From: Mycobacteriales bacterium
GTDB lineage: Bacteria; Actinomycetota; Actinomycetes; JAFAQI01
Assembly: GCA_035545635.1 (NCBI GenBank)
Contig: DASZXY010000024.1
Span: 130,685 to 194,684, forward strand
Direction: 5' to 3'
DNA length: 64,000 nt
Position 1 is the first letter of the stretch; every line of letters starts with the position of its first letter. Of this stretch, positions 1 to 64,000 are shown in pieces. Made by a program: the position numbers and the translations under genes. A model generated the notes under the pieces. The model saw nothing but the letters and a program-made list of their open reading frames with translations. It did no database searches and was not told the origin of the DNA.

Positions 1-49
1 GGCGTCAACCTTCTCATTCGCTGGGCAATACCCTTTTTCCATGCACTGA

Positions 50-122
50 GCGCCCGTAGCTCAGCGGATAGAGCGACTGCCTTCTAAGCAGTTGGTCGCA
101 GGTTCGATCCCTGCCGGGCGCG
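50..122 (+). tRNA. tRNA-Arg (anticodon TCT)
   Basis: 73-nt cloverleaf read by eye: acceptor gcgcccg/cgggcgc, anticodon stem actgc/gcagt with loop cttctaa, T-arm gcagg-ttcgatc-cctgc. CCA not encoded. Confidence 0.9.
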
Positions 123-123
123 C

Positions 124-1689
124 GTGGGTGGCGGTCATCTCGCGGCGCATGCCGAGAGGCATGCCGAGTTGGTCGCCGTCCGGCGTCGGTGGTGGCGCTC
201 CGGCGCCGCGGTCCTCCTCCGGACGACGGTCAGCCTCATTGCAGCGCTCACCCTGCTCAACATCGTGGGTGCCGCGGCAACGGCGCTGGTCGCGCTCTAC
301 GTCGTTCCCGAGCCGAACGCCCTCACCGCGTCGGGCTCGGTGACGACGTACGTCATCGTCGCGGCGATCTACGGCACCGTTGCGGTCATCGCCGGGACCG
401 CAATGGGAATCCGTTCGCTGGCGAGCCTGCGGGACTGGCTGCCTTCGGAGCAACCGCCGACGCCGGAGCAGCAGCTCATCGTGCTTCGCGGCCCACGAAT
501 GCTGGCGCGCGGCATCGGCTTGCTCTGGTTCGTGGGCATGCTGCTGTTCGGCGCGCTGACCGTCGGACACTCGGTCGACGGAAGCCTGCGGATGATGGCG
601 ATCGTCGGGCTGAGCGGCGTGATCACGAGCTCCGTGGCCTTCCGGTTCTCCGAGCTGCTGCTGCGCGAGGCCGCGGGTCGCGCGCTGTCGGCATCGGATC
701 ACCCGCAGAAGATCGCCCAGTCGGTGGCGGTTCGCTCGATCATGACCTGGGTCGCAGGTACGGGCGCTCCGGTGCTCGGCGTCGTCCTGCTCGGGGTGGC
801 GAGCATCGTCGACCACGTCGGCACCAGACGCGACCTGGCGATTGCCACCGCCGTGCTGGGGGCGAACTGCCTGCTCGCCGGGTTCATCACGACGTTCTTC
901 GTGACCCGCGCCACCGCGGACCCGATCGTGTCGGTGCGCCGGGCTCTCGCGCGCATCGAGCGCGGCGAGCTGGACGTATCGGTTCCGGTGTACGACGGGA
1001 CGGACATCGGACTGCTACAGGCTGGGTTCAACCGGATGGCCGCCGGACTTCGCGAGCGCGAGCAGCTGCGCGACCTGTTCGGCCGGCACGTCGGGGTCGA
1101 TGTTGCCCGTCGCGCGCTCGAGAACGGCGTCGAGCTCGGCGGCGAGGTGCGCGACGTCGCGGTTCTCTACATCGACATCGTCGGGTCGACCCGGATCGCC
1201 GCGGAGAAGCCGGCCCAGGATGTCGTGGACCTGTTGAACCGGTTCTTCGGCGTGGTGATCGATGTCGTCGAGTCCGCCGAAGGCTTCATCAACAAGTTCG
1301 CCGGCGACTCGGCGCTTGCGATCTTCGGCGCGCCGGCGCCGTTGCCGGACCGGTCTGCTCGCGCGCTTGCTGCCGCTCGCACCCTCGCTTCCCGCGTCGC
1401 GGAAGCGATTCCGGAGATCGATTTCGGCATCGGCGTGGCCTCCGGTGAGGTGGTCGCAGGCAACATCGGCGGGACCAGCCGGTTCGAGTACACGGTCATC
1501 GGCACGCCGGTGAATGAGGCAGCGAGACTCGGTGAGCTCGCCAAGAAGCTGCCTGGCCGCGTCGCCGCGTCTGCCTCCCTGGTCCGCGCGGTTGGCGACG
1601 ACGGCTGGGTGGTTGCTGACGAGGTCACGCTTCGCGGACTCGCCGAAACCACCACGATTTACGTGCCCAAACCGGCCTCGCGCGACTAG
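124..1689 (+). CDS. Membrane-bound class III adenylate/guanylate cyclase with HAMP domain
   Basis: N-terminal TM segments, a HAMP-like stretch (VRRALARIERGELDV...FNRMAAGLRERE), then a cyclase core (VAVLYIDIVGSTRIA...KFAGDSALAIFGAP...GEVVAGNIGG...YTVIGTPVNEAARL). The GTG at 124 lies 1 nt after the tRNA, so the true start is probably downstream (e.g. TTG 169). Confidence 0.8.
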   Translation: MGGGHLAAHAERHAELVAVRRRWWRSGAAVLLRTTVSLIAALTLLNIVGAAATALVALYVVPEPNALTASGSVTTYVIVAAIYGTVAVIAGTAMGIRSLASLRDWLPSEQPPTPEQQLIVLRGPRMLARGIGLLWFVGMLLFGALTVGHSVDGSLRMMAIVGLSGVITSSVAFRFSELLLREAAGRALSASDHPQKIAQSVAVRSIMTWVAGTGAPVLGVVLLGVASIVDHVGTRRDLAIATAVLGANCLLAGFITTFFVTRATADPIVSVRRALARIERGELDVSVPVYDGTDIGLLQAGFNRMAAGLREREQLRDLFGRHVGVDVARRALENGVELGGEVRDVAVLYIDIVGSTRIAAEKPAQDVVDLLNRFFGVVIDVVESAEGFINKFAGDSALAIFGAPAPLPDRSARALAAARTLASRVAEAIPEIDFGIGVASGEVVAGNIGGTSRFEYTVIGTPVNEAARLGELAKKLPGRVAASASLVRAVGDDGWVVADEVTLRGLAETTTIYVPKPASRD

Positions 1690-2552
1690 TGTGCGCCTCC
1701 GTGAGGCTGCTCGACGTAGAGAACGTCAGCGTGCGGTTCGGTGGCCTCACCGCGCTCACCCAGGTGTCGGCGAACGTCGACCAGGGCGAGGTCGTCGGAG
1801 TCATCGGCCCGAACGGCGCCGGCAAGACGACGCTGTTCAACGTCGTCTGCGGATTCGTCCGTCCGACGCAGGGTGAGCTTCGCTGGCGAGGCGAACCGCT
1901 GCGCCGACACAAGTCGCACCAGCTTGCGGGCCTTGGCATCGCACGCACGTTGCAGGGCCTCGGCCTGTTCCCGCACCTCACCGTCCTCGAAAACGTCCTC
2001 GTCGGCGCCGACCGGCATGCCCGCGCCCGGTTCGCCTCAGGGCTGTTCGGCCTGCCATGGAGCGATCGCGACGAGCGCTTGCTCAAGGAGAGGGCGATGG
2101 ATGCGCTTCGCCGTCTCGATGTTGCGGACTTCGCGGGATCCGTGCCCGGTCAGCTTCCGTATGGCGTGCAGAAGCGGGTCGCGCTCGCGCGCGCCCTGGT
2201 CGCGGAGCCGGCGCTGCTACTGCTCGACGAGCCGGCGTCAGGGCTCGCTGCAGATGAGATGGACGAGCTGGCGTCGCTCGTTCGCGACCTGAAGCAGCGC
2301 ACCTCGGTCCTGTTGGTCGAGCATCACATGGACCTCGTCATGGCCGTGTGCGATCGGATCGTCGTCCTCGACTTCGGCCGTTGCATCGCAACCGGCACTC
2401 CGGAAGAGGTCCGGGCCGATCCCAAGGTGCTCGAGGCCTACCTCGGCGAGGAGATCGACGCGTCAACCCAAGAGGTTGGCGATGTTCATTCACGCGCGGA
2501 ACGACGCGATGCTGTTCATTCACGTGCGGAACGACGCGATGCTCACTCTTGA
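1689..2552 (+). CDS. livG: Branched-chain amino acid ABC transporter ATP-binding protein (LivG-like)
   Basis: Walker A GPNGAGKTT, signature LPYGVQKRVALARAL, Walker B LLLLDEPASG. The C-terminal ~20 codons run through the tandem repeat (VHSRAERRDA x2). Confidence 0.85.
   Translation: MCASVRLLDVENVSVRFGGLTALTQVSANVDQGEVVGVIGPNGAGKTTLFNVVCGFVRPTQGELRWRGEPLRRHKSHQLAGLGIARTLQGLGLFPHLTVLENVLVGADRHARARFASGLFGLPWSDRDERLLKERAMDALRRLDVADFAGSVPGQLPYGVQKRVALARALVAEPALLLLDEPASGLAADEMDELASLVRDLKQRTSVLLVEHHMDLVMAVCDRIVVLDFGRCIATGTPEEVRADPKVLEAYLGEEIDASTQEVGDVHSRAERRDAVHSRAERRDAHS
2482..2543. repeat. Tandem 27/30-bp direct repeat (about 2.2 copies) across the livG stop / livF start
   Basis: Copy 1 is 2482-2508 (ATGTTCATTCACGCGCGGAACGACGCG). 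Copy 2 is 2509-2538 (ATGCTGTTCATTCACGTGCGGAACGACGCG). A third copy starts as ATGCT at 2539. The copies differ by 1 substitution and a 3-nt indel. Confidence 0.9.
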
Positions 2553-3249
2553 CGGCGTGGTCACGACCTACGGCGCGGTCCGCGCGCTGGACGGCGTCAC
2601 CCTCGACGTTCCCGAAGGTCAGATCACCGCGGTCCTCGGCGCCAACGGGGCCGGCAAGACGACACTGCTGCGTACCGTCAACGGCCTGGTCCGCCCGTCC
2701 GCGGGCAGGATCAACTTCGCCGGCCACGACCTCGTGTCGGCGCCGGTCGAGCGGATCGTGACCTATGGGATCGCACACGTCCCCGAAGGTCGTGGCGTGA
2801 TCACCGAGCTCACCGTCGAGGAGAACCTGCGGCTCGGTGCCCTGTGGCGATCCGACCGTCGCCGTACGACGAGTGAAGGTCTCGCATCGGTGTACGACAT
2901 GTTCCCGCCCATCGCCGAGCGCCGCGACAAGGCTGCGGACACGTTGTCCGGCGGCGAGCGACAGATGCTCGCAATCGGCCGGGCGCTGATGAGCCGCCCG
3001 ACGCTGTTGCTGCTCGACGAGCCATCGCTGGGGCTCGCGCCCCGGATCACCGCGCAGATCATGGCCACGCTTCGCCGGCTCAGCTCGGAGGAAGGAATCA
3101 CGGTGGTGCTCGTCGAGCAAAACGCCCGCAGCGCGCTTTCCGTCGCCGACACCGCGGTCGTGCTCAACCTCGGCCGCGTCGTTGCATCGGGCCCGGCGAA
3201 CGACCTGGCCGGCGACGAACAGCTCCGACATGCCTACCTGGGTTTCTAG
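2539..3249 (+). CDS. livF: Branched-chain amino acid ABC transporter ATP-binding protein (LivF-like)
   Basis: Walker A GANGAGKTT, signature LSGGERQML, Walker B LLLLDEPSLG. Start is ambiguous: in-frame TTG 2476 and ATG 2482/2509/2539 created by the repeat. ATG 2539 (MLTLDGVV) fits family N-termini best. Confidence 0.85.
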   Translation: MLTLDGVVTTYGAVRALDGVTLDVPEGQITAVLGANGAGKTTLLRTVNGLVRPSAGRINFAGHDLVSAPVERIVTYGIAHVPEGRGVITELTVEENLRLGALWRSDRRRTTSEGLASVYDMFPPIAERRDKAADTLSGGERQMLAIGRALMSRPTLLLLDEPSLGLAPRITAQIMATLRRLSSEEGITVVLVEQNARSALSVADTAVVLNLGRVVASGPANDLAGDEQLRHAYLGF

Positions 3250-4134
3250 ATGACGTTCCTCAACCTCGTGATCTACGGGATCGCCAACGGAACGCTCTAC
3301 GCCGCAGTTGCACTAGCGCTCGTTCTGATCTGGCGCTCGACGCGAATCGTGAACTTCGCGCAAGGCGGCATGTTGATGTTCACCACCTTCATCGCGTGGG
3401 ACCTCGTGGTGAAGCACGGTGCCAACTACTGGCTCGGCCTCGTGGTCGCGATGCTGGCCGGATTCGTGCTGGGTGGCGTGTCGGAGCGGGTGCTGGTCCG
3501 CCCGGTCGAGGACGGTCCACCCCTCAACCCCGTGATCGTCACGCTCGGGTTGCTGCTGCTGCTGCAGGCCGTTGCGGGGATGATCTGGGGCAACGGCCTC
3601 GACTCGTTCGCCCCCGAGTTCTCGCTGCGTTACTACAGTGCGGGTGATCAGGTGATCCTGTTCTCGCCCGACTACCTGTTCATCGTGATCGCGGTCTTTG
3701 TCGTGCTTTTGGGCTTGTACGTGTTGTTCCAGCGATCACCTCTGGGCCTGCGGATGCGCGCGAGTGCGTTCAACCCCGAGGTTGCCCGGTTGCTCGGAGT
3801 GCGGGTCGGCCGGATGCTCACCCTCGGCTGGGGACTGGCCGCGATGGTCGGGGCTCTCGCGGGAGTGCTCATCGCGGGCACCCAGCCCGACTACATGAAC
3901 CCCAACGCGTTCGATCCGCTGCTCATCTTCGGCTTCACGGCCGCGATCATCGGCGGGCTCGACTCACCGGTTGGTGCGGTTGCCGGTGGGATCAGCGTCG
4001 GCGTGATCCAGCAGCTGCTCGACAACTACGTGAGCAACGACATCGACGCGTTCTACGTGTTCCTGCTCCTGCTGGTGGTGCTGATGATCCGGCCCAACGG
4101 CTTGTTCAGCCGGGCCTCGGTGCGTCGCGTATGA
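3250..4134 (+). CDS. livH: Branched-chain amino acid ABC transporter permease (LivH-like)
   Basis: Polytopic membrane protein of the typical LivH family, in an operon with the liv ATPases. The ATG directly follows the livF stop. Confidence 0.85.
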   Translation: MTFLNLVIYGIANGTLYAAVALALVLIWRSTRIVNFAQGGMLMFTTFIAWDLVVKHGANYWLGLVVAMLAGFVLGGVSERVLVRPVEDGPPLNPVIVTLGLLLLLQAVAGMIWGNGLDSFAPEFSLRYYSAGDQVILFSPDYLFIVIAVFVVLLGLYVLFQRSPLGLRMRASAFNPEVARLLGVRVGRMLTLGWGLAAMVGALAGVLIAGTQPDYMNPNAFDPLLIFGFTAAIIGGLDSPVGAVAGGISVGVIQQLLDNYVSNDIDAFYVFLLLLVVLMIRPNGLFSRASVRRV

Positions 4135-5168
4135 CGCGCGGCATGTGGCACCGGGCGCCGATGGTGTTGCGGCACGGCATCCCTGCGGTTGCGGGCCTCG
4201 GGGTACTTCTGCTGGTGAGCCAAGGGCTGTCGGAGTACCGCAATACGCAGCTCGCGAGCATCGCGATGTACGTGTGCGCTGTCGCAGGCCTGACCATCCT
4301 CACCGGGCTGTCCGGACAGATCTCCCTCGGCAACGGCGCCTTCATGTTCGTCGGCGCCTACACCGTCGCATTGCTGCTCAAGCACCACGACACCCGCAGC
4401 AACGGGGTACTTGTCCTGTTCCTGGTCGCGGCGGTGCTGGTATCCGCGATCGCCGGAGCGCTGGTGGGTGTGGCGGCCGCCAGGCTGCGAGGGCCTTACC
4501 TCGCGGGCATCACGCTGGCACTCGCGGTCGGTTTGCCAGTCCTGCCGAAGTACTCGCACCTTCAGAAGACGCTCGGTGGTCACTCGGGCATCTCGGTCAA
4601 TGCGCCTGCGCCGCCGAACAACATGAACTACTTCCGCTGGCAGGCGTGGCTGTGCGTGATCGCCGCGGTGATCACGCTGTTTCTGCTCGCGAACCTCTCC
4701 GCCAGCCGCGTCGGCCGCGCGTTCCGCGCGGTGCGAGACGACGAGATCGCCGCGTCCCTCGCGGGTCTCCTGGTGGCGCGCGTGCAGATCCTCGCGTTCG
4801 TCGTCAGTGCGGCATGCGCCGGTCTGGCGGGTGGGTTGTTCGGCATCCTGCAGCTGACCGTGCTGCCGGATCTGTTCTCGCTGACGCTGTCGTTGTCACT
4901 GCTTGCCGCTGCGGTGTTCGGTGGCCTCGGGACGCTCAGCGGCGCGGTGTACGGCTCGATCATCATCACGTTCCTGCCGTTCTGGTCGACCGACCTGGCA
5001 AGGGCGCTGTCGCTGTCGGACAACATCAAGAACAACCTTCCGCAAGCGGTCTACGGCTTGGGGCTGATCGTGGGAATGCTGCTCTTCCCGCTCGGCATCC
5101 ACGGATTGCTCCGTCGGCTGGGCATGGTCGGGCGTAACGCCTTGAGAACGAAACCAACCGGTAACTAG
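4131..5168 (+). CDS. livM: Branched-chain amino acid ABC transporter permease (LivM-like)
   Basis: Polytopic membrane protein with an ATGA overlap onto livH. Contains the LivM-like GQISLGNGAFMFVGAY motif. Confidence 0.85.
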   Translation: MTRGMWHRAPMVLRHGIPAVAGLGVLLLVSQGLSEYRNTQLASIAMYVCAVAGLTILTGLSGQISLGNGAFMFVGAYTVALLLKHHDTRSNGVLVLFLVAAVLVSAIAGALVGVAAARLRGPYLAGITLALAVGLPVLPKYSHLQKTLGGHSGISVNAPAPPNNMNYFRWQAWLCVIAAVITLFLLANLSASRVGRAFRAVRDDEIAASLAGLLVARVQILAFVVSAACAGLAGGLFGILQLTVLPDLFSLTLSLSLLAAAVFGGLGTLSGAVYGSIIITFLPFWSTDLARALSLSDNIKNNLPQAVYGLGLIVGMLLFPLGIHGLLRRLGMVGRNALRTKPTGN

Positions 5169-5227
5169 GCAGCGAACCGGATTCGGAATAGGTTCCCGCC
5201 AGCACCAGACCAGCGAACGGAGGACAC

Positions 5228-6550
5228 ATGGCAAAGGGGCCTGTGCGGCTGCTCGCCACCGCGACGGTGGTCGCGCTCGGAGTCGCCGCCTGCGGGGGGA
5301 GCAGCAGCGGTGGAGGCGGAGCCGGTAATGGCAGCTCGGCGCCCGGCGTCACCGCGGACTCGATCCTGATCGGGAGCACGCAGCCGCTGACCGGCATCGC
5401 CGCTCCGGGTTACTCGGAGATCGCGCCCGCGTCGGCGGCGTACTTCACGTACGTCAACGCCCACGGCGGGATCAACGGCCGGCAGATCAACTTCAAGTAC
5501 CTGGACGACGGATACGACCCGGGCAAGACGACGACCGACACCAAGCAGCTCGTCCTGCAGGACAAGGTGTTCGCGGTCTTCGAGGGCCTCGGCACTCCGA
5601 CCCACGAGGCTGTCGTCGACTTCCTCAACCAGCAGAACGTGCCCGACCTCTTCGTCGCGTCGGGTTGCCTCTGCTGGAACAACCCGAGCGAGCACCCGCA
5701 GACCTTCGGCTGGCTGCCGGACTACACGCGTGAGGGCAAGATCCTCGGCGACTATGTCAAGAAGAACTTCGCCGGCAAGAAGATCGGCATCTTCGCCCAA
5801 GGTGACGACTTCGGTGACAACGGCATCAAGGGCTTCGAGCAGGAGGTCCCGGCCAACCAGATCGCATCGATCCAGCGCTACGACCCGACGAACATCAAGA
5901 TCGCGCCGCAGGTCACGAAGCTGAAGAAGGCGGGCGTCCAGGTCCTGGTGTCCTTCACGGTGCCGGCGTTCACCGCGCTGCTGAAGCTCACGTCGCTGCA
6001 GCTGCAGTTCAGCCCGCAGCTCGTCGTCAGTAGCGTCGGTTCCGACCCGGCGACCCTCGCGGGCCTGATCACGAACTTTGCGAAGGAGGGCGGCACAACC
6101 GTCAAGGGCGAGGACCTGATCCAGGGCATCATCACCGACGGCTACCTGCCATCGCCGTCGGACCCGAGCAACAGCTGGATCAAGCTGTTCCAGAAGGTCT
6201 ACAAGAAGTACCTCGCCAAGAAGTATCCGGTGTTCGACGGGAACATCGAGTACGGCCTGGCGTCGGCGTACACGTTCGCTGAGGCGTTGGCGGCGGCGGG
6301 AGAGAACCCGACCCGCGAAAGCCTGGTTGCGGCCGTCGAGGCGAACAAGTTCGCCGGCCCGAACCTCACGCCGTACGCGTACTCATCCGACGACCACTCC
6401 GGAATGACCGGCGTGCAGATGGGCGTCATCAACGGCCTGGCGATCAAGCTTCAGGGCACGCCGATGGTCACGGATGACGGCTCCGGTGGGATCACGCCTT
6501 ACACCACCGCTGAGGCGACCGCCCCGGCGAACGGTGTTCCGTCCGGTTGA
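5228..6550 (+). CDS. ABC transporter substrate-binding lipoprotein (branched-chain amino acid type)
   Basis: Signal peptide with lipobox (LGVAAC-GGSSSG), SD GGAGGA 5 nt upstream, periplasmic binding-protein type I-like sequence. Adjacent to the liv permeases. Confidence 0.8.
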   Translation: MAKGPVRLLATATVVALGVAACGGSSSGGGGAGNGSSAPGVTADSILIGSTQPLTGIAAPGYSEIAPASAAYFTYVNAHGGINGRQINFKYLDDGYDPGKTTTDTKQLVLQDKVFAVFEGLGTPTHEAVVDFLNQQNVPDLFVASGCLCWNNPSEHPQTFGWLPDYTREGKILGDYVKKNFAGKKIGIFAQGDDFGDNGIKGFEQEVPANQIASIQRYDPTNIKIAPQVTKLKKAGVQVLVSFTVPAFTALLKLTSLQLQFSPQLVVSSVGSDPATLAGLITNFAKEGGTTVKGEDLIQGIITDGYLPSPSDPSNSWIKLFQKVYKKYLAKKYPVFDGNIEYGLASAYTFAEALAAAGENPTRESLVAAVEANKFAGPNLTPYAYSSDDHSGMTGVQMGVINGLAIKLQGTPMVTDDGSGGITPYTTAEATAPANGVPSG

Positions 6551-7110
6551 TCGACAGCAACGCAGACAGTGGCCGGTCCGGTTCGCCGGGCCGGCCACTG
6601 ATTGCGCCGGGTGAGCGGTTCGCCGATGCGGACCAGTGGGACCACGCGCGTGCCACGCCGCCGCACCTGTGGGCGACGCTCGGCTATCGCCGGCTCGCCT
6701 GGGAGCCGGGCGGTACGACGATCGCGTGGGACGCGACGCCGGACTACTGCTTTCGCACCGCAGGCGGGCCGATCGTGCAAGGCGGACTCGTGACGGCCCT
6801 GCTGGACGCCGCGATGGGGGGAGCGTGCTGGACGGTGCTGGACCGCGACCAGGCGTTCCTCACCGCGGACCTGCGCGTCGAGTTCCTCCGGTCGGCTGAG
6901 GTCGGGACGCTGTCTGCGAAGGGCTGGGTCGTCCGCCGTACTCGGCGGGTGGTGTTCTGCGCGGCCGAGCTTTATCGCGGTGAGTCGACCGATGGCGATC
7001 TGCTCGCCACGAGTCGCGGCACCCAGGTCGTGCTGCCGGCTGATGGCCGAGCCGGCCGCTACCAGTCATCCGACGAGCCGGGCGCCCCGCCGGACGACGC
7101 GCGGGGCTAG
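6547..7110 (+). CDS. PaaI-family hotdog-fold thioesterase
   Basis: Hotdog/PaaI-like core (GGPIVQGGLVTALLDAAMGGA...TADLRVEFLR). The TTG start overlaps the upstream stop. Confidence 0.6.
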   Translation: MIDSNADSGRSGSPGRPLIAPGERFADADQWDHARATPPHLWATLGYRRLAWEPGGTTIAWDATPDYCFRTAGGPIVQGGLVTALLDAAMGGACWTVLDRDQAFLTADLRVEFLRSAEVGTLSAKGWVVRRTRRVVFCAAELYRGESTDGDLLATSRGTQVVLPADGRAGRYQSSDEPGAPPDDARG

Positions 7111-7796
7111 CCGGCGCGCCACTTGCCGCGGAGCTCTGGTGCCAGTCCTGCTCGCGCCGCATCGAGGAAGGCTTGCCTGTCCGCTGTGCCCAGGTCCGTT
7201 GGGAGGACGCCGAGAAGCGGTGCTCCCGCGTAGTCCGGTAGGTCCTCGAGGTTTGTCCTTGCGGCGAGGTCCGGCTCGGTCGGCCACGCGCCGACGACCA
7301 CACCCGCGCAAGTCAGGGACCTTCGCCGCAGCTCCTCACAGGTGAGTGCCGTCGCGTTGAGGGTGCCGAGTCCGGCGGGCGCGACGACGACGACGGCGGC
7401 GTTGATGGCGGCCGCGAGGTCGGCGATCGTCCCGCCCTCGTCGTCGAAGCGCACGAGCAGGCCGCCTGCGCCTTCCACGAGCACAAGGTCTCTGTCATCG
7501 AGGAGCTTTACGCGATGCGCCAGCTCCGTCACGCGCGGCGTAGGCAGACCGGCCAGCCTCGCCGCGCTCGCCGGCGCCAACGGTGCGGGAAACCGGATGA
7601 GCTCGTGCACGTCACCGACTCCAGAGAGTCGCTCGACCACCTCCATGTCGGACTCCATGCCGGGCTCGATGCCGGTCTGGGCCGCCTTGACGACGGCCAC
7701 CCGTTCGCCGGCTGCGTGCGCGAGGGCCGCGACCGCCGCGGTGACGATCGTCTTTCCGATCTCGGTGCCGGTGCCGGTGATGACGAGGCGTCTCAT
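7107..7796 (-). CDS. bioD: Dethiobiotin synthetase
   Basis: [22 protein letters not shown]-loop. Start taken at internal ATG 7796, which overlaps the bioF stop (ATGA). The 110-codon upstream extension of the ORF is Arg/Pro-rich junk. Confidence 0.85.
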   Translation of the reverse strand: MRRLVITGTGTEIGKTIVTAAVAALAHAAGERVAVVKAAQTGIEPGMESDMEVVERLSGVGDVHELIRFPAPLAPASAARLAGLPTPRVTELAHRVKLLDDRDLVLVEGAGGLLVRFDDEGGTIADLAAAINAAVVVVAPAGLGTLNATALTCEELRRRSLTCAGVVVGAWPTEPDLAARTNLEDLPDYAGAPLLGVLPTDLGTADRQAFLDAARAGLAPELRGKWRAG

Positions 7797-8926
7797 CGTC
7801 GCCGTTCGATCGCCTCGAGGATCGCCGTCGTTGCTTCCTTGATGTCGACGTCGGTGAGGCTTGCCCGTGCCGTGATCCGCAGCCTGCTGCCGCTTGGTGG
7901 GACGGAGGGCGGGCGAAAGCAGCCGACGATCACTCCCGCCTGACGGCAGTCGTCGGCAACCTGGGCGGTGAGTGCGGGGTCGCCGAGGATGAGTGACACG
8001 ACCGCGCCGTCGGGGGCTTCGAGCTCGAGGGCGGTCGCGATCTCGTCCCTGCGCTGGCCTACCTGCTCGACCCGCTCGGGCTCGGTCTCGAGGATGTCGA
8101 TCGCCGCTCGTGCCGCTGCGGCGCACGCCGGTGCGAGGCCGGTGTCGAAGATGAAGGTGCGGGCCGTGTTGACCAGATGCTCCACGATCGCGCTGGAGCC
8201 AACGACCGCGCCGCCCTGGCTGCCGAGCGCCTTCGACAACGTGACCGTTCTCACGACGACCGCGTCGTCGACGACGCCTGCGGCATGGGCGACGCCGCGA
8301 CCGGCTCGGCCGATCACTCCGACAGAGTGCGCTTCGTCGATCAACAGCAGTGCGTCCCTGTTGCGGCAGATGTCGAGAAGCGCGCTTGCGTCGGCGGTCG
8401 TTCCGTCGGTGCTGAACACCGCGTCGACGACGACCATCGCTCTTGCCTCGCTCCGGTCGGCGAGTGCTCGGTCGACGGCGGCGAGGTCGCGATGCGGTGT
8501 GACGACAGTGCGGGAGCGCGAGAGCCGGCAGGCGTCGATGATCGAGGCGTGGTTGTCGGCATCCGACACGATCAGGGAGCCGGGCCCACCCAGTGCGGTG
8601 ATCGCGCCGAGGTTCGCGGCGTAGCCGGAGGAGAAGACGAGGGCATCTTCACTGCCCGCGAAGGCACACAGTGCACGCTCGAGATCGCGGTGTAGCTCAA
8701 TGCTTCCCGTCACCAACCGCGACCCGGTCGACCCGGCGCCCCACTTGGTGGCGGCTGCCGCCGCCGCGCCGGTCACCCTCGGATCCATGGCCAACCCGAG
8801 GTAGTCGTTGCTGGCGACGTCGATGACGCGCGCGTTGTCGGCGCGGTGGGTCAGCCGCCGCTCCAAGCCCGCCGTGGCTCGCCGCGTCGCGGCCTCGCGC
8901 AGCCAGGAGTCATAGGCCGGGCTCAT
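7793..8926 (-). CDS. bioF: 8-amino-7-oxononanoate synthase
   Basis: Class II aminotransferase fold with the PLP-lysine motif [11 protein letters not shown]. Start ATG 8926 overlaps the bioA stop (ATGA). Confidence 0.85.
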
Positions 8927-10152
8927 GCGCCGGCGGCGGCGACCATCGAGCGACTGATCGTCGCGAGGTCGTCGTCGGTGCATACGTAGGGCGGCATGGC
9001 GTAGATGAGGTTACGGAACGGCCGAAGCCACACGCCGTCCTGCATCGCCCGCTTCGTGACCCGGTCGACGTCGACCGGGTCGACCAGCTCGATGACGCCG
9101 ATCGCGCCGAGCACTCGTACGTCCGCCACCGCGGGCAGGTCGGCGGCCGGTGCGAGGCCTTCGTTCAACGCGGATTCGGCCCGCTTGACGTCGGTCTTCC
9201 AGTCGCTGTTCTGCAGCAGGTCGAGGTTCGCTCCTGCGATCGCGGCTGCGAGCGGGTTCGCCATGAAGGTCGGGCCGTGCATGAACGCGCCGCCCGGGCC
9301 GGCGCTGATCGCGTCGGCGACTGCGGACGTGCACAGTGTTGCTGCCATCGAGAGGTAACCGCCGGTGAGCGCCTTGCCGACGCACATGATGTCGGGGGAG
9401 ACGTCGGCGTGCTCGGCGGCGAACATCGTGCCGGTGCGGCCGAAGCCGGTAGCGATCTCGTCGAGGATCAGCAGCACGTCGTGCTCGTCGCACAGCCGGC
9501 GCAGCTCCGCGACGTACGACGGGTCGTAGAACCGCATCCCGCCGGCACCCTGCACGACGGGCTCGACGATGACCGCGGCGATCGCGTCGCTGTGTCTTTC
9601 GAAGAGCTCTGCGGTCTGGCTTTGCCAACCCTCGTCACCGGCTGTTGCCGGCGGCATCTCGGCGAAGACCTGTTCGGGCAATGCCCCGATGAAGAGGTGA
9701 TGCATCCCGCCCACCGGATCGCACACGGACATCGCCATGAACGTGTCGCCGTGGTAGCCGCCGCGCACCGTGAGCAGCCGGTTGCGAGCCGGTCGGCCGC
9801 GGGCCTGCCAGTACTGCAGCGCCATCTTGACGGCGACCTCGACAGCGACTGATCCGGAGTCGGAGAAGAAGACGTTGCTCAGCCCCTCCGGGGCTACCGC
9901 TATCAGCTTCTCGGCGAGCGCTATTGCTGGTTCGTGGGTGAGTCCGCCGAACATGACGTGCGACATCCGGTCGAGCTGCGCGCGGGCGGCCGCATCGAGG
10001 ACCGGGTGCCGGTAGCCGTGGATCGCGGCCCACCAGCTCGACATCCCATCGATCAGCTCTGTGCCACCCGCCAGCTGCAGCCGGACCCCGCTCGCGCTCT
10101 CGACGAGATACGGCGCGGGACTGGCGGGCATCGCGGCGTACGGATGCCACAC
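8923..10152 (-). CDS. bioA: Adenosylmethionine-8-amino-7-oxononanoate aminotransferase
   Basis: [26 protein letters not shown] and the PLP-Lys VGKALTGG motif. The first canonical start is GTG 10152, but family-like sequence continues upstream (see findings). Confidence 0.85.
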
Positions 10153-10189
10153 GTGCGCCGCGTCGAAGGCGAGGAGTGGGTCGGGTGAG

Positions 10190-11290
10190 ATGTCGGTAAC
10201 GTACCGTCCCGTGACAGACGCGGATCTTGCATCCCTGACCGAGCAGGCCGCACCGCACGAAGCGGTGGGCCGCTATCTCGCTGAGCAGCTCGGCGACGAC
10301 GGTTGGCGCGACTGCCGCCTGGAGCTGATCTCGGGCGGAAAGTCGAACCTCACGTTCGGCGTCTCGGCTGCGGCGGGAGAGGCGGTGCTGCGGCGCCCGC
10401 CGCTGTCGAACCGGCTACCGACCGCGCACGACATGGGACGCGAGCACCGGGTGATGACGGCTCTCGGGCCGACGACTGTGCCCGTGCCGCCGACGCTCGC
10501 GATGTGCACCGACGAAGCGGTGATCGGGGCGCCGTTCTACGTGATGACGCGCGTTGAGGGTCACATCGTGCGGGACTCCCTTCCCGACGGCTACGCGGAA
10601 TCTCACGAAGAGCGGCTGGCGATCGCTCACGGCCTGATCGACGTGATGGCCGACCTGCACTCAGTCGTGCCGGCCGAGATCGGGCTCGGTGACTACGGGC
10701 GCCCGGACGGATATCTCGAGCGCCAGATCAAGCGGTGGACCACGCAGTGGCAGGCGACGCGCGATGCGCTCCAGGGCGAGGGGAGCGACCTGGACCGGCT
10801 CGCCGAGCGGCTGACGGCGAACGTGCCGCAGGCGCCGACCGGTCCGATCGTCCACGGCGACTACCGCATGGACAACGTGCTGCTCGACCCGAACAGCCCC
10901 GGCAAGATCGCGGCGGTCCTCGACTGGGAGCTGTCGACGCTTGGCGACCCACTCGCCGATCTCGGCATGTTCTACATCTACTGGCAGGACGCGGGCGACG
11001 AGACCAGCGAGCTGACAGCCGGCGTGCTGCCGACCGTGACGACGTTGCCTGGGTTCCCGACTCGCCGCGAGCTGCTGGACCGTTACGCCAAGACAAGCGG
11101 GCGAGACCTTTCGGACATGCCCTGGTATGTCGCGTTCGCCTGCTTCAAGCTCGCCTCGATCATCGCCGGTGTCGCCGCGCGCGGTTTGGCGGGCGCGATG
11201 ATCGGTGACGGATTCGTGGAGATGGCAGTGCGGATCGCACCACTCGTCAACGCGGGCAACTCCGCGCTGTCAGATGGCCTCGGTCTCTAG
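10190..11290 (+). CDS. Phosphotransferase-family protein (APH/choline-kinase fold)
   Basis: Kinase-like motifs [11 protein letters not shown] and [11 protein letters not shown]. Start at ATG 10190 (MSVTYRPV), since the upstream ORF extension overlaps bioA. Confidence 0.75.
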
Positions 11291-11298
11291 GTAATCCC

Positions 11299-12321
11299 TT
11301 GGGCGATCGTGCCGATGATCAAGGCGTGACGCAGGTCGAGGACCGGCTTCGCGCGGAGCTCAACGTTGCGCGCGCGATCATCGACGTCCAGCAGCAGATC
11401 GCCCAGGCGCAACGCGAGCCGGAGCGCGTCATGCAGGTGGTCGCGACGGCGAGCCAGGAGCTGACCGGCGCCGCGGGCACGGTGGTGGAGATCGTGCAGG
11501 GCGACGAGATGGTCTACGCCGCGGCGACCGGGATCGCCTCGCCCCACATCGGCGTCCGGCTGCAGCGCGAAGGCAGCCTCTCAGGGCTGTGCGTCGCCGC
11601 GGCGTCGCCGTTGATCTGCGAGGACTCAGAGACTGACGACCGGGTTGACCGTGAGGCATGCCGGCGGATCGGGCTGCGCTCGATGGTCGTCGTCCCGCTT
11701 CTGGATGGGGACCGCTGCCAGGGCGTGCTGAAGGTGCTCGGAGCTGAGCCGGGCCTGTTCGGTCCTGACGACACCGTTGCGCTGCAGGCGATGGCCGGGT
11801 TCATCGCGCTGTCCCTGCAGCTCGCCGACAACTACGTGGCGCAGACACACAAGGCGACCACGGATGCGCTGACCGGTCTGGCCAACCGGGATGAGTTCCT
11901 GCGCCGTCTCGGCGGGCTGCTGCACGGCTCGCCACAGCGATCGGTCACGGTGTGCTTCATCGACCTGGACGGCTTCAAGGAACTCAACGACACGGCTGGG
12001 CATGCCGCGGGCGACGAGGCACTGCGCAGCGCCGCGGCTGCGATGAGTGAGACCGTCCGCGATGGCGATCTGGTCGCGCGGATCGGCGGCGACGAGTTCG
12101 TCGTGGCCTGCATCGGGTTGCGCGCCCGGATGGTCGACGTACTGGTGGAACGCCTCGAGGACGCGATCGTCACCGCGACTGCTGGACAGCTCCGCGGCGC
12201 GAGTATCGGCTATGCGGTGTCGACGGCGGCCGACACCGTCGACTCGCTGCTCGAGCGAGCTGACGCGGCGATGTACGACGTGAAGCGCAAGCGGCGATCG
12301 GGCCGGGTCAGCGCAGGCTGA
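11299..12321 (+). CDS. GAF domain-containing diguanylate cyclase (GGDEF)
   Basis: N-terminal GAF-like region, then TDALTGLANRDEF...IDLDGFKELNDTAGHAAGDEAL...RIGGDEFVV. Start uncertain (TTG 11299 or GTG 11326). Confidence 0.8.
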   Translation: MGDRADDQGVTQVEDRLRAELNVARAIIDVQQQIAQAQREPERVMQVVATASQELTGAAGTVVEIVQGDEMVYAAATGIASPHIGVRLQREGSLSGLCVAAASPLICEDSETDDRVDREACRRIGLRSMVVVPLLDGDRCQGVLKVLGAEPGLFGPDDTVALQAMAGFIALSLQLADNYVAQTHKATTDALTGLANRDEFLRRLGGLLHGSPQRSVTVCFIDLDGFKELNDTAGHAAGDEALRSAAAAMSETVRDGDLVARIGGDEFVVACIGLRARMVDVLVERLEDAIVTATAGQLRGASIGYAVSTAADTVDSLLERADAAMYDVKRKRRSGRVSAG

Positions 12322-13039
12322 GGCCGCCGTCGATCACCCAGATCTGGCCGGTGACGTAGGTCGATGCGATCTGCGTGGCGACCACTTCGGCGACGTCTTC
12401 CGGCTGCGCCGCGCGCTGCATCGGCGCCATGAACTTGATCCCCTCGTGCAGATCGGTCCAGTCGGCGGTCCATGGGGTGTCCACGAGACCGGGTGCCACG
12501 GCGTTGACCCGCACAGCGGGGGCGAGGACGTTCGCGAGAAGCAGCGTCAGGTGGTTGATCGCCGCCTTGCTCGCGGCGTAGGGGATCGAGGAGCCGAGGG
12601 GTCGCACGCCTGCGAGTGACGTCACATTGACGATGCAGCCGGCTCCCGTCTCCTTCAGAAAAGGGGCCGCGGCGACCGACATCTGCCACGTGCCGACGAC
12701 GTTGACGTCATACAACCGCCGGAAGATCTCTGGGGTTGCTGCCTCGAAGTCCTCGTGCGCGATTCGCACGGTCGTACCGGCGTTGTTGACGAGTACGTCG
12801 AGCCGGCCGAACTTCGCGATCGTCTCGTCGACCAGTCGCTGCGCATCGCCGTCCGCCGAGATGTCGGCCTGCACGTAGTGGGTCTTGTCCTCGCCGTGCT
12901 CGCTGACCATCGCCTTGCCGGCGTCAACGGACTTCGCGGAGTTGATGACGACCTTGAACCCGTCACCGACGAGGCGCTCGACGACGGCCTTGCCGATTCC
13001 CGACGTCGATCCGGTGACGAGGGCGACCCGGTCCGTCAT
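12308..13039 (-). CDS. SDR-family oxidoreductase
   Basis: TGSTSGIGKA Rossmann motif and YAASKAA catalytic motif. Start at internal ATG 13039 (MTDRVALVTG). Confidence 0.85.
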   Translation of the reverse strand: MTDRVALVTGSTSGIGKAVVERLVGDGFKVVINSAKSVDAGKAMVSEHGEDKTHYVQADISADGDAQRLVDETIAKFGRLDVLVNNAGTTVRIAHEDFEAATPEIFRRLYDVNVVGTWQMSVAAAPFLKETGAGCIVNVTSLAGVRPLGSSIPYAASKAAINHLTLLLANVLAPAVRVNAVAPGLVDTPWTADWTDLHEGIKFMAPMQRAAQPEDVAEVVATQIASTYVTGQIWVIDGGLSLR

Positions 13040-13803
13040 CAAACTCCTCCTGCGCTCAGGATTCCGCCGTCGATCGCGACGGTCTGTCCGGTGATCCAGG
13101 ATGCGTCGTCGGAGAGCAGAAAGGCAGCGAGTTTCGCAGTGTCGGTCGGTACGCCGAGCCGCTTCAGCGGGTAACGCGCCGCCGCGGCGGCTTCGTCGGC
13201 TTCGTACAGGGCCCGGGCGAACTGCGTCTTCACGACCGCGGGCGCGATGGCGTTCACCCGCACCCCGGGGCTCAGCTCTTGCGCGAGCTGCTTGGTCATG
13301 TGGATCAGCGCCGCCTTGCTCGCGTTGTAGGCGCCTAGGGCCGGTCCGGTCCGGATGCCCCCGATCGACGCGACGTTGAGGACGGCGCCGCCGTTGTCCT
13401 TCAGCCACGCCTGCCAGGCGAGCTGCGTCCAGGCGAGAGCCGCCACGACGTTGACCTCGAAGATCTTGCGTACGGCGGCCAGCTCGTAGTCGATCATCGG
13501 CCCGAAGACGGGGTTGACCGCCGCGTTGTTGATCACGTAGTCGAGCCGGCCGAAGGTCTGCATGGTCGCGTCGACAGCGGCCTGCTGGTGCTCGGCGTCA
13601 TCGGCGCTGCCGCGAGCTGCGATAGCGCGCCCGGCGCCGTCGGGGTCCAGCTCCGCGACGGCGGCGTCGAGCTCATCCGGCTTGCGCGCCGTGATGCACA
13701 CCGAGGCGCCGCGCGCCACCAGCTCGGCGGCGATGCCGAGGCCGATGCCGCGCGTGCCGCCGGTGACGACTGCAACCCGGCCCGTGAAGTCCTGCTCTGC
13801 CAT
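13039..13803 (-). CDS. SDR-family oxidoreductase
   Basis: TGGTRGIGLG and YNASKAAL motifs. Start at internal ATG 13803 (MAEQDFTGRVAVVTGG). Tandem with the downstream SDR. Confidence 0.85.
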   Translation of the reverse strand: MAEQDFTGRVAVVTGGTRGIGLGIAAELVARGASVCITARKPDELDAAVAELDPDGAGRAIAARGSADDAEHQQAAVDATMQTFGRLDYVINNAAVNPVFGPMIDYELAAVRKIFEVNVVAALAWTQLAWQAWLKDNGGAVLNVASIGGIRTGPALGAYNASKAALIHMTKQLAQELSPGVRVNAIAPAVVKTQFARALYEADEAAAAARYPLKRLGVPTDTAKLAAFLLSDDASWITGQTVAIDGGILSAGGV

Positions 13804-13949
13804 GCGCCGACACGGTGCCACATCGGCTTGCACAGCGACCGTTCGGGTGCCGGTCGTCCACAGCCGGAACTTGCGCGTCCGGCGCTCGTCGGTGCTCGTC
13901 CGCACCGTGGTGGGGCCGGCGGGTGCCGGTCCATGAGGAAGGAGTACCG

Positions 13950-14393
13950 ATGGACACCTACATGACGGTGCAGGGCAACCTCACCGCCGACCCGGTGCCT
14001 CGCACCACCGCCAACGGAGCCACCGTGGTGAATCTCCGCGTCGCGTCGAACTCGCGGCGGTTCGACAAGGAAGCCGGCGAGTTCCGGGACGGCGACCCTA
14101 TGTACATAGGTGTCACGTGCTGGCGCGGGTTGGCCGCCAATGTTCTCGCAAGCCTGCGCAAGGGCGACAGCGTCGTCGTGTTCGGCCGGTTCCTGATGCG
14201 CACGTATGAGACCAAAGAAGGCGAGCAGCGAACGGTCTACGAGATCGATGCGTTCGCGGTGGGCCCCGACCTCAATCGCTGGCCGGCAGACCTGCGCCGT
14301 CCGTCGCGGTCGGCAGCTGCGGCTGCCGAGACCCCGCTCGACGCCGATGCCCATAGTGCCGGCGCCCCGGTTGTGGCGGAGGTCGCCGCATAG
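13950..14393 (+). CDS. Single-stranded DNA-binding protein paralogue (no acidic C-terminal tip)
   Basis: OB-fold SSB signature (MTVQGNLTADPVPRTTANGATVVNLRVASNSRRFDK...YIGVTCWRGLAANV...KGDSVVVFGRF). SD GGAAGGA upstream of ATG 13950. Sits next to ettA, as the Rv2478c-like gene does in mycobacteria (from memory). Confidence 0.75.
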   Translation: MDTYMTVQGNLTADPVPRTTANGATVVNLRVASNSRRFDKEAGEFRDGDPMYIGVTCWRGLAANVLASLRKGDSVVVFGRFLMRTYETKEGEQRTVYEIDAFAVGPDLNRWPADLRRPSRSAAAAAETPLDADAHSAGAPVVAEVAA

Positions 14394-14581
14394 CTGGCTA
14401 CGTCGGGGGCCGCCGGCACTCCGGTGGCGGCGACATCGATGGTGCGCGTCGGCAGGGAGTCGAGCCGTGCGGTGAAGGGGTCGGACTTCTTGAAGTAGGC
14501 GAACCCGGCCAGCGCAGCCGCGCCTCCGGCGTACCCGCCGAGGCCGTCGGAGCCGCCGAGAAAGCGCGATCGTGCGCTCAC
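14237..14581 (-). CDS. Hypothetical small Gly/Ala-rich protein (doubtful)
   Basis: The first ~55 codons (14581 to ~14415) show strong G/C third-position bias and a glycine-zipper-like segment (GGYAGGAAALAGFAYFKK). There is no SD, and the last 157 nt overlap the ssb-like gene. Confidence 0.2.
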   Translation of the reverse strand: MSARSRFLGGSDGLGGYAGGAAALAGFAYFKKSDPFTARLDSLPTRTIDVAATGVPAAPDVASYAATSATTGAPALWASASSGVSAAAAADRDGRRRSAGQRLRSGPTANASIS

Positions 14582-14641
14582 CCGGCCGGCATAGGAAGGG
14601 GAGGGAGGTGGAAATCAACCCAAAATCCGTAGCCTGGACGC

Positions 14642-16318
14642 GTGGCTCAGTACATCTACTCGATGCGAAACGTCCGCAAGGCGCATGGCGACAAGGTCAT
14701 CCTCGACGACGTCACGCTGTCGTTCCTGCCGGGTGCGAAGATCGGCGTGGTCGGACCCAACGGCGCCGGCAAGTCGAGTGTCCTGAAGATCATGGCGGGC
14801 CTGGACACGGCCTCCAACGGCGACGCGATCCTGAGCCCGGGCTACTCCGTGGGCATCCTGCTGCAGGAGCCGCCGCTGGACGAGACCAAGGACGTCCGCG
14901 GGAACGTCGAAGAGGCAGTCGCCGCCACCAAGGCGCTCGTCGACAGGTACAACGAGGTCGCCGAGAAGATGGCCGTCGAGTACACCGACGAGCTCGGCAC
15001 CGAGATGGGGGTGCTCCAGGAGCAGATCGAGCACGCGGGCGCCTGGGACCTCGACAGCCGGATCGAGATGGCGATGGACGCGCTGCGGTGCCCGCCGGGT
15101 GATGCGGATGTGACGGTGCTGTCGGGCGGCGAGCGCCGCCGGGTCGCGCTGTGCAAGCTGCTGCTCGAGCAGCCCGACCTGCTGCTTCTCGATGAGCCCA
15201 CCAACCACCTGGACGCGGAGAGCGTGAACTGGCTCGAGCAGCACCTCTCGGCCTACCCGGGCGCCGTTCTTGCGGTGACCCACGACCGGTACTTCCTCGA
15301 CAACGTCGCGGAGTGGATCCTCGAGATCGACCGCGGCCGGACCTACCCGTACGAGGGCAACTACACGACCTACCTCGACACCAAGGCCTCACGAATCAAG
15401 GTCGAGGGTGCGAAGGACATCAAGCGCAAGAAGGAGATCGAGCGGGAGCTCGAGTGGGTGCGGTCGAACCCGAAGGCCCGGCAGGCCAAGAGCAAGGCCC
15501 GGCTGGCGCGGTTCGAGGAACTGGTCGCCGAGGCCGACCGGGTCAAGCCGGTCGAGAACGGCGGCATCCAGATTCCTCCCGGCCCGCGGCTCGGCTCGCA
15601 GGTCATCGAGGCGAAGGGCCTCAGGAAAGGATTCGGCGACCGCGTCCTCATCGACGACCTGTCGTTCTCGCTCCCGCGCGGCGGCATCGTCGGGATCATG
15701 GGTCCGAACGGGGTCGGCAAGACGACGCTGTTCAAGATGATCGTCGGCGAGGAGAAGCCGGATGGCGGCGAGCTCGTCATCGGCGAGACCGTGGAGATCT
15801 CCTACGTCGACCAAGGGCGCGGTGGGCTCGACCCGAAGCAGACGCTGTGGGAGGTCGTCTCCGGGGGTCTCGACCACATCATCGTCGGCAAGACCGACAT
15901 CAACAGCCGCGCATACGTCGCGTCCTTCGGCTTCAAGGGGCCGGACCAGCAGAAGCCGGCGGGCGTGCTGTCGGGTGGCGAGCGCAACCGGCTGAACCTG
16001 GCCCTCACGCTCAAGGCCGGCGGCAACGTGCTGCTGCTCGACGAGCCGACCAACGACCTCGACGTCGAGACGCTGCGATCGCTCGAAGACGCCCTCGAGG
16101 AGTTCCCTGGGTGTGCCGTCGTGATCAGCCACGACCGGTGGTTCCTCGACAAGGTGGCGACGCACATCCTCGCCTGGGAGGGCACCGAGGACGAGCCCGG
16201 CAAGTGGTACTGGTTCGAGGGCGGCTTCTCCGACTACGAGCGGAACAAGGTCGACCGACTGGGCGAGGAGGCCGCCCGGCCGCACCGCGTCACCTACCGC
16301 AAGCTGGGCCGCGACTAG
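14642..16318 (+). CDS. ettA: Energy-dependent translational throttle protein EttA (ABC-F)
   Basis: N-terminus (V)AQYIYSMRNVRKAHGDK. Two ABC cassettes (GPNGAGKSS / LSGGERRR; GPNGVGKTT / LSGGERNR) and a typical ~555-aa length. Confidence 0.9.
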   Translation: MAQYIYSMRNVRKAHGDKVILDDVTLSFLPGAKIGVVGPNGAGKSSVLKIMAGLDTASNGDAILSPGYSVGILLQEPPLDETKDVRGNVEEAVAATKALVDRYNEVAEKMAVEYTDELGTEMGVLQEQIEHAGAWDLDSRIEMAMDALRCPPGDADVTVLSGGERRRVALCKLLLEQPDLLLLDEPTNHLDAESVNWLEQHLSAYPGAVLAVTHDRYFLDNVAEWILEIDRGRTYPYEGNYTTYLDTKASRIKVEGAKDIKRKKEIERELEWVRSNPKARQAKSKARLARFEELVAEADRVKPVENGGIQIPPGPRLGSQVIEAKGLRKGFGDRVLIDDLSFSLPRGGIVGIMGPNGVGKTTLFKMIVGEEKPDGGELVIGETVEISYVDQGRGGLDPKQTLWEVVSGGLDHIIVGKTDINSRAYVASFGFKGPDQQKPAGVLSGGERNRLNLALTLKAGGNVLLLDEPTNDLDVETLRSLEDALEEFPGCAVVISHDRWFLDKVATHILAWEGTEDEPGKWYWFEGGFSDYERNKVDRLGEEAARPHRVTYRKLGRD

Positions 16319-16322
16319 CCGG

Positions 16323-17147
16323 GTGCCGGACCAACGCGAGCCGGGCTGGGACCCGGTTCAGTACCTGCGGTACGCCGACGAGCGGTCGCGGCCGTTCTTC
16401 GACCTGCTCGCCCGGGTACCCGTGGCGGCGCCCTCGCTGGTCATCGATCTGGGATGTGGCCCCGGGACGCTGACCCGGACAGTTACCGAACGGTGGCCCG
16501 GTGCCGATGTGATCGGAGTCGACAGCTCCCAAGAGATGATCACCCGTGCCGAATCCGAGACCGCTTTGAATCGTTTGTCCTATGTGTGCGCCGATCTGCG
16601 GTCCTGGCTGCCCGGTGCACCTTCAGCCCAGCGCGCCCCGGACGTGGTCGTCGCGAATGCCGTCCTGCAGTGGATTCCCGGGCACCTCGACCTCATCGGG
16701 GAGATCGCGGGCTGGCTCGCTCCCGGCGGCAGCTTCGCCTTCCAGGTCCCGGCGAACTTCGACTCCCCGTCGCACGTCGTGATCCGGGAGTTGCGCCAGT
16801 CGGCGCAATGGCGCGACCGGCTGGCTGCCGATGCGGATAGGGAGGCGGCGGTCGAGCCCCCCGCGGCGTACCTTGATGCGCTCGCGGCGGCCGGCCTGCA
16901 GCCAGACGTTTGGCAGACCACATACCTGCACCGGTTGAGCGGAAGTGACGCGGTGCTCGAGTGGGTGAAGGGGACAGCGTTGCGTCCGGTGCTGACTGCG
17001 CTCGAAGGCGACGACGTCGCCATCGACGCATTCCTGGCGGAGTGTGGCGAGCGACTTCGGGCGGCGTACCCGCCTGGCGCGGACGGGACCACTGTCTTCC
17101 CGTTCCGGCGGACTTTTGCCGTGGGTACTGCGAGGACGGCGGCATGA
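16323..17147 (+). CDS. tam: Trans-aconitate 2-methyltransferase-like SAM methyltransferase
   Basis: WDPVQYLRYADERSRPFFDLL N-terminus and SAM-binding VIDLGCGPG. Confidence 0.7.
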   Translation: MPDQREPGWDPVQYLRYADERSRPFFDLLARVPVAAPSLVIDLGCGPGTLTRTVTERWPGADVIGVDSSQEMITRAESETALNRLSYVCADLRSWLPGAPSAQRAPDVVVANAVLQWIPGHLDLIGEIAGWLAPGGSFAFQVPANFDSPSHVVIRELRQSAQWRDRLAADADREAAVEPPAAYLDALAAAGLQPDVWQTTYLHRLSGSDAVLEWVKGTALRPVLTALEGDDVAIDAFLAECGERLRAAYPPGADGTTVFPFRRTFAVGTARTAA

Positions 17148-17974
17148 GAGGACGCCTCCTCACCGCGAGCCTCGCGGTGCTCGCCTTCATGCTCGCGAGT
17201 GCCACCGCGAGCGCCGGGTCGCACGTGTCAAAAGCGGCGAGCCGCCAGAGCCGGACCAGCGATGTCGCGATCGCCGGCGGCAGCGTGTTCATGTGGAGCA
17301 AGCACAGCGGCCAGGACAGCGGCAGCGGATGCACCTTGGCCTTCTCTGTGCGCTCGGTGCGCACCGGCAGCAAAGGCGCGCTGACCGCGGGACACTGCGT
17401 CGCGACGCTCAACGGTGGTCCGGCGTACTTCGTGCAGCAGACCCAGAGCCTGCCGAACGACTCGACGGCACCCGGCGACCTGCTCGGCAAGGTGTCGGGA
17501 CGCAACTACACTGTCGGGCCCAACGGCGACAGCGCCTTCGCGTCGCTCGTCTCGGGTCGTAACGCACGAGCGCTGTTGTTCACCGGGGGACGGTCGACGC
17601 GCACCGCCATCCCCGTCGCGGGCGCGATGGACCCCGACACCGGCATGCAGGTCTGCTACTCCGGCGCAGCGACCGGCGAGCACTGCGGCTTCACGATCGT
17701 CGGCGGCTCGCAGGACGTGAGCTTCAAGTCGGCGAGCGGCCACGTCACGATCGGCAACGAGTGGCGGGCGACGGGCCAGGACTGCACGTCGCGCAAGGGT
17801 GACTCGGGATCGCCCGTTTACGTCTACAACAACGGCTTCGCGTACGCGGTCGGCATCCTGTCAGGCGGGCAAGTGAAGGAGGGCCAGTGCCCGTTCTACT
17901 TCACCCCGGTGAAGCTCGCCCTCAAGGTGCTCGGGCTCACGCTGATCACGTCGAACTCCAGCGCTACGAGTTGA
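17144..17974 (+). CDS. Secreted S1-family (chymotrypsin/streptogrisin-like) serine protease
   Basis: Signal peptide MRGRLLTASLAVLAFMLASATASA, catalytic His LTAGHCV, catalytic Ser KGDSGSPVY. The ATG overlaps the tam stop (ATGA). Confidence 0.75.
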   Translation: MRGRLLTASLAVLAFMLASATASAGSHVSKAASRQSRTSDVAIAGGSVFMWSKHSGQDSGSGCTLAFSVRSVRTGSKGALTAGHCVATLNGGPAYFVQQTQSLPNDSTAPGDLLGKVSGRNYTVGPNGDSAFASLVSGRNARALLFTGGRSTRTAIPVAGAMDPDTGMQVCYSGAATGEHCGFTIVGGSQDVSFKSASGHVTIGNEWRATGQDCTSRKGDSGSPVYVYNNGFAYAVGILSGGQVKEGQCPFYFTPVKLALKVLGLTLITSNSSATS

Positions 17975-18380
17975 CGAGGACGTCCGCGCCCAGGGTCAAG
18001 TAGGACCACAGCGTCTCGTCCGCCTCGGCGGGCAGCTCGAGGTCGTCGAGCGCGGCGCGCATGTGCATCAGCCAGTGGTCGCGCGCGGCGACGTCGATCC
18101 GGAACTCGGCGTGGCGCGCGCGCAGCCGCGGGTGTCCGCGGGTCTCCGAGTAGGTCCGGGGCCCACCCCAGTACTGCTCGAGGAACAGCATCAGCCGTTC
18201 CGCCGCTCCGGCCCAGTCATGGTCCGGGTAGATCGCGGTCAGCACGGGATCGTTCGCGACCCGGGCGTAGAAGCCACTCACCAGCCGCTCGAACGTCTCG
18301 TGGCCGCCGATTGCGTCATAGAACGTCGCCGCTGAGTCGATCCCCTCGATGTGGATCGGCTGTGGCCCGGGTCGTTCCAT
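17964..18380 (-). CDS. glbO: Group II truncated hemoglobin
   Basis: C-terminal 138 aa of the 1018-aa ORF: FYDAIGGHETFERLVSGFYARVANDPVL...LFLEQYWGGPRTYSE. Start at internal ATG 18380. Confidence 0.8.
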   Translation of the reverse strand: MERPGPQPIHIEGIDSAATFYDAIGGHETFERLVSGFYARVANDPVLTAIYPDHDWAGAAERLMLFLEQYWGGPRTYSETRGHPRLRARHAEFRIDVAARDHWLMHMRAALDDLELPAEADETLWSYLTLGADVLVNS

Positions 18381-18464
18381 GCCTTCACGGTAGGCGCAGC
18401 GACGCAAAGTACGGCGCGGGTGCGCCTTCTGCTGGGTACGCTGAGCCCAACCGAGGAGGCGGCA

Positions 18465-18989
18465 GTGGCTCACGCGCTCGTGCTCAACGCGACGTACGAG
18501 CCGCTGTGCGTGGTCTCCCAACGTCGCGCCGTCGTACTCGTCCTCACCGGCAAGGCTGTCGCGGTCGAGTCCTCCGATGACGAGCTGCACAGCGAGCGGC
18601 TCGCGCTGCGAGTGCCGCTCGTGGTCCGGCTCGCCCGGTTCGTTCGGGTGCCGTACCGCGGTGCGGTCCCACTGACGCGCCGCGCGGTGTTCGCGCGCGA
18701 CGGTGGGCGCTGCGTGTACTGCCTCGCACCCGCGACGAGCATCGATCACGTCATCCCGCGCAGCCGCGGCGGCGGCCACGTCTGGGAGAACGTCGTGTCG
18801 TGCTGCCGGCGGTGCAATCACGCCAAGGCCGATCGCGCCATCTCGGAGCTCGGCTGGCGGATGCCCCGGCAGCCAGTGGCTCCCACCGGGATCGCCTGGC
18901 GGGTGCTCGGCACCGGCCGGATGGCACCGCAGTGGCGGCCGTATCTCGGCGAGGATGTCGTCGACGGCACCGAGGCGGCCAGCGCCTGA
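18465..18989 (+). CDS. HNH endonuclease
   Basis: CVYC...IDHVIPRSRGGGHVWENVVSCCRRCNHAK HNH/zinc motif. GTG 18465 is preceded by SD GAGGAGG. Divergent from glbO, as in mycobacteria (from memory). Confidence 0.8.
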   Translation: MAHALVLNATYEPLCVVSQRRAVVLVLTGKAVAVESSDDELHSERLALRVPLVVRLARFVRVPYRGAVPLTRRAVFARDGGRCVYCLAPATSIDHVIPRSRGGGHVWENVVSCCRRCNHAKADRAISELGWRMPRQPVAPTGIAWRVLGTGRMAPQWRPYLGEDVVDGTEAASA

Positions 18990-19028
18990 CTGGATCGGCC
19001 GCAACAAGATCGGAATAGGGTCCGTGTC

Positions 19029-19649
19029 ATGACGGCACGCGCATGGTTCGCCCGACTCGCTCTCGCTGCCTTTGTCGTGGCGGGGTGCAGCAGCAGCTCC
19101 TCGGGGGGCAGCGACAACACCGCGGCGACCGAGCCGCCGGTCACCTCGAGCCCCAGCGTGTCGACGTCGGAGTCCGCGAGTCAGTCCGCGACGCCGACGC
19201 CGTCGTTCTCGAGCACAGTTCAGGCGTCCAAGGACTGCCGGCTCTCGCAGCTCGACTTCTCGATCGGCCAAGGCCAGGGCGCCGCCGGGTCGACGATCCT
19301 TCCGCTCGTCTTCACCAACCACAGCAAGCGGGCGTGCACGATGTTCGGCTACCCCGGAGTGTCCTTCCTCGACGCCCAGGGAAACCCGCTCGGGCAACCT
19401 GCCGACCGCCGCGGCGGGGAGAAGGCAGTCGTCACACTCGGACCGGGCGACGCTGCAAACGCACAGCTGCGCATCCCCGACCCGGGCAACTTCTCGCCCG
19501 CCGACTGCAACGTCGCGACCTCCGCGTCGATTCTCGTCTACCCGCCCGGCGAGAAGCATTCGACGACCGCGCCGGAGGCGACGCAGGTGTGTACGACGGA
19601 GGCCGGTCGTTCCGTCGTCCTTCCCGTCGTGCCGGGAAACGGCGGCTGA
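19029..19649 (+). CDS. DUF4232-type lipoprotein
   Basis: Lipobox FVVAGC-SSS, Ser/Thr/Pro linker, then a DUF4232-like core (CRLSQLDFSIGQGQGAAGSTILPLVFTNHSKRACTMFGYPGVSF). Confidence 0.7.
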   Translation: MTARAWFARLALAAFVVAGCSSSSSGGSDNTAATEPPVTSSPSVSTSESASQSATPTPSFSSTVQASKDCRLSQLDFSIGQGQGAAGSTILPLVFTNHSKRACTMFGYPGVSFLDAQGNPLGQPADRRGGEKAVVTLGPGDAANAQLRIPDPGNFSPADCNVATSASILVYPPGEKHSTTAPEATQVCTTEAGRSVVLPVVPGNGG

Positions 19650-19652
19650 TGG

Positions 19653-21068
19653 ATGGCTGACCTTCACGACCTGACTCTGCTGGAGCAGGCCGCGGCGGTC
19701 CGGGCCAAGTCGGTGTCGCCGGTCGAGCTCGTCGAGCACTACCTCGCGCGCATCGACAAGCTCAGCGACACGGTCGGTGCGTTCGTCACCGTGACCGCGG
19801 AGTCCGCGATGGACGCCGCGCGCGCTGCCGAGCAGGCTGTCGCTGACGGAGCCGCGGACCTGCCGCCACTGCACGGTGTCCCGACAGCGATCAAGGACCT
19901 CAACCTCGTGGCAGGCGTGGTCACCAGATTCGGTACGTCGGCGCTGCCCGGCATCGACCTCGGCATCGACGACGCGGTCACCACCAAGCTGAAGGCCGCG
20001 GGCCTGATCAACCTTGGCAAGACCAACACCCCCGAGTTCGGGCTGCCCTGCTACACCGAGCCCGACGTTGCTCCGCCGGCGCGTACGCCGTGGGACCTGA
20101 CCCGCTCGGCCGGCGGCTCGAGCGGGGGAGCGGCTGCCGCAGTCGCGGCCGGGCTGGTCCCGGCTGCTCAGGGCAGCGACGGAGGCGGTTCGATCCGCAT
20201 TCCGTCCAGCGTTTGCGGGTTGTTCGGCGTCAAGCCGTCGCGTGGCCGGGTGTCGAACGCTCCGGTCTCCTCGGAGATCAGCGGGCTTGCGGTCAACGGG
20301 CCGCTGGCCCGAACCGTCCGTGACGCTGCCGCCCTGCTCGACGCGATGGCCGGACCGGCGGCCAGCGATTGGCAGTGGGCTCCGCCGCCGACAGCGACTT
20401 TCGTCGCGGCCTGCGACGCTTCGGCAGGTCGACTGCGGATCGGGCGGTTTGCCACGCCGGTGATCGCCGATGCCGAGGTGCATCCGGACTGCCTTGCGGC
20501 GTACGACGCGGCGAGTGCGGCACTCGCCGACCTCGGTCACGAGGTCATCGACCACACCCCCACCTTCACCGCCGAGCTGGTGCCGGCCTTCGAGACGGTG
20601 TGGTCGCAGGAGTTCCTGTCGTTGCCGTTCGACGAGTCGGTCGAAGCCAACACCCGCCCGCTCACCCGGTGGATCCGGGAGCGCGGCCGCTCGGCCACCG
20701 GTGCGCAGGTCTATGCGGCACTCGCCACCTTGCGGCAGGCCGCCCGCGTCGAGCTCGAGGCGACGTACGGCTTCGATGCCGTCCTCACCCCGACGCTCGC
20801 GCAACCGCCAGCGCTGGTCGGCGGCCTGCGCGACGACGACGACCCCGCCGCGGACTTCGAGGCGCAAAAGCGGTTCACGCCGTTCACCGCGCCGTACAAC
20901 ATGTCGGGTCAGCCGGCGGTTTCGGTGCCGCTGCACTGGACCGCGGCGGGACTGCCCATCGGGGTCCAGCTCATCGGCCGGCCGTACGGCGAGGCAACCC
21001 TCCTGGCGCTCGCAGCCCAACTGGAGGTGGCGGTTCCGTGGTCGGCACGGCGACCGGAATGCTGGTGA
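19653..21068 (+). CDS. Amidase (amidase-signature family)
   Basis: AS signature [36 protein letters not shown]. Confidence 0.85.
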
Positions 21069-21096
21069 AGCAAGCCGGTCAGATAAGTTTCATGCC

Positions 21097-21474
21097 GTGA
21101 ACAACCGCAACATCTGGCGTCGCACGGCTGCCCGCCTTGCCACTATCGCTGTCGGCGTCGCCCTGCCCGTGCTCACGGTTGCGGCGCCCGCTCTGGCGCT
21201 GCACCGCGACGACGGCAGCGGGCCGGGTGGGCCCTCGCTCGGCGCCGGCCTGACGATCTTCTACTTCTTCGTGATCCCGGTCGGGGCATTCCTGCTGATC
21301 GCCGCGTTGGCGGTCCTGCCGTCGACGCTGAAGAAGCCGCGCTACCGACCCGGCCAGCCATGGGAGCACGGCACGAACTGGTTCGGCGAGCCTGCGGAAG
21401 GCGAGAGCGCCGACGGTGCCACCGGGATGGCCGCAAAAGACAGTGCGCGAGGTGGCGCCAGTGCCGAGTGGTGA
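21097..21474 (+). CDS. Small exported/membrane protein (possibly CtaJ-like)
   Basis: GTG 21097 gives VNNRNIWRRTAARLATIAVGVALPVLTVAAPALA (signal) plus one TM (LTIFYFFVIPVGAFLLIAALAVL). The upstream part of the ORF is antisense-type junk overlapping the amidase. The CtaJ idea rests only on remembered synteny. Confidence 0.5.
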   Translation: MNNRNIWRRTAARLATIAVGVALPVLTVAAPALALHRDDGSGPGGPSLGAGLTIFYFFVIPVGAFLLIAALAVLPSTLKKPRYRPGQPWEHGTNWFGEPAEGESADGATGMAAKDSARGGASAEW

Positions 21475-21841
21475 GGCTTTCACCAACGAGCAGCGTAAGG
21501 ACATCGAGCGGGTAATCGAGCTCGCGCAGACCGAGACCGGACTGCTGTTCTCCGTCTACGTCGGAGAGGTCGACGGAGACATCCGCGACGCGGCCGAGGC
21601 GCGGCACGCGACGTTCGGCGCACAGGCAGCGAACACCGTCCTGATCGTGCTGTCGCCGAGCGACCGGCTGCTGGAGATCGTCACCGGGGAGGCGGCCGCT
21701 CGGCGGCTGACGGATCGGGCGTGCGCGCTGGCCGCACTGTCGATGACGACCTCCTTCGCAGGCGGCGATCTTGCCGGGGGGCTCGTGACCGGCGTCCGGA
21801 TGCTGGCGGAAGCAGCGGGTCACCCGATTCAGGTGCGCTAG
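21461..21841 (+). CDS. DUF5130/TPM-like protein
   Basis: FTNEQRKDIERVIELAQTETGLLFSVYVGE...VLIVLSPSDRLLEIVTG pattern. The likely GTG 21461 overlaps the end of the upstream small gene by 14 nt. Confidence 0.55.
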   Translation: MPSGEAFTNEQRKDIERVIELAQTETGLLFSVYVGEVDGDIRDAAEARHATFGAQAANTVLIVLSPSDRLLEIVTGEAAARRLTDRACALAALSMTTSFAGGDLAGGLVTGVRMLAEAAGHPIQVR

Positions 21842-21891
21842 CACCGGCGCGGGTCCACGGAAACCCGTGGCCGCGATGCGACAGTGCACCC

Positions 21892-23115
21892 ATGAGCGAC
21901 GCCCCAGCGGACGGCGCCCGAACGCCGATGCCAGTGCCCCCGCTGCTCAGGGACGTGGCCGGATGGGCTTGGCGCATCCTCATCGTCGTCTTCGCGCTGG
22001 TGACATTGATCCGGTTCATGGACCGGCTCTACTTCATCGTCCTGCCGTTCTTTGCCGCACTGTTCTCCGCCTCGCTCGGTTATCCGGCGGTGAGCTGGAT
22101 CCAACGGCGCGGCGTCAGCAGAGCGGTCGCGACCTGGATCTTCATCCTGCTGGCCGCCGTCGTGTTCGGCGGTGTCGCCATCTTCGTCGTCAACCGCGCC
22201 GTCACTGACTACGGCAGCCTGGTGGACCAGGTGAGCGCGGCGGTCACGAAGTTCCGTCACTTCCTCACTGTCGATCTGCACGTGAAGGCGTCCTCGACGC
22301 AGCATCTCGAGGACACCATCACCACTTATCTGACGAACCACAAGTCTTCGATCGCCTCCGGCGCCCTGTCGGGCATCGCGACCATTGCGGAGACGTTCGC
22401 CGGCATCGTCCTGTGGTTCTTCATGACGTTCTTCATGCTGTACGACGGCCACAACATCTGGAACTGGTTCGCGAACCTGTTCCCGGCGGGTAGCCGGCAT
22501 CGCGTGCACGCCGCTGGCGAGCAGGCCTGGGATCGGCTCGGCGGCTTCGTCCGCGGCACGTTCATCATCGCCGTCTTCCACGGCGTCGTGGTCGCGATCG
22601 CGTTGGCGATCATGGGTGTGCCGCTCGTGGCGCCGCTTGCCTTGCTGGTGTTCTTCGGAAGCTTCCTTCCGATCGTCGGCGCCTTCCTGTTCGGCGGTCT
22701 GGCTGTGGCGGTCACCTTCGTGACGCAGGGCTGGGTGTTGGGCGTCGTACTGATCGGCATCCTGATCATCGACAACCAGATCGAGGCGCACGTCTTCCAG
22801 CCGTTCCTGGTTGGCCGCTATGTCGAGCTGCACCCGCTCGCGGTGGCGGTAGCGATCGCGGGTGGCGGCGTGCTCGAGGGCGTGTACGGCGCCGTGCTGG
22901 CCGTGCCCGTCGTTGCGGTGTGCTTCGCGGTGATCAAGTCGCTCGCGTCGGGCGGCAAGTCACCGGAGGAAGTCGAAGCGCCAGCCATCGACTCGCTCGG
23001 CGGAGATCCACCGCAGGCCAAGAAGCGCGCCCCGGCGAAGAAGGCACCCGCCAAGAAGGTCGCTGCCAAGAAGGCACAGGTGACCAGCCGTCCGAGAGCG
23101 TCCACAGCCCGCTGA
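21892..23115 (+). CDS. AI-2E family transporter (PerM-like) with Lys/Ala/Pro-rich C-terminal tail
   Basis: About 8 TM segments typical of the AI-2E family. Start at internal ATG 21892. Tail is PPQAKKRAPAKKAPAKKVAAKKAQ. Confidence 0.8.
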   Translation: MSDAPADGARTPMPVPPLLRDVAGWAWRILIVVFALVTLIRFMDRLYFIVLPFFAALFSASLGYPAVSWIQRRGVSRAVATWIFILLAAVVFGGVAIFVVNRAVTDYGSLVDQVSAAVTKFRHFLTVDLHVKASSTQHLEDTITTYLTNHKSSIASGALSGIATIAETFAGIVLWFFMTFFMLYDGHNIWNWFANLFPAGSRHRVHAAGEQAWDRLGGFVRGTFIIAVFHGVVVAIALAIMGVPLVAPLALLVFFGSFLPIVGAFLFGGLAVAVTFVTQGWVLGVVLIGILIIDNQIEAHVFQPFLVGRYVELHPLAVAVAIAGGGVLEGVYGAVLAVPVVAVCFAVIKSLASGGKSPEEVEAPAIDSLGGDPPQAKKRAPAKKAPAKKVAAKKAQVTSRPRASTAR

Positions 23116-23158
23116 CGCCCGCGGCGACACTGTCGTCGCCACCACTGACCGTGGCTTC

Positions 23159-24178
23159 GTGCGGTCTTCCCGGTTCGTCGCGGCGTTCGTCGCGGTTGTC
23201 CTCGCCGTGAGCTGGCACTCGTTGGGTCACGGCCGACCGCGCCCTGCGCTGCCTTCGGTCGCACCGCCCGCGGCGGAGGGGGACCGTCTCATCGTCGAGC
23301 CCGACGACGGGATGGAGCCGATCTACGCGCTGCTGGGGTCGCCCCGGCGGTCGCTCGACCTGACGATGTACGAGCTCGACGACCCGACCGCGGAGCAGAT
23401 TCTCGCCGGCGATGCCGCCCGCGGGGTCCAGGTGCGGCTGATCCTCGACCGACGACTGCAGCGGCAGCACAACCAGGCGGCGTACGACTACCTCTTTCGC
23501 CGCGGCGTGCACGTGGCATGGTCGTCGTCGCACTACTTCGCGACGCATGAGAAGGCGTTCGTCATCGACCACCGGGTGGCGGTCGTGATGTCGCTCAACC
23601 TCACCGCGCGCTACTACGCGACCAGTCGAGACGCCGCCGTTGTCGATGTCGACCCGACCGATGTCGCTGCGATCGAGAGCGTCTTCACGGCGGACTTGCA
23701 TGGCGACGGTGGCGTCCCACCGGGCGACGACCTGGTGTGGAGCCCAGGTCAGTCGTGGGCCGACCTGCTCGCGCTAGTCGGCCGAGCGCGGCACTCGATC
23801 GCGCTTGAGTCCGAAGAGCTGACCAGCCCTGCCATGGTCAGTGCGCTGGTCTCGGCGGCGCATCGCGGGGTGCTGGTCAGCATCGCGATGACCTACTCGG
23901 ACAAGTGGCGACCCGCATTCGCCGCATTGCGGCGCGTCGGTGCGCACATCCATGTGATGTACGGCGAACGCCCGCTCTACGTGCACGCGAAGCTGCTGGC
24001 GATCGACGCGGGCACTCCCGGTGCGGTCGCGTTCGTCGGTTCCGAGAACCTCACGGATGCGTCGCTGCTGCACAACCGGGAGCTCGGGGTCCTCTTGATG
24101 CAACCGCACCTGGTGCGCCGGGTCGCGACGGTAATCGACTCCGATGCGCGCGACGGGTCCTCGTGGCCACCGTCGTGA
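23159..24178 (+). CDS. Phospholipase D-family protein (two HKD motifs)
   Basis: HKD motifs HEKAFVIDHRVAVVMSLNLT and HAKLLAID...AFVGSENLT. N-terminal signal/anchor. Confidence 0.75.
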   Translation: MRSSRFVAAFVAVVLAVSWHSLGHGRPRPALPSVAPPAAEGDRLIVEPDDGMEPIYALLGSPRRSLDLTMYELDDPTAEQILAGDAARGVQVRLILDRRLQRQHNQAAYDYLFRRGVHVAWSSSHYFATHEKAFVIDHRVAVVMSLNLTARYYATSRDAAVVDVDPTDVAAIESVFTADLHGDGGVPPGDDLVWSPGQSWADLLALVGRARHSIALESEELTSPAMVSALVSAAHRGVLVSIAMTYSDKWRPAFAALRRVGAHIHVMYGERPLYVHAKLLAIDAGTPGAVAFVGSENLTDASLLHNRELGVLLMQPHLVRRVATVIDSDARDGSSWPPS

Positions 24179-24198
24179 CGCCCGACATCGAAGCGCTG

Positions 24199-26730
24199 TC
24201 AGGTTGCGCTTTCGGCGTCGCGAGCGCGGGAGCGCATCGCTCGCGCCAACGCGTCGCGGCCTTCCAGCAGCATCCGGCGAAGTGCAGCACCGGGCTGTTC
24301 TTCTTCGAGGTACGTCTCGGTGCGGGTGATCGTCGCAGGGTCGGTCGACCAGTAGGGGTACAGCCCGGCGATCAGCTGGTGTGCCATCTCGGTGGATCGG
24401 GTGCGGTACAGCTCGCCGATCGCACCGAAGTAGGAGTCGATGTACGGCTCCAGCAGGTGCCGCTGCTCATAGCTGACGAATCCGCCGATCGTCGCGTTCT
24501 GCTCGGCGTTCGGAAGCTCGTCGAGCTCGACGATCTGCCGCCAGGCTTGCGCCTTCGCGTCGGCTGTCGGTCGCGAGGCCCGCAGCGCCAGTGCGTGGCA
24601 GCGGCCGGCTGAGGTGTCGTCGCGCTTCAGTTCGGCGTCGATTGCTGGGTCGTCGGCTCGCCCGGTGGCCACCAGCCTGCCGAGCAGCAGCCAGCGAAGC
24701 TCGGTGTCGACACTGAGGCCGTCGACTGGCTCGCGGCCTTCCAAGATCGCCGCCACGCGTTCGAGCTGCGCGTTGCTGGTCGCGTTGGCGGCGGCCGCGC
24801 GGGCGAACGCCAGCTGCAGGTCGCTGCCGGCGCCGCTTTGATCCATCAGCTCGAACGCGCGGGCGGCCAGCCGAGTCCGCCGCTCCTCGCTGCGAGCCGG
24901 GTCGCCGAACGGGTCGATGGCCTGCGAGGCCAGCCGGAGCAAGCTCTGCACCGTGCCGACCTCGGTCTCCTGCCCGACGCCGCCGAGCACCAGGTCGAGG
25001 TAGTCGCCCGCCGCGACCTCTGCGTCGCGCGTCATGTCCCACGCGGCGGTCCAGCACAGCGTGCGGGCGAGCGGGTCGGTGAGCCGGCCGATCGAGCTCA
25101 CCAGCGTCTGCCAGGACCGGTCGTCGAGCCGAATCTTCGCGTAAGTCAGGTCGTCGTCGTTGAGCAGCACCAGGTCGGGCTGCCGTTCGCCGACGAGGTC
25201 GGGGACCTCGGTGCGCTCTCCCGCGACGTCGATCTCGACCTGACGCTGGCGTTGCAGCCCGTCCTCGCCGTCGTTGTAGAGACCGATCCGCAGCCGGTGC
25301 ATCCGAAGCGTCGGGTGCTCCTCGATCGCTTCCTGACGTACGGCGAACGACGTGAAGCGCCCGTCGTCGTCGATCTCGAACTCGGCTCGCAGCGTGTTCA
25401 CGCCGGCGGTCTGGATCCACTGCTGCGTCCACGCGGTCGGGTCACGCCCACTCGCGGTCTCGAGAGCGTCGAGCAGATCCTGCAGCGTGGTGTTCGAGTG
25501 CGCGTGCTTCGCGAAGTAAGCCCGGGTGGCGGAGAAGAACGCCTCCTCGCCGACCCACGCAGCCAGCAGCTTCAGGACGGAGGCACCCTTCGCGTAGGTG
25601 ATGCCGTCGAAGTTCGTCGATACCGCTTCGATGTCCGGGATCGCCGCGGCGATCGGGTGGGTGGTCGCCAGCTGGTCCTGGCGGTATGCCCAGGTCTTCT
25701 CGATGTTGCAGAACGACGTCCAGACATCAGGCCAGCGGGTCGAGCTCGCCGTCACATAGGTGGAGACGTACTCGGCGAACGACTCGTTGAGCCACAGATC
25801 GTCCCACCACTTCATCGTGACGAGGTCGCCGAACCACATGTGCGCCATCTCGTGCAGGACGGTGACGGCTCGGCGCTCGTAGGAGTAGTCGGTGGTGCGC
25901 GACCGGAAGATGTAGTCCTCTGTGAAGGTGACGCACCCGGCGTTCTCCATCGCGCCCATGTTGAACTCGGGCACGAAGATCTGGTCGTACTTGGGCCAGC
26001 CGTAGCGGGTGTCGAACAGGTCATGGAAGGCGTCGAAGCCCTGCTTCGTGACCTCGAAGATGTCGTCGGGGTCGAGGTGCTCGAACAACGACTTGCGGCA
26101 GTAGACGCCCAGGTCGATGCCGTCGTGCGAGTCCGTCGTTCCTTCGTAGGGACCCGCGACGATCGCCGAGATGTACGTCGACTGTCGCGGAGTCGGGTCG
26201 AAGGTGTGGCGGCCGCCGTCTACCTGGCTCGGCATGTTCGACAGCACGGTCCAGTGGCTGGGCGCATCGACGACGAACCGGAACGTCGCCTTGAGGTCGG
26301 GCTGGTCGAAGCACGCGAACATTCGATGCGCGTCGAACGTCTCGAACTGCGTGTAGAGGTAGACCTCGTCGTCGACCGGGTCGACGAAGCGGTGCAGGCC
26401 CTCACCGGTGCGGGAGTAGACGCATTGCGCGACGACGGTCAGCTCGTTGGCGGCCGCGAGTGGCGGCAGTGTCAGGCGCTGTCCGGTGAACGCCTGCCCT
26501 ACGTCGATCGGCGACCCGTTGAGGGTGGCGGACTCGATCAGATCCGCCGTGATGTCGACGTGCGGGGTGGCGCCCGGCTCGATGCAGCTGAACGTCACTG
26601 TGGTCGTGGAACGGAACCGGCGTGGCTCGGCGATCGCCGTGGTCAGGTCGAGCTCCACGTCGTACAGGGCCACGTCGAGGACACGACGTCGGTCCTCCGC
26701 CTCAACGAGGGTCAGGTTCTCGGCAGTCAC
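24199..26730 (-). CDS. pepN: Aminopeptidase N (M1)
   Basis: GAMEN exopeptidase motif plus HEMAHMWFGDLVTMKWWDDLWLNESFAEY zinc motif. 843 aa. Confidence 0.9.
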   Translation of the reverse strand: MTAENLTLVEAEDRRRVLDVALYDVELDLTTAIAEPRRFRSTTTVTFSCIEPGATPHVDITADLIESATLNGSPIDVGQAFTGQRLTLPPLAAANELTVVAQCVYSRTGEGLHRFVDPVDDEVYLYTQFETFDAHRMFACFDQPDLKATFRFVVDAPSHWTVLSNMPSQVDGGRHTFDPTPRQSTYISAIVAGPYEGTTDSHDGIDLGVYCRKSLFEHLDPDDIFEVTKQGFDAFHDLFDTRYGWPKYDQIFVPEFNMGAMENAGCVTFTEDYIFRSRTTDYSYERRAVTVLHEMAHMWFGDLVTMKWWDDLWLNESFAEYVSTYVTASSTRWPDVWTSFCNIEKTWAYRQDQLATTHPIAAAIPDIEAVSTNFDGITYAKGASVLKLLAAWVGEEAFFSATRAYFAKHAHSNTTLQDLLDALETASGRDPTAWTQQWIQTAGVNTLRAEFEIDDDGRFTSFAVRQEAIEEHPTLRMHRLRIGLYNDGEDGLQRQRQVEIDVAGERTEVPDLVGERQPDLVLLNDDDLTYAKIRLDDRSWQTLVSSIGRLTDPLARTLCWTAAWDMTRDAEVAAGDYLDLVLGGVGQETEVGTVQSLLRLASQAIDPFGDPARSEERRTRLAARAFELMDQSGAGSDLQLAFARAAAANATSNAQLERVAAILEGREPVDGLSVDTELRWLLLGRLVATGRADDPAIDAELKRDDTSAGRCHALALRASRPTADAKAQAWRQIVELDELPNAEQNATIGGFVSYEQRHLLEPYIDSYFGAIGELYRTRSTEMAHQLIAGLYPYWSTDPATITRTETYLEEEQPGAALRRMLLEGRDALARAMRSRARDAESAT

Positions 26731-26765
26731 GCTGCCTGAGCGTAGGGCGCGTAGGGTCGTTGCGA

Positions 26766-27368
26766 ATGGAAACTATCGCCGACTTCTGGTTCGACACCCT
26801 GTGTCCCTGGGCGTGGCTGACCTCGCGCTGGATGCTCGAGGTGGAGCAGGTCCGAGACGTCAAGGTGCGATGGCGACCGATGAGCCTCGCGATCCTCAAC
26901 GAAGGCCGCGACCTGCCGCAGGACTACCTCGACCGGATCGCTCTCGGCTGGGGGCCGATGCGCGTCTGCGTCGCCGCGCAGCAGGCGCACGGACCGGAGG
27001 TCGTGGGGCCCCTCTACACCGCGTTGGGCACCCGGTTCCACCCGGAAAAGCTGCCGAAGGACCGGCCGACCATCGAGGCCGCGATCGCGGAGGCCGGTCT
27101 TCCTGCTGACCTCATCGACGCGATGGACGACACGTCGTACGACGAAGCTGTCCGGACGTCGCACGACGAAGGCATGGCACTGGTGGGTCAGGACGTGGGG
27201 ACGCCGATCATCCGGGTCGGCGGCGCCGCGTTCTTCGGGCCGGTCGTGACGCCCGTCCCGCGCGGCGAGGCCGCAGGCAAGCTCTGGGACGGCGTGCTGC
27301 TGGTCGCCCAGACGCCGGGTTTCTACGAGATCAAGCGCACCCGGGATCAGCGCCCAAGCTTCGACTGA
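26766..27368 (+). CDS. DsbA-fold mycothiol-dependent reductase homologue (Rv2466c/mycoredoxin-2-like), CPWA variant
   Basis: ADFWFDTLCPWAWLTSRW...MSLAILNE...GTPIIRVGGAAFFGPVVTPVPRGEAAGKLWD matches my memory of Rv2466c along its full length. Sits between pepN and rpiB, as in mycobacteria. Confidence 0.8.
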   Translation: METIADFWFDTLCPWAWLTSRWMLEVEQVRDVKVRWRPMSLAILNEGRDLPQDYLDRIALGWGPMRVCVAAQQAHGPEVVGPLYTALGTRFHPEKLPKDRPTIEAAIAEAGLPADLIDAMDDTSYDEAVRTSHDEGMALVGQDVGTPIIRVGGAAFFGPVVTPVPRGEAAGKLWDGVLLVAQTPGFYEIKRTRDQRPSFD

Positions 27369-27945
27369 CCGCGGCCCGCGCCTCGGCGACGCCTCGGACC
27401 TGCTGCGCCTGCAGCCCAGCGCTCAGCGCGCCCTCGACGTTGATGATGTTGTCGTCGACGAACAGGACCTGCGACGGCTCGACGCCGAGGGCATCCACGA
27501 CGTGATGGAACACCTCGGCATCCGGTTTGATGAGGCCGAGCTGGAACGACGTGAACACATGGTCGAACCGCTTGATCAGCGGCCAGGTCGAGACCACGCC
27601 GTCCCAGTGGACTGCGTTCATGTTGGACAGCATCGCGACGCAGACCCGTTCCGCCGTCTCAGCGACCAGCTCCTCGGCGCCGTCGTAAGGCTGCTGCACC
27701 CAGTCGCCGAAGGTGGCCAGGAACTCGGCACCGGTCATCGGCAGCCGCCACTCGTTGACCATCCCGTCGGCGAAGGCTTCCGGACTGCACTGGCCGCGCT
27801 CGAACCGGCGAACCCACTCGCAGCCCAGCCAGCGTGCCCAGAGCTCCTCGTCGGAGGAGATTTTCGCGAGGTCGCGCATCGTCGCGACCCCGCTGAACTC
27901 GGCGAGGACGCCGCCGAGGTCGAAGACGACGGCTTCAACACGCAC
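27331..27945 (-). CDS. HAD-family hydrolase
   Basis: Motif [10 protein letters not shown], motif IV-like FVDDN. GTG start at 27945. Confidence 0.7.
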
Positions 27946-27982
27946 CTCGCGACGCTACCCGCCGGGGGAATACGCTTCGGCC

Positions 27983-29403
<1,421 letters not shown>

Positions 29404-29404
<1 letters not shown>

Positions 29405-29883
29405 TGCGCGTCTACATCGGGTCCGACCACGCCGGTTGGACGTTGAAGTCACGCCTGCTGAAGCGAGTGGCCGAGCTGGGCCACGAGGTCGAGGACTGCG
29501 GGCCGTACGAGCTGCGTGACTCCGACGACTACCCGCCGTACTGCTTGCTCGTCGGCACGAAGGTGGTAGCGGATCCGGGCAGCCTCGGGATCGTGATCGG
29601 CGGCTCCGGCAATGGCGAGGCGATCGCCGCGAACAAGGTGCCCGGCGTGCGCTGCGCGCTCGCGTTCAGCGAAGAGACGGCGAAGCTCGGCCGCGAGCAC
29701 AACAACGCCAACGTGCTCAGCCTCGGGGCCCGCATGTACGACGAGGATGTCGCCGTCAGCTTCGCGGAGGCGTTCCTCGCCGAGCCGTTCAGCGAGGCCG
29801 AGCGCCACGTTCGGCGGATCGAGCTGCTCAGCGAGTACGAGCGGACCGGAGTTCTGCCACCTCGCCGCGAGGACGCCCCATGA
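29404..29883 (+). CDS. rpiB: Ribose-5-phosphate isomerase B
   Basis: (V)RVYIGSDHAG...IVIGGSGNGEAIAANKVPGVRCAL. GTG 29404 overlaps the last base of the ALDH stop. Confidence 0.85.
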
Positions 29884-29910
29884 TCAGGAGCCTTTACTAG
29901 GGTCGCGGGG

Positions 29911-31017
29911 ATGGGGCAGCCCGCGCCGCTTGGCGCCAGCGTGGCCGAACGCGCGAAGCGCAGGCTCGGTGTGCTCGCTGCCCCTGAGTCGCTGCGCAAC
30001 CGCCGCTTCGCTGAGGTGGGTGTCGTTGCGCTCACCGGCCTGGTGCTCTTGCTCAACGCCCTGTTCGGTGCCAACGCATTTCCTTCGCTGACCGTCGTGG
30101 TCCCTGTGATCCTCGCCGGGCTGTTGGTGGAGCCGGTACCCCTGCTGGTCGTGATCGTCGGCGCCTACGCCGTACTCATCGCCGAGAACGTCGGTGTGGG
30201 GCAGAGCACGATCCGGCCGGGTTCGTACGTGGTCCTCGCCATCGTCTCCGCCATCGCCCTCAAGCAGTCGGCGGACCGGCAGCGCCTCGGTCTGTCTGCG
30301 GGCCGCGGCGAGGCGATGCTGCTGGAGCTACGTGACCGGCTGCGGCGGCAAGGTGACCTGCCGCCGCTACCGCCGGGTTGGAATGCGGAGGTCGAGCAGC
30401 AGTCTGCCGGCGGCGTCACCTTTGGTGGGGACTTTCTGCTGTCGGCGCTGACCGACGGCGGCCGGACGCTCGAGCTGGTGCTCGTCGACGTCTCGGGCAA
30501 GGGACTCGAGGCCGGGACGCGTGCGCTGACGCTGTCGGGCGCACTTGGCGGCCTGCTCGGCGCGGTGTCCCCCGAGCGCTTCTTCGCCGCAGCCAACGAG
30601 TACCTCATCCGCCAGGACTGGGATGAGGGGTTTGCGACCGCACTGCATCTGACGCTCGAGCTGAGCAGCGGCAAGTACCGGCTCACGAATGCCGGTCACC
30701 TGCCGGCCGTCCACTACTCCGGCGGGGCGGGCGTCTGGTCGGTGGTCGAGCCGGACGGGACTGTCCTCGGGTTGCTGCCGGAAGGGCATTTCGGCTCAGC
30801 AGATGGCGAGCTCGGCCCGTACGACGCCCTGCTGCTCTACACCGACGGACTCGTCGAGGCGCCGGGGCGAGATCTGGCGATGGGCATCGACCGGCTCGTC
30901 GGCGCAGCGGAAAGACTCATCCCGCGGGGGTTCAACGGGGGAGCCAGGCGGCTGCTCGACGACGCCTCTCCCGATGCCTCCGACGACCGAGCCCTGGTCC
31001 TGATCTGGCGGACCTGA
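29911..31017 (+). CDS. Membrane-associated PP2C/SpoIIE-family phosphatase
   Basis: N-terminal TM segments, then GGDFLLS...LVDVSGKGLEAGTRAL...LLLYTDGLVE SpoIIE/PP2C motifs. Confidence 0.75.
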   Translation: MGQPAPLGASVAERAKRRLGVLAAPESLRNRRFAEVGVVALTGLVLLLNALFGANAFPSLTVVVPVILAGLLVEPVPLLVVIVGAYAVLIAENVGVGQSTIRPGSYVVLAIVSAIALKQSADRQRLGLSAGRGEAMLLELRDRLRRQGDLPPLPPGWNAEVEQQSAGGVTFGGDFLLSALTDGGRTLELVLVDVSGKGLEAGTRALTLSGALGGLLGAVSPERFFAAANEYLIRQDWDEGFATALHLTLELSSGKYRLTNAGHLPAVHYSGGAGVWSVVEPDGTVLGLLPEGHFGSADGELGPYDALLLYTDGLVEAPGRDLAMGIDRLVGAAERLIPRGFNGGARRLLDDASPDASDDRALVLIWRT

Positions 31018-31018
31018 A

Positions 31019-31085
31019 GCAATGTGGCATTGCCCCAACGATTCCGGCGAAATCTGCCTCGTTTGGCAATGCAGTGGCACATTGC
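31019..31085. repeat. Two copies of a GCAATG...CATTGC palindrome in a convergent intergenic gap (possible paired terminators or operator)
   Basis: Copy 1: GCAATG-TGG-CATTGC at 31019-31033. Copy 2: GCAATG-CAGTGGCA-CATTGC at 31066-31085. Locally AT-richer than the surroundings. Confidence 0.4.
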
Positions 31086-31101
31086 TTGCCTGGCGCCCGG
31101 C

Positions 31102-32262
31102 CTAGCTCGGTTCGGCCTGGGTGACCGCGCCGCTATCCAAGAGCTCCTTCACGCGGGTGTCCTCGATGCCCCAGTCGCTCAGCGCCTCGACCGTGTCCGA
31201 CCCTGGGGTCTTGGGCCGACCGCCGGCCTTGCCGGGTGTGCGCGAGAACCGCGGAGCGGGAGCGGGCTGCTTCACGCCGCCGACATCGACCAGCGTCTCG
31301 CGGGCGACGAGGTGCGGGTGGTCAAGTGCCTCCGTGAGCCACATGATTGGCGCAACGCACGCGTCGACCTCGTCGAAGATCGCCGCCCACTCGTCGCGAG
31401 TCTTCTCGGCGAACTTCGCCGCGAGCATCTCGCGCACCTCGGGATAACGGTCGCGCTCGGCCTGGCTGGGGAGATCGGGCAGCTCGAGGGTCTGCTTCAG
31501 CGCCTCGTAGAACTGCGGTTCGATCGCGCCGACCGACATGTACTCGCCGTCTGCGCACTTGTAGGTGTCGTAGAACGGCGCGCCGCCGTCGAGCAGGTTG
31601 CTCCCGCGCGCGTCGACACCCATGCCGACACTGCGCTGGCTGTGCGCCATCGACAGCAGGCTGGTGACCCCGTCGACCATCGCGACGTCGATCACCTGAC
31701 CCTGCCCGCTGGTGTTGCGCTCGAGCAGCGCGGCGAGAATGCCCATGACGGCGAACATCGAGCCGCCACCGAAGTCAGCGACGAGGTTCAGTGGAGGCAC
31801 CGGCTTGCGGTCCTTCTCGCCGATCGCCGCGATGGCGCCGGTGATCGATGCGTAGTTGATGTCATGGCCGACCCGGTTCGCGAGCGGTCCGTCCTGCCCC
31901 CACCCGGTCATCCGCGCGTAGACGAGGCGCGGGTTCGAGCCGAGGCAGTCATCCGGGCCGACGCCGAGCCGCTCGGCGACGCCGGGACGGAACGCTTCGA
32001 TCAGCACGTCGGCTTCCTTGACCAGGTCGAGCACGAGCTCCTTGGAGCCTTCGGCCTTCAGGTCGACGGCGACGCTACGGCGGCCGCGGGCGAGGATGTC
32101 GTACCCCCCGGCGACCCCGAACGTCCCCGTCGCGCGCTCCAGCCGCAGAACCTCGGCTCCCAGGTCGGAGAGCAGCATGCAGGCGTACGGCGCCGGGCCG
32201 ATGCCGGCGAGCTCGATCACCTTCACGCCGCGAAGCGGCCCCGCCTTGTCTTCTGACGTCAC
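31102..32262 (-). CDS. CaiB/BaiF-family CoA-transferase (alpha-methylacyl-CoA racemase-like)
   Basis: LRGVKVIELAGIGPAPYACMLLSDLGAEVLRLER N-terminus. Start at GTG 32262, overlapping the upstream stop (GTGA). Confidence 0.8.
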   Translation of the reverse strand: MTSEDKAGPLRGVKVIELAGIGPAPYACMLLSDLGAEVLRLERATGTFGVAGGYDILARGRRSVAVDLKAEGSKELVLDLVKEADVLIEAFRPGVAERLGVGPDDCLGSNPRLVYARMTGWGQDGPLANRVGHDINYASITGAIAAIGEKDRKPVPPLNLVADFGGGSMFAVMGILAALLERNTSGQGQVIDVAMVDGVTSLLSMAHSQRSVGMGVDARGSNLLDGGAPFYDTYKCADGEYMSVGAIEPQFYEALKQTLELPDLPSQAERDRYPEVREMLAAKFAEKTRDEWAAIFDEVDACVAPIMWLTEALDHPHLVARETLVDVGGVKQPAPAPRFSRTPGKAGGRPKTPGSDTVEALSDWGIEDTRVKELLDSGAVTQAEPS

Positions 32263-32957
32263 CGGGTCACGGTATCGGCGGTTCCCATGATGATTCGCGG
32301 GTGGTGGCTCGGTCGCAGCCAGCGCAGCAGCCGGATGACCTGGCGCCGTGGCAGCGAGACGCAGCCGTGGGTCGCGCTGTGGTGGGTGACGTGCAGGAAG
32401 ATCGCACTGCCGAGGCCCGGTGTGCGCGACGCGTTGTAGTTGATCACCGCGACGTCCCGGTAGGGCCGGACGTGCAGCGGCTCGGGGGAGCGGCCCGCCG
32501 ATTGGTGCCGCGTGTCGACCCAGGTGTTGTAGCGGGGGCTGGTCGAGTCGTCGTCCCAGTAGTCGTAGGTGTGCGCGTGACGCCACCGGAAGTGCACCCC
32601 CGGATCAGGGGCAGTGCCGAAGAAGTAGGAGAACGTGTAGGAGCCGCTCGGGGTGCGCCCGTCGCCCTCGCGTTTCGCCCCCAGGGGCGCGAAGCCGCCG
32701 TATCCGATCCACGCCGACGCGGGACCGAAGACCCGGCGCCACTTGCCGTTGCGCTTCTCGAACGCGCGGACGGTCGCAGTCGTCGCGCCGTAGCCGCTGC
32801 TGATGACCGAGACCACCTGGGTCGCGTCGTGCACGCCGTTCAGTCGTGTCGGCAAGGCGTGGCCTGACGCTCGGTCGGTCTTCGCGGTCGCCCCTGGGAC
32901 GGCTCCCGCTCCGGTCAGGGCCGCAACGAGCAGGTAGAGCGGCAGACGTCGTTTCAT
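32259..32957 (-). CDS. L,D-transpeptidase-family protein (YkuD fold)
   Basis: Signal peptide MKRRLPLYLLVAALTGAGA. Catalytic region IFLHVTHHSATHGCVSLP. Confidence 0.75.
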   Translation of the reverse strand: MKRRLPLYLLVAALTGAGAVPGATAKTDRASGHALPTRLNGVHDATQVVSVISSGYGATTATVRAFEKRNGKWRRVFGPASAWIGYGGFAPLGAKREGDGRTPSGSYTFSYFFGTAPDPGVHFRWRHAHTYDYWDDDSTSPRYNTWVDTRHQSAGRSPEPLHVRPYRDVAVINYNASRTPGLGSAIFLHVTHHSATHGCVSLPRRQVIRLLRWLRPSHHPRIIMGTADTVTR

Positions 32958-32977
32958 GACGCTTCTAGTCTGGCCTC

Positions 32978-33682
32978 ATGGCGAGCCCACTAACCGGCGT
33001 GGTCACGGTCGTGTTCGCGGCATTGGCGTCGTGCACCGCTGCTCAGTCGCCGACTCCCCACGTTCGCGCCTCTCAGGTGGAAAGCACGCAGCTGTCCTCC
33101 TCTCCTGACTTTCAGTTCGACGCGCACGGCGTCGCGCCGGTGACTGCCAAGCAGCTCGGCAAGAGCTGGCACCGCGGTTGCCCGGTGCCGCCGCGTGACC
33201 TGCGCGCCCTACGGGTGCGCTTCTGGGGCTTCGACCGGCTTCGTCACAGCGGCGTGCTGATCGTGAACGTCTCAGCACTGCACGCCGTACGGGTCGCGTT
33301 CCGGAGCATCAGGCACGCACACTTCCCGATCCGGCGGGTCGAGCCGGTGTCGGAGTACGGCGCGAGCGACGACAAGTCGATGGCGCACGACAACACGTCG
33401 GCCTTCAACTGCCGTTACGCCGTGGCGAACGGGCCGAAGACGTGGTCGGCACACGCCTACGGCAGCGCGGTCGACGTCGACCCGCGGGAGAACCCGTACC
33501 GCCTGAACGGCAAGGTCTTGCCGCCGTCAGGGGCGAAGTACGCCGACCGCTCGAAGCACCGCCGCGGGATGATCTTCGCCGGCGGTCCGGTCGTCCGCGC
33601 GTTCGACGCGGTCGGCTGGGGCTGGGGCGGGCGCTGGAGCTCGAGTCCGGACTACCAGCACTTCTCTTCCAGCGGGCGCTGA
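32978..33682 (+). CDS. M15-family zinc D-Ala-D-Ala carboxypeptidase-like peptidase
   Basis: Signal peptide. Zinc-ligand motifs SAHAYGSAVD and DYQHF (H-D-H arrangement). Confidence 0.75.
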   Translation: MASPLTGVVTVVFAALASCTAAQSPTPHVRASQVESTQLSSSPDFQFDAHGVAPVTAKQLGKSWHRGCPVPPRDLRALRVRFWGFDRLRHSGVLIVNVSALHAVRVAFRSIRHAHFPIRRVEPVSEYGASDDKSMAHDNTSAFNCRYAVANGPKTWSAHAYGSAVDVDPRENPYRLNGKVLPPSGAKYADRSKHRRGMIFAGGPVVRAFDAVGWGWGGRWSSSPDYQHFSSSGR

Positions 33683-33688
33683 CGACGA

Positions 33689-34324
33689 TCAGCTGATCTC
33701 GACGGCCGTGCCCGGCTTGACCCAGTTGAACAGGTCGCGCAGAGCGTTCAGCGGTACGTGCACGCAGCCGATCGAGCCCTCGGTCCGGTAGCGGCTGCTG
33801 CCGTACGGCATGGACTGCCACGGAGCGTCGTGAAAGCCGTAGATGTTGTGGCTGAACGGGATCCAGTAGGTCACGTGGACCTTGTTGCCGTTTGCCGGGC
33901 GCAGCGTGGTGTTCGCGACTCGCGCTTCGACGGCGAACGTGCCGCGCGGGGTCGCGTCGCCCGGTTGCGACCGACCGGTGGTGACCGGGGTGCTCATCAC
34001 CAAGTGGGCCCGGTGGCAGGCCCACAGGTGCTGCTGCTTGATGCTGACCTTGACGGACTGTGCTGACCGGTTGCTACGACACGGGGAAAGCAGGCGGGTC
34101 GGGGCGCCCTCGCTGACCTGGGCGGGACGGCTCTGCAACGACGCTGCTGACAACGGGCCGGTGAGGAGCGCTTTCAGGCTCTGCCCGTCGCTGTGGTCGG
34201 CGACCGCGCTCGAAGCCGCGTGAACTCCGAGCGGGCCCCGGTACAACGCCGCAAATACGCCCAAAGCGAGCGTGGCGGCGATGACGGCGGCAAGCGTCGT
34301 TCGAGCGGTGTGGGCTGGGGTCAC
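33689..34324 (-). CDS. L,D-transpeptidase-family protein (YkuD fold)
   Basis: N-terminal TM/signal. YGFHDAPWQ...TEGSIGCVHVP catalytic His/Cys motif. Confidence 0.75.
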   Translation of the reverse strand: MTPAHTARTTLAAVIAATLALGVFAALYRGPLGVHAASSAVADHSDGQSLKALLTGPLSAASLQSRPAQVSEGAPTRLLSPCRSNRSAQSVKVSIKQQHLWACHRAHLVMSTPVTTGRSQPGDATPRGTFAVEARVANTTLRPANGNKVHVTYWIPFSHNIYGFHDAPWQSMPYGSSRYRTEGSIGCVHVPLNALRDLFNWVKPGTAVEIS

Positions 34325-34366
34325 GCCCTCCCTAACGGATCAGGAGGGTGTTTGGTTGTCGTCGGG

Positions 34367-35014
34367 TCAGCTGTTGTCCTTCACCGGGTCGCCGACGGTG
34401 CTCCAGAGGCAGTGAGTCGTGACGTTCTTGTCGCAGGTCCCTGTCGCGTGCTGCAGGAGCTTCAGCGTCTGGCTCCCATCGGGGCTGGTCAGCGTCAGGT
34501 GAATCTGGCAGGTGTACTTCTGGGTGCTTCCGGTCTCGACGCAAGAGACGTCGTTGATAGTGACCTTGGCACCGGGAACATCCGAATCGAGGGAGTGCTG
34601 CAGCTGCGTCTGCCCGTCGTCCTTGATGGCGTTCTCGAGCTCGTTCGAGTGGTCGACGCCGTTCACGAGGGCGACCACGATCCCTATGACAAACAGCGCG
34701 ACGACGATGACGAGAGGGATGATCAGCGCCTTGCGCTTGTACCAGGACTTCTTGGTGCTGACCGGGACGCCCATGCCGCCGTCGGCGGGCATGGTCCACG
34801 ATGGCGCCGCATCCGTCGGGACGGAAGCGCTGGCAGCCGGATCACCGGTCGGAGGGCCGGCAGCCGCCGCAGCCGGATCACCGGTGGGGGCGCCGACAGC
34901 CGCTGCGCCGGCAGCCGCGGTGTGACCGGTCCACGCGGATCCGTCCCAGTACCGCTGTTGCGTCGCGTCCTGCGGGTCCGGGTACCAACCGGCCGGTGGC
35001 TGTCCCTGCGTCAT
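34367..35014 (-). CDS. DUF2510 domain membrane protein
   Basis: PAGWYPDPQDATQQRYWDGSAWTGH DUF2510 motif, Pro/Ala-rich linker, one TM, C-terminal extracytoplasmic domain. Confidence 0.6.
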   Translation of the reverse strand: MTQGQPPAGWYPDPQDATQQRYWDGSAWTGHTAAAGAAAVGAPTGDPAAAAAGPPTGDPAASASVPTDAAPSWTMPADGGMGVPVSTKKSWYKRKALIIPLVIVVALFVIGIVVALVNGVDHSNELENAIKDDGQTQLQHSLDSDVPGAKVTINDVSCVETGSTQKYTCQIHLTLTSPDGSQTLKLLQHATGTCDKNVTTHCLWSTVGDPVKDNS

Positions 35015-35052
35015 TGCTTCCCCCTTCGATCCTTCGCGGGACAGTACTACCC

Positions 35053-36063
35053 ATGACCGGACTGCCGCCTCTCACGGTCAGCCGATTCTTCGGCACGTGG
35101 GACATGGATCCGTGGATCGCCACCGCGTGTGCTCTCGTCCTCGGCGCGTACTTGCTGGCGGTGCGTCGGGTGCGCCGCCAGGGGGACGCGTGGCCCGTCG
35201 TACGCGTCGTCGCCTTCGTCGGACTCGGGCTCGGGCTGGTCGTCGTCGCGACCATGTCGTCATTGGCCGTGTACTCACGGGTGCTTCTGTGGCCGATGGC
35301 GCTGCGAGTCACCGTCCTGCTGACCATCGTCCCGGTCGGTCTCGGGCTCGGCGACCCGGTCGGCCTCGTCAGCGCGGCGCTGTCACCGGCGGGTGCGGCG
35401 CGCTGGCAGGGACTGCTGCGGGCCTGGCCGGTCCGGGTGCTCACCTTCCCCGCGGTCGCGCCGCTGCTGGCGGTGGCGACCCAGTTCGTCGTGTTCTACA
35501 CCGGCTACCTGGGGGCCGCTGAGCGCGACGCGGTCGTGATGCGGCTGCTCGACCTGCAGCTCGTGGTCACGGGGTGCCTGTTCGCTCTGCCGCTGCTGGG
35601 TGTCGAGATCCTTCCGCTCTGGTGCACCCAGCCGGTGCGGATGACCTTCGCGGCGATCGACGGGCTGCTCGACGCCATCCCTGGGATCGCGGTGATGACG
35701 AGCAGCACGCTCGTCGCGGGCGGTTACTACGGCACGGTCACCCGGTCGTGGGGCCCGACCCGTTCGTGGGACCAGACGATCGGTGGTGGCTTGATGATCA
35801 CGGTGGCCGAGGTGGTCGCCGTGCCGTTCGTGGCGATCCTGTTCGCGGCCTGGATTCGGGAGGATGCCCGTCACGCCAAGGAGGTCGACGCCGCGCTCGA
35901 CGTCGCTGAGGCGCGCCGCCGCGCTCTGACGCCGGTGGACCAGGAGCCCGCCGCAGATCGGCCGTGGTGGGAGGTCGAGCCGGGCCCGCTAGCCGATCGG
36001 GCGGCTCGCTATGGCTGGAAGCGGGAGGACCAAGAAGGACCGGATCGCCGAAATCGCGAATAG
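35053..36063 (+). CDS. Cytochrome c oxidase assembly protein (caa3-CtaG-like membrane protein)
   Basis: Start at internal ATG 35053. WDMDPWIATACALVLGAYLLAVRR opening and a polytopic profile typical of the family. Confidence 0.65.
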   Translation: MTGLPPLTVSRFFGTWDMDPWIATACALVLGAYLLAVRRVRRQGDAWPVVRVVAFVGLGLGLVVVATMSSLAVYSRVLLWPMALRVTVLLTIVPVGLGLGDPVGLVSAALSPAGAARWQGLLRAWPVRVLTFPAVAPLLAVATQFVVFYTGYLGAAERDAVVMRLLDLQLVVTGCLFALPLLGVEILPLWCTQPVRMTFAAIDGLLDAIPGIAVMTSSTLVAGGYYGTVTRSWGPTRSWDQTIGGGLMITVAEVVAVPFVAILFAAWIREDARHAKEVDAALDVAEARRRALTPVDQEPAADRPWWEVEPGPLADRAARYGWKREDQEGPDRRNRE

Positions 36064-36104
36064 CCTGGGCGGGTTCCAGCTTTGCGTCAGCAAGGAGTGC
36101 CTGC

Positions 36105-38903
36105 ATGAGCCGCCATCGTCTGCTCGCCGCCGTGTCCGTCCTCGTGACCTTGACGGGCACCGGAACGGCCATCGCGCGATCGGGCTCGAGCCAGGGGACC
36201 GCTCCGGCGATCGGCATCCCGAGCGCCGAGTTCTGGGCGCACCGGCTGTACCCGAGCCGCACCCTGAGTGCGCAGACGCTGGCGAGCCAAGCCGTCGGTG
36301 GCGAGAACGACGCTGAGGAAGAGGAGTCCGGCCGCGACGAGGGCATCGCGCTGAAGCCGATCAGCAACGTGCTCTACCAGGGCAACACCGACGAGAAGTT
36401 CCTTCGGCTGACCAGCGAGGCGAAGAAGCTCGGCGAGACTGGCGGCGCCTGGCGTAACAAGGGCCCGTTCAACGGCGTGAAGTCGATCCTCGGCACCGGA
36501 AGCGGCGCAGAGCTGCTCGGTGCCGTCGGCGGGATCGGAACGGCGATGGTCGTCGACCCCAACGACCGGTCCGGCAACACCGTCTACCTCGGCACGATCG
36601 GCGGTCTGTACAAGACCACCAATGGCGGCAAGACGGTGCACAACATCACGGAGGGCAAGATCGCGCGTGAGGCGGTCGGCGCAATCGCGGTCGACCCCCA
36701 CAACCCGAAGCTGCTCTACCTCGGCACCGGCGTTTCGATCTTCACGCTGTCCGACGACGCAGCCGGCACTGGCGTCTACGTGTCGCGCAACGGCGGCAAG
36801 ACCTGGAGTCGGCCGAAGGCGAACGTGCACGGGTACGGCGTCAACGCGGTCTCCGTGAACCCGAGCAACGGCGACGTCCTCGTCGGGACGACCTACGGGC
36901 TGTGGCGCTCGACCGACCGGGGCAGAAGCTTCCACCGCGTCAACGTGCCGACCCACGCGAAGTACGGGCTCGGCAACTGGCTTGCGTCGATCGCGGTCAA
37001 CCCGTTCAACCCGCGCGAGGTGACTGTCGACGTCGGCTACGCCTTCGGCAAGAAGTCGTACGGCGGCAAGGTGGTCGCGCCGGGCAACGGCCTGTACCGC
37101 TCCACCAACTACGGCCGCACGTTCAAGTACATGGCGAGCAACTCCCAGCTGAACCAGCCGCTGTCCTCGAGCGACCCGCTTGGCCGGGTGAGCCTGTCCT
37201 ACAGCACCGTGCAGAGCGGCGGCCGAGGCGTCCTGTGGGCGCTGGTCCAGGACGCGGGCCTCGCAAACGGTGACCACCTGACCGTGGACAACCCGGTGCT
37301 GCCGGTGGTCGTGGACGGCAACACCGAGCTCAACGGGCTGTACCGCTCGAACGACGACGGCAAGTCGTGGGCGCTTCAGGCGGATGCCCAGACGCTGACC
37401 GCGACCCTCGGCGCAGCAACGGGTCTAGTGGGCTACCCGCTGAGCTACGCCGCGGGTGTGCAGGCGTCGTACAACAACTGGGTCCTCGCCGACGGCAAGG
37501 ATCCGAACCGCGTGTACATCGGTCTCGAGGAGGCCTACACGGGCGAGTACCACGGGCCGACGAACACGAACGTCCCGCTTGGCACGAGTTGGACGGCGGT
37601 TGAGAAGTACGCGAACGTGTGCGGCTTCCTCACCTACTTCAACACGATCCCGAACAGCAACGGCGTCGCCTGCCCGTCGATCATCCCGGAGTACGGCAAG
37701 GGCACCACCCACCCGGACCAGCACAGCGCGGCGATCGCGGTGACCCCTCACGGTGAGCGGTTCTACAGCGGCAACGACGGTGGTTGGTGGGTGCAGAACG
37801 CGCACAGCGTCACCGACACGACGGGGGTGGCCTACCAGGGCTTCGACAACTCGACCTGGAAGTCGCTCAACGCGCCGGCGACCGTGTTGCCGTGGGACGT
37901 CACGCGGCTGCAAGACGGCTCGTACCTGCTTGCGCTGCAGGACAACGGCGTCGCTCACGTCATGCCGAACGGGAGCGCCTACCAGGTGTGTGGCGGTGAC
38001 GGCGTGTATGTCTACCCGGGCGCGAACGCGCACTCGTACTACTGCGGCATCGACGGTCAGACCATTCTCGGCACGACCGACGACTTCAAGCACACGATCA
38101 ATCTGACTCCAGACGACAACGCGACCGGCGCAACGTTCCTGTCGCCGTGGTGGGTGGACCGGACGAATCCGAACCATCTGATCGCGGCGGCCGGCAACGT
38201 CGACGAGACGACGTTCGGCATGGCGAGCAACACCTACGACCCCACGCAGGAGGAGCTCCTCGCCTCGACCTGGAAGACGGTCTTCACCCCTGGCAAGGCG
38301 CCGAACGGCACGTGGGACTCCACGGCGGTCACCACGCAGGGCAAGACGTCCTACGTCGCGTTCTGCTCGCTGTGCCGGCCGTCGCTGGCCACCGGATCGG
38401 CCGCCACGCCCAAGAAGGTCATCACCAAGATCGCGACCAACGTGAAGCCCGGTTGCGTGTCGGCGGTGGCCAGCCCGAAGTGCTGGCACATGGCCGCGGC
38501 AAAGGGCCTGCCGCACCAGCAGGTGGGTGAGATCGCGGTGGATCCGAAGGATCCCGAGACGATCTACGTCGGAATGCGCAAAATGATCGTCATGGGCGCG
38601 AGCGACAAGGCCGTGGGATCAGCAAAGGTGCTGGTCAGTCACGACGGCGGCGCTACCTTCCACGACGTGACAGGAAACATGCCGCGGGCCGACGTGCACC
38701 GGTTGATCCTCCGTGCCGGCCGTCTCTACGCGGCGACCGACGTCGGGGTCTTCACGGCGAAGGCCGGCAGCAAGCACTGGAAGCGGTTCGGCACCGGCCT
38801 GCCGGAGGTCACCTTCCGGAGCATGGCGTTGTCGCTCGACGGGAAACATCTCGTTCTCGGCGCCTATGGCCGAGGAGTTTGGGACTACACCTTCAAAAAG
38901 TAA
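36105..38903 (+). CDS. Large secreted Asp-box (BNR)/beta-propeller repeat protein (GH74/sortilin-like)
   Basis: SD AAGGAG plus ATG 36105. Signal peptide MSRHRLLAAVSVLVTLTGTGTAIA. Repeated SxDxGxxW/F-type motifs (SRNGGKTW, STDRGRSF, STNYGRTF, SNDDGKSW, SHDGGATF). Confidence 0.7.
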   Translation: MSRHRLLAAVSVLVTLTGTGTAIARSGSSQGTAPAIGIPSAEFWAHRLYPSRTLSAQTLASQAVGGENDAEEEESGRDEGIALKPISNVLYQGNTDEKFLRLTSEAKKLGETGGAWRNKGPFNGVKSILGTGSGAELLGAVGGIGTAMVVDPNDRSGNTVYLGTIGGLYKTTNGGKTVHNITEGKIAREAVGAIAVDPHNPKLLYLGTGVSIFTLSDDAAGTGVYVSRNGGKTWSRPKANVHGYGVNAVSVNPSNGDVLVGTTYGLWRSTDRGRSFHRVNVPTHAKYGLGNWLASIAVNPFNPREVTVDVGYAFGKKSYGGKVVAPGNGLYRSTNYGRTFKYMASNSQLNQPLSSSDPLGRVSLSYSTVQSGGRGVLWALVQDAGLANGDHLTVDNPVLPVVVDGNTELNGLYRSNDDGKSWALQADAQTLTATLGAATGLVGYPLSYAAGVQASYNNWVLADGKDPNRVYIGLEEAYTGEYHGPTNTNVPLGTSWTAVEKYANVCGFLTYFNTIPNSNGVACPSIIPEYGKGTTHPDQHSAAIAVTPHGERFYSGNDGGWWVQNAHSVTDTTGVAYQGFDNSTWKSLNAPATVLPWDVTRLQDGSYLLALQDNGVAHVMPNGSAYQVCGGDGVYVYPGANAHSYYCGIDGQTILGTTDDFKHTINLTPDDNATGATFLSPWWVDRTNPNHLIAAAGNVDETTFGMASNTYDPTQEELLASTWKTVFTPGKAPNGTWDSTAVTTQGKTSYVAFCSLCRPSLATGSAATPKKVITKIATNVKPGCVSAVASPKCWHMAAAKGLPHQQVGEIAVDPKDPETIYVGMRKMIVMGASDKAVGSAKVLVSHDGGATFHDVTGNMPRADVHRLILRAGRLYAATDVGVFTAKAGSKHWKRFGTGLPEVTFRSMALSLDGKHLVLGAYGRGVWDYTFKK

Positions 38904-38915
38904 CGGGAGGCCGAC

Positions 38916-39593
38916 ATGCGGCAACCAACGTCGAGGGCGCGCTACCGCGCCGCCATCGTCGCGCTCGCTGGCGTCGCGCTGGCAGCGGGAATGGCCAGCG
39001 TCGGCATCATCGTTGCCGAGGCGTCGCCCCATGCCGCGCCTGCGGCAGCTCCGGCGATCATCCCGTGCCCGGTCCCGATCCCCATCCCGGACCTGTGTGA
39101 CAGCGCTTCGCCCAGCGCGAGCGCGTCGACAACCCCGAGCGTGACGGCAAGCCCCAGTGCGACAACAACCACGTCCAGCACGGCCACCGTCACCCCGACG
39201 GTGAGCTCGACGGTGTCCGTGACACCGACGGTGACAGCAACGCACACGACGGCGAGACCCACTCCCACGCCGACGCCCACCCCGACCTCGACGCATGGCA
39301 GTACCGCACACAAGCCGCTGGCCGGCTTCAGTCACGAGTCGGCGACGGGCAAGCACCCCACACGCGTCGTGATCACCCTCGTCGCGCGCGGCAGCAAGAT
39401 CACGAAGCTGACACACGTGAAGCTCAAGGGCTGCACCTGGAGTCTCGGGAAGCCCACCAGCAAGACGTTCAAGGGTGGCAAGCGCAAGGTGAAGATCGTG
39501 GTCAACCGGCGCCACGCCTCCACCAAGGGCTCCATCAGCTTCTACGCCTTTGACGCCGCCAACCAGCACCGCGTCGTCAAGTCTGCGGTCTGA
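38916..39593 (+). CDS. Secreted hypothetical protein (Ser/Thr/Pro-rich linker plus basic C-terminal domain)
   Basis: SD GGGAGG upstream. Signal/TM AAIVALAGVALAAGMASVGIIVAEA, about 90 aa of S/T/P low complexity, then a K-rich beta-type ~90-aa domain. I recognise no family. Confidence 0.5.
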   Translation: MRQPTSRARYRAAIVALAGVALAAGMASVGIIVAEASPHAAPAAAPAIIPCPVPIPIPDLCDSASPSASASTTPSVTASPSATTTTSSTATVTPTVSSTVSVTPTVTATHTTARPTPTPTPTPTSTHGSTAHKPLAGFSHESATGKHPTRVVITLVARGSKITKLTHVKLKGCTWSLGKPTSKTFKGGKRKVKIVVNRRHASTKGSISFYAFDAANQHRVVKSAV

Positions 39594-39609
39594 GCGCGAT
39601 CATGGGGCT

Positions 39610-41649
39610 GTGACCAACGCGCAACAGAGTCGTGCCCGAAAGTCCCTGATCTCGGCGGTTGGTCTCGGGTTGGTGATCGGCGCCGCGGGTCTGCCCGCGG
39701 CATCGGCCGCTGCGCCCACCGCGCTGCCGAGCGACGGCCCGAAGGTGCTGGACGCGCCCGCGAGCCTGGTCGGGCTGGCACCTACCTTGCCCGACGGCGT
39801 CGTGCGGTCCAGCACCTCGCCGCACAGCACCTGGCACCCGGGCAAGGCGATCTACGGCACCGCATCGCACAACAACATCGCGGTCAGGGGTGCCGGAGGT
39901 ACGACGATCCGGGTGAACCTGATCTACCCGACAACCCACGGCAAGCCGGCGAAGGGCAAGTTTCCGGTCGTCATGACGATGACGCCGTACGGCAAGGGCT
40001 CCGGCGGCTCGAGCGGACCGGGCACTGCGCAGAACCCCGGCGGGGGCAGTGTCACCGGAGGTGCCAACAACTACCTGGTTCAGCGCGGCTATCTCAACGT
40101 GGTCGAGGACGTGCGCGGGACGGGAGACTCCAACGGCCAGTGGGGGCTGTTCGACCCGATCCAGCAGCGCGATGCCATCCGCGTCCTCAACTGGGCAGCC
40201 CATCTCAGGCACTCCAACGGCCGGGTGGGCACCTACGGTCCGTCGTACCTCGGCATCGACCAGGGACTGCTCGCCGGCACGGTGGGCAAGCACTCGCCGT
40301 TGAAGGCGATCTTCCCGCTGGTCATGGCTAACGACTCGTATCGCGACACGGCGTTCATGGGCGGGCTGCTGGACGCCGAGTTCAGCACCGCCTACCTCGG
40401 GCTGACCGGAGCACTCAACACCGCCAACCCCCTGCAAGACACGACGAGCGACCAGGACCTCCTGAGCCAGCTCGCGTCGATCGAGACCGATCACGTGAAC
40501 GGCCTGGCGAGCTACCACGCGGCCTTCACGGCGAGCACGCTCGCCGGCGGGCCGCAGACCTATGACGGCACCTACTGGAAAGACCGAGCGCCGGGGCAGC
40601 TGCTGAAGCGGATCGTCGCGAACCGCATACCGGCGTTTCTGATCGGTGGCGAGTTCGACATCTTCCAGCACGGCGAGCCGCTCAACTACGCAGCGCTGCA
40701 GAACGCGTGGGCGCATCGTCCGATCGCCACACCGATGCGATCCGGTCAGAAGGTGACAGGCCGCTACCAGCTGATCGATGGGCCGTGGGAGCACCTCAAC
40801 GGCTCCAGCGTCGGCGTCGACGAGCTCGAGCTCGAGTGGTTCGACACCTGGCTCAAGCACAAGCGCACCGGGATGGCGCACACCCCGACACCACTGCACT
40901 ACTACGACCTCGGCACCGGGACGTTCAACGAGACGACGACCTATCCGTTCGCCGACAGCCAGGCGTCGCGGTTCTATCTCGGAAGCAACGGGTCGCTGAC
41001 GACCAAGCTCCCGGCCGCGGGGTCGACGTCGATCGACTGGCTGCCCGCGGGCAGCCCATGCGGCCGGCCGGTCGACCAGTGGGCGATGGGAGGCATCTCG
41101 ATCCCGTCGCACACTGCGGGCCTCATGGCGCCATGTGCTGACGACGACACCCTCTCGAAGCTCGGCCCGGGCCAGGTGAGCTTCACGAGCGCGCCATTCA
41201 CCACCGCGAAGACGATTGCGGGGCCGATCAGCGCAACGGTTTACGCGACGTCGACCACGACCGACAGCCAATGGATCGCGACTGTCGACGACGTGACCCC
41301 GAGCGGCCGGTCCTACCCGTTGACCCAAGGCGCACTGCTCGGGTCGCTTCGCGCGGTCGACGCAAAGCGCAGCTGGTCATCGAACGGGATCCGGGTGATG
41401 CCGTACCACCCCTACACCCGTGCATCGGCCGAGCCCGTGGTGCCGGGCAAGGTCACTACCTACGAGATCGAGATCTTCCCGACGCTGGCGACGATCGCGA
41501 AAGGCGACCGGCTTCGCGTGACGCTGTCGACCGCGGACACGCCGCACCTGACGCCGCTCCCGGTCCAGCTGCCGAAGCTGCTGGGTGGGACCTACCAGAT
41601 CAGGTACGGCGGCCCGTCGCCCTCGTCGCTGAACGTCTTGCTGCGCTAG
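39610..41649 (+). CDS. CocE/NonD-family (S15, X-Pro dipeptidyl-peptidase-like) hydrolase, secreted
   Basis: GTG 39610 gives a signal peptide (...GAAGLPAASAAAP). YLVQRGYLNVVEDVRGTGDSNGQW and GPSYLGIDQ nucleophile region. Confidence 0.75.
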   Translation: MTNAQQSRARKSLISAVGLGLVIGAAGLPAASAAAPTALPSDGPKVLDAPASLVGLAPTLPDGVVRSSTSPHSTWHPGKAIYGTASHNNIAVRGAGGTTIRVNLIYPTTHGKPAKGKFPVVMTMTPYGKGSGGSSGPGTAQNPGGGSVTGGANNYLVQRGYLNVVEDVRGTGDSNGQWGLFDPIQQRDAIRVLNWAAHLRHSNGRVGTYGPSYLGIDQGLLAGTVGKHSPLKAIFPLVMANDSYRDTAFMGGLLDAEFSTAYLGLTGALNTANPLQDTTSDQDLLSQLASIETDHVNGLASYHAAFTASTLAGGPQTYDGTYWKDRAPGQLLKRIVANRIPAFLIGGEFDIFQHGEPLNYAALQNAWAHRPIATPMRSGQKVTGRYQLIDGPWEHLNGSSVGVDELELEWFDTWLKHKRTGMAHTPTPLHYYDLGTGTFNETTTYPFADSQASRFYLGSNGSLTTKLPAAGSTSIDWLPAGSPCGRPVDQWAMGGISIPSHTAGLMAPCADDDTLSKLGPGQVSFTSAPFTTAKTIAGPISATVYATSTTTDSQWIATVDDVTPSGRSYPLTQGALLGSLRAVDAKRSWSSNGIRVMPYHPYTRASAEPVVPGKVTTYEIEIFPTLATIAKGDRLRVTLSTADTPHLTPLPVQLPKLLGGTYQIRYGGPSPSSLNVLLR

Positions 41650-42275
41650 GTGCCAGCGGTCTTGCGCGCTTCCTTGTTGCCTTCGATCGTCTCTTCGATC
41701 AGGTCGACCTTCTCGCGCGCCGCGAGCGCCTCGTCGGTGAGGTCGAGGGCCTCCGACTCCGCCCGCAGTGCCTCGGCCTTGGTGGCACGCTCGCGCCGGT
41801 CGATCACCTTCTGCTGAGCCGCCTCCTGTGCCTTGACCGCACGTTCCTTCTTGGCGGCTGCTTGCTCGGCGTCTCGTTTCTTTCGCTCGGTTTCGGCCTC
41901 GATGACGTTCTTTCGCTCGTCGGCGGCCCGAGCGGCCTTGCCGCGCTGCACGGCGATCTCGGCGTCGCGCTTGCGCTCCTCGTCGCGAGCCTGCTGCCGT
42001 TCGAGCTCAGAGGCCTTCTTGAGGGTCTGCGCCTCGCGTAGCTTCTCGACCTTCTCCTCGCGGAGCCGAGCCGTTTCGAGCAGCTCGTCGTCGCGCAAGG
42101 CGATGCCGGCCGCGCCCTCGAGCTTGGCCTGGAGGCGCTCGAAGGCCACGGTCGGCGGCCAGTTCTCGTTGTCCTGCTGGCGGGCGATGCGCTCGGCCGC
42201 TGAAAGCGGCGCGCGCAGAGCTCGCAGGTATCCGGTGGTCACGGTCCGGGGGATCGTGCGGATTGCGCCCATCAC
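41646..42275 (-). CDS. Hypothetical E/R/K/A-rich helical (coiled-coil or single-alpha-helix) protein
   Basis: About 60-aa N-terminal region, then ~140 aa of charged heptad-poor ER/K sequence (REEKVEKLREAQTLKKASELERQQARDEERKRDAE...). Start GTG 42275 or ATG 42272. Confidence 0.55.
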   Translation of the reverse strand: MMGAIRTIPRTVTTGYLRALRAPLSAAERIARQQDNENWPPTVAFERLQAKLEGAAGIALRDDELLETARLREEKVEKLREAQTLKKASELERQQARDEERKRDAEIAVQRGKAARAADERKNVIEAETERKKRDAEQAAAKKERAVKAQEAAQQKVIDRRERATKAEALRAESEALDLTDEALAAREKVDLIEETIEGNKEARKTAGT

Positions 42276-42301
42276 GGGAATTGCCTCCTCTTGGTGGTCA
42301 G

Positions 42302-42799
42302 TCAGCTGTTGTCGTCGGGGTCGGCCGCTTCGGCAGCCCGCTCGGCCTCGCGGGCCTTGGCCGCGAGCTGCGCCGCGTCGGCCTCGGCGTGGGCACGCTC
42401 GGCTGCCGCCTGGCGCTCCTGTCGGTCGAGCGCCTCTCGCTGCGCGGCTTCCTGCTGCTCTACTGCGGCCTCCCGGCGGGCTGCCTCCTGCTGGACCGCC
42501 TGCTCCGCCACGACGCGGTCGCGCTCGATCTGCTGTTCCTTGGCGTCTGCCTTGATCTCCGCCTCGAGGCGGTGGTGCTCTGTCTCGACTTCCTGCCGAC
42601 GCTCGACCACCTCAGCCTTGCGCTGCTCCTGCTCGGCGGCGGCTTCCAGCTTCGCGGCTTCCGCTGCCGCCTCGGCCTTGTCGAGGTGGAGCTCGCCCTC
42701 ACGCTTGAGGTCGTCGTTGCCGGTCAAGGTTCCAGCGACCTGCTTGGCCGCGCCCTTGACGCGATCGGTGATTCCGAGTCCCGAGTTTCCGGTGCTCAC
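42302..42799 (-). CDS. CsbD-family stress protein fused to a long E/A/Q/R-rich helix
   Basis: SD GAAGGAG plus GTG 42799. CsbD core GITDRVKGAAKQVAGTLTGNDDLKREGELHLDKAE, followed by ~110 aa of charged helical low complexity. Confidence 0.65.
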   Translation of the reverse strand: MSTGNSGLGITDRVKGAAKQVAGTLTGNDDLKREGELHLDKAEAAAEAAKLEAAAEQEQRKAEVVERRQEVETEHHRLEAEIKADAKEQQIERDRVVAEQAVQQEAARREAAVEQQEAAQREALDRQERQAAAERAHAEADAAQLAAKAREAERAAEAADPDDNS

Positions 42800-42882
42800 G
42801 CAGGCTCCTTCGCGGTTTGCTTTCAGGGGTTATCCCTTTGGCATGCCCGCATCGGGCCGGCAAAACGCAGGTGTGAGTTGAC

Positions 42883-45021
42883 TCACCTTCGCTGCGAGCG
42901 TGCGGCGGTCGCCTTGCGTGTGGTTGTCGCCTTGCGAACCGGCTTCGTGATTCGGCCGAGTGCCTCGGCAAGTGCCTCGCCGTCGAGCGTCTCCTGGTCG
43001 AGCAGCTGCTGGACCAGGGCGTCGAACCCGGCACGGTGGGTGCGCAACACATCCGTTGCCGACGCGACCGCGGCATCCACGAGGCGTCGTACCTCCGCAT
43101 CGAGGATCTCCTGCTGCTGCGGGGACACGTCGGCGAGCGGGGTGTCCTCATCGAGAAACCCGGCTCCGGATGGCGCGAGGAGGCGCACCGGTCCGATCCG
43201 GTCCGACAGGCCGAAGCGCGCGACCATGTCGCGCGCCAGCACCGATGCGCGAGCGATGTCCGGCTCACCAGCGGTCGAGCCGCTGCCGAGGACGAGCCTT
43301 TCGGCGGCAAGGCCTGAGACGAGGCCGGCAAGGCGGGTAGCGAGATCGTCGCGAGACAACACTGCGGCGTCGTCGGCCGCAACCTGTGTCGTGCCGCCGA
43401 CTGCGCCGCGCGCCAGGATCGAGATTCGGTGAAGTGATGACGGGTCGCCGTGCGCCGCGACGTACGTCGCGTGCCCTGCCTCGTGCACCGCAAGCCGGCG
43501 CCGCTCGTCCTCGCTGAGCAGCCGGCCACGTCGCTTCGGTCCGGAGAGCACTCGCTGCACGGCCTCGTTGATGTCGGAGACCGTCACCTCTCGGCGGTTG
43601 TCGCGGATCGCGAGCAGCACCGACTCGTTCATCACGTTGGCGAGGTCGGCGCCGGTGAATCCCGGCGTGCGGCGCGCGACCTCGTCGAGTGAGACGTCGG
43701 CGGCTAGTGGCTTGCCGCGTGCGTGGATCCGAAGGATGTGCGCGCGGCCCTCGAGGTCGGGCCGGTCGATGGTGATGTGCCGGTCGAACCGGCCGGGGCG
43801 CATCAGCGCCGGGTCGAGGATGTCGGGCCGGTTGGTCGCGCCGACGACGACGATGCCTTGGGCGATCTCGAAGCCGTCCATCTCGACGAGGAGCTGGTTG
43901 AGGGTCTGTTCGCGCTCGTCGGAGCCGCCGCCGCCCGACGCGGCGCCCCGCTTGCGGCCGGCTGCGTCGAGCTCGTCGATGAACACGATGGCGGGTGCGG
44001 CCGCGCGGACTCGGGCGAACAGGTCGCGGACACGCGCGGCGCCGACGCCGACGAGTGACTCGACGAACTCCGCGCCGGCGACGTTGAAGAACGGCACCCC
44101 TGCCTCACCGGCGACCGCCTTCGCGAGCAGCGTCTTTCCGGTGCCGGGCGCACCGAACAGCAAGACGCCCTTCGGCGGTGCAGCACCGAGGGCCTGGTAG
44201 CGCTCGGGATCGGCGAGGTAGTCGCGTACCTCCCGGAGCTCCGCAACGGCTTCGTCAGCGCCGCCGACGTCTTCGAAGCTGATCGTCGACTCTCCGCGCT
44301 TGAGCCGGCCGCGACCGATCGTGCCGAAGACCATGACCTCACCGATCGCCGATCCGCCGGCCCGGGTGACGGTGAAGAGCAAGGCGAACAGGTCCGCGAG
44401 CACCATCAGCGGAAGCAGGAACGTCGACACGGCCTGCACGGCATGCTTCGAGCCTTGCTGGTCGACGAGGTACGGCGTATCGGTGTCGCGCAGGACGTTG
44501 CCGAGTGCCTGGAAAGCCTGCCCGCCTCCCGGTACGGCGGCGTGCAGCACCCCTTGCTCTGTGGCAGGCACCGGACCGGGAGGCAGTGCGCCAGGGGCTG
44601 GCGTTGGCGTGGCCGTGGCCTTGCCCGCCTTCGCGCCCTTCGCGTCGTTGGCGGACTTGTGGTGCCTCTTCTTCGTCTGCTCCGGGGCGGGAACCGGTAG
44701 CGGTCCGTAGTGCGCCACGACGACGTTGTCGAAGTCCCGGAACGTGACCTGCGAGAGCCGCCCCTCCTGCGCCATCGTGCTGACGACGCCGAGGCCGACG
44801 CTGCGCCCAGGGTCAGTTCCGCCATACAGGTAGGACATCGACCAGCCGAAGCCGGCCAGCAGGACGAGCAGCGCGAACAGCAGCAACGCGGCGGTTCCGC
44901 GATGCTGTGTCTTGCCGCGACCTTTGATGGCGCGGGTGCGCGCCCACTGCCGGACGGCGGTCCTCGCCGTCGCGATCGGATCGCGGCGACTCTTCTGCCC
45001 GCTCGGTTCGGGGGTGGTCAT
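42883..45021 (-). CDS. FtsH-family membrane AAA+ zinc metalloprotease paralogue
   Basis: Two TM helices flank a ~140-aa external loop. Walker A GAPGTGKTLLAKAVAGEAGVPFF, Walker B IVFIDELD, SRH ATNRPDILDPALMRPGRFD, M41 zinc motif HEAGHA. Confidence 0.85.
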   Translation of the reverse strand: MTTPEPSGQKSRRDPIATARTAVRQWARTRAIKGRGKTQHRGTAALLLFALLVLLAGFGWSMSYLYGGTDPGRSVGLGVVSTMAQEGRLSQVTFRDFDNVVVAHYGPLPVPAPEQTKKRHHKSANDAKGAKAGKATATPTPAPGALPPGPVPATEQGVLHAAVPGGGQAFQALGNVLRDTDTPYLVDQQGSKHAVQAVSTFLLPLMVLADLFALLFTVTRAGGSAIGEVMVFGTIGRGRLKRGESTISFEDVGGADEAVAELREVRDYLADPERYQALGAAPPKGVLLFGAPGTGKTLLAKAVAGEAGVPFFNVAGAEFVESLVGVGAARVRDLFARVRAAAPAIVFIDELDAAGRKRGAASGGGGSDEREQTLNQLLVEMDGFEIAQGIVVVGATNRPDILDPALMRPGRFDRHITIDRPDLEGRAHILRIHARGKPLAADVSLDEVARRTPGFTGADLANVMNESVLLAIRDNRREVTVSDINEAVQRVLSGPKRRGRLLSEDERRRLAVHEAGHATYVAAHGDPSSLHRISILARGAVGGTTQVAADDAAVLSRDDLATRLAGLVSGLAAERLVLGSGSTAGEPDIARASVLARDMVARFGLSDRIGPVRLLAPSGAGFLDEDTPLADVSPQQQEILDAEVRRLVDAAVASATDVLRTHRAGFDALVQQLLDQETLDGEALAEALGRITKPVRKATTTRKATAARSQRR

Positions 45022-47588
45022 CTCGTTCCTTTCCGGCGAACCCGGGCGAGGTTCGGTTGGGGCTGAGTGCGGACGCGGAATGCGAGTGCTGCCGCACCGG
45101 TGAGCAGCAACGCGGCGGCGTAGAGCATCGGTGCGCCCATGTCAGGACCGTTGTCGTTGACCGCGGGCTCGGTGTCCGCGCTCTGGTTCAGGTCGGCGAG
45201 GGCGAGCTGACTCTGCTGCTCTTCGTTCGTCGCAGCGCCAGTGCCCGGGTTGACGTTCGGGTTGATGTTGCTCGTGAGCGGGGGTGGCGGGGGCTGCGCG
45301 GCGACCGCCGGCGCAACGACGACTGCCGGCGGCACGGCGACAGTCGGTGGGGTGGGTAGGCAGCGGAGGACGACCGACGTGTGGGCCACCGTCGTGCTGC
45401 CGACCGCGCCGGAGAGATTGATCGGTGTCCGGCTACCGGCCGCCGACACCGGGCAGTTGTAGACGACGGTGACCGGGAGCCGGCTCTTCGCGTGAAGGTT
45501 TGCGTGCTCGCGTGAGGCGCCGGCTAATGACGCGACGGAAGGCCGGCTCGAGTGGAGGTGGACCGAGAGCAGGCCGGGAGCGACAACCTGTTCGATCAGC
45601 CGGGCGACCGGACCGGCGAGCACGGCGATCCCCGCCCCGGTGATCGGCACGCTGCACACCATCGGCGCGCCGGCCGGAACGTCCGGACGGCCGTCGGCGT
45701 GGCAGGCGAGACCGCCTTCGGGTGCGTCGGTCCGGGAACCGGACGCCAGCGAGCGCAGGTCGGCGGCCGCGTCATTGAGCCCATCGTTGATGCTGATGCC
45801 GACCAGTCGTACGTCATACGCGCGGAGCGCGTCGGTGGTCGCCGTCAGAGTCGGATACGGCGAGTGCAGGTGCATCGGCGCATCGGTGATCAACACGATC
45901 ACCTTGGTGGCGTCAGGGCGGAAGCCGGCTTCCTGACCGGGTTCGACCCATCCGGGGACGCCCGATCCGGTGATCGCCTGCATCACCGCGGTGGTGTCGG
46001 CCTCGGCGACATCGCCGCCCCCCGCCGCGGACAGCCGGCCAAGCGCCCGGCCGAGGCTGGGCCCGACCGGAGCGATCCGCTGGTCGAGCACGTACAGGTG
46101 GTGCTTGTGCAGCAGGCCGCCGGCGATCTGTCCGCTGCCGCCCGGCAGCGAGATGCCCTCACCGTCGTTGTAGTCGCGGAAGTCCGCGAGACCGACCTGC
46201 AGGTTTGGCGTCGTGTGGCTGAGCGTCTCGATGATCTGCTGCATGCCGTGTCGCAGGCCGGAGATCGCGGGCAACATGCTGTTCGTCGTGTCAACGAGGA
46301 AGTCGACATCGAGCGGTCCCGACCTTGCCGGCACCCGCAGCAGGTAGTGCGCGACCTGTCTCTGCCCGACCTGCAGCGTCACGATGTGCGGGGCGGGAGC
46401 GAAGGATGGCTTCGTACTCCCGAATCCCGCTACGCCGTGCAGCGACACCGCTTCGCCGGGCCGGTGGGCGAGCGGTGGCTCGGTGATGAAGGCCGCCGGA
46501 AAGGAGAGCGGCAGCTCGTAGATGAATCCGGCGGCGATGCCATACAGCACGGGTGGAAGTGCCGGAGCCACCAGCTGTAGGTGTTGGGCGACCAGACCGA
46601 GCGGGCTGATCAGCTGCCACTTGTGCTTTGTCGGGTCGTAGCCGTAGTCGCCGTGCGGCGTGGAGATCGCGCGGACGCCGGGCTCGAGCGAGACGTGCGT
46701 GGCACTCAGGACACCGGACGGGGCGCCGATCGCTCGGGTGCGGCCGCCTGCAACCGCGAGCAACCTGCCGCTTTCCAGGTAGACGTCGAGGTTCGCGCCG
46801 GAGGCGTCGATCGCGGTGATCCGACCCGGAGTCCGGCGCGTGATGGTGAAGCTGTCACCGCCGTTCGGTGAGCGGGAGTAGGCGTTTGCCGAAGCGACGT
46901 CGATGATGTCCGCGATGTTCGGGTCGGCGGATATCGCGGTGAGTGAGCCGAGACCCGGGACGAATCGGTGCTGCCAGGTGATCTCGTTGCCCAGGCCAGG
47001 CGATGAGGCGTAGAGCTGCGAGTCCGTCACGGTCTGCACCAGCGCATAGGCCACACCGGCCTTGTTGGTGGGCTGCAGCTGCGTCACCGTCGCGGCCGGC
47101 GGCAGTCCCGCGCCGGCGAACGTGTAGCTGCCGGTGCCGTTCGCGCTGTGCCACACCGTGGACGTACCAACGCGACCCGCGCTTGTTGCTGTGGTCACCC
47201 ACACGCCGTCAGCGACCGCGACCTGCGTGACGTGGCTCGCGGCGGCACCGCCGGGGATGCTCTTCACCGTCGCGGGGGCATCGAACACGGTGCGCCACGA
47301 GCAGCCGCCGTCGTCCGAGCGCGCGACAGACGTCGCGTTCCAGGCGTAGATCCGGCGCAGCACTCGGGGGTCAGCCGTCGCGCCGAGCAGCGGCAGCAGG
47401 TTGGCGGGGGGCCGGATCGAGGTCCAGCCGTCGGTGCGTGCGATCACTCCGTGGGTGCGCCGGCAGGCCTGCGTGTTCACTCCGGCGCCACCGGGGCTCG
47501 TGCCAGCGATCGCCAGCGGCGCAGCGATCGCAGGCGCGGCGAGCGCAGCAGCGAGCGCGACAGACCATCGCGTCCGGCGGGGTTTCAC
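45018..47588 (-). CDS. Exported, C-terminally membrane-anchored protein with Asp-box region and vWA-like domain
   Basis: GTG 47588 with a signal peptide. SDDGGCSW and SPNGGDSF motifs, MIDAS-like VDFLVDTTNSM ... ADTTAV ... VLITDAP, Pro-rich stalk, TM MLYAAALLLTGAAALAF and a basic tail. The vWA call rests on motifs only. Confidence 0.65.
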   Translation of the reverse strand: MKPRRTRWSVALAAALAAPAIAAPLAIAGTSPGGAGVNTQACRRTHGVIARTDGWTSIRPPANLLPLLGATADPRVLRRIYAWNATSVARSDDGGCSWRTVFDAPATVKSIPGGAAASHVTQVAVADGVWVTTATSAGRVGTSTVWHSANGTGSYTFAGAGLPPAATVTQLQPTNKAGVAYALVQTVTDSQLYASSPGLGNEITWQHRFVPGLGSLTAISADPNIADIIDVASANAYSRSPNGGDSFTITRRTPGRITAIDASGANLDVYLESGRLLAVAGGRTRAIGAPSGVLSATHVSLEPGVRAISTPHGDYGYDPTKHKWQLISPLGLVAQHLQLVAPALPPVLYGIAAGFIYELPLSFPAAFITEPPLAHRPGEAVSLHGVAGFGSTKPSFAPAPHIVTLQVGQRQVAHYLLRVPARSGPLDVDFLVDTTNSMLPAISGLRHGMQQIIETLSHTTPNLQVGLADFRDYNDGEGISLPGGSGQIAGGLLHKHHLYVLDQRIAPVGPSLGRALGRLSAAGGGDVAEADTTAVMQAITGSGVPGWVEPGQEAGFRPDATKVIVLITDAPMHLHSPYPTLTATTDALRAYDVRLVGISINDGLNDAAADLRSLASGSRTDAPEGGLACHADGRPDVPAGAPMVCSVPITGAGIAVLAGPVARLIEQVVAPGLLSVHLHSSRPSVASLAGASREHANLHAKSRLPVTVVYNCPVSAAGSRTPINLSGAVGSTTVAHTSVVLRCLPTPPTVAVPPAVVVAPAVAAQPPPPPLTSNINPNVNPGTGAATNEEQQSQLALADLNQSADTEPAVNDNGPDMGAPMLYAAALLLTGAAALAFRVRTQPQPNLARVRRKGTR

Positions 47589-47596
47589 GGGTCAGC

Positions 47597-50065
47597 TCAG
47601 GCGCGGCAGCGCGCGCCGAGCTTGAGGCCCTGCCCGGGCTGCGGCGCGGTCGCGACGTCCTGGGTGAAGCCGAGCGGATTCGTCGCCGGGGTCGCGCCGG
47701 AGAGGTTGTAGACCGAGATCGCGTACGGGTACTTCAGGATCGTGCCGCGCTTCGGGTTACCGACGTCCTTCAGCGGAACCCGCATCGTGACGGTTCCGGA
47801 GCGGAACGAGCCGGTGATGGTGTGCTTCGGCTGGTAGCTCGTCTTCGAGATGCCGTCGACGAACGACAGTCCGCCCTGCACGGTGACGTCAGCCTCGGCG
47901 AAGTACGTGGTCTTTCCGGCCGTCCACAGCATGAGGAACGACTTGCCACCCGCTGCGCCGAGCGGGGGAGTGGTGGACAGGTTCTGTCCGGAGATGGTGG
48001 CGATCAGTGTCTTGCCGGACACATGCAGCGCCGCGTTGGTGATGTCGTTGTTGGCGTCCTTCACGCCGGGGTACAGCGGGTTGGTCGCATTGCCCGACGG
48101 GCTCGTGAATGCGACGCAGCCGTTCAGCTTCAGGTGGAGCTTGCGCTGCGGCTTCGGGAACGACGGCGTGAGGCGGTGGTCGACGTCCTGCATCAGGTTC
48201 TTCACGTTCATGGCGCCCCAACCGGTCACGTAGTCCCAGCCCCCGCCGGCGCGGTAGTAGACGTTGCCACCCGCGGTCTCACTCTTCGTGATGTCGGTGA
48301 AGTCGCGGTGGTAGGTCTTGCTCTTGCCGAGCCGGTAGAAGGTCTCGTTCGCGAAGCCGAGGCCCTTGCGGGTCGGCGCGGCCGCCTGGATCCGGGACCA
48401 CATGCCGACCGCGAGCGGTGACGACAGGCTGGTCCCGCCGTTGCTGCTGTCAGTCATGTCGGCCTCGATCTCGTAGAAGTTCGAGGCGAGGAACGAGCTC
48501 GGGTCGTAGGACATCACGGTGCCCGACATGTCTGCGATGTCACCGACACCGCGGCAGAGCGTGCCCGGGTTGTACGGCGTTCCGCTGGGATCGACGACGC
48601 ACGGGATGTTGATCGCGGGGATGCCCTTCTGGTAGTCGGGCTGCTGGATCCAGAAGCTCGACCCGCCGCCGGAGTAGGTCCACCCGACCTCGCTCTGCCG
48701 GTGCGTGGCGATCATCCGAGGCGCTTGGGTGGTCGTCGTCACGGTGGTGCCGTCGACACCCGTGACGTGCGGGCTCGCCGCCGGGTAGTTCTGCTCCGGG
48801 ATGGGCTGCGGCGTCAGGCCGTTGCCCGCACCGAGGACGGGCACGACGATCGCGGGGCAGGATCCGCCGGTGTCACCGGTGGAGGCGAACAGGGTGCGGC
48901 CTTCGAGGTTCGCCTGCCGCAACATCGGCTCGGCCACCGGCTCGAGCTCGTCGCCGGCCTCGCTGCCGTAGAAGAACGGCGGCTGCGCGAGCGGCCCCAG
49001 AACCGGGTTGGCCGGTGAGGTTTCGCACTCGCCGAAGCTCGCGTTCATCTGCTGCGGGCCCTTGGGGTCGTTGACCCAGGTGGAGATCCCCGCGCCGATC
49101 GACGCGTCGAACAGCTCCTTGACGTCGTAGAGGTCGAGCTCGCGAAGCTTGGGGGCCATACCGGTGATCGCGGCGGCGTCGAGGAACCATTCGGTGCCGC
49201 CCAGGTTGTCGCCGTACTCCCCGGGTGTGCCTTTGCCGTCGGCCTGGACGGTCCGGACGGGGATCTGCGGGAACTTGTTGTGCTGCTCGAACAGCCGCAG
49301 GTTCGCGACGACGCTGTTCGTGTAGCCCTCCATGAAGATGCCGGCGGTCTGCCCCTCGCCCTGGTTGGTCTTCGGCAGGTTGTAGACGCCCCAGAGGTTG
49401 CGCGCGTAGAGCTCGCCCGTGTACGGCCCCTTCTTGACCTTCGCGTGCGGAGCTGCAGGCGTGATGCCGTTGGCGGCGTCGACCCGCGCGACCTGGTTGC
49501 TGGTCCACATCCGGCGCAAGGTGTTCAGGCCGAGCACCGCCGTGACCGGAAGGTTCGCGGGGACCTCAGGGGCCACCTCGTTGGCGATGAAGTGCAGCGT
49601 GCCAACGCGGAACGCGCCGAACCGCGTGTGCATCAGCGTGCCGACCTGCGCGACCGTGCCGGTCGCGGTGACGTAGTCGCGGGCGCCCGAGACGGTCTCG
49701 ATCTTCAAGCCGCCCGAGCGCAGCCATGACGCCGCTGCCCGCTCGGTCGCGACGGGCACGGCGAAGTGTGCCCGGTACTGCTGCGGCGTCAGGAAGTGCC
49801 GGTAGAGCGGGCTGCTCGGCTTGTACAGCTGCTTGTAGAGCTTCTCCTCGAGCGCCGCGTTCGGGTGGGCGAGCCCGAGACCGACGGTCAGCACGGTGCC
49901 GGCCGGCGCGGCGCCGACGCGGGTGGCGTTGGCCAGGCCCGGCAGGACCGCCTTGGTCCGGACGAGCCGGATGCCCGAGGTCGTGGCTGCCGCGGACGCC
50001 ACGGACACCGAGGTGCCGAGGACAGACAGACAGGCGAGACCGACAGCAGCGCGCCGGACGTTCAT
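47597..50065 (-). CDS. Secreted S53 (sedolisin/kumamolisin-type) serine-carboxyl peptidase with C-terminal extension
   Basis: Signal peptide, pro-kumamolisin-like activation region (LTPQQYRAHFAVP...), catalytic E/D GGTEWFLD, oxyanion Asp ASTGDTGGS, nucleophile GGTSLSSPL. An extra ~250-aa beta-rich C-terminal region follows. Confidence 0.8.
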   Translation of the reverse strand: MNVRRAAVGLACLSVLGTSVSVASAAATTSGIRLVRTKAVLPGLANATRVGAAPAGTVLTVGLGLAHPNAALEEKLYKQLYKPSSPLYRHFLTPQQYRAHFAVPVATERAAASWLRSGGLKIETVSGARDYVTATGTVAQVGTLMHTRFGAFRVGTLHFIANEVAPEVPANLPVTAVLGLNTLRRMWTSNQVARVDAANGITPAAPHAKVKKGPYTGELYARNLWGVYNLPKTNQGEGQTAGIFMEGYTNSVVANLRLFEQHNKFPQIPVRTVQADGKGTPGEYGDNLGGTEWFLDAAAITGMAPKLRELDLYDVKELFDASIGAGISTWVNDPKGPQQMNASFGECETSPANPVLGPLAQPPFFYGSEAGDELEPVAEPMLRQANLEGRTLFASTGDTGGSCPAIVVPVLGAGNGLTPQPIPEQNYPAASPHVTGVDGTTVTTTTQAPRMIATHRQSEVGWTYSGGGSSFWIQQPDYQKGIPAINIPCVVDPSGTPYNPGTLCRGVGDIADMSGTVMSYDPSSFLASNFYEIEADMTDSSNGGTSLSSPLAVGMWSRIQAAAPTRKGLGFANETFYRLGKSKTYHRDFTDITKSETAGGNVYYRAGGGWDYVTGWGAMNVKNLMQDVDHRLTPSFPKPQRKLHLKLNGCVAFTSPSGNATNPLYPGVKDANNDITNAALHVSGKTLIATISGQNLSTTPPLGAAGGKSFLMLWTAGKTTYFAEADVTVQGGLSFVDGISKTSYQPKHTITGSFRSGTVTMRVPLKDVGNPKRGTILKYPYAISVYNLSGATPATNPLGFTQDVATAPQPGQGLKLGARCRA

Positions 50066-50134
50066 TGTGGGCGTCCTTCGAAAGATGAGCGGGTTACCGG
50101 TGAGTTTCGTCCCAGAATGCCCGAGTCCTGCCCG

Positions 50135-50152
50135 CGAGCGGCGCTCCGCTCG
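50135..50152 (-). terminator. GC-rich hairpin downstream of the SDR gene, upstream of the S53 array
   Basis: Perfect 7-bp stem (CGAGCGG / CCGCTCG) with a 4-nt loop, 7 nt past the SDR stop. No U-tract. Confidence 0.35.
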
Positions 50153-50158
50153 GCTCGG

Positions 50159-50989
50159 CTACTGCGTTGCCTTCCAGTTCTTGAGCATTCGACGCGCCTC
50201 GGGCCGGACACCGAGGTCGAACAGTGGCGGGACGAGGTTCTTGAAGATCAAAGAAGGCCGCAACCACCGGGGAATGAAGATCTCCGGAGTGCCTCGATCG
50301 ATCGCACGGATGGTGAGCTTCGCGACGTGTGCCGCTGACACCGGCTTCGGGAAGTCCCTGTCGTAGGGGTGGCCACGCGCCTCGCCGAAAGCGGTGAGCA
50401 CCGGACCAGGGTTGATCAGGCAGATCTTGACGCCCGAGTCGGCGACCTCGGCTCGGACGGTTTCGGACAGGCCGACCACGGCGAACTTGCTGGCGCAGTA
50501 GGCGGCCTCGCCGGGCGCCCCGATGCGGCCGGCGATCGAGGTCATGTTGACGATGGTTCCGCTGCCGCGCCTCTGCATGTCGGGGAGCACCTCGGCCATG
50601 CCGTGCGCGACAGCGGCGACGTTGATCGGCCAGAGCTCGTCGAGCTGATCGGCGCCGCCGTCGGTGAATGGGCCGTATGCGCCGATGCCTGCGTTGTTCA
50701 CGAGTACGTCGATCGGCCCGAGCTCGTCGCGGACGCGTCGTAGCGCCTTGATCAGGTCGGCTTTCCTGGTCACGTCCACCGGGATGACCAGCGAGTCGGT
50801 CGGCAGCTCTGCGGCGAGTTCCTTGAGCTCTGGTTCGTTGCGGGCGAGCAACCCGAGTCGTGCGCCCTTCGCGGCGGCTTGCCGCGCGACCTCCGCGCCG
50901 ATTCCCCGTGAAGCACCAGTGACCACTACGACCGCGCCCGCCCAGTTCACGGACCAGAGCCTGACAGATCTGGGTACCGTCCGTCTCAT
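50159..50989 (-). CDS. SDR-family oxidoreductase
   Basis: VVVVTGASRGIG and YCASKFAV motifs. ATG 50989 overlaps the divergent cupin ATG, so GTG 50950 (VNWAGAVVVVTG) is an alternative start. Confidence 0.8.
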   Translation of the reverse strand: MRRTVPRSVRLWSVNWAGAVVVVTGASRGIGAEVARQAAAKGARLGLLARNEPELKELAAELPTDSLVIPVDVTRKADLIKALRRVRDELGPIDVLVNNAGIGAYGPFTDGGADQLDELWPINVAAVAHGMAEVLPDMQRRGSGTIVNMTSIAGRIGAPGEAAYCASKFAVVGLSETVRAEVADSGVKICLINPGPVLTAFGEARGHPYDRDFPKPVSAAHVAKLTIRAIDRGTPEIFIPRWLRPSLIFKNLVPPLFDLGVRPEARRMLKNWKATQ

Positions 50990-51416
50990 GGCGGGAAGCG
51001 AGAAGCCGACACGGCGTCAGCCCGTCGTGCTCGGGCCCGGCGAAGGCCGGTCATATCCGATGGGGCCGCTGTCGGCCGTGTTCAAGGCTGATGGGTGCGA
51101 GACCGGAGCGCAGTACTCCATCTCCGAGTGGTGGCTCGAGCCCCACACCAAGGGCCCGGGTACCCACCAGCACTCCGAGGACGATGTCTTCTACGTCCTC
51201 GAGGGAACGATGCATGTCCGAGTCGCGGACGAGTGGTTCGAGGCGGAGCGCGGATCGTTCGTGCTCGTGCCGGGCAACACGCCGCATGACTTCGAGAACC
51301 GATCCGATCAGCGTGCCGGGATGCTCAACGTGTCGGCGCCCGGTGACTTCGAGCAACAGATGCCGGGCATCGCGCAGTGGTTCCGGAATCGGTCCGAGGC
51401 TGATAGCCGGATCTGA
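50988..51416 (+). CDS. Cupin domain protein
   Basis: GTHQHSEDDVFYVLEGTMHV ... VPGNTPHDFEN cupin motifs. Start at internal ATG 50988. Confidence 0.7.
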   Translation: MAGSEKPTRRQPVVLGPGEGRSYPMGPLSAVFKADGCETGAQYSISEWWLEPHTKGPGTHQHSEDDVFYVLEGTMHVRVADEWFEAERGSFVLVPGNTPHDFENRSDQRAGMLNVSAPGDFEQQMPGIAQWFRNRSEADSRI

Positions 51417-52331
51417 ATGGGCGGTCCGCTGCACGCCGGCGAGATTCCGGTCGATGAGTCTCTCGTCCGCCGGTTGACGGCCGCGAGCCGTCCCGAATGG
51501 GCCGCACTCGACGTCGAGCCGTCGGCTTCCTCCGGATCTACCAACGCGCTGTTCCGCCTAGGCGCCGATCTCTTGGTGCGGCTGCCGCGCTTGGTGGGTG
51601 GCTCGGCCGCGATCGACAAAGAGGCGCTCTGGTTGCCACGGCTTGCGCCCCACCTGCCAGTCGCGGTACCCGAAGTGGTAATGGTGGGGGAGCCGGCGTT
51701 TGGCTACCCCGAACGCTGGTCGGTGGTCCGTTGGATCGACGGCGAGGTTGCGGCGGGTGGTGGCGGCGATGACTTGGCGCGCGACCTCGCTGATCTGGTG
51801 ACGGCGTTGCAGATGGCGGAAGTGCCCGCCGACGCCTCCGCCGACCTGTCTCTGCAGTGGTACCGCGGTGAGCCGCTGGCGCTGTTCGATCCGGTCGTGC
51901 GGGCGGCGTTCGAGGCATGCCGGGCGATTCCCGACCTCGATGTGGACCTCGATCGCGCGCTGGCGGTCTGGCGCGACGCGATGACCTTGCCCGGCGCCGA
52001 CAACCGGCCTGCGCCGCGGTGGTACCACGGCGACTTGCTGGCCGAGAACATCTTGCTGAAGGACGGCCGCCTCGAGGCGGCGCTGGACTTCGGCGGGCTC
52101 GGAGTCGGCGACCCGACAGTCGACCTGATCGTCGCGTGGGAGCTGCTCGACCCCGCAGCGCGCACGACGTTTCGCGATGCGGTTGGTGTTGACGAGGCAA
52201 CGTGGCTTCGCGGCCGGGCCTGGGCGTTGGGCCTGGCGGTCAACACCTTCCCGTACTACTGGCACTCGATGCCTGCCAGGTGCGCGACCCGGCGCTCGAT
52301 CGTGCGGGCTGTCCTTGCGGACTTTGATTGA
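51417..52331 (+). CDS. Aminoglycoside/antibiotic phosphotransferase-family kinase (APH fold)
   Basis: WYHGDLLAENILL and LDFGGLGVGDPTVDL motifs. The ATG directly follows the cupin stop. Confidence 0.75.
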   Translation: MGGPLHAGEIPVDESLVRRLTAASRPEWAALDVEPSASSGSTNALFRLGADLLVRLPRLVGGSAAIDKEALWLPRLAPHLPVAVPEVVMVGEPAFGYPERWSVVRWIDGEVAAGGGGDDLARDLADLVTALQMAEVPADASADLSLQWYRGEPLALFDPVVRAAFEACRAIPDLDVDLDRALAVWRDAMTLPGADNRPAPRWYHGDLLAENILLKDGRLEAALDFGGLGVGDPTVDLIVAWELLDPAARTTFRDAVGVDEATWLRGRAWALGLAVNTFPYYWHSMPARCATRRSIVRAVLADFD

Positions 52332-52362
52332 CGCCTGCCTCGGTTGGGCAGAGGGTGCGGAC

Positions 52363-52689
52363 ATGCAGAAGATGTCGCTTGAGGCGATCGCCCGGGAGCA
52401 GCTCGAAGAGGCGCGCCGCAACGGAGGACGTGCGGCGAACACCGTTTTCGGTGGTCACGAGCAGGTGTTGCGTCAGACCGTGATCGCGCTCGTTGCTGAC
52501 ACCGAGATGAAGGAGCACGAGAGCCCAGGTGCGGCGACTCTGCACGTCTTGTCGGGCCGGGTCCGGGTCACCGCCGGTGACGACAGCTGGGATGGCCGAA
52601 CCGGTGACCTCATCGTCCTCCCTGCGGCACGCCATGGCTTGACCGCGCTCGAAGACTCGGTCGTGCTGCTGACCGTCGCGAAGGTCTAG
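52363..52689 (+). CDS. Small cupin domain protein
   Basis: 108 aa from internal ATG 52363. ATLHVLSGRVRVTAGDDSWDGRTGDLIVLPAARHGL beta-barrel motif. Confidence 0.6.
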   Translation: MQKMSLEAIAREQLEEARRNGGRAANTVFGGHEQVLRQTVIALVADTEMKEHESPGAATLHVLSGRVRVTAGDDSWDGRTGDLIVLPAARHGLTALEDSVVLLTVAKV

Positions 52690-53948
52690 TTCCTGGCGTA
52701 GGTGACGACGCAAGCACTGGCGGCTCGCGCGACGCCGCCGATCTGCGCGGGTTCGGGTTGTGGCCGCTCGTTCCAGTGCGGGGTGAGGGTCAAGTTGCGC
52801 AGGATCGTCGCGGTCGCCGCAGTCATCGCGGCAAGGGAGAAGGGCTGTGCCGGACACGAGTGCTTGCCGTGGCCAAAAGCAGTGACCAGTTCGTCTGTGG
52901 CGAGGGCGGAGGTGTCAGCGAGCCGCCATCGTCGCCACCGCTCGGGCTCCCATTCAGTCAAACCGGGTGCGGCGGTGGTGTTCAGGAGCGGAAGTAGCGT
53001 GGCGATCGTCACGCCCGCTGCGACCGCAATGGTTCCTGCGCTCGTCTCGAGCTGCGTCGGCGCCACTGCATAGCGGGCCATCAGCGATCGCTGAGCGAGC
53101 CGGGTCGACTCCAACGCAGCGCTGTCGGCGAGGGCCTGATCACCGGCAAGGATCCGTTCGACGTAATCGGGGTGTGCCAGCAGGTCGATGAGTGCCCAAC
53201 CCAAGGCGGCGAACAGGTTGGACATCGACGCGATGTGGATGAGTGCGACATCCCGCGCGACGCCGACGCGTGCGACGTCGTTCGGCTCGTCGCGCCACGC
53301 CGCGACGACGCGGGCGAACAGCGGATGACCAGCCTGGTCGTCGAAACCATCGACCGTCGCGCCAATGATCTCGGTGATCGAGGTGAGAGCAGCTCGTTCC
53401 GTGCGCTTGTCCGATGCCGACAGGGCCGCCGTCACGTCAGGGCGGACGAACGCCTCGGATCCGTCAAGGGCGTCAAACGCAGTGACGAGCGCGTCGAAGT
53501 CGCGGTCCGCCGCGGCGGCGGGTCCGCCCCAAGAGCGCAAGCCGAGCCGGTGACCGAGCCGCCGCGCCAGGACGAAGACATCCAGCTCGCCGGAGTCGCC
53601 GAGCTGGCCGAGCTCCTCGGCGAGAGCGAGTTGAAGGTTGTGGAGATAGTTCGTGACGTCGTCGCGGGCGAACAGGGCGTGCGGGAGGACGCGTCGGTCA
53701 TCGAAGATCTCGTCGGGCATCTTGCGCCGCAACATTCGCCAGTCGGCGACTCCCTTGCTCGCCGCCACCTCGGGCAGCCGGTAGAACGACCGGACACCAA
53801 CCGGGTCGAAGGTGAAGAGGTACGGGTCGCCCGCACTGTCAACGACGAAGGTGTCGCCGTACGCCGTCCTGGCGGCACCGATCGCCGCGATCGGATCCTC
53901 GACGAGCGCGTCCCATGGCATAGAGAGGCCGACCGCAACCGGCGGCAT
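52686..53948 (-). CDS. Cytochrome P450 (atypical I-helix)
   Basis: Heme loop FGHGKHSCPA, ExxR ESTRLAQRS. Start at internal ATG 53948 (420 aa), because the upstream ORF extension is Arg-rich junk. Confidence 0.8.
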   Translation of the reverse strand: MPPVAVGLSMPWDALVEDPIAAIGAARTAYGDTFVVDSAGDPYLFTFDPVGVRSFYRLPEVAASKGVADWRMLRRKMPDEIFDDRRVLPHALFARDDVTNYLHNLQLALAEELGQLGDSGELDVFVLARRLGHRLGLRSWGGPAAAADRDFDALVTAFDALDGSEAFVRPDVTAALSASDKRTERAALTSITEIIGATVDGFDDQAGHPLFARVVAAWRDEPNDVARVGVARDVALIHIASMSNLFAALGWALIDLLAHPDYVERILAGDQALADSAALESTRLAQRSLMARYAVAPTQLETSAGTIAVAAGVTIATLLPLLNTTAAPGLTEWEPERWRRWRLADTSALATDELVTAFGHGKHSCPAQPFSLAAMTAATATILRNLTLTPHWNERPQPEPAQIGGVARAASACVVTYARN

Positions 53949-53965
53949 CGGGTCGATCGACGCGG

Positions 53966-54625
53966 TCACGTGTTTGCGAGGAGATAGTCGGCAACGTCCT
54001 GTGGCCGTGCCAGGGCGATCAGGTGGCCGCCGGGCCGGACGTCGGCGACGATGTCGAGGCGCTCGTCTGCGACCCGCTTCTGGAAGGCGACCGGAAAGAA
54101 CCTGTCGTCGGCGCCGGCGAGGACGCGCACTCGCTGCGGCCAGGCAGTGAACTCGCAACGCGTGCCGAAGACCGCATCGCTTTCTTCGCGCGCGCTGTCC
54201 GCGGTGAGCCCGGTCAGGTCGACGTCGTGCAAGAAGTAGGTGTCGACATCGAACTCGCCGTACCCACCGGAGCGTGCCGCCTCCTCGCGTGCTGGTCCCG
54301 AGCCCGTCGCCTCCCACCATTCGCCGGGGGTCTCGCCCGGCACCGGCACCATCGCGTTGACCAGTACGAGCTCATCGACGGGCACGCGTTCTGCGGCCAT
54401 CGGTGCGGTGAAGCCGCCGAGTGACTGGGCGACGAGCACGACGCTCGGAAACGGGGCCGCAGCGGCGGCGACGAGGTCGGCGTAGTCCGGCAGTCCCGCT
54501 GTCGGATCAGGTCCCGGGAGGTCGACCGCGACGGCCTCGTGCCCTGCCTGCTCGAGCAGCGGGACGACGCGACTCCAGTACGACGCGTCACCGCCCGCGC
54601 CCGGGATCAACACATACGACGTCAC
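53966..54625 (-). CDS. Alpha/beta hydrolase
   Basis: MTSYVLIPGAGGDASYW and the nucleophile elbow AQSLGG. Confidence 0.7.
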   Translation of the reverse strand: MTSYVLIPGAGGDASYWSRVVPLLEQAGHEAVAVDLPGPDPTAGLPDYADLVAAAAAPFPSVVLVAQSLGGFTAPMAAERVPVDELVLVNAMVPVPGETPGEWWEATGSGPAREEAARSGGYGEFDVDTYFLHDVDLTGLTADSAREESDAVFGTRCEFTAWPQRVRVLAGADDRFFPVAFQKRVADERLDIVADVRPGGHLIALARPQDVADYLLANT

Positions 54626-54670
54626 CGTGTCTGGCCTCCCTCACCCAGGTCATTGTCCGTCTAGCGTCGA

Positions 54671-55636
54671 GTGGTGCTGCGACTCGCCTGGTCGTTGTTC
54701 TTCCTCGCGCCCGGCGTCGGAGAGTGGTTGCTCGGCAACCAGCCGGCGTCCGATTTCGCGGCGATCCTCGTGCTCGCACCGATGTATGGCGGCGGCGCGT
54801 TGTTGATCCGAGAGGTCGCACGGCGCTCCGGCCGCGGATGGCCGACGATCGCGGTTCTTGCGACGGCTTATGCCGTCATCGAGGAAGGCCCGATCGATCA
54901 GATGATCTATAACCCCGGGTATCTGGGCCTCTCCTCGTTCGACGGTCTGCTCGAGGTCCCCGGCACCGGCGTGAGCCTGTCCCTTCTCCTTGCATCGATC
55001 GCGCTGCACACGGTGTGGAGCATCTGCACTCCCATTGCGCTGGTCGAGGCATTCGACCGCTCGAACCGGCCGTGGCTGCGGACCCGGGGGCTGGTGATCG
55101 TTGCAGTCGTCTTCGTCGCCGGTTCGGTTCTGCTTACGTGGGCACAGGCCGACGAGAACCACTTCTTCGCCTCGCCGGGCCAACTCGCCGTGACGTGGGC
55201 GGTCATTCTCGGGCTGGTCGTCGTCGCGTTTCGACTGCCACGCCCGGCAGCCGGGTCAGGGCGGGCGCCGAGTCCGTTGATCACCGGGATCGTGGCCTTC
55301 GCGGTGACCAGCCTCTACTGGGTGGAGTCATTGCTCACGGCGTATGTGATCGCAGTCTCACCCTGGTTCGACGTTCTGACGTTCGCAACGCTCACACTCT
55401 TCGGCGTCTGGCTCGTCGCGAACTGGAGCCGGCGCGAGGACTGGGGGCAAGTCCATGTGGTCGCGCTCGGTTCGGGAGCCGCCCTCACCTACGCATGGGT
55501 CGGATTCTTCAACTCAGCGCACCTCGACGTGACAACTGCCGAAGCGATGATCGGCAGCTCGGCGTTCGCAGCAGCGGCCATCGCACTTGTCGGATGGGCC
55601 GTTCGCAGGGTTCGGCTGGTGCCGACTGGGTTGTGA
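54671..55636 (+). CDS. Polytopic membrane protein, unknown function
   Basis: About 8 hydrophobic segments and coding-like G/C third-position bias. I recognise no family. Confidence 0.5.
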   Translation: MVLRLAWSLFFLAPGVGEWLLGNQPASDFAAILVLAPMYGGGALLIREVARRSGRGWPTIAVLATAYAVIEEGPIDQMIYNPGYLGLSSFDGLLEVPGTGVSLSLLLASIALHTVWSICTPIALVEAFDRSNRPWLRTRGLVIVAVVFVAGSVLLTWAQADENHFFASPGQLAVTWAVILGLVVVAFRLPRPAAGSGRAPSPLITGIVAFAVTSLYWVESLLTAYVIAVSPWFDVLTFATLTLFGVWLVANWSRREDWGQVHVVALGSGAALTYAWVGFFNSAHLDVTTAEAMIGSSAFAAAAIALVGWAVRRVRLVPTGL

Positions 55637-55645
55637 CGGCCGTGG

Positions 55646-56419
55646 TCAGGGCTTGTCGAGTCGATCCAGGAACCGCCGGATTCGGAGCGCGTCGCCGGAC
55701 ACGTAGAGGCCCGTCTGCTGCGCTTCCGCCAGGTCGATCCGACGGTAGAGAAGGAGCACCAGAGCAGCCGGCGACCCCGAGATCTGGTCGCTGTCGGAGA
55801 TCGCGCTCGGCTCGATCCGGGCGACGCCATCCGTGACGAGGATCGAGAACGGCATGCCGCCGCCCGGCGCAATCACCAACGAGTAGTCGTCCGCACCAGC
55901 GACGTGCAGGTACCTGGGCAGCACCTGCGCCAGGACACGAAGCATGAGCAGGCAGCTGGTGTCGTCGAGCGGCCATTGCTCGCCTGCCGCGATGGCGACG
56001 TCGCGACCATGGACCAGCAGCTCCGCGATCCAGTTGCTTCGAAGGGTGCCCGCGTCGAGCGGGAAGCCCTCCCGGTAGGGGAACATCTCGTCGAGGGCCT
56101 GCTCGGGCCAGAAGACGTTGTACTTGGCGACGCGCGAGCGCAGCCGCCCTACCAGCTCGCCCATCGTCGCCGTACCGAAGTCCGCGATCTCGCGGTCGTT
56201 CATCTCCTCGAGCTCGCGTCGGGTTCTCGCCAGCTTCCGGTCGGCGTTGAGATACCGGCCGGCCATGGTGACCAAGTGCGCCGCCACGTCGTGCGCGCTC
56301 CATCGGCTGTTCGGCACGGCAAGGTCCGGGTCCACCCGCTGGAACAGATCGACGTTGCGCCGAACCGCAGCCGCCTCGCAGCTGACGAGCAGCTCGTGGT
56401 CGATCGAGCAGACGAGCAT
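55646..56419 (-). CDS. DinB/maleylpyruvate-isomerase-N-like (mycothiol-dependent enzyme family) protein
   Basis: N-terminal W-S-x-x-D-V-x-A-H-L pattern (RWSAHDVAAHLV) typical of the actinobacterial TIGR03083-type family. Assignment is tentative. Confidence 0.5.
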   Translation of the reverse strand: MLVCSIDHELLVSCEAAAVRRNVDLFQRVDPDLAVPNSRWSAHDVAAHLVTMAGRYLNADRKLARTRRELEEMNDREIADFGTATMGELVGRLRSRVAKYNVFWPEQALDEMFPYREGFPLDAGTLRSNWIAELLVHGRDVAIAAGEQWPLDDTSCLLMLRVLAQVLPRYLHVAGADDYSLVIAPGGGMPFSILVTDGVARIEPSAISDSDQISGSPAALVLLLYRRIDLAEAQQTGLYVSGDALRIRRFLDRLDKP

Positions 56420-56452
56420 CCGTGAACCCTAGCCAGCGATAACGTCTCGCGC

Positions 56453-57439
56453 GTGAAGCATGACGTTGTCGAGTTCCGCGGTACGCGCATCCACTACGTC
56501 GAAGAGGGCACCGGGCCTCTGGTCGTGTTGGTTCACGGCTTCCCGGAGTCCTGGTACTCCTGGCGTCACCAGCTCCCGGTGATTGCCGAGGCCGGCTTTC
56601 GGGCGGTGGCCATCGACGTGCGCGGTTACGGCCGATCGTCCGCTCCGTACGAAGTCGACGCCTACGGGATGGTGCACCACGTCGGCGACAACGTCGGCGT
56701 CGTCGAGACCCTCGCCGGTCCGGACGGCACCGCGATCCTCATCGGTCACGACTGGGGCTCGCCGATCGTGGCGCACTCCGCTCTGCTGCGCCCGGAACGG
56801 TTCACCGCGGTCGCGATGCTCAGCGTCCCCTACAACGCGCCCGGCGGGCCCTGCCCGACCGAGGCGTTCGCGAAGATGGGCGAGCTGGCTGGCACGATGA
56901 CCGGGCTCGAGGAAGAGTTCTACATCACCTACTTCCAGCAACCCGGACGCGCCGAGCGGGAGTTCGAGGCCGACGTACGAACCTCGCTGTTGAAGTTCTA
57001 CATCGGGGCATCCGCTGATGCGCATCGCAGTACGGACGGCGGTACGACGGCAACCAAGGCCAAAGGTCAGATGCTGCTGGACCGCGTGACGTTGCCGGAC
57101 TCGCTGCCCGGCTGGCTCAGCGAAGCCGACCTGGACTACTACACCGAGCAGTTCCAGTACGCCGGCTTCCGGGGACCGCTCAACCGCTACCGCAACGTCG
57201 ACCGCGACTGGATCGATCTGCGGGCCTGGACGGGCGCCCCGATCAGGCAGCCGTCGTTGTTCATCGGCGGTGACCGCGACGGCCCGGTGATCTGGGGGCA
57301 GAACGCGATCAAGCGGTTCCCGGAGAGTCTGCCGGGCTTGCGAGGCAGCCACATCCTCGAGAACTGCGGCCACTGGGTGCAGCAGGAGAAGCCCGAGATC
57401 GTCAACAAGCTCCTCGTCGACTGGCTTGTCGCTTTGTAA
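56453..57439 (+). CDS. Epoxide hydrolase-type alpha/beta hydrolase
   Basis: LVHGFPESWYSWRHQ, nucleophile GHDWGSPI, C-terminal GHWVQQEKPE. Confidence 0.8.
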   Translation: MKHDVVEFRGTRIHYVEEGTGPLVVLVHGFPESWYSWRHQLPVIAEAGFRAVAIDVRGYGRSSAPYEVDAYGMVHHVGDNVGVVETLAGPDGTAILIGHDWGSPIVAHSALLRPERFTAVAMLSVPYNAPGGPCPTEAFAKMGELAGTMTGLEEEFYITYFQQPGRAEREFEADVRTSLLKFYIGASADAHRSTDGGTTATKAKGQMLLDRVTLPDSLPGWLSEADLDYYTEQFQYAGFRGPLNRYRNVDRDWIDLRAWTGAPIRQPSLFIGGDRDGPVIWGQNAIKRFPESLPGLRGSHILENCGHWVQQEKPEIVNKLLVDWLVAL

Positions 57440-57489
57440 CAGCGTGGGCGCGAGGGTGCGTCAGGCTGTCCTCGTGGCGTTGACGCGGG

Positions 57490-57573
57490 GTGGTGACGTT
57501 TCTGTTCACCGACATCGAGGGCTCACGACACGCATGTCACATAGGTGTCGCGATTCACGGCACGCATGTCACA
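57490..57573 (+). pseudogene. 12-codon remnant of a cyclase-type (VTFLFTDIEGST...) gene N-terminus
   Basis: GTG GTG ACG TTT CTG TTC ACC GAC ATC GAG GGC TCA encodes VVTFLFTDIEGS, the stereotyped first strand of class III cyclase domains at the N-termini of large actinobacterial regulators. The frame then enters the 32-bp repeats and stops after 27 codons. Confidence 0.35.
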
Positions 57574-57610
57574 TAGGTGTCGTGATTCACGACCCGCATG
57601 TCACATGCGA
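57523..57610. repeat. 32-bp tandem direct repeat, about 2.7 copies
   Basis: Copy 1: 57523-57554 (TCACGACACGCATGTCACATAGGTGTCGCGAT). Copy 2: 57555-57586 (2 mismatches). Copy 3: 57587-57610 (partial, 1-nt insertion). Ends 27 nt before the 3' end of tRNA-Gly. Confidence 0.85.
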
Positions 57611-57637
57611 ACCGCTCGATCCGGTGCCGCTTTGCAG

Positions 57638-57709
<72 letters not shown>

Positions 57710-57744
57710 GCGGGCCGCCCGACCTAAGATCGCAGGGCAAGCCG

Positions 57745-57817
57745 CGGGGCGTAGCGTAGTGGCTAGCGCGCCTGCTTTGGGAGCAGGAGATCGGGAGTTC
57801 GAGTCTCCCCGCCCCGA
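57745..57817 (+). tRNA. tRNA-Pro (anticodon TGG)
   Basis: cggggcg-ta-gcgt...gcgc-cctgc-tttggga-gcagg-agatc-gggag-ttcgagt-ctccc-cgccccg-a cloverleaf. Confidence 0.9.
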
Positions 57818-57860
57818 CAGCACACCGATCCATCTATCTGTTCAGGAGATCTGCGCCCCA

Positions 57861-59264
57861 ATGAAGAGCGCCGTCGAGACCCTCACCCCGACCCGCGTCA
57901 AGCTCACCGTCGAGGTGCCGTTCGACGAGCTCCAGCCCGCCATGACGGAGGCCTACAAGAAGATCGGGCAGCAGATCCGGGTCAAGGGCTTCCGTCCCGG
58001 CAAGGTTCCGCCGCGCCTGATCGACCAGCAGGTGGGTCGCGGGGCCGTGCTCGAGCAGGCGGTCAACGACGCGCTCCCGACCCTCTACGGCAACGCGGTC
58101 CGCGAGAACGAGGTCGAGATCCTCGGTCAACCCGAGATCGAGGTCACCAACTTCGCCGACGGCGAGGACCTGGTCTTCACCGCCGAGGTCGACGTGCGTC
58201 CGGAGATCGACCTTCCTTCCTACGTCGGGCTGCCGGTGTCGGTCGAGGACGCCGATGTCAGCGACAGCGAGATCGACGAGCAGCTGCAGGGGATGCGCGA
58301 CCGCTTCGCGACGCTCGCGACAGTCGAGCGCGCCGCAGCCTCCGGCGACTTCGTGTCGATCGACCTCTCCGCCACCGTCGACGGGAAGGCCGTCGAGGAC
58401 GCAAGCGCCAACAACCTGTCCTACGAGGTCGGGAGCGACTCGCTCGTCGCCGGGCTCGACGACGCGATCGCCGGTCTGTCGGTCGGCGAGTCGAAGGAGT
58501 TCGAGACCCAGCTGCGCACCGGGTCCGAGGGTGGCAGCGCCGCGCAGGCGACGGTCACCGTCCGTGCGGTGAAGGAGAAGCAGGTCCCTGACCTCGACGA
58601 CGACTTCGCGCAGATGGCGAGTGAGTTCGACACGATCGAGGAGCTCAAGAGCGACCTGAAGAGTCGCCTGGAGCGTGTGAAGGCGTTGACCCAGGGCGTC
58701 ACGGCGCGCGACAAGGTCCTCGACGTGCTCCTCGACAAGGTCGACATCCCGCTGCCCGAGAACGTCCTGAGCGAGGAGGTCGCCTACCGCAAGCAGGACC
58801 TCGACCACCAGCTCGGCCACGCCGGCATCTCCAAGGAGGACTACGCCAAGTCCCAGGACCAGACGGTGGAGGAGCTCGACGCCGAGATCGAGACCGGCTC
58901 CGCGAAGGCCATGAAGTCGCAGTTCGTCCTCGACGCGATCGCGAAGAAAGAGGAGCTCGGCGTCGACGAGTCCGACCTCACCGGGGAGATCGTGCGCCGC
59001 GCCGCACGCGCCGGCGTGCCGGCCGACGCCTACGCCCAGCAGGTGGTGAACCAGGGCGCGCTCGGGTCGCTGATGGCCGACATCCTGCGAGGCAAGGCGC
59101 TTGCCCTCGTCATGGAGCGCGCCAAGATCACTGACGCCTCAGGCCGCCCGGTCGACCTCGAGAAGCTGTCCGGTCGCGGCGACGCCGAGGCTGAGCACGA
59201 CCACGAGGGCCACGACCACGACCACGACCACGAGGGTCACGACCACGGCGACGCCGAGGAGTAG
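57861..59264 (+). CDS. tig: Trigger factor with His/Asp-rich C-terminal tail
   Basis: SD AGGAG plus ATG 57861. MKSAVETLTPTRVKLTVEVPFDEL N-terminus and a central FKBP-like domain. Tail is EHDHEGHDHDHDHEGHDHGDAEE. Confidence 0.9.
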   Translation: MKSAVETLTPTRVKLTVEVPFDELQPAMTEAYKKIGQQIRVKGFRPGKVPPRLIDQQVGRGAVLEQAVNDALPTLYGNAVRENEVEILGQPEIEVTNFADGEDLVFTAEVDVRPEIDLPSYVGLPVSVEDADVSDSEIDEQLQGMRDRFATLATVERAAASGDFVSIDLSATVDGKAVEDASANNLSYEVGSDSLVAGLDDAIAGLSVGESKEFETQLRTGSEGGSAAQATVTVRAVKEKQVPDLDDDFAQMASEFDTIEELKSDLKSRLERVKALTQGVTARDKVLDVLLDKVDIPLPENVLSEEVAYRKQDLDHQLGHAGISKEDYAKSQDQTVEELDAEIETGSAKAMKSQFVLDAIAKKEELGVDESDLTGEIVRRAARAGVPADAYAQQVVNQGALGSLMADILRGKALALVMERAKITDASGRPVDLEKLSGRGDAEAEHDHEGHDHDHDHEGHDHGDAEE

Positions 59265-59270
59265 CGCCGC

Positions 59271-59972
59271 TTAGGCGGTCAGCACCGCGCCAGTCAGCCC
59301 GACGGCGAGCTCGACCACCCGGCGCAGGTGCACCAGCTCCACTTGCAGGAACGTCGGGCCATCGGCGCGACCCAGATAGATGCGCTCGGCGCCCAATCCC
59401 GCCCAGGGCACTCCGACAACCTCGAGCGACCGGTCCTCCGCCGTACGAACGGTCGCGCGTCGGGGGAGCGGTCCGATCGGCTCGGGCAGCGAATCCGGAA
59501 GCGGACTCGGCGCACCGGGGGTCGCGTTCACGACCACCCCTGAGTCGGTGACCGCGGCCGCCCAGTCCGCACTCCAGACCGAAGGCGCCAGCGCGACAAA
59601 GCTCACGACGGCCTCCGTCGGGTTGCCGGCCATCCGGGCGAGCAGGTCCAGGTCGCGCCGCTGGCCGTTCAGCTGAACCGTGCGGCGCACGTTGAGCACC
59701 TCCGCCCCGGTCGCCCTGAGCTTCGCCGCCAGTCCCTCTCGCGATCCGTCCGGCAGATCGACGACCAAGTCGTCGATCACGCGGCCATCGGCTGAGGCGA
59801 GGACCTCGATGTCGACGATGTTGCCGCCGGTGTCGGCGATCACCTTCGCCATCGACAGCAGAGCGCCGGGCCGGTCCAGGACGCTGACGCGGGCGCGTAG
59901 CAACACAGGGAGACTCCTCTTAGTCGGTTGCCCCACTCTGCCCTGGTCAGATTGCCGGGATGTGAACGCCAC
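59271..59972 (-). CDS. ACT domain-containing protein
   Basis: ACT-like VLLRARVSVLDRPGALLSMAKVIADTGGNIVDIEV, followed by ~150 aa I do not recognise. Start uncertain. Confidence 0.5.
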   Translation of the reverse strand: MAFTSRQSDQGRVGQPTKRSLPVLLRARVSVLDRPGALLSMAKVIADTGGNIVDIEVLASADGRVIDDLVVDLPDGSREGLAAKLRATGAEVLNVRRTVQLNGQRRDLDLLARMAGNPTEAVVSFVALAPSVWSADWAAAVTDSGVVVNATPGAPSPLPDSLPEPIGPLPRRATVRTAEDRSLEVVGVPWAGLGAERIYLGRADGPTFLQVELVHLRRVVELAVGLTGAVLTA

Positions 59973-60043
59973 GTCTCGGCGAACTGACTGTGCTCACAGC
60001 GAACAGGCTGTGTACCGGGGAAGGAATCGGCTCGGGTGCCGGT

Positions 60044-60049
60044 TAGTGT
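60044..60049 (+). promoter_or_regulatory. Candidate -10 hexamer (TAGTGT) for a leaderless clpP1 transcript
   Basis: TANNNT-type hexamer ending 6 nt before ATG 60056. No Shine-Dalgarno between them. Confidence 0.3.
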
Positions 60050-60055
60050 CGTGTC

Positions 60056-60670
60056 ATGAGCGATCTGAACCCGGTGATGCGAGGAAACGGCTCCGGCCTG
60101 AACCTCAACGACTCGGTCTACGAACGGCTGCTCCGTGAGCGGATCGTGTTCCTGGGCAGCCAGGTCGACGACCCGATCGCGAACCAGATCTGCGCCCAGC
60201 TCCTCCTGCTTTCCGCGGAGGACCAGGACCGCGACATCTACCTCTACATCAACTCACCGGGCGGCTCGGTCAGTGCCGGCATGGCGATCTACGACACGAT
60301 GCAGTTCATCGCGAACGACGTCGCGACCGTGGGGATCGGCCTCGCGGCCAGCATGGGTCAGTTCCTGCTCTGCGCGGGCGCGACGGGCAAGCGCTACGTC
60401 ACCCCGCACGCGCGGGTCATGATGCACCAGCCGTCGGGTGGGATCGGCGGTACGGCGAGCGACATCGCGATCCAGGCCGAGCAGATGCTCTACACGAAGA
60501 AGACCATGCAGGAGCGGATCGCCTTCCACACCGGTCAGACCGTCGAGCAGATCGAGCGCGACTCCGATCGCGACCGCTGGTTCACTGCCGATGAGGCCAA
60601 GGACTACGGGTTCGTCGACCACGTCGTCGCCCGAGCCAACCAGGTGCCGTCCGACGGCGCGGTGTCCTGA
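60056..60670 (+). CDS. clpP1: ATP-dependent Clp protease proteolytic subunit 1
   Basis: [20 protein letters not shown], catalytic Ser [11 protein letters not shown], His MMHQPSGG. Confidence 0.9.
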
Positions 60671-60671
60671 C

Positions 60672-61334
60672 ATGACGACTTTGGGAGAGACCGGCATGTA
60701 CGACCCCCGACAGGCGCCGCAGTCGCGGTACATCCTGCCGACGTTCACGGAGCGCACCAGCTACGGCTTCAAGGAGCTCTCGCCGTACACGAAGCTTTTC
60801 GAGGAGCGGATCATCTTCCTCGGTGTGCAGATCGACGACGCGTCCGCGGATGACGTCATGGCGCAGCTGCTGTGCCTGGAGCAGATGGACCCGGACCGGG
60901 ACATCTCCATCTACATCAACTCGCCCGGCGGCTCGTTCACCGCACTGACGGCGATCTACGACTGCATGCAGTTCATCCGGCCGGAGATCATGACGGTCTG
61001 CCTCGGCCAAGCCGCATCCGCTGCCGCAGTGCTGCTCGGTGCCGGTACGCCGGGCAAGCGGCTCGCGCTGCCGAACTCCCGGATCCTGATCCACCAGCCC
61101 TACAGCGAGGGTGGCGGCTCGGGGAGCGACATCGAGATCCAGGCCCGCGAGATCCTCCGGATGCGGAGCCTCCTCGAGTCCCTGATCGCCACGCACACCG
61201 GGCGCACGCCGGAGCAGGTCAAGGAAGACATCGAGCGGGACAAGATCCTGACGGCCGAAGAGGCGGTTGAGTACGGCATCGTCGACGAGGTCATCCGCAG
61301 CCGCAAGCTGACGGCGGTCCCGAGCCCCTCGTAG
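60672..61334 (+). CDS. clpP2: ATP-dependent Clp protease proteolytic subunit 2
   Basis: Start at ATG 60672, 1 nt after the clpP1 stop. [36 protein letters not shown]. Confidence 0.9.
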
Positions 61335-61554
61335 CCCTGTCACGCTCGCCCCAGGCGTATCAACCCAGGTCAGACCCGCCTAGACCTCCGCTTGAGACCC
61401 GCGCCATCCGGTCGATCAGAAGGGTGTTTTAGGGGCGCGATGTCGGGTTGGCGCGATACCGTCGTACCAGGCCAGCGCCCCGCGCCGGCCGCCCCAGGCA
61501 CGGCTCCAACCCAAGCTCGTAAGCACAGAGCTCGGCCAGCACAGAGGAGAGCGA

Positions 61555-62828
<1,274 letters not shown>

Positions 62829-62829
<1 letters not shown>

Positions 62830-64000
62830 TGCCGGATCGCCTGGGGGGCCGGGTCAGTTACATACCGGCACTTGATGGGATTCGCGGGCTGTTGGTGCCC
62901 GGCGTGATCCTGGTCCACTACACGCTGTTCCTCAACAACCGACCGGGACTGCCCGGCTGGATGCACCACGTCGGGCTGTTCAGCTTGAACATCCAGATGT
63001 TCTTCGTGCTGTCCGGTGCGCTCATCACGAGCTTGCTGGTCGCGGAGCACCAACGCACCGGGACCGCCTCGCTGAAGCAGTTCTATCTGCGTCGCTCGCG
63101 CCGGCTCGGCCCGGCGCTGGTCACCGTCTTGCCGCTGATGCTCCTTGCCGAGCTGGCGTGGACAGGCAGTCGCGGCTCGTCGCCGCTCGGCTCCCACCCG
63201 TGGCTCGCTTTCGCGGCGGTCGCGACCTTCGTCGGCAATTGGGTGCTGTTTCGCGTCACCGGCGGCATCGGATGGCTCGGTCCGGCGTGGACGCTCGGCA
63301 TCGAGGAGCAGTTCTACCTGACCTGGCCGATCCTGCTGAAGCTTTGTCTCAAGCGCCGGGTGTCACGCGGAGCGATCCTCATGACCTTCGGCGCCGCCGC
63401 GCTGTTGAGCATCGCGTTCGCGACTTTCCTGTACCACCGTTACGGCAGCGCGCGGACCTACTACGCGACTCCGACCCAGCTGCCCAGCATCGTCGTCGGC
63501 TGCGCCCTCGGCTACGAGCTCACCGCCAACCCGCTCGGCCGGATCGCTCGGCTGATGCGCTACCGAGCGATCGGGATCGCCGGCTTCGCCGGCACTGTCC
63601 TCGCTTCGATCGCGCTTGCTGACCACGATCACTACATCTACAGCGGCGGCTACCTCGTCTACGCATTGATCGCGTGTCTGCTCGTCGGCCACTGCTTTGT
63701 CGTCGCGGACGAGGAGACGATCGTCACGCGGGTGCTCTCCTGGCGGCCGTTCAGGGTGTTGGGTCTGGTCTCCTACGAGGCGTACCTGATCCACGTCATC
63801 GTGATCATCGCCGTTGCCCGCGCGCTGCCCGACCTGCACGTCTACCCGATGATTCTGCTCGACTCGGCGATCGTCGCCGCGCTTTCGCTGTCCTTCTACT
63901 ACCTCGTCGAGCAGCCGATCCGCCGCGACGGCTGGCGCAAGTTCTTCGAGGCCGCACGTCGTCCGGTACCCGCTGTCCGCGGCGCGTTCGCGCGCCAGCC
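62829..64000 (+). CDS. Acyltransferase-3 family membrane protein (3' end outside the window)
   Basis: Not in the ORF track because there is no stop in the window. ATG 62829 overlaps the clpX stop. My translation gives MPDRLGGRVSYIPALDGIRGLLV...NIQMFFVLSGALIT...WTLGIEEQFYLTWP, typical of acyltransferase 3. Confidence 0.75.

Follow-up and report, generated by a model that had tools for sequence, protein, structure and literature searches.

A conserved locus pairing a predicted integrin-like membrane anchor protein with an FtsH paralogue in uncultured soil actinobacteria

Where the gene of a membrane-bound FtsH-class protease overlaps that of an exported, membrane-anchored vWA protein, the question arises whether both products belong to one functional unit, and which of them acts on the other. 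The window analyzed here, a stretch of 64,000 nucleotides from contig DASZXY010000024.1 of a Mycobacteriales bacterium, harbors such a pair (Table 1). The ATGA overlap pointed out in an earlier note, in which the TGA of the vWA gene (hereafter, the partner gene) runs into the ATG of ftsH, was confirmed; it recurs in relatives 59-79% identical (L001, L002, L003 and L005), and is therefore not a chance feature of a single sequence. Further, the GAAAGGAA ribosome-binding site of ftsH sits within the partner gene. Upstream, the S53 peptidase gene ends 8 nt ahead of the partner GTG and is probably co-transcribed with the pair; its synteny was observed in L001, L002, L003, L005 and L093, its link to the pair is confined to the window's own clade, and in the glnA, glgE and remaining contexts the pair lacks this gene. 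The two coiled-coil genes downstream are clade-restricted and syntenic only in L001-L003, and their membership of the module is doubtful.

Table 1. Coordinates of the genes, domains and motifs of the locus within the window.
Feature	Coordinates	Strand	Basis or remark
S53 (sedolisin-like) secreted peptidase gene, 822 aa	47597..50065	minus	Pro-kuma_activ 5.7e-23; upstream of partner gene
Partner gene, 856 aa	45018..47588	minus	ORF and translation; GTG start; stop inside ATGA overlap
Predicted signal peptide, aa 1-29	47502..47588	minus	Read from sequence: n-region KPRRTR, then Ala/Leu-rich h-region
Asp-box (BNR / Sortilin-Vps10 / Ycf48-like) beta-propeller, ~aa 55-360	46509..47426	minus	AF2 all-beta
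Integrin-beta-type head: beta strands aa 395-420, then vWA/betaI aa 426-650	45639..46406	minus	Integrin_beta and Foldseek
MIDAS D433-T-T435-N-S437 (within VDFLVDTTNSM)	46278..46292	minus	Alignments A1 and A2
Ig-like beta-sandwich, aa 671-744	45357..45578	minus	AF2 secondary structure; C712 and C743 invariant
Acidic membrane-proximal helix NEEQQSQLALADL, aa 788-800	45189..45227	minus	AF2 helix 789-801, in low-pLDDT stalk
C-terminal TM helix aa 821-837 and 19-aa Arg/Lys-rich cytoplasmic tail aa 838-856	45021..45128	minus	Sequence; AF2 helix 819-839
ATGA stop/start overlap, partner gene/ftsH	45018..45021	minus	GAAAGGAA ribosome-binding site 7-8 nt upstream of ATG
ftsH paralogue, 712 aa	42883..45021	minus	ATG is first start codon in frame
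Basic N-terminal cytoplasmic extension, FtsH aa 1-43	44893..45021	minus	Conserved across subfamily
FtsH TM1, aa 44-66	44824-44892	minus	
Extracytoplasmic FtsH_ext-like domain, aa 67-197 (~131 aa)	44431..44823	minus	Family alignment
K/A/P-rich low-complexity insert splitting FtsH_ext, aa 109-154	44560-44697	minus	
FtsH TM2, aa 198-218	44368-44430	minus	
Walker A	44131-44154	minus	Intact; invariant in family alignment
Pore-1 loop FVESLVGVG	44041..44067	minus	Alignment to T. maritima FVELFVGVG
Walker B	43966-43989	minus	Intact; invariant in family alignment
Second region of homology with Arg fingers	43783-43839	minus	Intact; invariant in family alignment
HEAGH zinc site	43471..43485	minus	Intact; invariant in family alignment
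Charged coiled-coil gene, CsbD-like N-terminus	42302-42799	minus	Downstream of ftsH
Second charged coiled-coil gene	41646-42275	minus	Downstream of ftsH

The features that the earlier note had listed for the 856-aa ORF (i.e., Asp-boxes, vWA motifs, stalk, TM helix and basic tail) were all present where it had placed them, and the protein reads, in order, as an Asp-box beta-propeller, an integrin-beta-type hybrid/betaI (vWA) head, an Ig-like domain, a Pro-rich stalk, an acidic helix, a TM helix and an Arg-rich tail. Eighteen homologues were found, 13 of them full-length with 59-82% identity and all from uncultured Mycobacteriales or metagenomes; the NCBIfam search of the partner gave no match. 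Six invariant Cys in the mature protein fit an extracytoplasmic location. The propeller carries the Asp-box motifs SDDGGCSW (aa 91-98) and SPNGGDSF (aa 240-247), its homologues contain PF15902 and PF02012, and profile search yields BNR/Vps10 propeller proteins. The vWA/MIDAS assignment proposed earlier passed the Pfam check by way of Integrin_beta (26.3 bits vs. a gathering cut-off of 24.8), with matches to VWA, VWA_4 and vWA_SIBA-E below threshold. Furthermore, with the AF2 model of the partner as query (mean pLDDT 67.9; domains 70-90), all 50 of the PDB matches listed by Foldseek were integrin beta headpieces (E 6e-17 to 1e-14; 390-435 aligned columns; identity 10-15%). MIDAS residues D433, T435 and S437 are invariant in alignment A1, and D433 and S437 also among the distant homologues of alignment A2, the D-x-[ST]-x-S motif being present in 14 of the 15 FtsH-paired partners; GGGDVAEADTTAV, VLITDAP and AQPPPPPL were found as well. 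In the model, the Ig-like sandwich completes a hybrid-domain-like arrangement around the vWA insert, the integrin alignment, of about 400-430 columns, extending beyond the vWA domain alone. The acidic helix is embedded in a disordered Pro/Gln-rich stalk (aa 749-818) and corresponds to a family-wide motif, NPxxG.A..(E/Q)EQxQLAxA, carried by partners of every context, and a TM helix with a basic tail of 8-23 aa ends every full-length family member inspected. The most likely role for the partner, a surface protein with a C-terminal anchor, is that of a receptor or adhesin that binds a ligand.

The second gene had been described as encoding a complete FtsH with two TM helices and the motifs GAPGTGKT, IVFIDELD, ATNRPDILDPALMRPGRFD and HEAGH, which was borne out by matches to AAA (2.7e-42), AAA_lid_3 and M41 (Peptidase_M41, 6.4e-38), by 610.9 bits in TIGR01241 (cut-off 600), and by the alignment of aa 241-693 to T. 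maritima FtsH (E 5e-142). With its catalytic motifs intact and invariant, the paralogue looks like an active enzyme; at the level of sequence, the anatomy of both proteins and the integrity of the catalytic sites are clear. Regarding the external loop, which the earlier note had considered unusually long, the K/A/P-rich insert stands, whereas the loop itself is an ordinary FtsH_ext domain (PF06480) interrupted by that insert; this profile reaches 32 bits in the relative P0068, is weak in P0041 and P0101, and was not detected on the window FtsH itself. In the N-terminal extension, R28 is invariant and R30 nearly so across the subfamily alignment. The most distinctive change, overlooked in the earlier note, concerns the pore-1 loop, where Leu replaces the usual Phe/Tyr (F228 in E. 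coli). Among the 120 closest relatives, Leu occupies this position in 100 and Phe/Tyr in 12 (pattern unmatched in 8); other FtsH loci display F (59), Y (3), L (6) or I (1), and these six Leu cases group inside the same Leu-pore clade. This subfamily is monophyletic (50/50 bootstraps) and shares the Leu pore-1, the basic N-terminal extension and an FtsH_ext split by a low-complexity insert. Our literature search found no published measurement of a Phe-to-Leu effect in the FtsH pore.

Co-occurrence of the two genes, which the earlier note had offered as a check of its reading, proved to be conserved. At all 15 subfamily loci analyzed in detail, a full-length partner homologue adjoins FtsH on the same strand (gaps of -4 to about 117 nt), vs. 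0 of 74 non-subfamily FtsH loci of the same scan. The pair spans at least five genomic contexts in both gene orders, including S53/SDR...S15 (window, L001-3, L093), glnA-GATase...glnE (L008-10, L012-13, L092), glgE...Cpa-like AAA (L011) and others (L014-16), with the same adjacency in L005 and L110 on contigs cut short. Across contexts, FtsH identity is 50-60% and partner homology is detected by BLASTP at 2e-34 to 6e-21. Pairwise distances between the FtsH proteins track those between their partners at r = 0.91, a value inflated by the shared species phylogeny and clusters of close relatives, and reached in 0 of 5000 Mantel permutations. Conversely, no adjacent FtsH was seen in the available flanks of L004, L006/7, L096-L100 and L106, whose partner homologues carry the family's C-terminal module too; the link from partner to FtsH is therefore weaker, and the anchor module is not specific to FtsH pairing. 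For these unpaired homologues, FtsH service in trans would be no more than an assumption. The partner of L011, paired with FtsH, lacks the vWA domain yet has kept both its propeller and its C-terminal anchor module, suggesting that what the paired partners share is the anchor and not the vWA head. All examples derive from uncultured MAGs or metagenomes, the hosts being several uncultured soil actinobacteria. As judged from these comparisons of sequence, the two genes constitute a conserved, co-inherited membrane module, with adjacency obligate from the FtsH side and with co-divergence, and the earlier reading of the pairing as a functional link is supported. A description of such a two-gene FtsH/integrin-like anchor module was not found in the literature.

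Short cytoplasmic tails are start points for the degradation of membrane proteins by FtsH, which dislocates TM segments and is stalled by stable domains. The reading that we favor, tentatively and with somewhat less than even confidence, is that the paralogue handles its neighbor's membrane anchor, by extraction or turnover. The enzyme would engage the anchor module (i.e., the membrane-proximal helix, the TM helix and the short Arg-rich tail), and tail and TM helix would be pulled from the membrane and then degraded. A weak-grip Leu pore could thread the unstructured tail, the TM helix and the ~70-aa disordered stalk, and threading would stall at the folded, disulphide-containing ectodomain; extraction would thus set the amount of receptor left anchored, be it for quality control or for its regulated removal or release. 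We infer the physical contact between FtsH and partner, the role of the latter as client instead of regulator, and every step of extraction. As for the pore, PMC5511170 cites Yamada-Inagawa (2003) for the need of an aromatic pore residue in unfolding, and the p97 D1 ring, with a natural Leu at this position, gained unfolding activity upon its change to Tyr (PMC5511170). Co-expression through the ATGA overlap, tight and possibly equimolar, counts against this reading in that it suits a stable complex no less than an enzyme with its substrate.

Such a complex is the core of the main rival, possible though rather unlikely, according to which the integrin-like protein is a stable partner that gates the paralogue, not its substrate. 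A ligand signal at the MIDAS or propeller, relayed along the stalk to the TM helix and tail, or passed on where the acidic helix touches the modified FtsH_ext, would toggle proteolysis of other substrates, amounting to outside-in signaling with a protease output, comparable to the control of FtsH by HflK/C. Every subfamily FtsH lies beside a partner, yet partner homologues exist without an adjacent FtsH, so the FtsH appears dependent on the partner; the overlap suggests co-translation in fixed proportion, and a cytoplasmic tail of only 8-23 aa leaves the partner without an output domain of its own. Moreover, the subfamily changes (external insert and N-terminal extension) sit at possible docking sites, and on the outer face there is the conserved acidic helix. 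However, profile search detected no SPFH or other known FtsH-regulator domain in the partner, homologues without a nearby FtsH show the same degree of conservation in acidic helix and anchor module, and no candidate downstream substrate is conserved across contexts. Distinctly less probable is a role in biogenesis, where the paralogue would use its ATPase mainly to help the tail-anchored receptor insert, fold or assemble, proteolysis would be a back-up for molecules that fail, and the Leu pore would reflect holding rather than threading. The clade-wide Leu in place of an aromatic residue recalls the natural-Leu p97 D1 ring, which does not thread substrate (PMC5511170); the partner, a large protein anchored at its C-terminus and bearing several invariant Cys, is likely hard to assemble, and adjacency is strictly one-to-one. 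Against this, the full zinc-protease site is strictly conserved, which argues that proteolysis is central to function, and partner homologues without a dedicated FtsH evidently manage.

It is very unlikely that the gene is an ordinary housekeeping ftsH whose surface-protein neighbor reflects mere conserved synteny, even though TIGR01241 is passed (narrowly), all catalytic motifs are intact and the whole neighborhood is syntenic within the window's own clade. At an FtsH identity of 50-60%, adjacency is still kept in no fewer than five unrelated contexts, whichever of the two genes comes first, and the separate clade (50/50 bootstraps) has a derived pore loop. One MAG very likely contains two subfamily members, both next to a partner of their own (accession blocks HEX8002099, HEX8003188). 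Phe-type ftsH genes of Solirubrobacterales and another actinobacterial MAG occupy the context tilS-hpt-ftsH-(folE)-folP, whereas Leu-type genes of Solirubrobacterales do not, and neither hpt nor folE occurs in any of the five pair contexts. The separate clade, the two-member MAG and the ftsH contexts of relatives thus suggest, indirectly, that this FtsH is an accessory copy. Scarcely credible is that the locus belongs, in reduced form, to the MoxR-vWA 'FtsH ternary' anti-invader conflict systems (Kaur et al., 2020; PMC7159879), which it matches superficially in the fusion of an N-terminal beta-propeller and a vWA domain beside an FtsH-type AAA+. MoxR, Ubl-ligase, caspase and effector genes occur in none of the contexts, the FtsH is classical (two TM, single AAA plus M41) and not a two-AAA protein, the vWA protein is exported with its MIDAS intact, and PADLOC matches are limited to generic AAA similarity, the partner having no NCBIfam match. 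Such membership is contradicted by the gene content at the pair loci.

Compared with known systems, the paralogue resembles canonical FtsH (E. coli FtsH/HflB and T. maritima FtsH; TIGR01241, MEROPS M41) in its two TM helices flanking an FtsH_ext-type domain, its single AAA with Walker A/B and SRH Arg fingers, and its M41 HEXXH with Asp as third ligand; it differs in the Leu pore-1, the 43-aa basic N-terminal extension and the external low-complexity insert, and in lying outside tilS-hpt-ftsH-folE, in a separate clade and always beside an integrin-like anchor gene. In the FtsH-HflK/HflC holoenzyme, FtsH is joined by single-pass proteins whose external domains are large and which modulate its access to substrates; HflK/C are SPFH/prohibitin proteins with N-terminal anchors, whereas the partner has no SPFH domain, a C-terminal anchor, and a propeller plus integrin-beta head. 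PaFtsH2, the accessory FtsH xenologue of Pseudomonas aeruginosa clone C, is likewise an additional copy outside the housekeeping locus, described as acquired by horizontal transfer, narrower in substrate range and unable to replace the core copy; its abstract mentions neither a dedicated single-pass partner nor a pore-loop Leu (PMC10850787).

The earlier note, which knew of no described system joining an exported, membrane-anchored vWA protein to a membrane FtsH-class enzyme, did not take into account the actinobacteria-enriched FtsH ternary systems (MoxR + vWA + two-AAA FtsH-type ATPase; Kaur, Burroughs, Iyer, Aravind 2020, PMC7159879), in which a vWA protein that often carries an N-terminal beta-propeller stands alongside an FtsH-type AAA+; these systems require MoxR, have an ATPase with two AAA of which the first is inactive, employ Ubl-ligase/JAB or NEFF1/radical-SAM effectors, and often have a degenerate MIDAS (PMC7159879). 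The pair has none of those defining features, its vWA protein being exported with an intact MIDAS. In its architecture, the partner comes close to integrin-type proteins, a set comprising metazoan integrin beta and Pfam vWA_SIBA-E (Dictyostelium integrin beta-like proteins A-E), together with the Myxococcus vWA adhesins CglB/CglD (PMC9946355; bioRxiv 10.1101/2023.10.19.562135). Integrin beta subunits and integrin-beta-like proteins share with it a betaI/vWA domain with MIDAS between beta-sandwich elements, ahead of a stalk, a single TM helix and a short cytoplasmic tail; unlike integrin beta, the partner lacks EGF repeats and the PSI domain, its propeller is of Asp-box/BNR type on the same chain instead of FG-GAP type on a separate alpha subunit, and its neighbor gene encodes a protease, not a cytoskeletal adaptor. 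Lastly, MoxR-vWA chaperone pairs (RavA-ViaA, NorQ-NorD, BatA/B operons) also place a vWA gene beside an AAA+ ATPase gene, but their ATPase is MoxR, whereas here it is a classical-clade FtsH that carries a protease domain, and the vWA domain is extracytoplasmic and the AAA ring cytoplasmic, so that the MIDAS cannot contact the ATPase. A partnership of the MoxR kind is probably not at work, the L011 partner having its propeller and C-terminal anchor module but no vWA domain.

In uncultured Actinomycetota and a few related MAGs, the only sources known so far, an FtsH gene and the gene of a predicted exported anchor protein (hereafter the partner) form a real and conserved pair. In the window, part of an uncultured Mycobacteriales MAG, three consecutive minus-strand genes fill positions 42883-50065 and code for an S53 peptidase, the partner and the FtsH; the last two genes overlap in an ATGA, and a ribosome-binding site, GAAAGGAA, lies within the upstream one. 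The partner is identical to the protein deposited at NCBI as 'hypothetical protein VHD81_12405', and every motif quoted in the earlier note was found in the two translated proteins. The observation made in that note is confirmed, and its interpretation holds up with refinements. Scans for promoters and terminators returned nothing exceeding shuffle expectation. The cluster is situated between pepN and tig...clpX, an interval which in the gene order of M. tuberculosis is presumably not the ftsH region. The S53 peptidase gene is always 5' of the pair in the window clade (i.e., the window and the related loci L001-L003, L005 and L093) and is missing from other contexts; it was rejected as a core component because it occurs in that clade only.

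The surrounding region displays several further traits. Trigger factor and clpX, a core proteostasis locus, lie about 10 kb from the pair, and secreted peptidases are frequent (S53, S15, M1 and M15). About 4 kb from the pair, a Sortilin-Vps10/BNR propeller protein of 979 aa constitutes a second Asp-box propeller protein of the neighbourhood; it is syntenic in L001 and L002 and is devoid of the C-terminal anchor module found in the partner. Directly 3' of ftsH, two genes encode paralogous (35% identical), highly charged coiled-coil proteins, one of them with a CsbD-like N-terminus, and both are conserved in the window clade only.

Positions of genes and protein regions in the window, in the two paired proteins and in related loci
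Feature	Sequence	Positions	Strand	Details
FtsH gene	window	42883-45021	-	712 aa
Partner gene	window	45018-47588	-	856 aa; GTG start 8 nt past S53 stop
S53/sedolisin-like secreted peptidase	window	47597-50065	-	822 aa
M1 peptidase	window	24199-26772		
M15 peptidase	window	32969-33682		
Sortilin-Vps10/BNR propeller protein	window	35964-38903	+	979 aa
S15 peptidase	window	39550-41649		
Coiled-coil gene	window	41646-42275	-	
Coiled-coil gene	window	42302-42799	-	CsbD-like N-terminus
Trigger factor	window	57699-59264	+	
clpX	window	61396-62829	+	
TM1	FtsH	aa 44-66		
TM2	FtsH	aa 198-218		
Zinc site	FtsH	aa 513-517		HEAGH
All-beta region	partner	aa 55-360		AF2 model
Beta strands	partner	aa 395-420		AF2 model
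Rossmann-like alpha/beta domain	partner	aa 426-650		AF2 model; alternating strand/helix
Beta-sandwich	partner	aa 671-744		AF2 model
Helix	partner	aa 789-801		AF2 model; only helix within ~70 disordered residues
C-terminus	partner			terminal TM helix (AF2 model); 19-aa Arg/Lys tail
Exported set after FtsH-less partner	L006	8132-10023		
Exported set after FtsH-less partner	L097	3620-6503		
Exported set after FtsH-less partner	L099	10110-10760		
Exported set after FtsH-less partner	L106	1552-4317		
vWA-less partner, FtsH, double-AAA protein, ABC transporter	L011	4260-11352		
~1400-aa exported protein beside Leu-pore FtsH	L041	13550-17794	+	
~1400-aa exported protein beside Leu-pore FtsH	L048	13036-17436	-	

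The FtsH matches the Pfam families AAA (2.7e-42), AAA_lid_3 and Peptidase_M41 (6.4e-38), whereas among NCBIfam models it scores just above the cut-off of TIGR01241 (610.9 bits vs 600) and below that of NF008004 (424 vs 1008). From residue 241 on, it aligns to T. maritima FtsH (E 5e-142). The Walker A (GAPGTGKT), Walker B (IVFIDELD) and SRH arginine finger (ATNRPDILDPALMRPGRFD) sequences are present and invariant in the family alignment, and the zinc site retains its third ligand, with the D of GEPDIARAS aligned with the T. maritima NDIERAT motif. A basic cytoplasmic extension of 43 aa precedes TM1, and the external segment corresponds in the family alignment to an FtsH_ext domain split by a K/A/P-rich insert; the respective profile (PF06480) was detected in relatives of the same subfamily (32 bits in the database protein P0068), not in the window FtsH.

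The subfamily is distinguished by its pore-1 loop (FVESLVGVG in the window), which carries Leu where T. maritima has Phe, at the position of E. coli F228. Among the 120 best FtsH relatives listed, this residue is Leu in 100 and Phe or Tyr in 12, with the pattern unmatched in the other 8, and each of the Phe/Tyr cases is a protein of ~860-1180 aa that matches AAA more than once; outside the clade, Phe was found 59 times and Tyr 3 times. In a neighbour-joining tree of the AAA-M41 core (93 sequences, 50 bootstraps), the partner-adjoining FtsH genes together with one Dormibacterales sequence formed one clade, and so did all 24 Leu-pore sequences, five of them from Solirubrobacterales-type MAGs (50/50 bootstraps for both); the Leu-pore clade has as its sister group FtsH of the Phe/Tyr type, found in MAGs of Actinomycetota and in one of Dormiibacterota. 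A profile search run exhaustively over 1.84 billion cluster representatives yielded at least 17 Leu-pore clusters (50% identity) among its top 150 matches, and the subfamily is therefore sizeable. Separately, FtsH profile matches in several stretches and Tyr pore loops were observed in proteins of ~1130-1190 aa (P0032-P0039, P0143, P0144 and others), whose named sources are Acidimicrobiales and Gaiellaceae MAGs; these proteins appear to carry duplicated AAA modules, and are perhaps what Kaur et al. (2020) described as the two-AAA 'FtsH' component of their ternary systems.

The partner was modelled with AlphaFold2 from 18 homologues (mean pLDDT 67.9, domains mostly 70-90), and since pTM was 0.42 its inter-domain packing is unreliable. 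In a Foldseek search of the PDB, integrin beta headpieces accounted for all of the 50 matches listed (E 6e-17 to 1e-14, probability 1.00), and the alignments spanned about 400-430 columns, which exceeds the vWA domain alone and fits the integrin layout, with betaI inserted into the hybrid domain. In Pfam, Integrin_beta (PF00362) scored just above its cut-off (26.3 vs 24.8), and VWA (PF00092), VWA_4 (PF25106) and vWA_SIBA-E (PF24909) were all sub-threshold. The MIDAS residues D433-x-T435-x-S437 are present, D433 and S437 being invariant even among homologues 22-30% identical; E529 is invariant and T568 nearly so (A2, the alignment including distant homologues), as is D569, the Asp of ITDA, in a second alignment (A1). 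The Integrin_beta score, the PDB matches and the conserved MIDAS bear out the vWA/MIDAS assignment of the earlier note, and a D-x-[ST]-x-S motif occurs in 14 of 15 FtsH-paired partners. Six Cys are invariant in the partner family, consistent with an extracytoplasmic position. The N-terminal region contains Asp-box motifs, homologues match Sortilin-Vps10 and BNR there, and profile searches with the partner retrieve Ycf48/Vps10-type propellers; a profile search for further homologues added to the 19 proteins already found only unrelated propeller proteins of the BNR/Vps10 type. A C-terminal module recurs in every full-length family member inspected, and is composed of the stalk, the motif NPxxG.A..(E/Q)EQxQLAxA, an acidic linker often with LAMS-like residues, a TM helix and a basic tail. 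Judged from sequence and model, the partner is a predicted exported single-chain head, a propeller with an integrin-beta-type domain, carried on a Pro/Gln-rich stalk with one C-terminal TM helix.

Of a sortase-type sorting signal, the partner has the hydrophobic segment and the basic tail, and the motif that should precede them is degenerate. In the glnA-context partners described below and in that of L014, the residues before the TM helix resemble the LAxTG of class E sortases, with an exact LAMTG in one of the partners (L009) and LAMS/LAMVG in those of L008, L012-L014 and L092; in the window protein, the corresponding residues read GPDMGAP. No ORF for a sortase with TLxTC was found in the 64-kb window or in the searched flanks of the related loci.

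Close relatives of the partner (59-82% identical) all display the order S53-partner-FtsH with the 4-nt overlap, within a wholly syntenic neighbourhood, and such synteny proves little on its own. More distant members of the FtsH subfamily (53-61% identical) lie between glnA/GATase and glnE, with a protein of 914-948 aa encoded after the FtsH; in another, flanked by glgE and a Cpa-like double-AAA gene, a protein of 893 aa is encoded before the FtsH. These neighbours are homologues of the window partner (BLASTP, 2e-34 to 6e-21), the 914-948-aa proteins over the vWA domain and C-terminus, and the 893-aa one (L011) in the propeller and C-terminal module only; in the latter locus, the vWA-less partner is followed by the FtsH, and next come a double-AAA (Cdc48/Cpa-like) protein of 748 aa and an ABC transporter. 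A scan of GTDB by exact peptide words, with one genome per species, recovered at least 80 FtsH loci. Five of the 80 listed cover the N-terminal region, and a full-length partner homologue adjoins in 5/5 (Frankiaceae, Frankiales, Mycobacteriales and Actinomycetota MAGs); at 74 others, all that remain of the 80 except L017 (see below), no full-length homologue was found, two having weak propeller-region matches only. In the 15 loci analyzed in detail, the two genes are always adjacent and share one strand; the gap between them ranges from -4 to about 117 nt, and both gene orders and at least five contexts are represented. Pairwise distances of FtsH and partner correlate with r = 0.91, a value reached in 0 of 5000 Mantel permutations and to which shared phylogeny contributes. 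A 4.9-kb Dormibacterales contig (L017) carries a Leu-pore FtsH inside the paired clade with no partner detected in its short flanks; this locus may depart from the pairing, or the missing partner may be due to the shortness of the contig.

Seen from the partner, the association is looser. Among the 20 loci recovered from metagenomes with the partner alignment as seed, only two include an adjacent FtsH. The conserved adjacency for which the earlier note proposed a survey holds for all 15 detailed subfamily loci and not for the partner family at large. In several homologues that possess the complete C-terminal module, the flanks available (up to 10 kb) contain no FtsH, and two more distant homologues likewise have no FtsH neighbour; one of these two, P0017, stems from a MAG (VNB94) in which a subfamily FtsH is probably encoded elsewhere. 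The C-terminal motif was rejected as a mark of FtsH-paired partners, given that the same motif, TM helix and tail occur in FtsH-less homologues. The FtsH subfamily thus appears to depend on a partner, while the partner family appears broader than the pairing. FtsH-less partners are followed by a conserved exported set of about 210-215, 245 and 430 aa, the largest bearing Big_1/Big_3_5 domains, which hints at another type of system based on this anchor protein. An equivalence between the 207-209-aa genes after the pair and the 207-218-aa genes after FtsH-less partners was discarded, as BLASTP detected no similarity between them; the small proteins after the window pair are cytoplasmic-looking coiled coils, whereas those after FtsH-less partners are exported.

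One alternative to a functional pair, namely a housekeeping ftsH in coincidental synteny, is in our judgement very improbable, and less likely than either the client or the regulatory readings considered below. The earlier note had placed the gene in an accessory context, and it sits outside the tilS-hpt-ftsH-folE-folP context, its neighbours being the S53 peptidase, SDR, CsbD-like and S15 peptidase genes, and neither hpt nor folE was found in any of the five pair contexts. Control loci of the Phe type have the order tilS-hpt-ftsH-(folE)-folP, complete with folE in an actinobacterial MAG (L018) and as tilS-hpt-ftsH-...-folP in two Solirubrobacterales loci (L024 and L030). Both pore types occur within Solirubrobacterales, where the Leu type is located among large exported proteins. 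Two subfamily FtsH, HEX8002099 and HEX8003188, both paired with a partner of their own, very likely belong to a single MAG (GCA_036382875.1), an assignment made from accession blocks, in which no Phe-type copy was seen. On this indirect evidence, we favour the window FtsH being an accessory paralogue. A reduced conflict system seems to us scarcely credible and likewise inferior to the client and regulatory readings: in PADLOC 2.0, neither the partner nor the S53 peptidase nor the two small coiled-coil proteins had any match, FtsH showed only similarity to IetA and TRIP13 through the AAA domain, and an anti-phage defence reading was rejected, as PADLOC and NCBIfam yielded nothing specific.

The propeller and the C-terminal anchor module are common to all paired partners, including the vWA-less one, and contact between the two proteins is therefore most likely at or near the membrane. 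FtsH is known to start at short cytoplasmic tails, to dislocate TM segments and to stall at stable domains. The pore aromatic residue is required for unfolding by FtsH, and Leu is natural at this position in p97 D1 (PMC5511170). For these reasons we tentatively prefer a client relationship, in which the paralogue would pull the neighbour's tail, TM helix and stalk out of the membrane and degrade them, so that this activity would set the amount of receptor left anchored. The converse, that the partner acts as a sensor or regulator controlling FtsH, is nearly as good an account, possible though on balance unlikely; in its favour are the obligate dependence seen from the FtsH side, the stoichiometric coupling and the fact that the partner has no cytoplasmic output domain. 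A role of the paralogue in biogenesis is distinctly less likely than both.

A more far-reaching reading, to which we give a rather low probability, is that the pair constitutes a bacterial integrin-like transmembrane device with an AAA+ protease as its cytoplasmic output. In one form, (a), a ligand at the single-chain propeller and betaI head would switch the dedicated FtsH via one TM helix, which, if true, would amount to outside-in signalling by proteolysis. In the other, (b), the FtsH paralogue would process a new tripartite C-terminal anchor signal (conserved motif, TM helix and basic tail) and free the ectodomain, a function in protein sorting or shedding that FtsH is not known to have. 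This logic may extend to the Leu-pore FtsH of Solirubrobacterales beside anchored Ycf48/BNR-like proteins of 1400 aa. In such Solirubrobacterales-type MAGs (L041, L048, L034 and L026), the adjoining exported proteins of ~1400 aa display weak Ycf48/BNR matches, a stalk rich in Pro, an acidic stretch, a TM helix and a tail rich in Arg, in parallel to the pair, and no sequence homology between them and the partner was detected.

To our knowledge, bacteria have no membrane-anchored AAA+ protease other than FtsH, which is commonly regarded as a generalist and whose choice of membrane substrates is poorly understood. An FtsH lineage with one conserved neighbour would offer a defined pair for studying how FtsH recognizes tails and TM helices, how it dislocates a membrane protein and, given the Leu of this lineage, what the pore-loop aromatic residue contributes. 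The partner, as a prokaryotic integrin-beta-type hybrid/betaI head fused to a propeller, stalk, TM helix and short tail, bears on the origin of integrin-like architecture and on receptor signalling without a cytoskeleton. Release or gating of this receptor by the paralogue, if true, would be a new means of controlling surface adhesion or envelope sensing in Gram-positive soil bacteria.

Each component has precedents among known systems. HflK/C are known regulators of FtsH, and the partner differs from them in that no SPFH/Band-7 domain was detected in it (Pfam, NCBIfam, E <= 0.1). Integrin-like vWA adhesins are known in bacteria (CglB/CglD). A MoxR gene next to a vWA gene was found neither in the window flanks nor in any related locus, and a MoxR-style contact between MIDAS and ATPase is impossible here, because the vWA head would be outside the cell and the AAA ring inside. 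In the FtsH ternary systems, MoxR and a vWA protein, often with a propeller, are joined by a two-AAA FtsH-type ATPase whose first AAA domain is inactive, with Ubl or effector genes alongside (Kaur et al. 2020, PMC7159879). Unlike these, the window FtsH is a single-AAA membrane protease with M41, the pair loci lack MoxR and effector genes, and the vWA protein is predicted to be exported and has an intact MIDAS. Accessory FtsH copies are also known, PaFtsH2 being an example (PMC10850787). In the open-access literature, we came across neither an FtsH lineage linked to an integrin-like anchor protein nor a Leu pore loop shared by a whole clade of FtsH. We rate the pair as a specialised FtsH subfamily with an integrin-like anchored partner, a variant built on known kinds.
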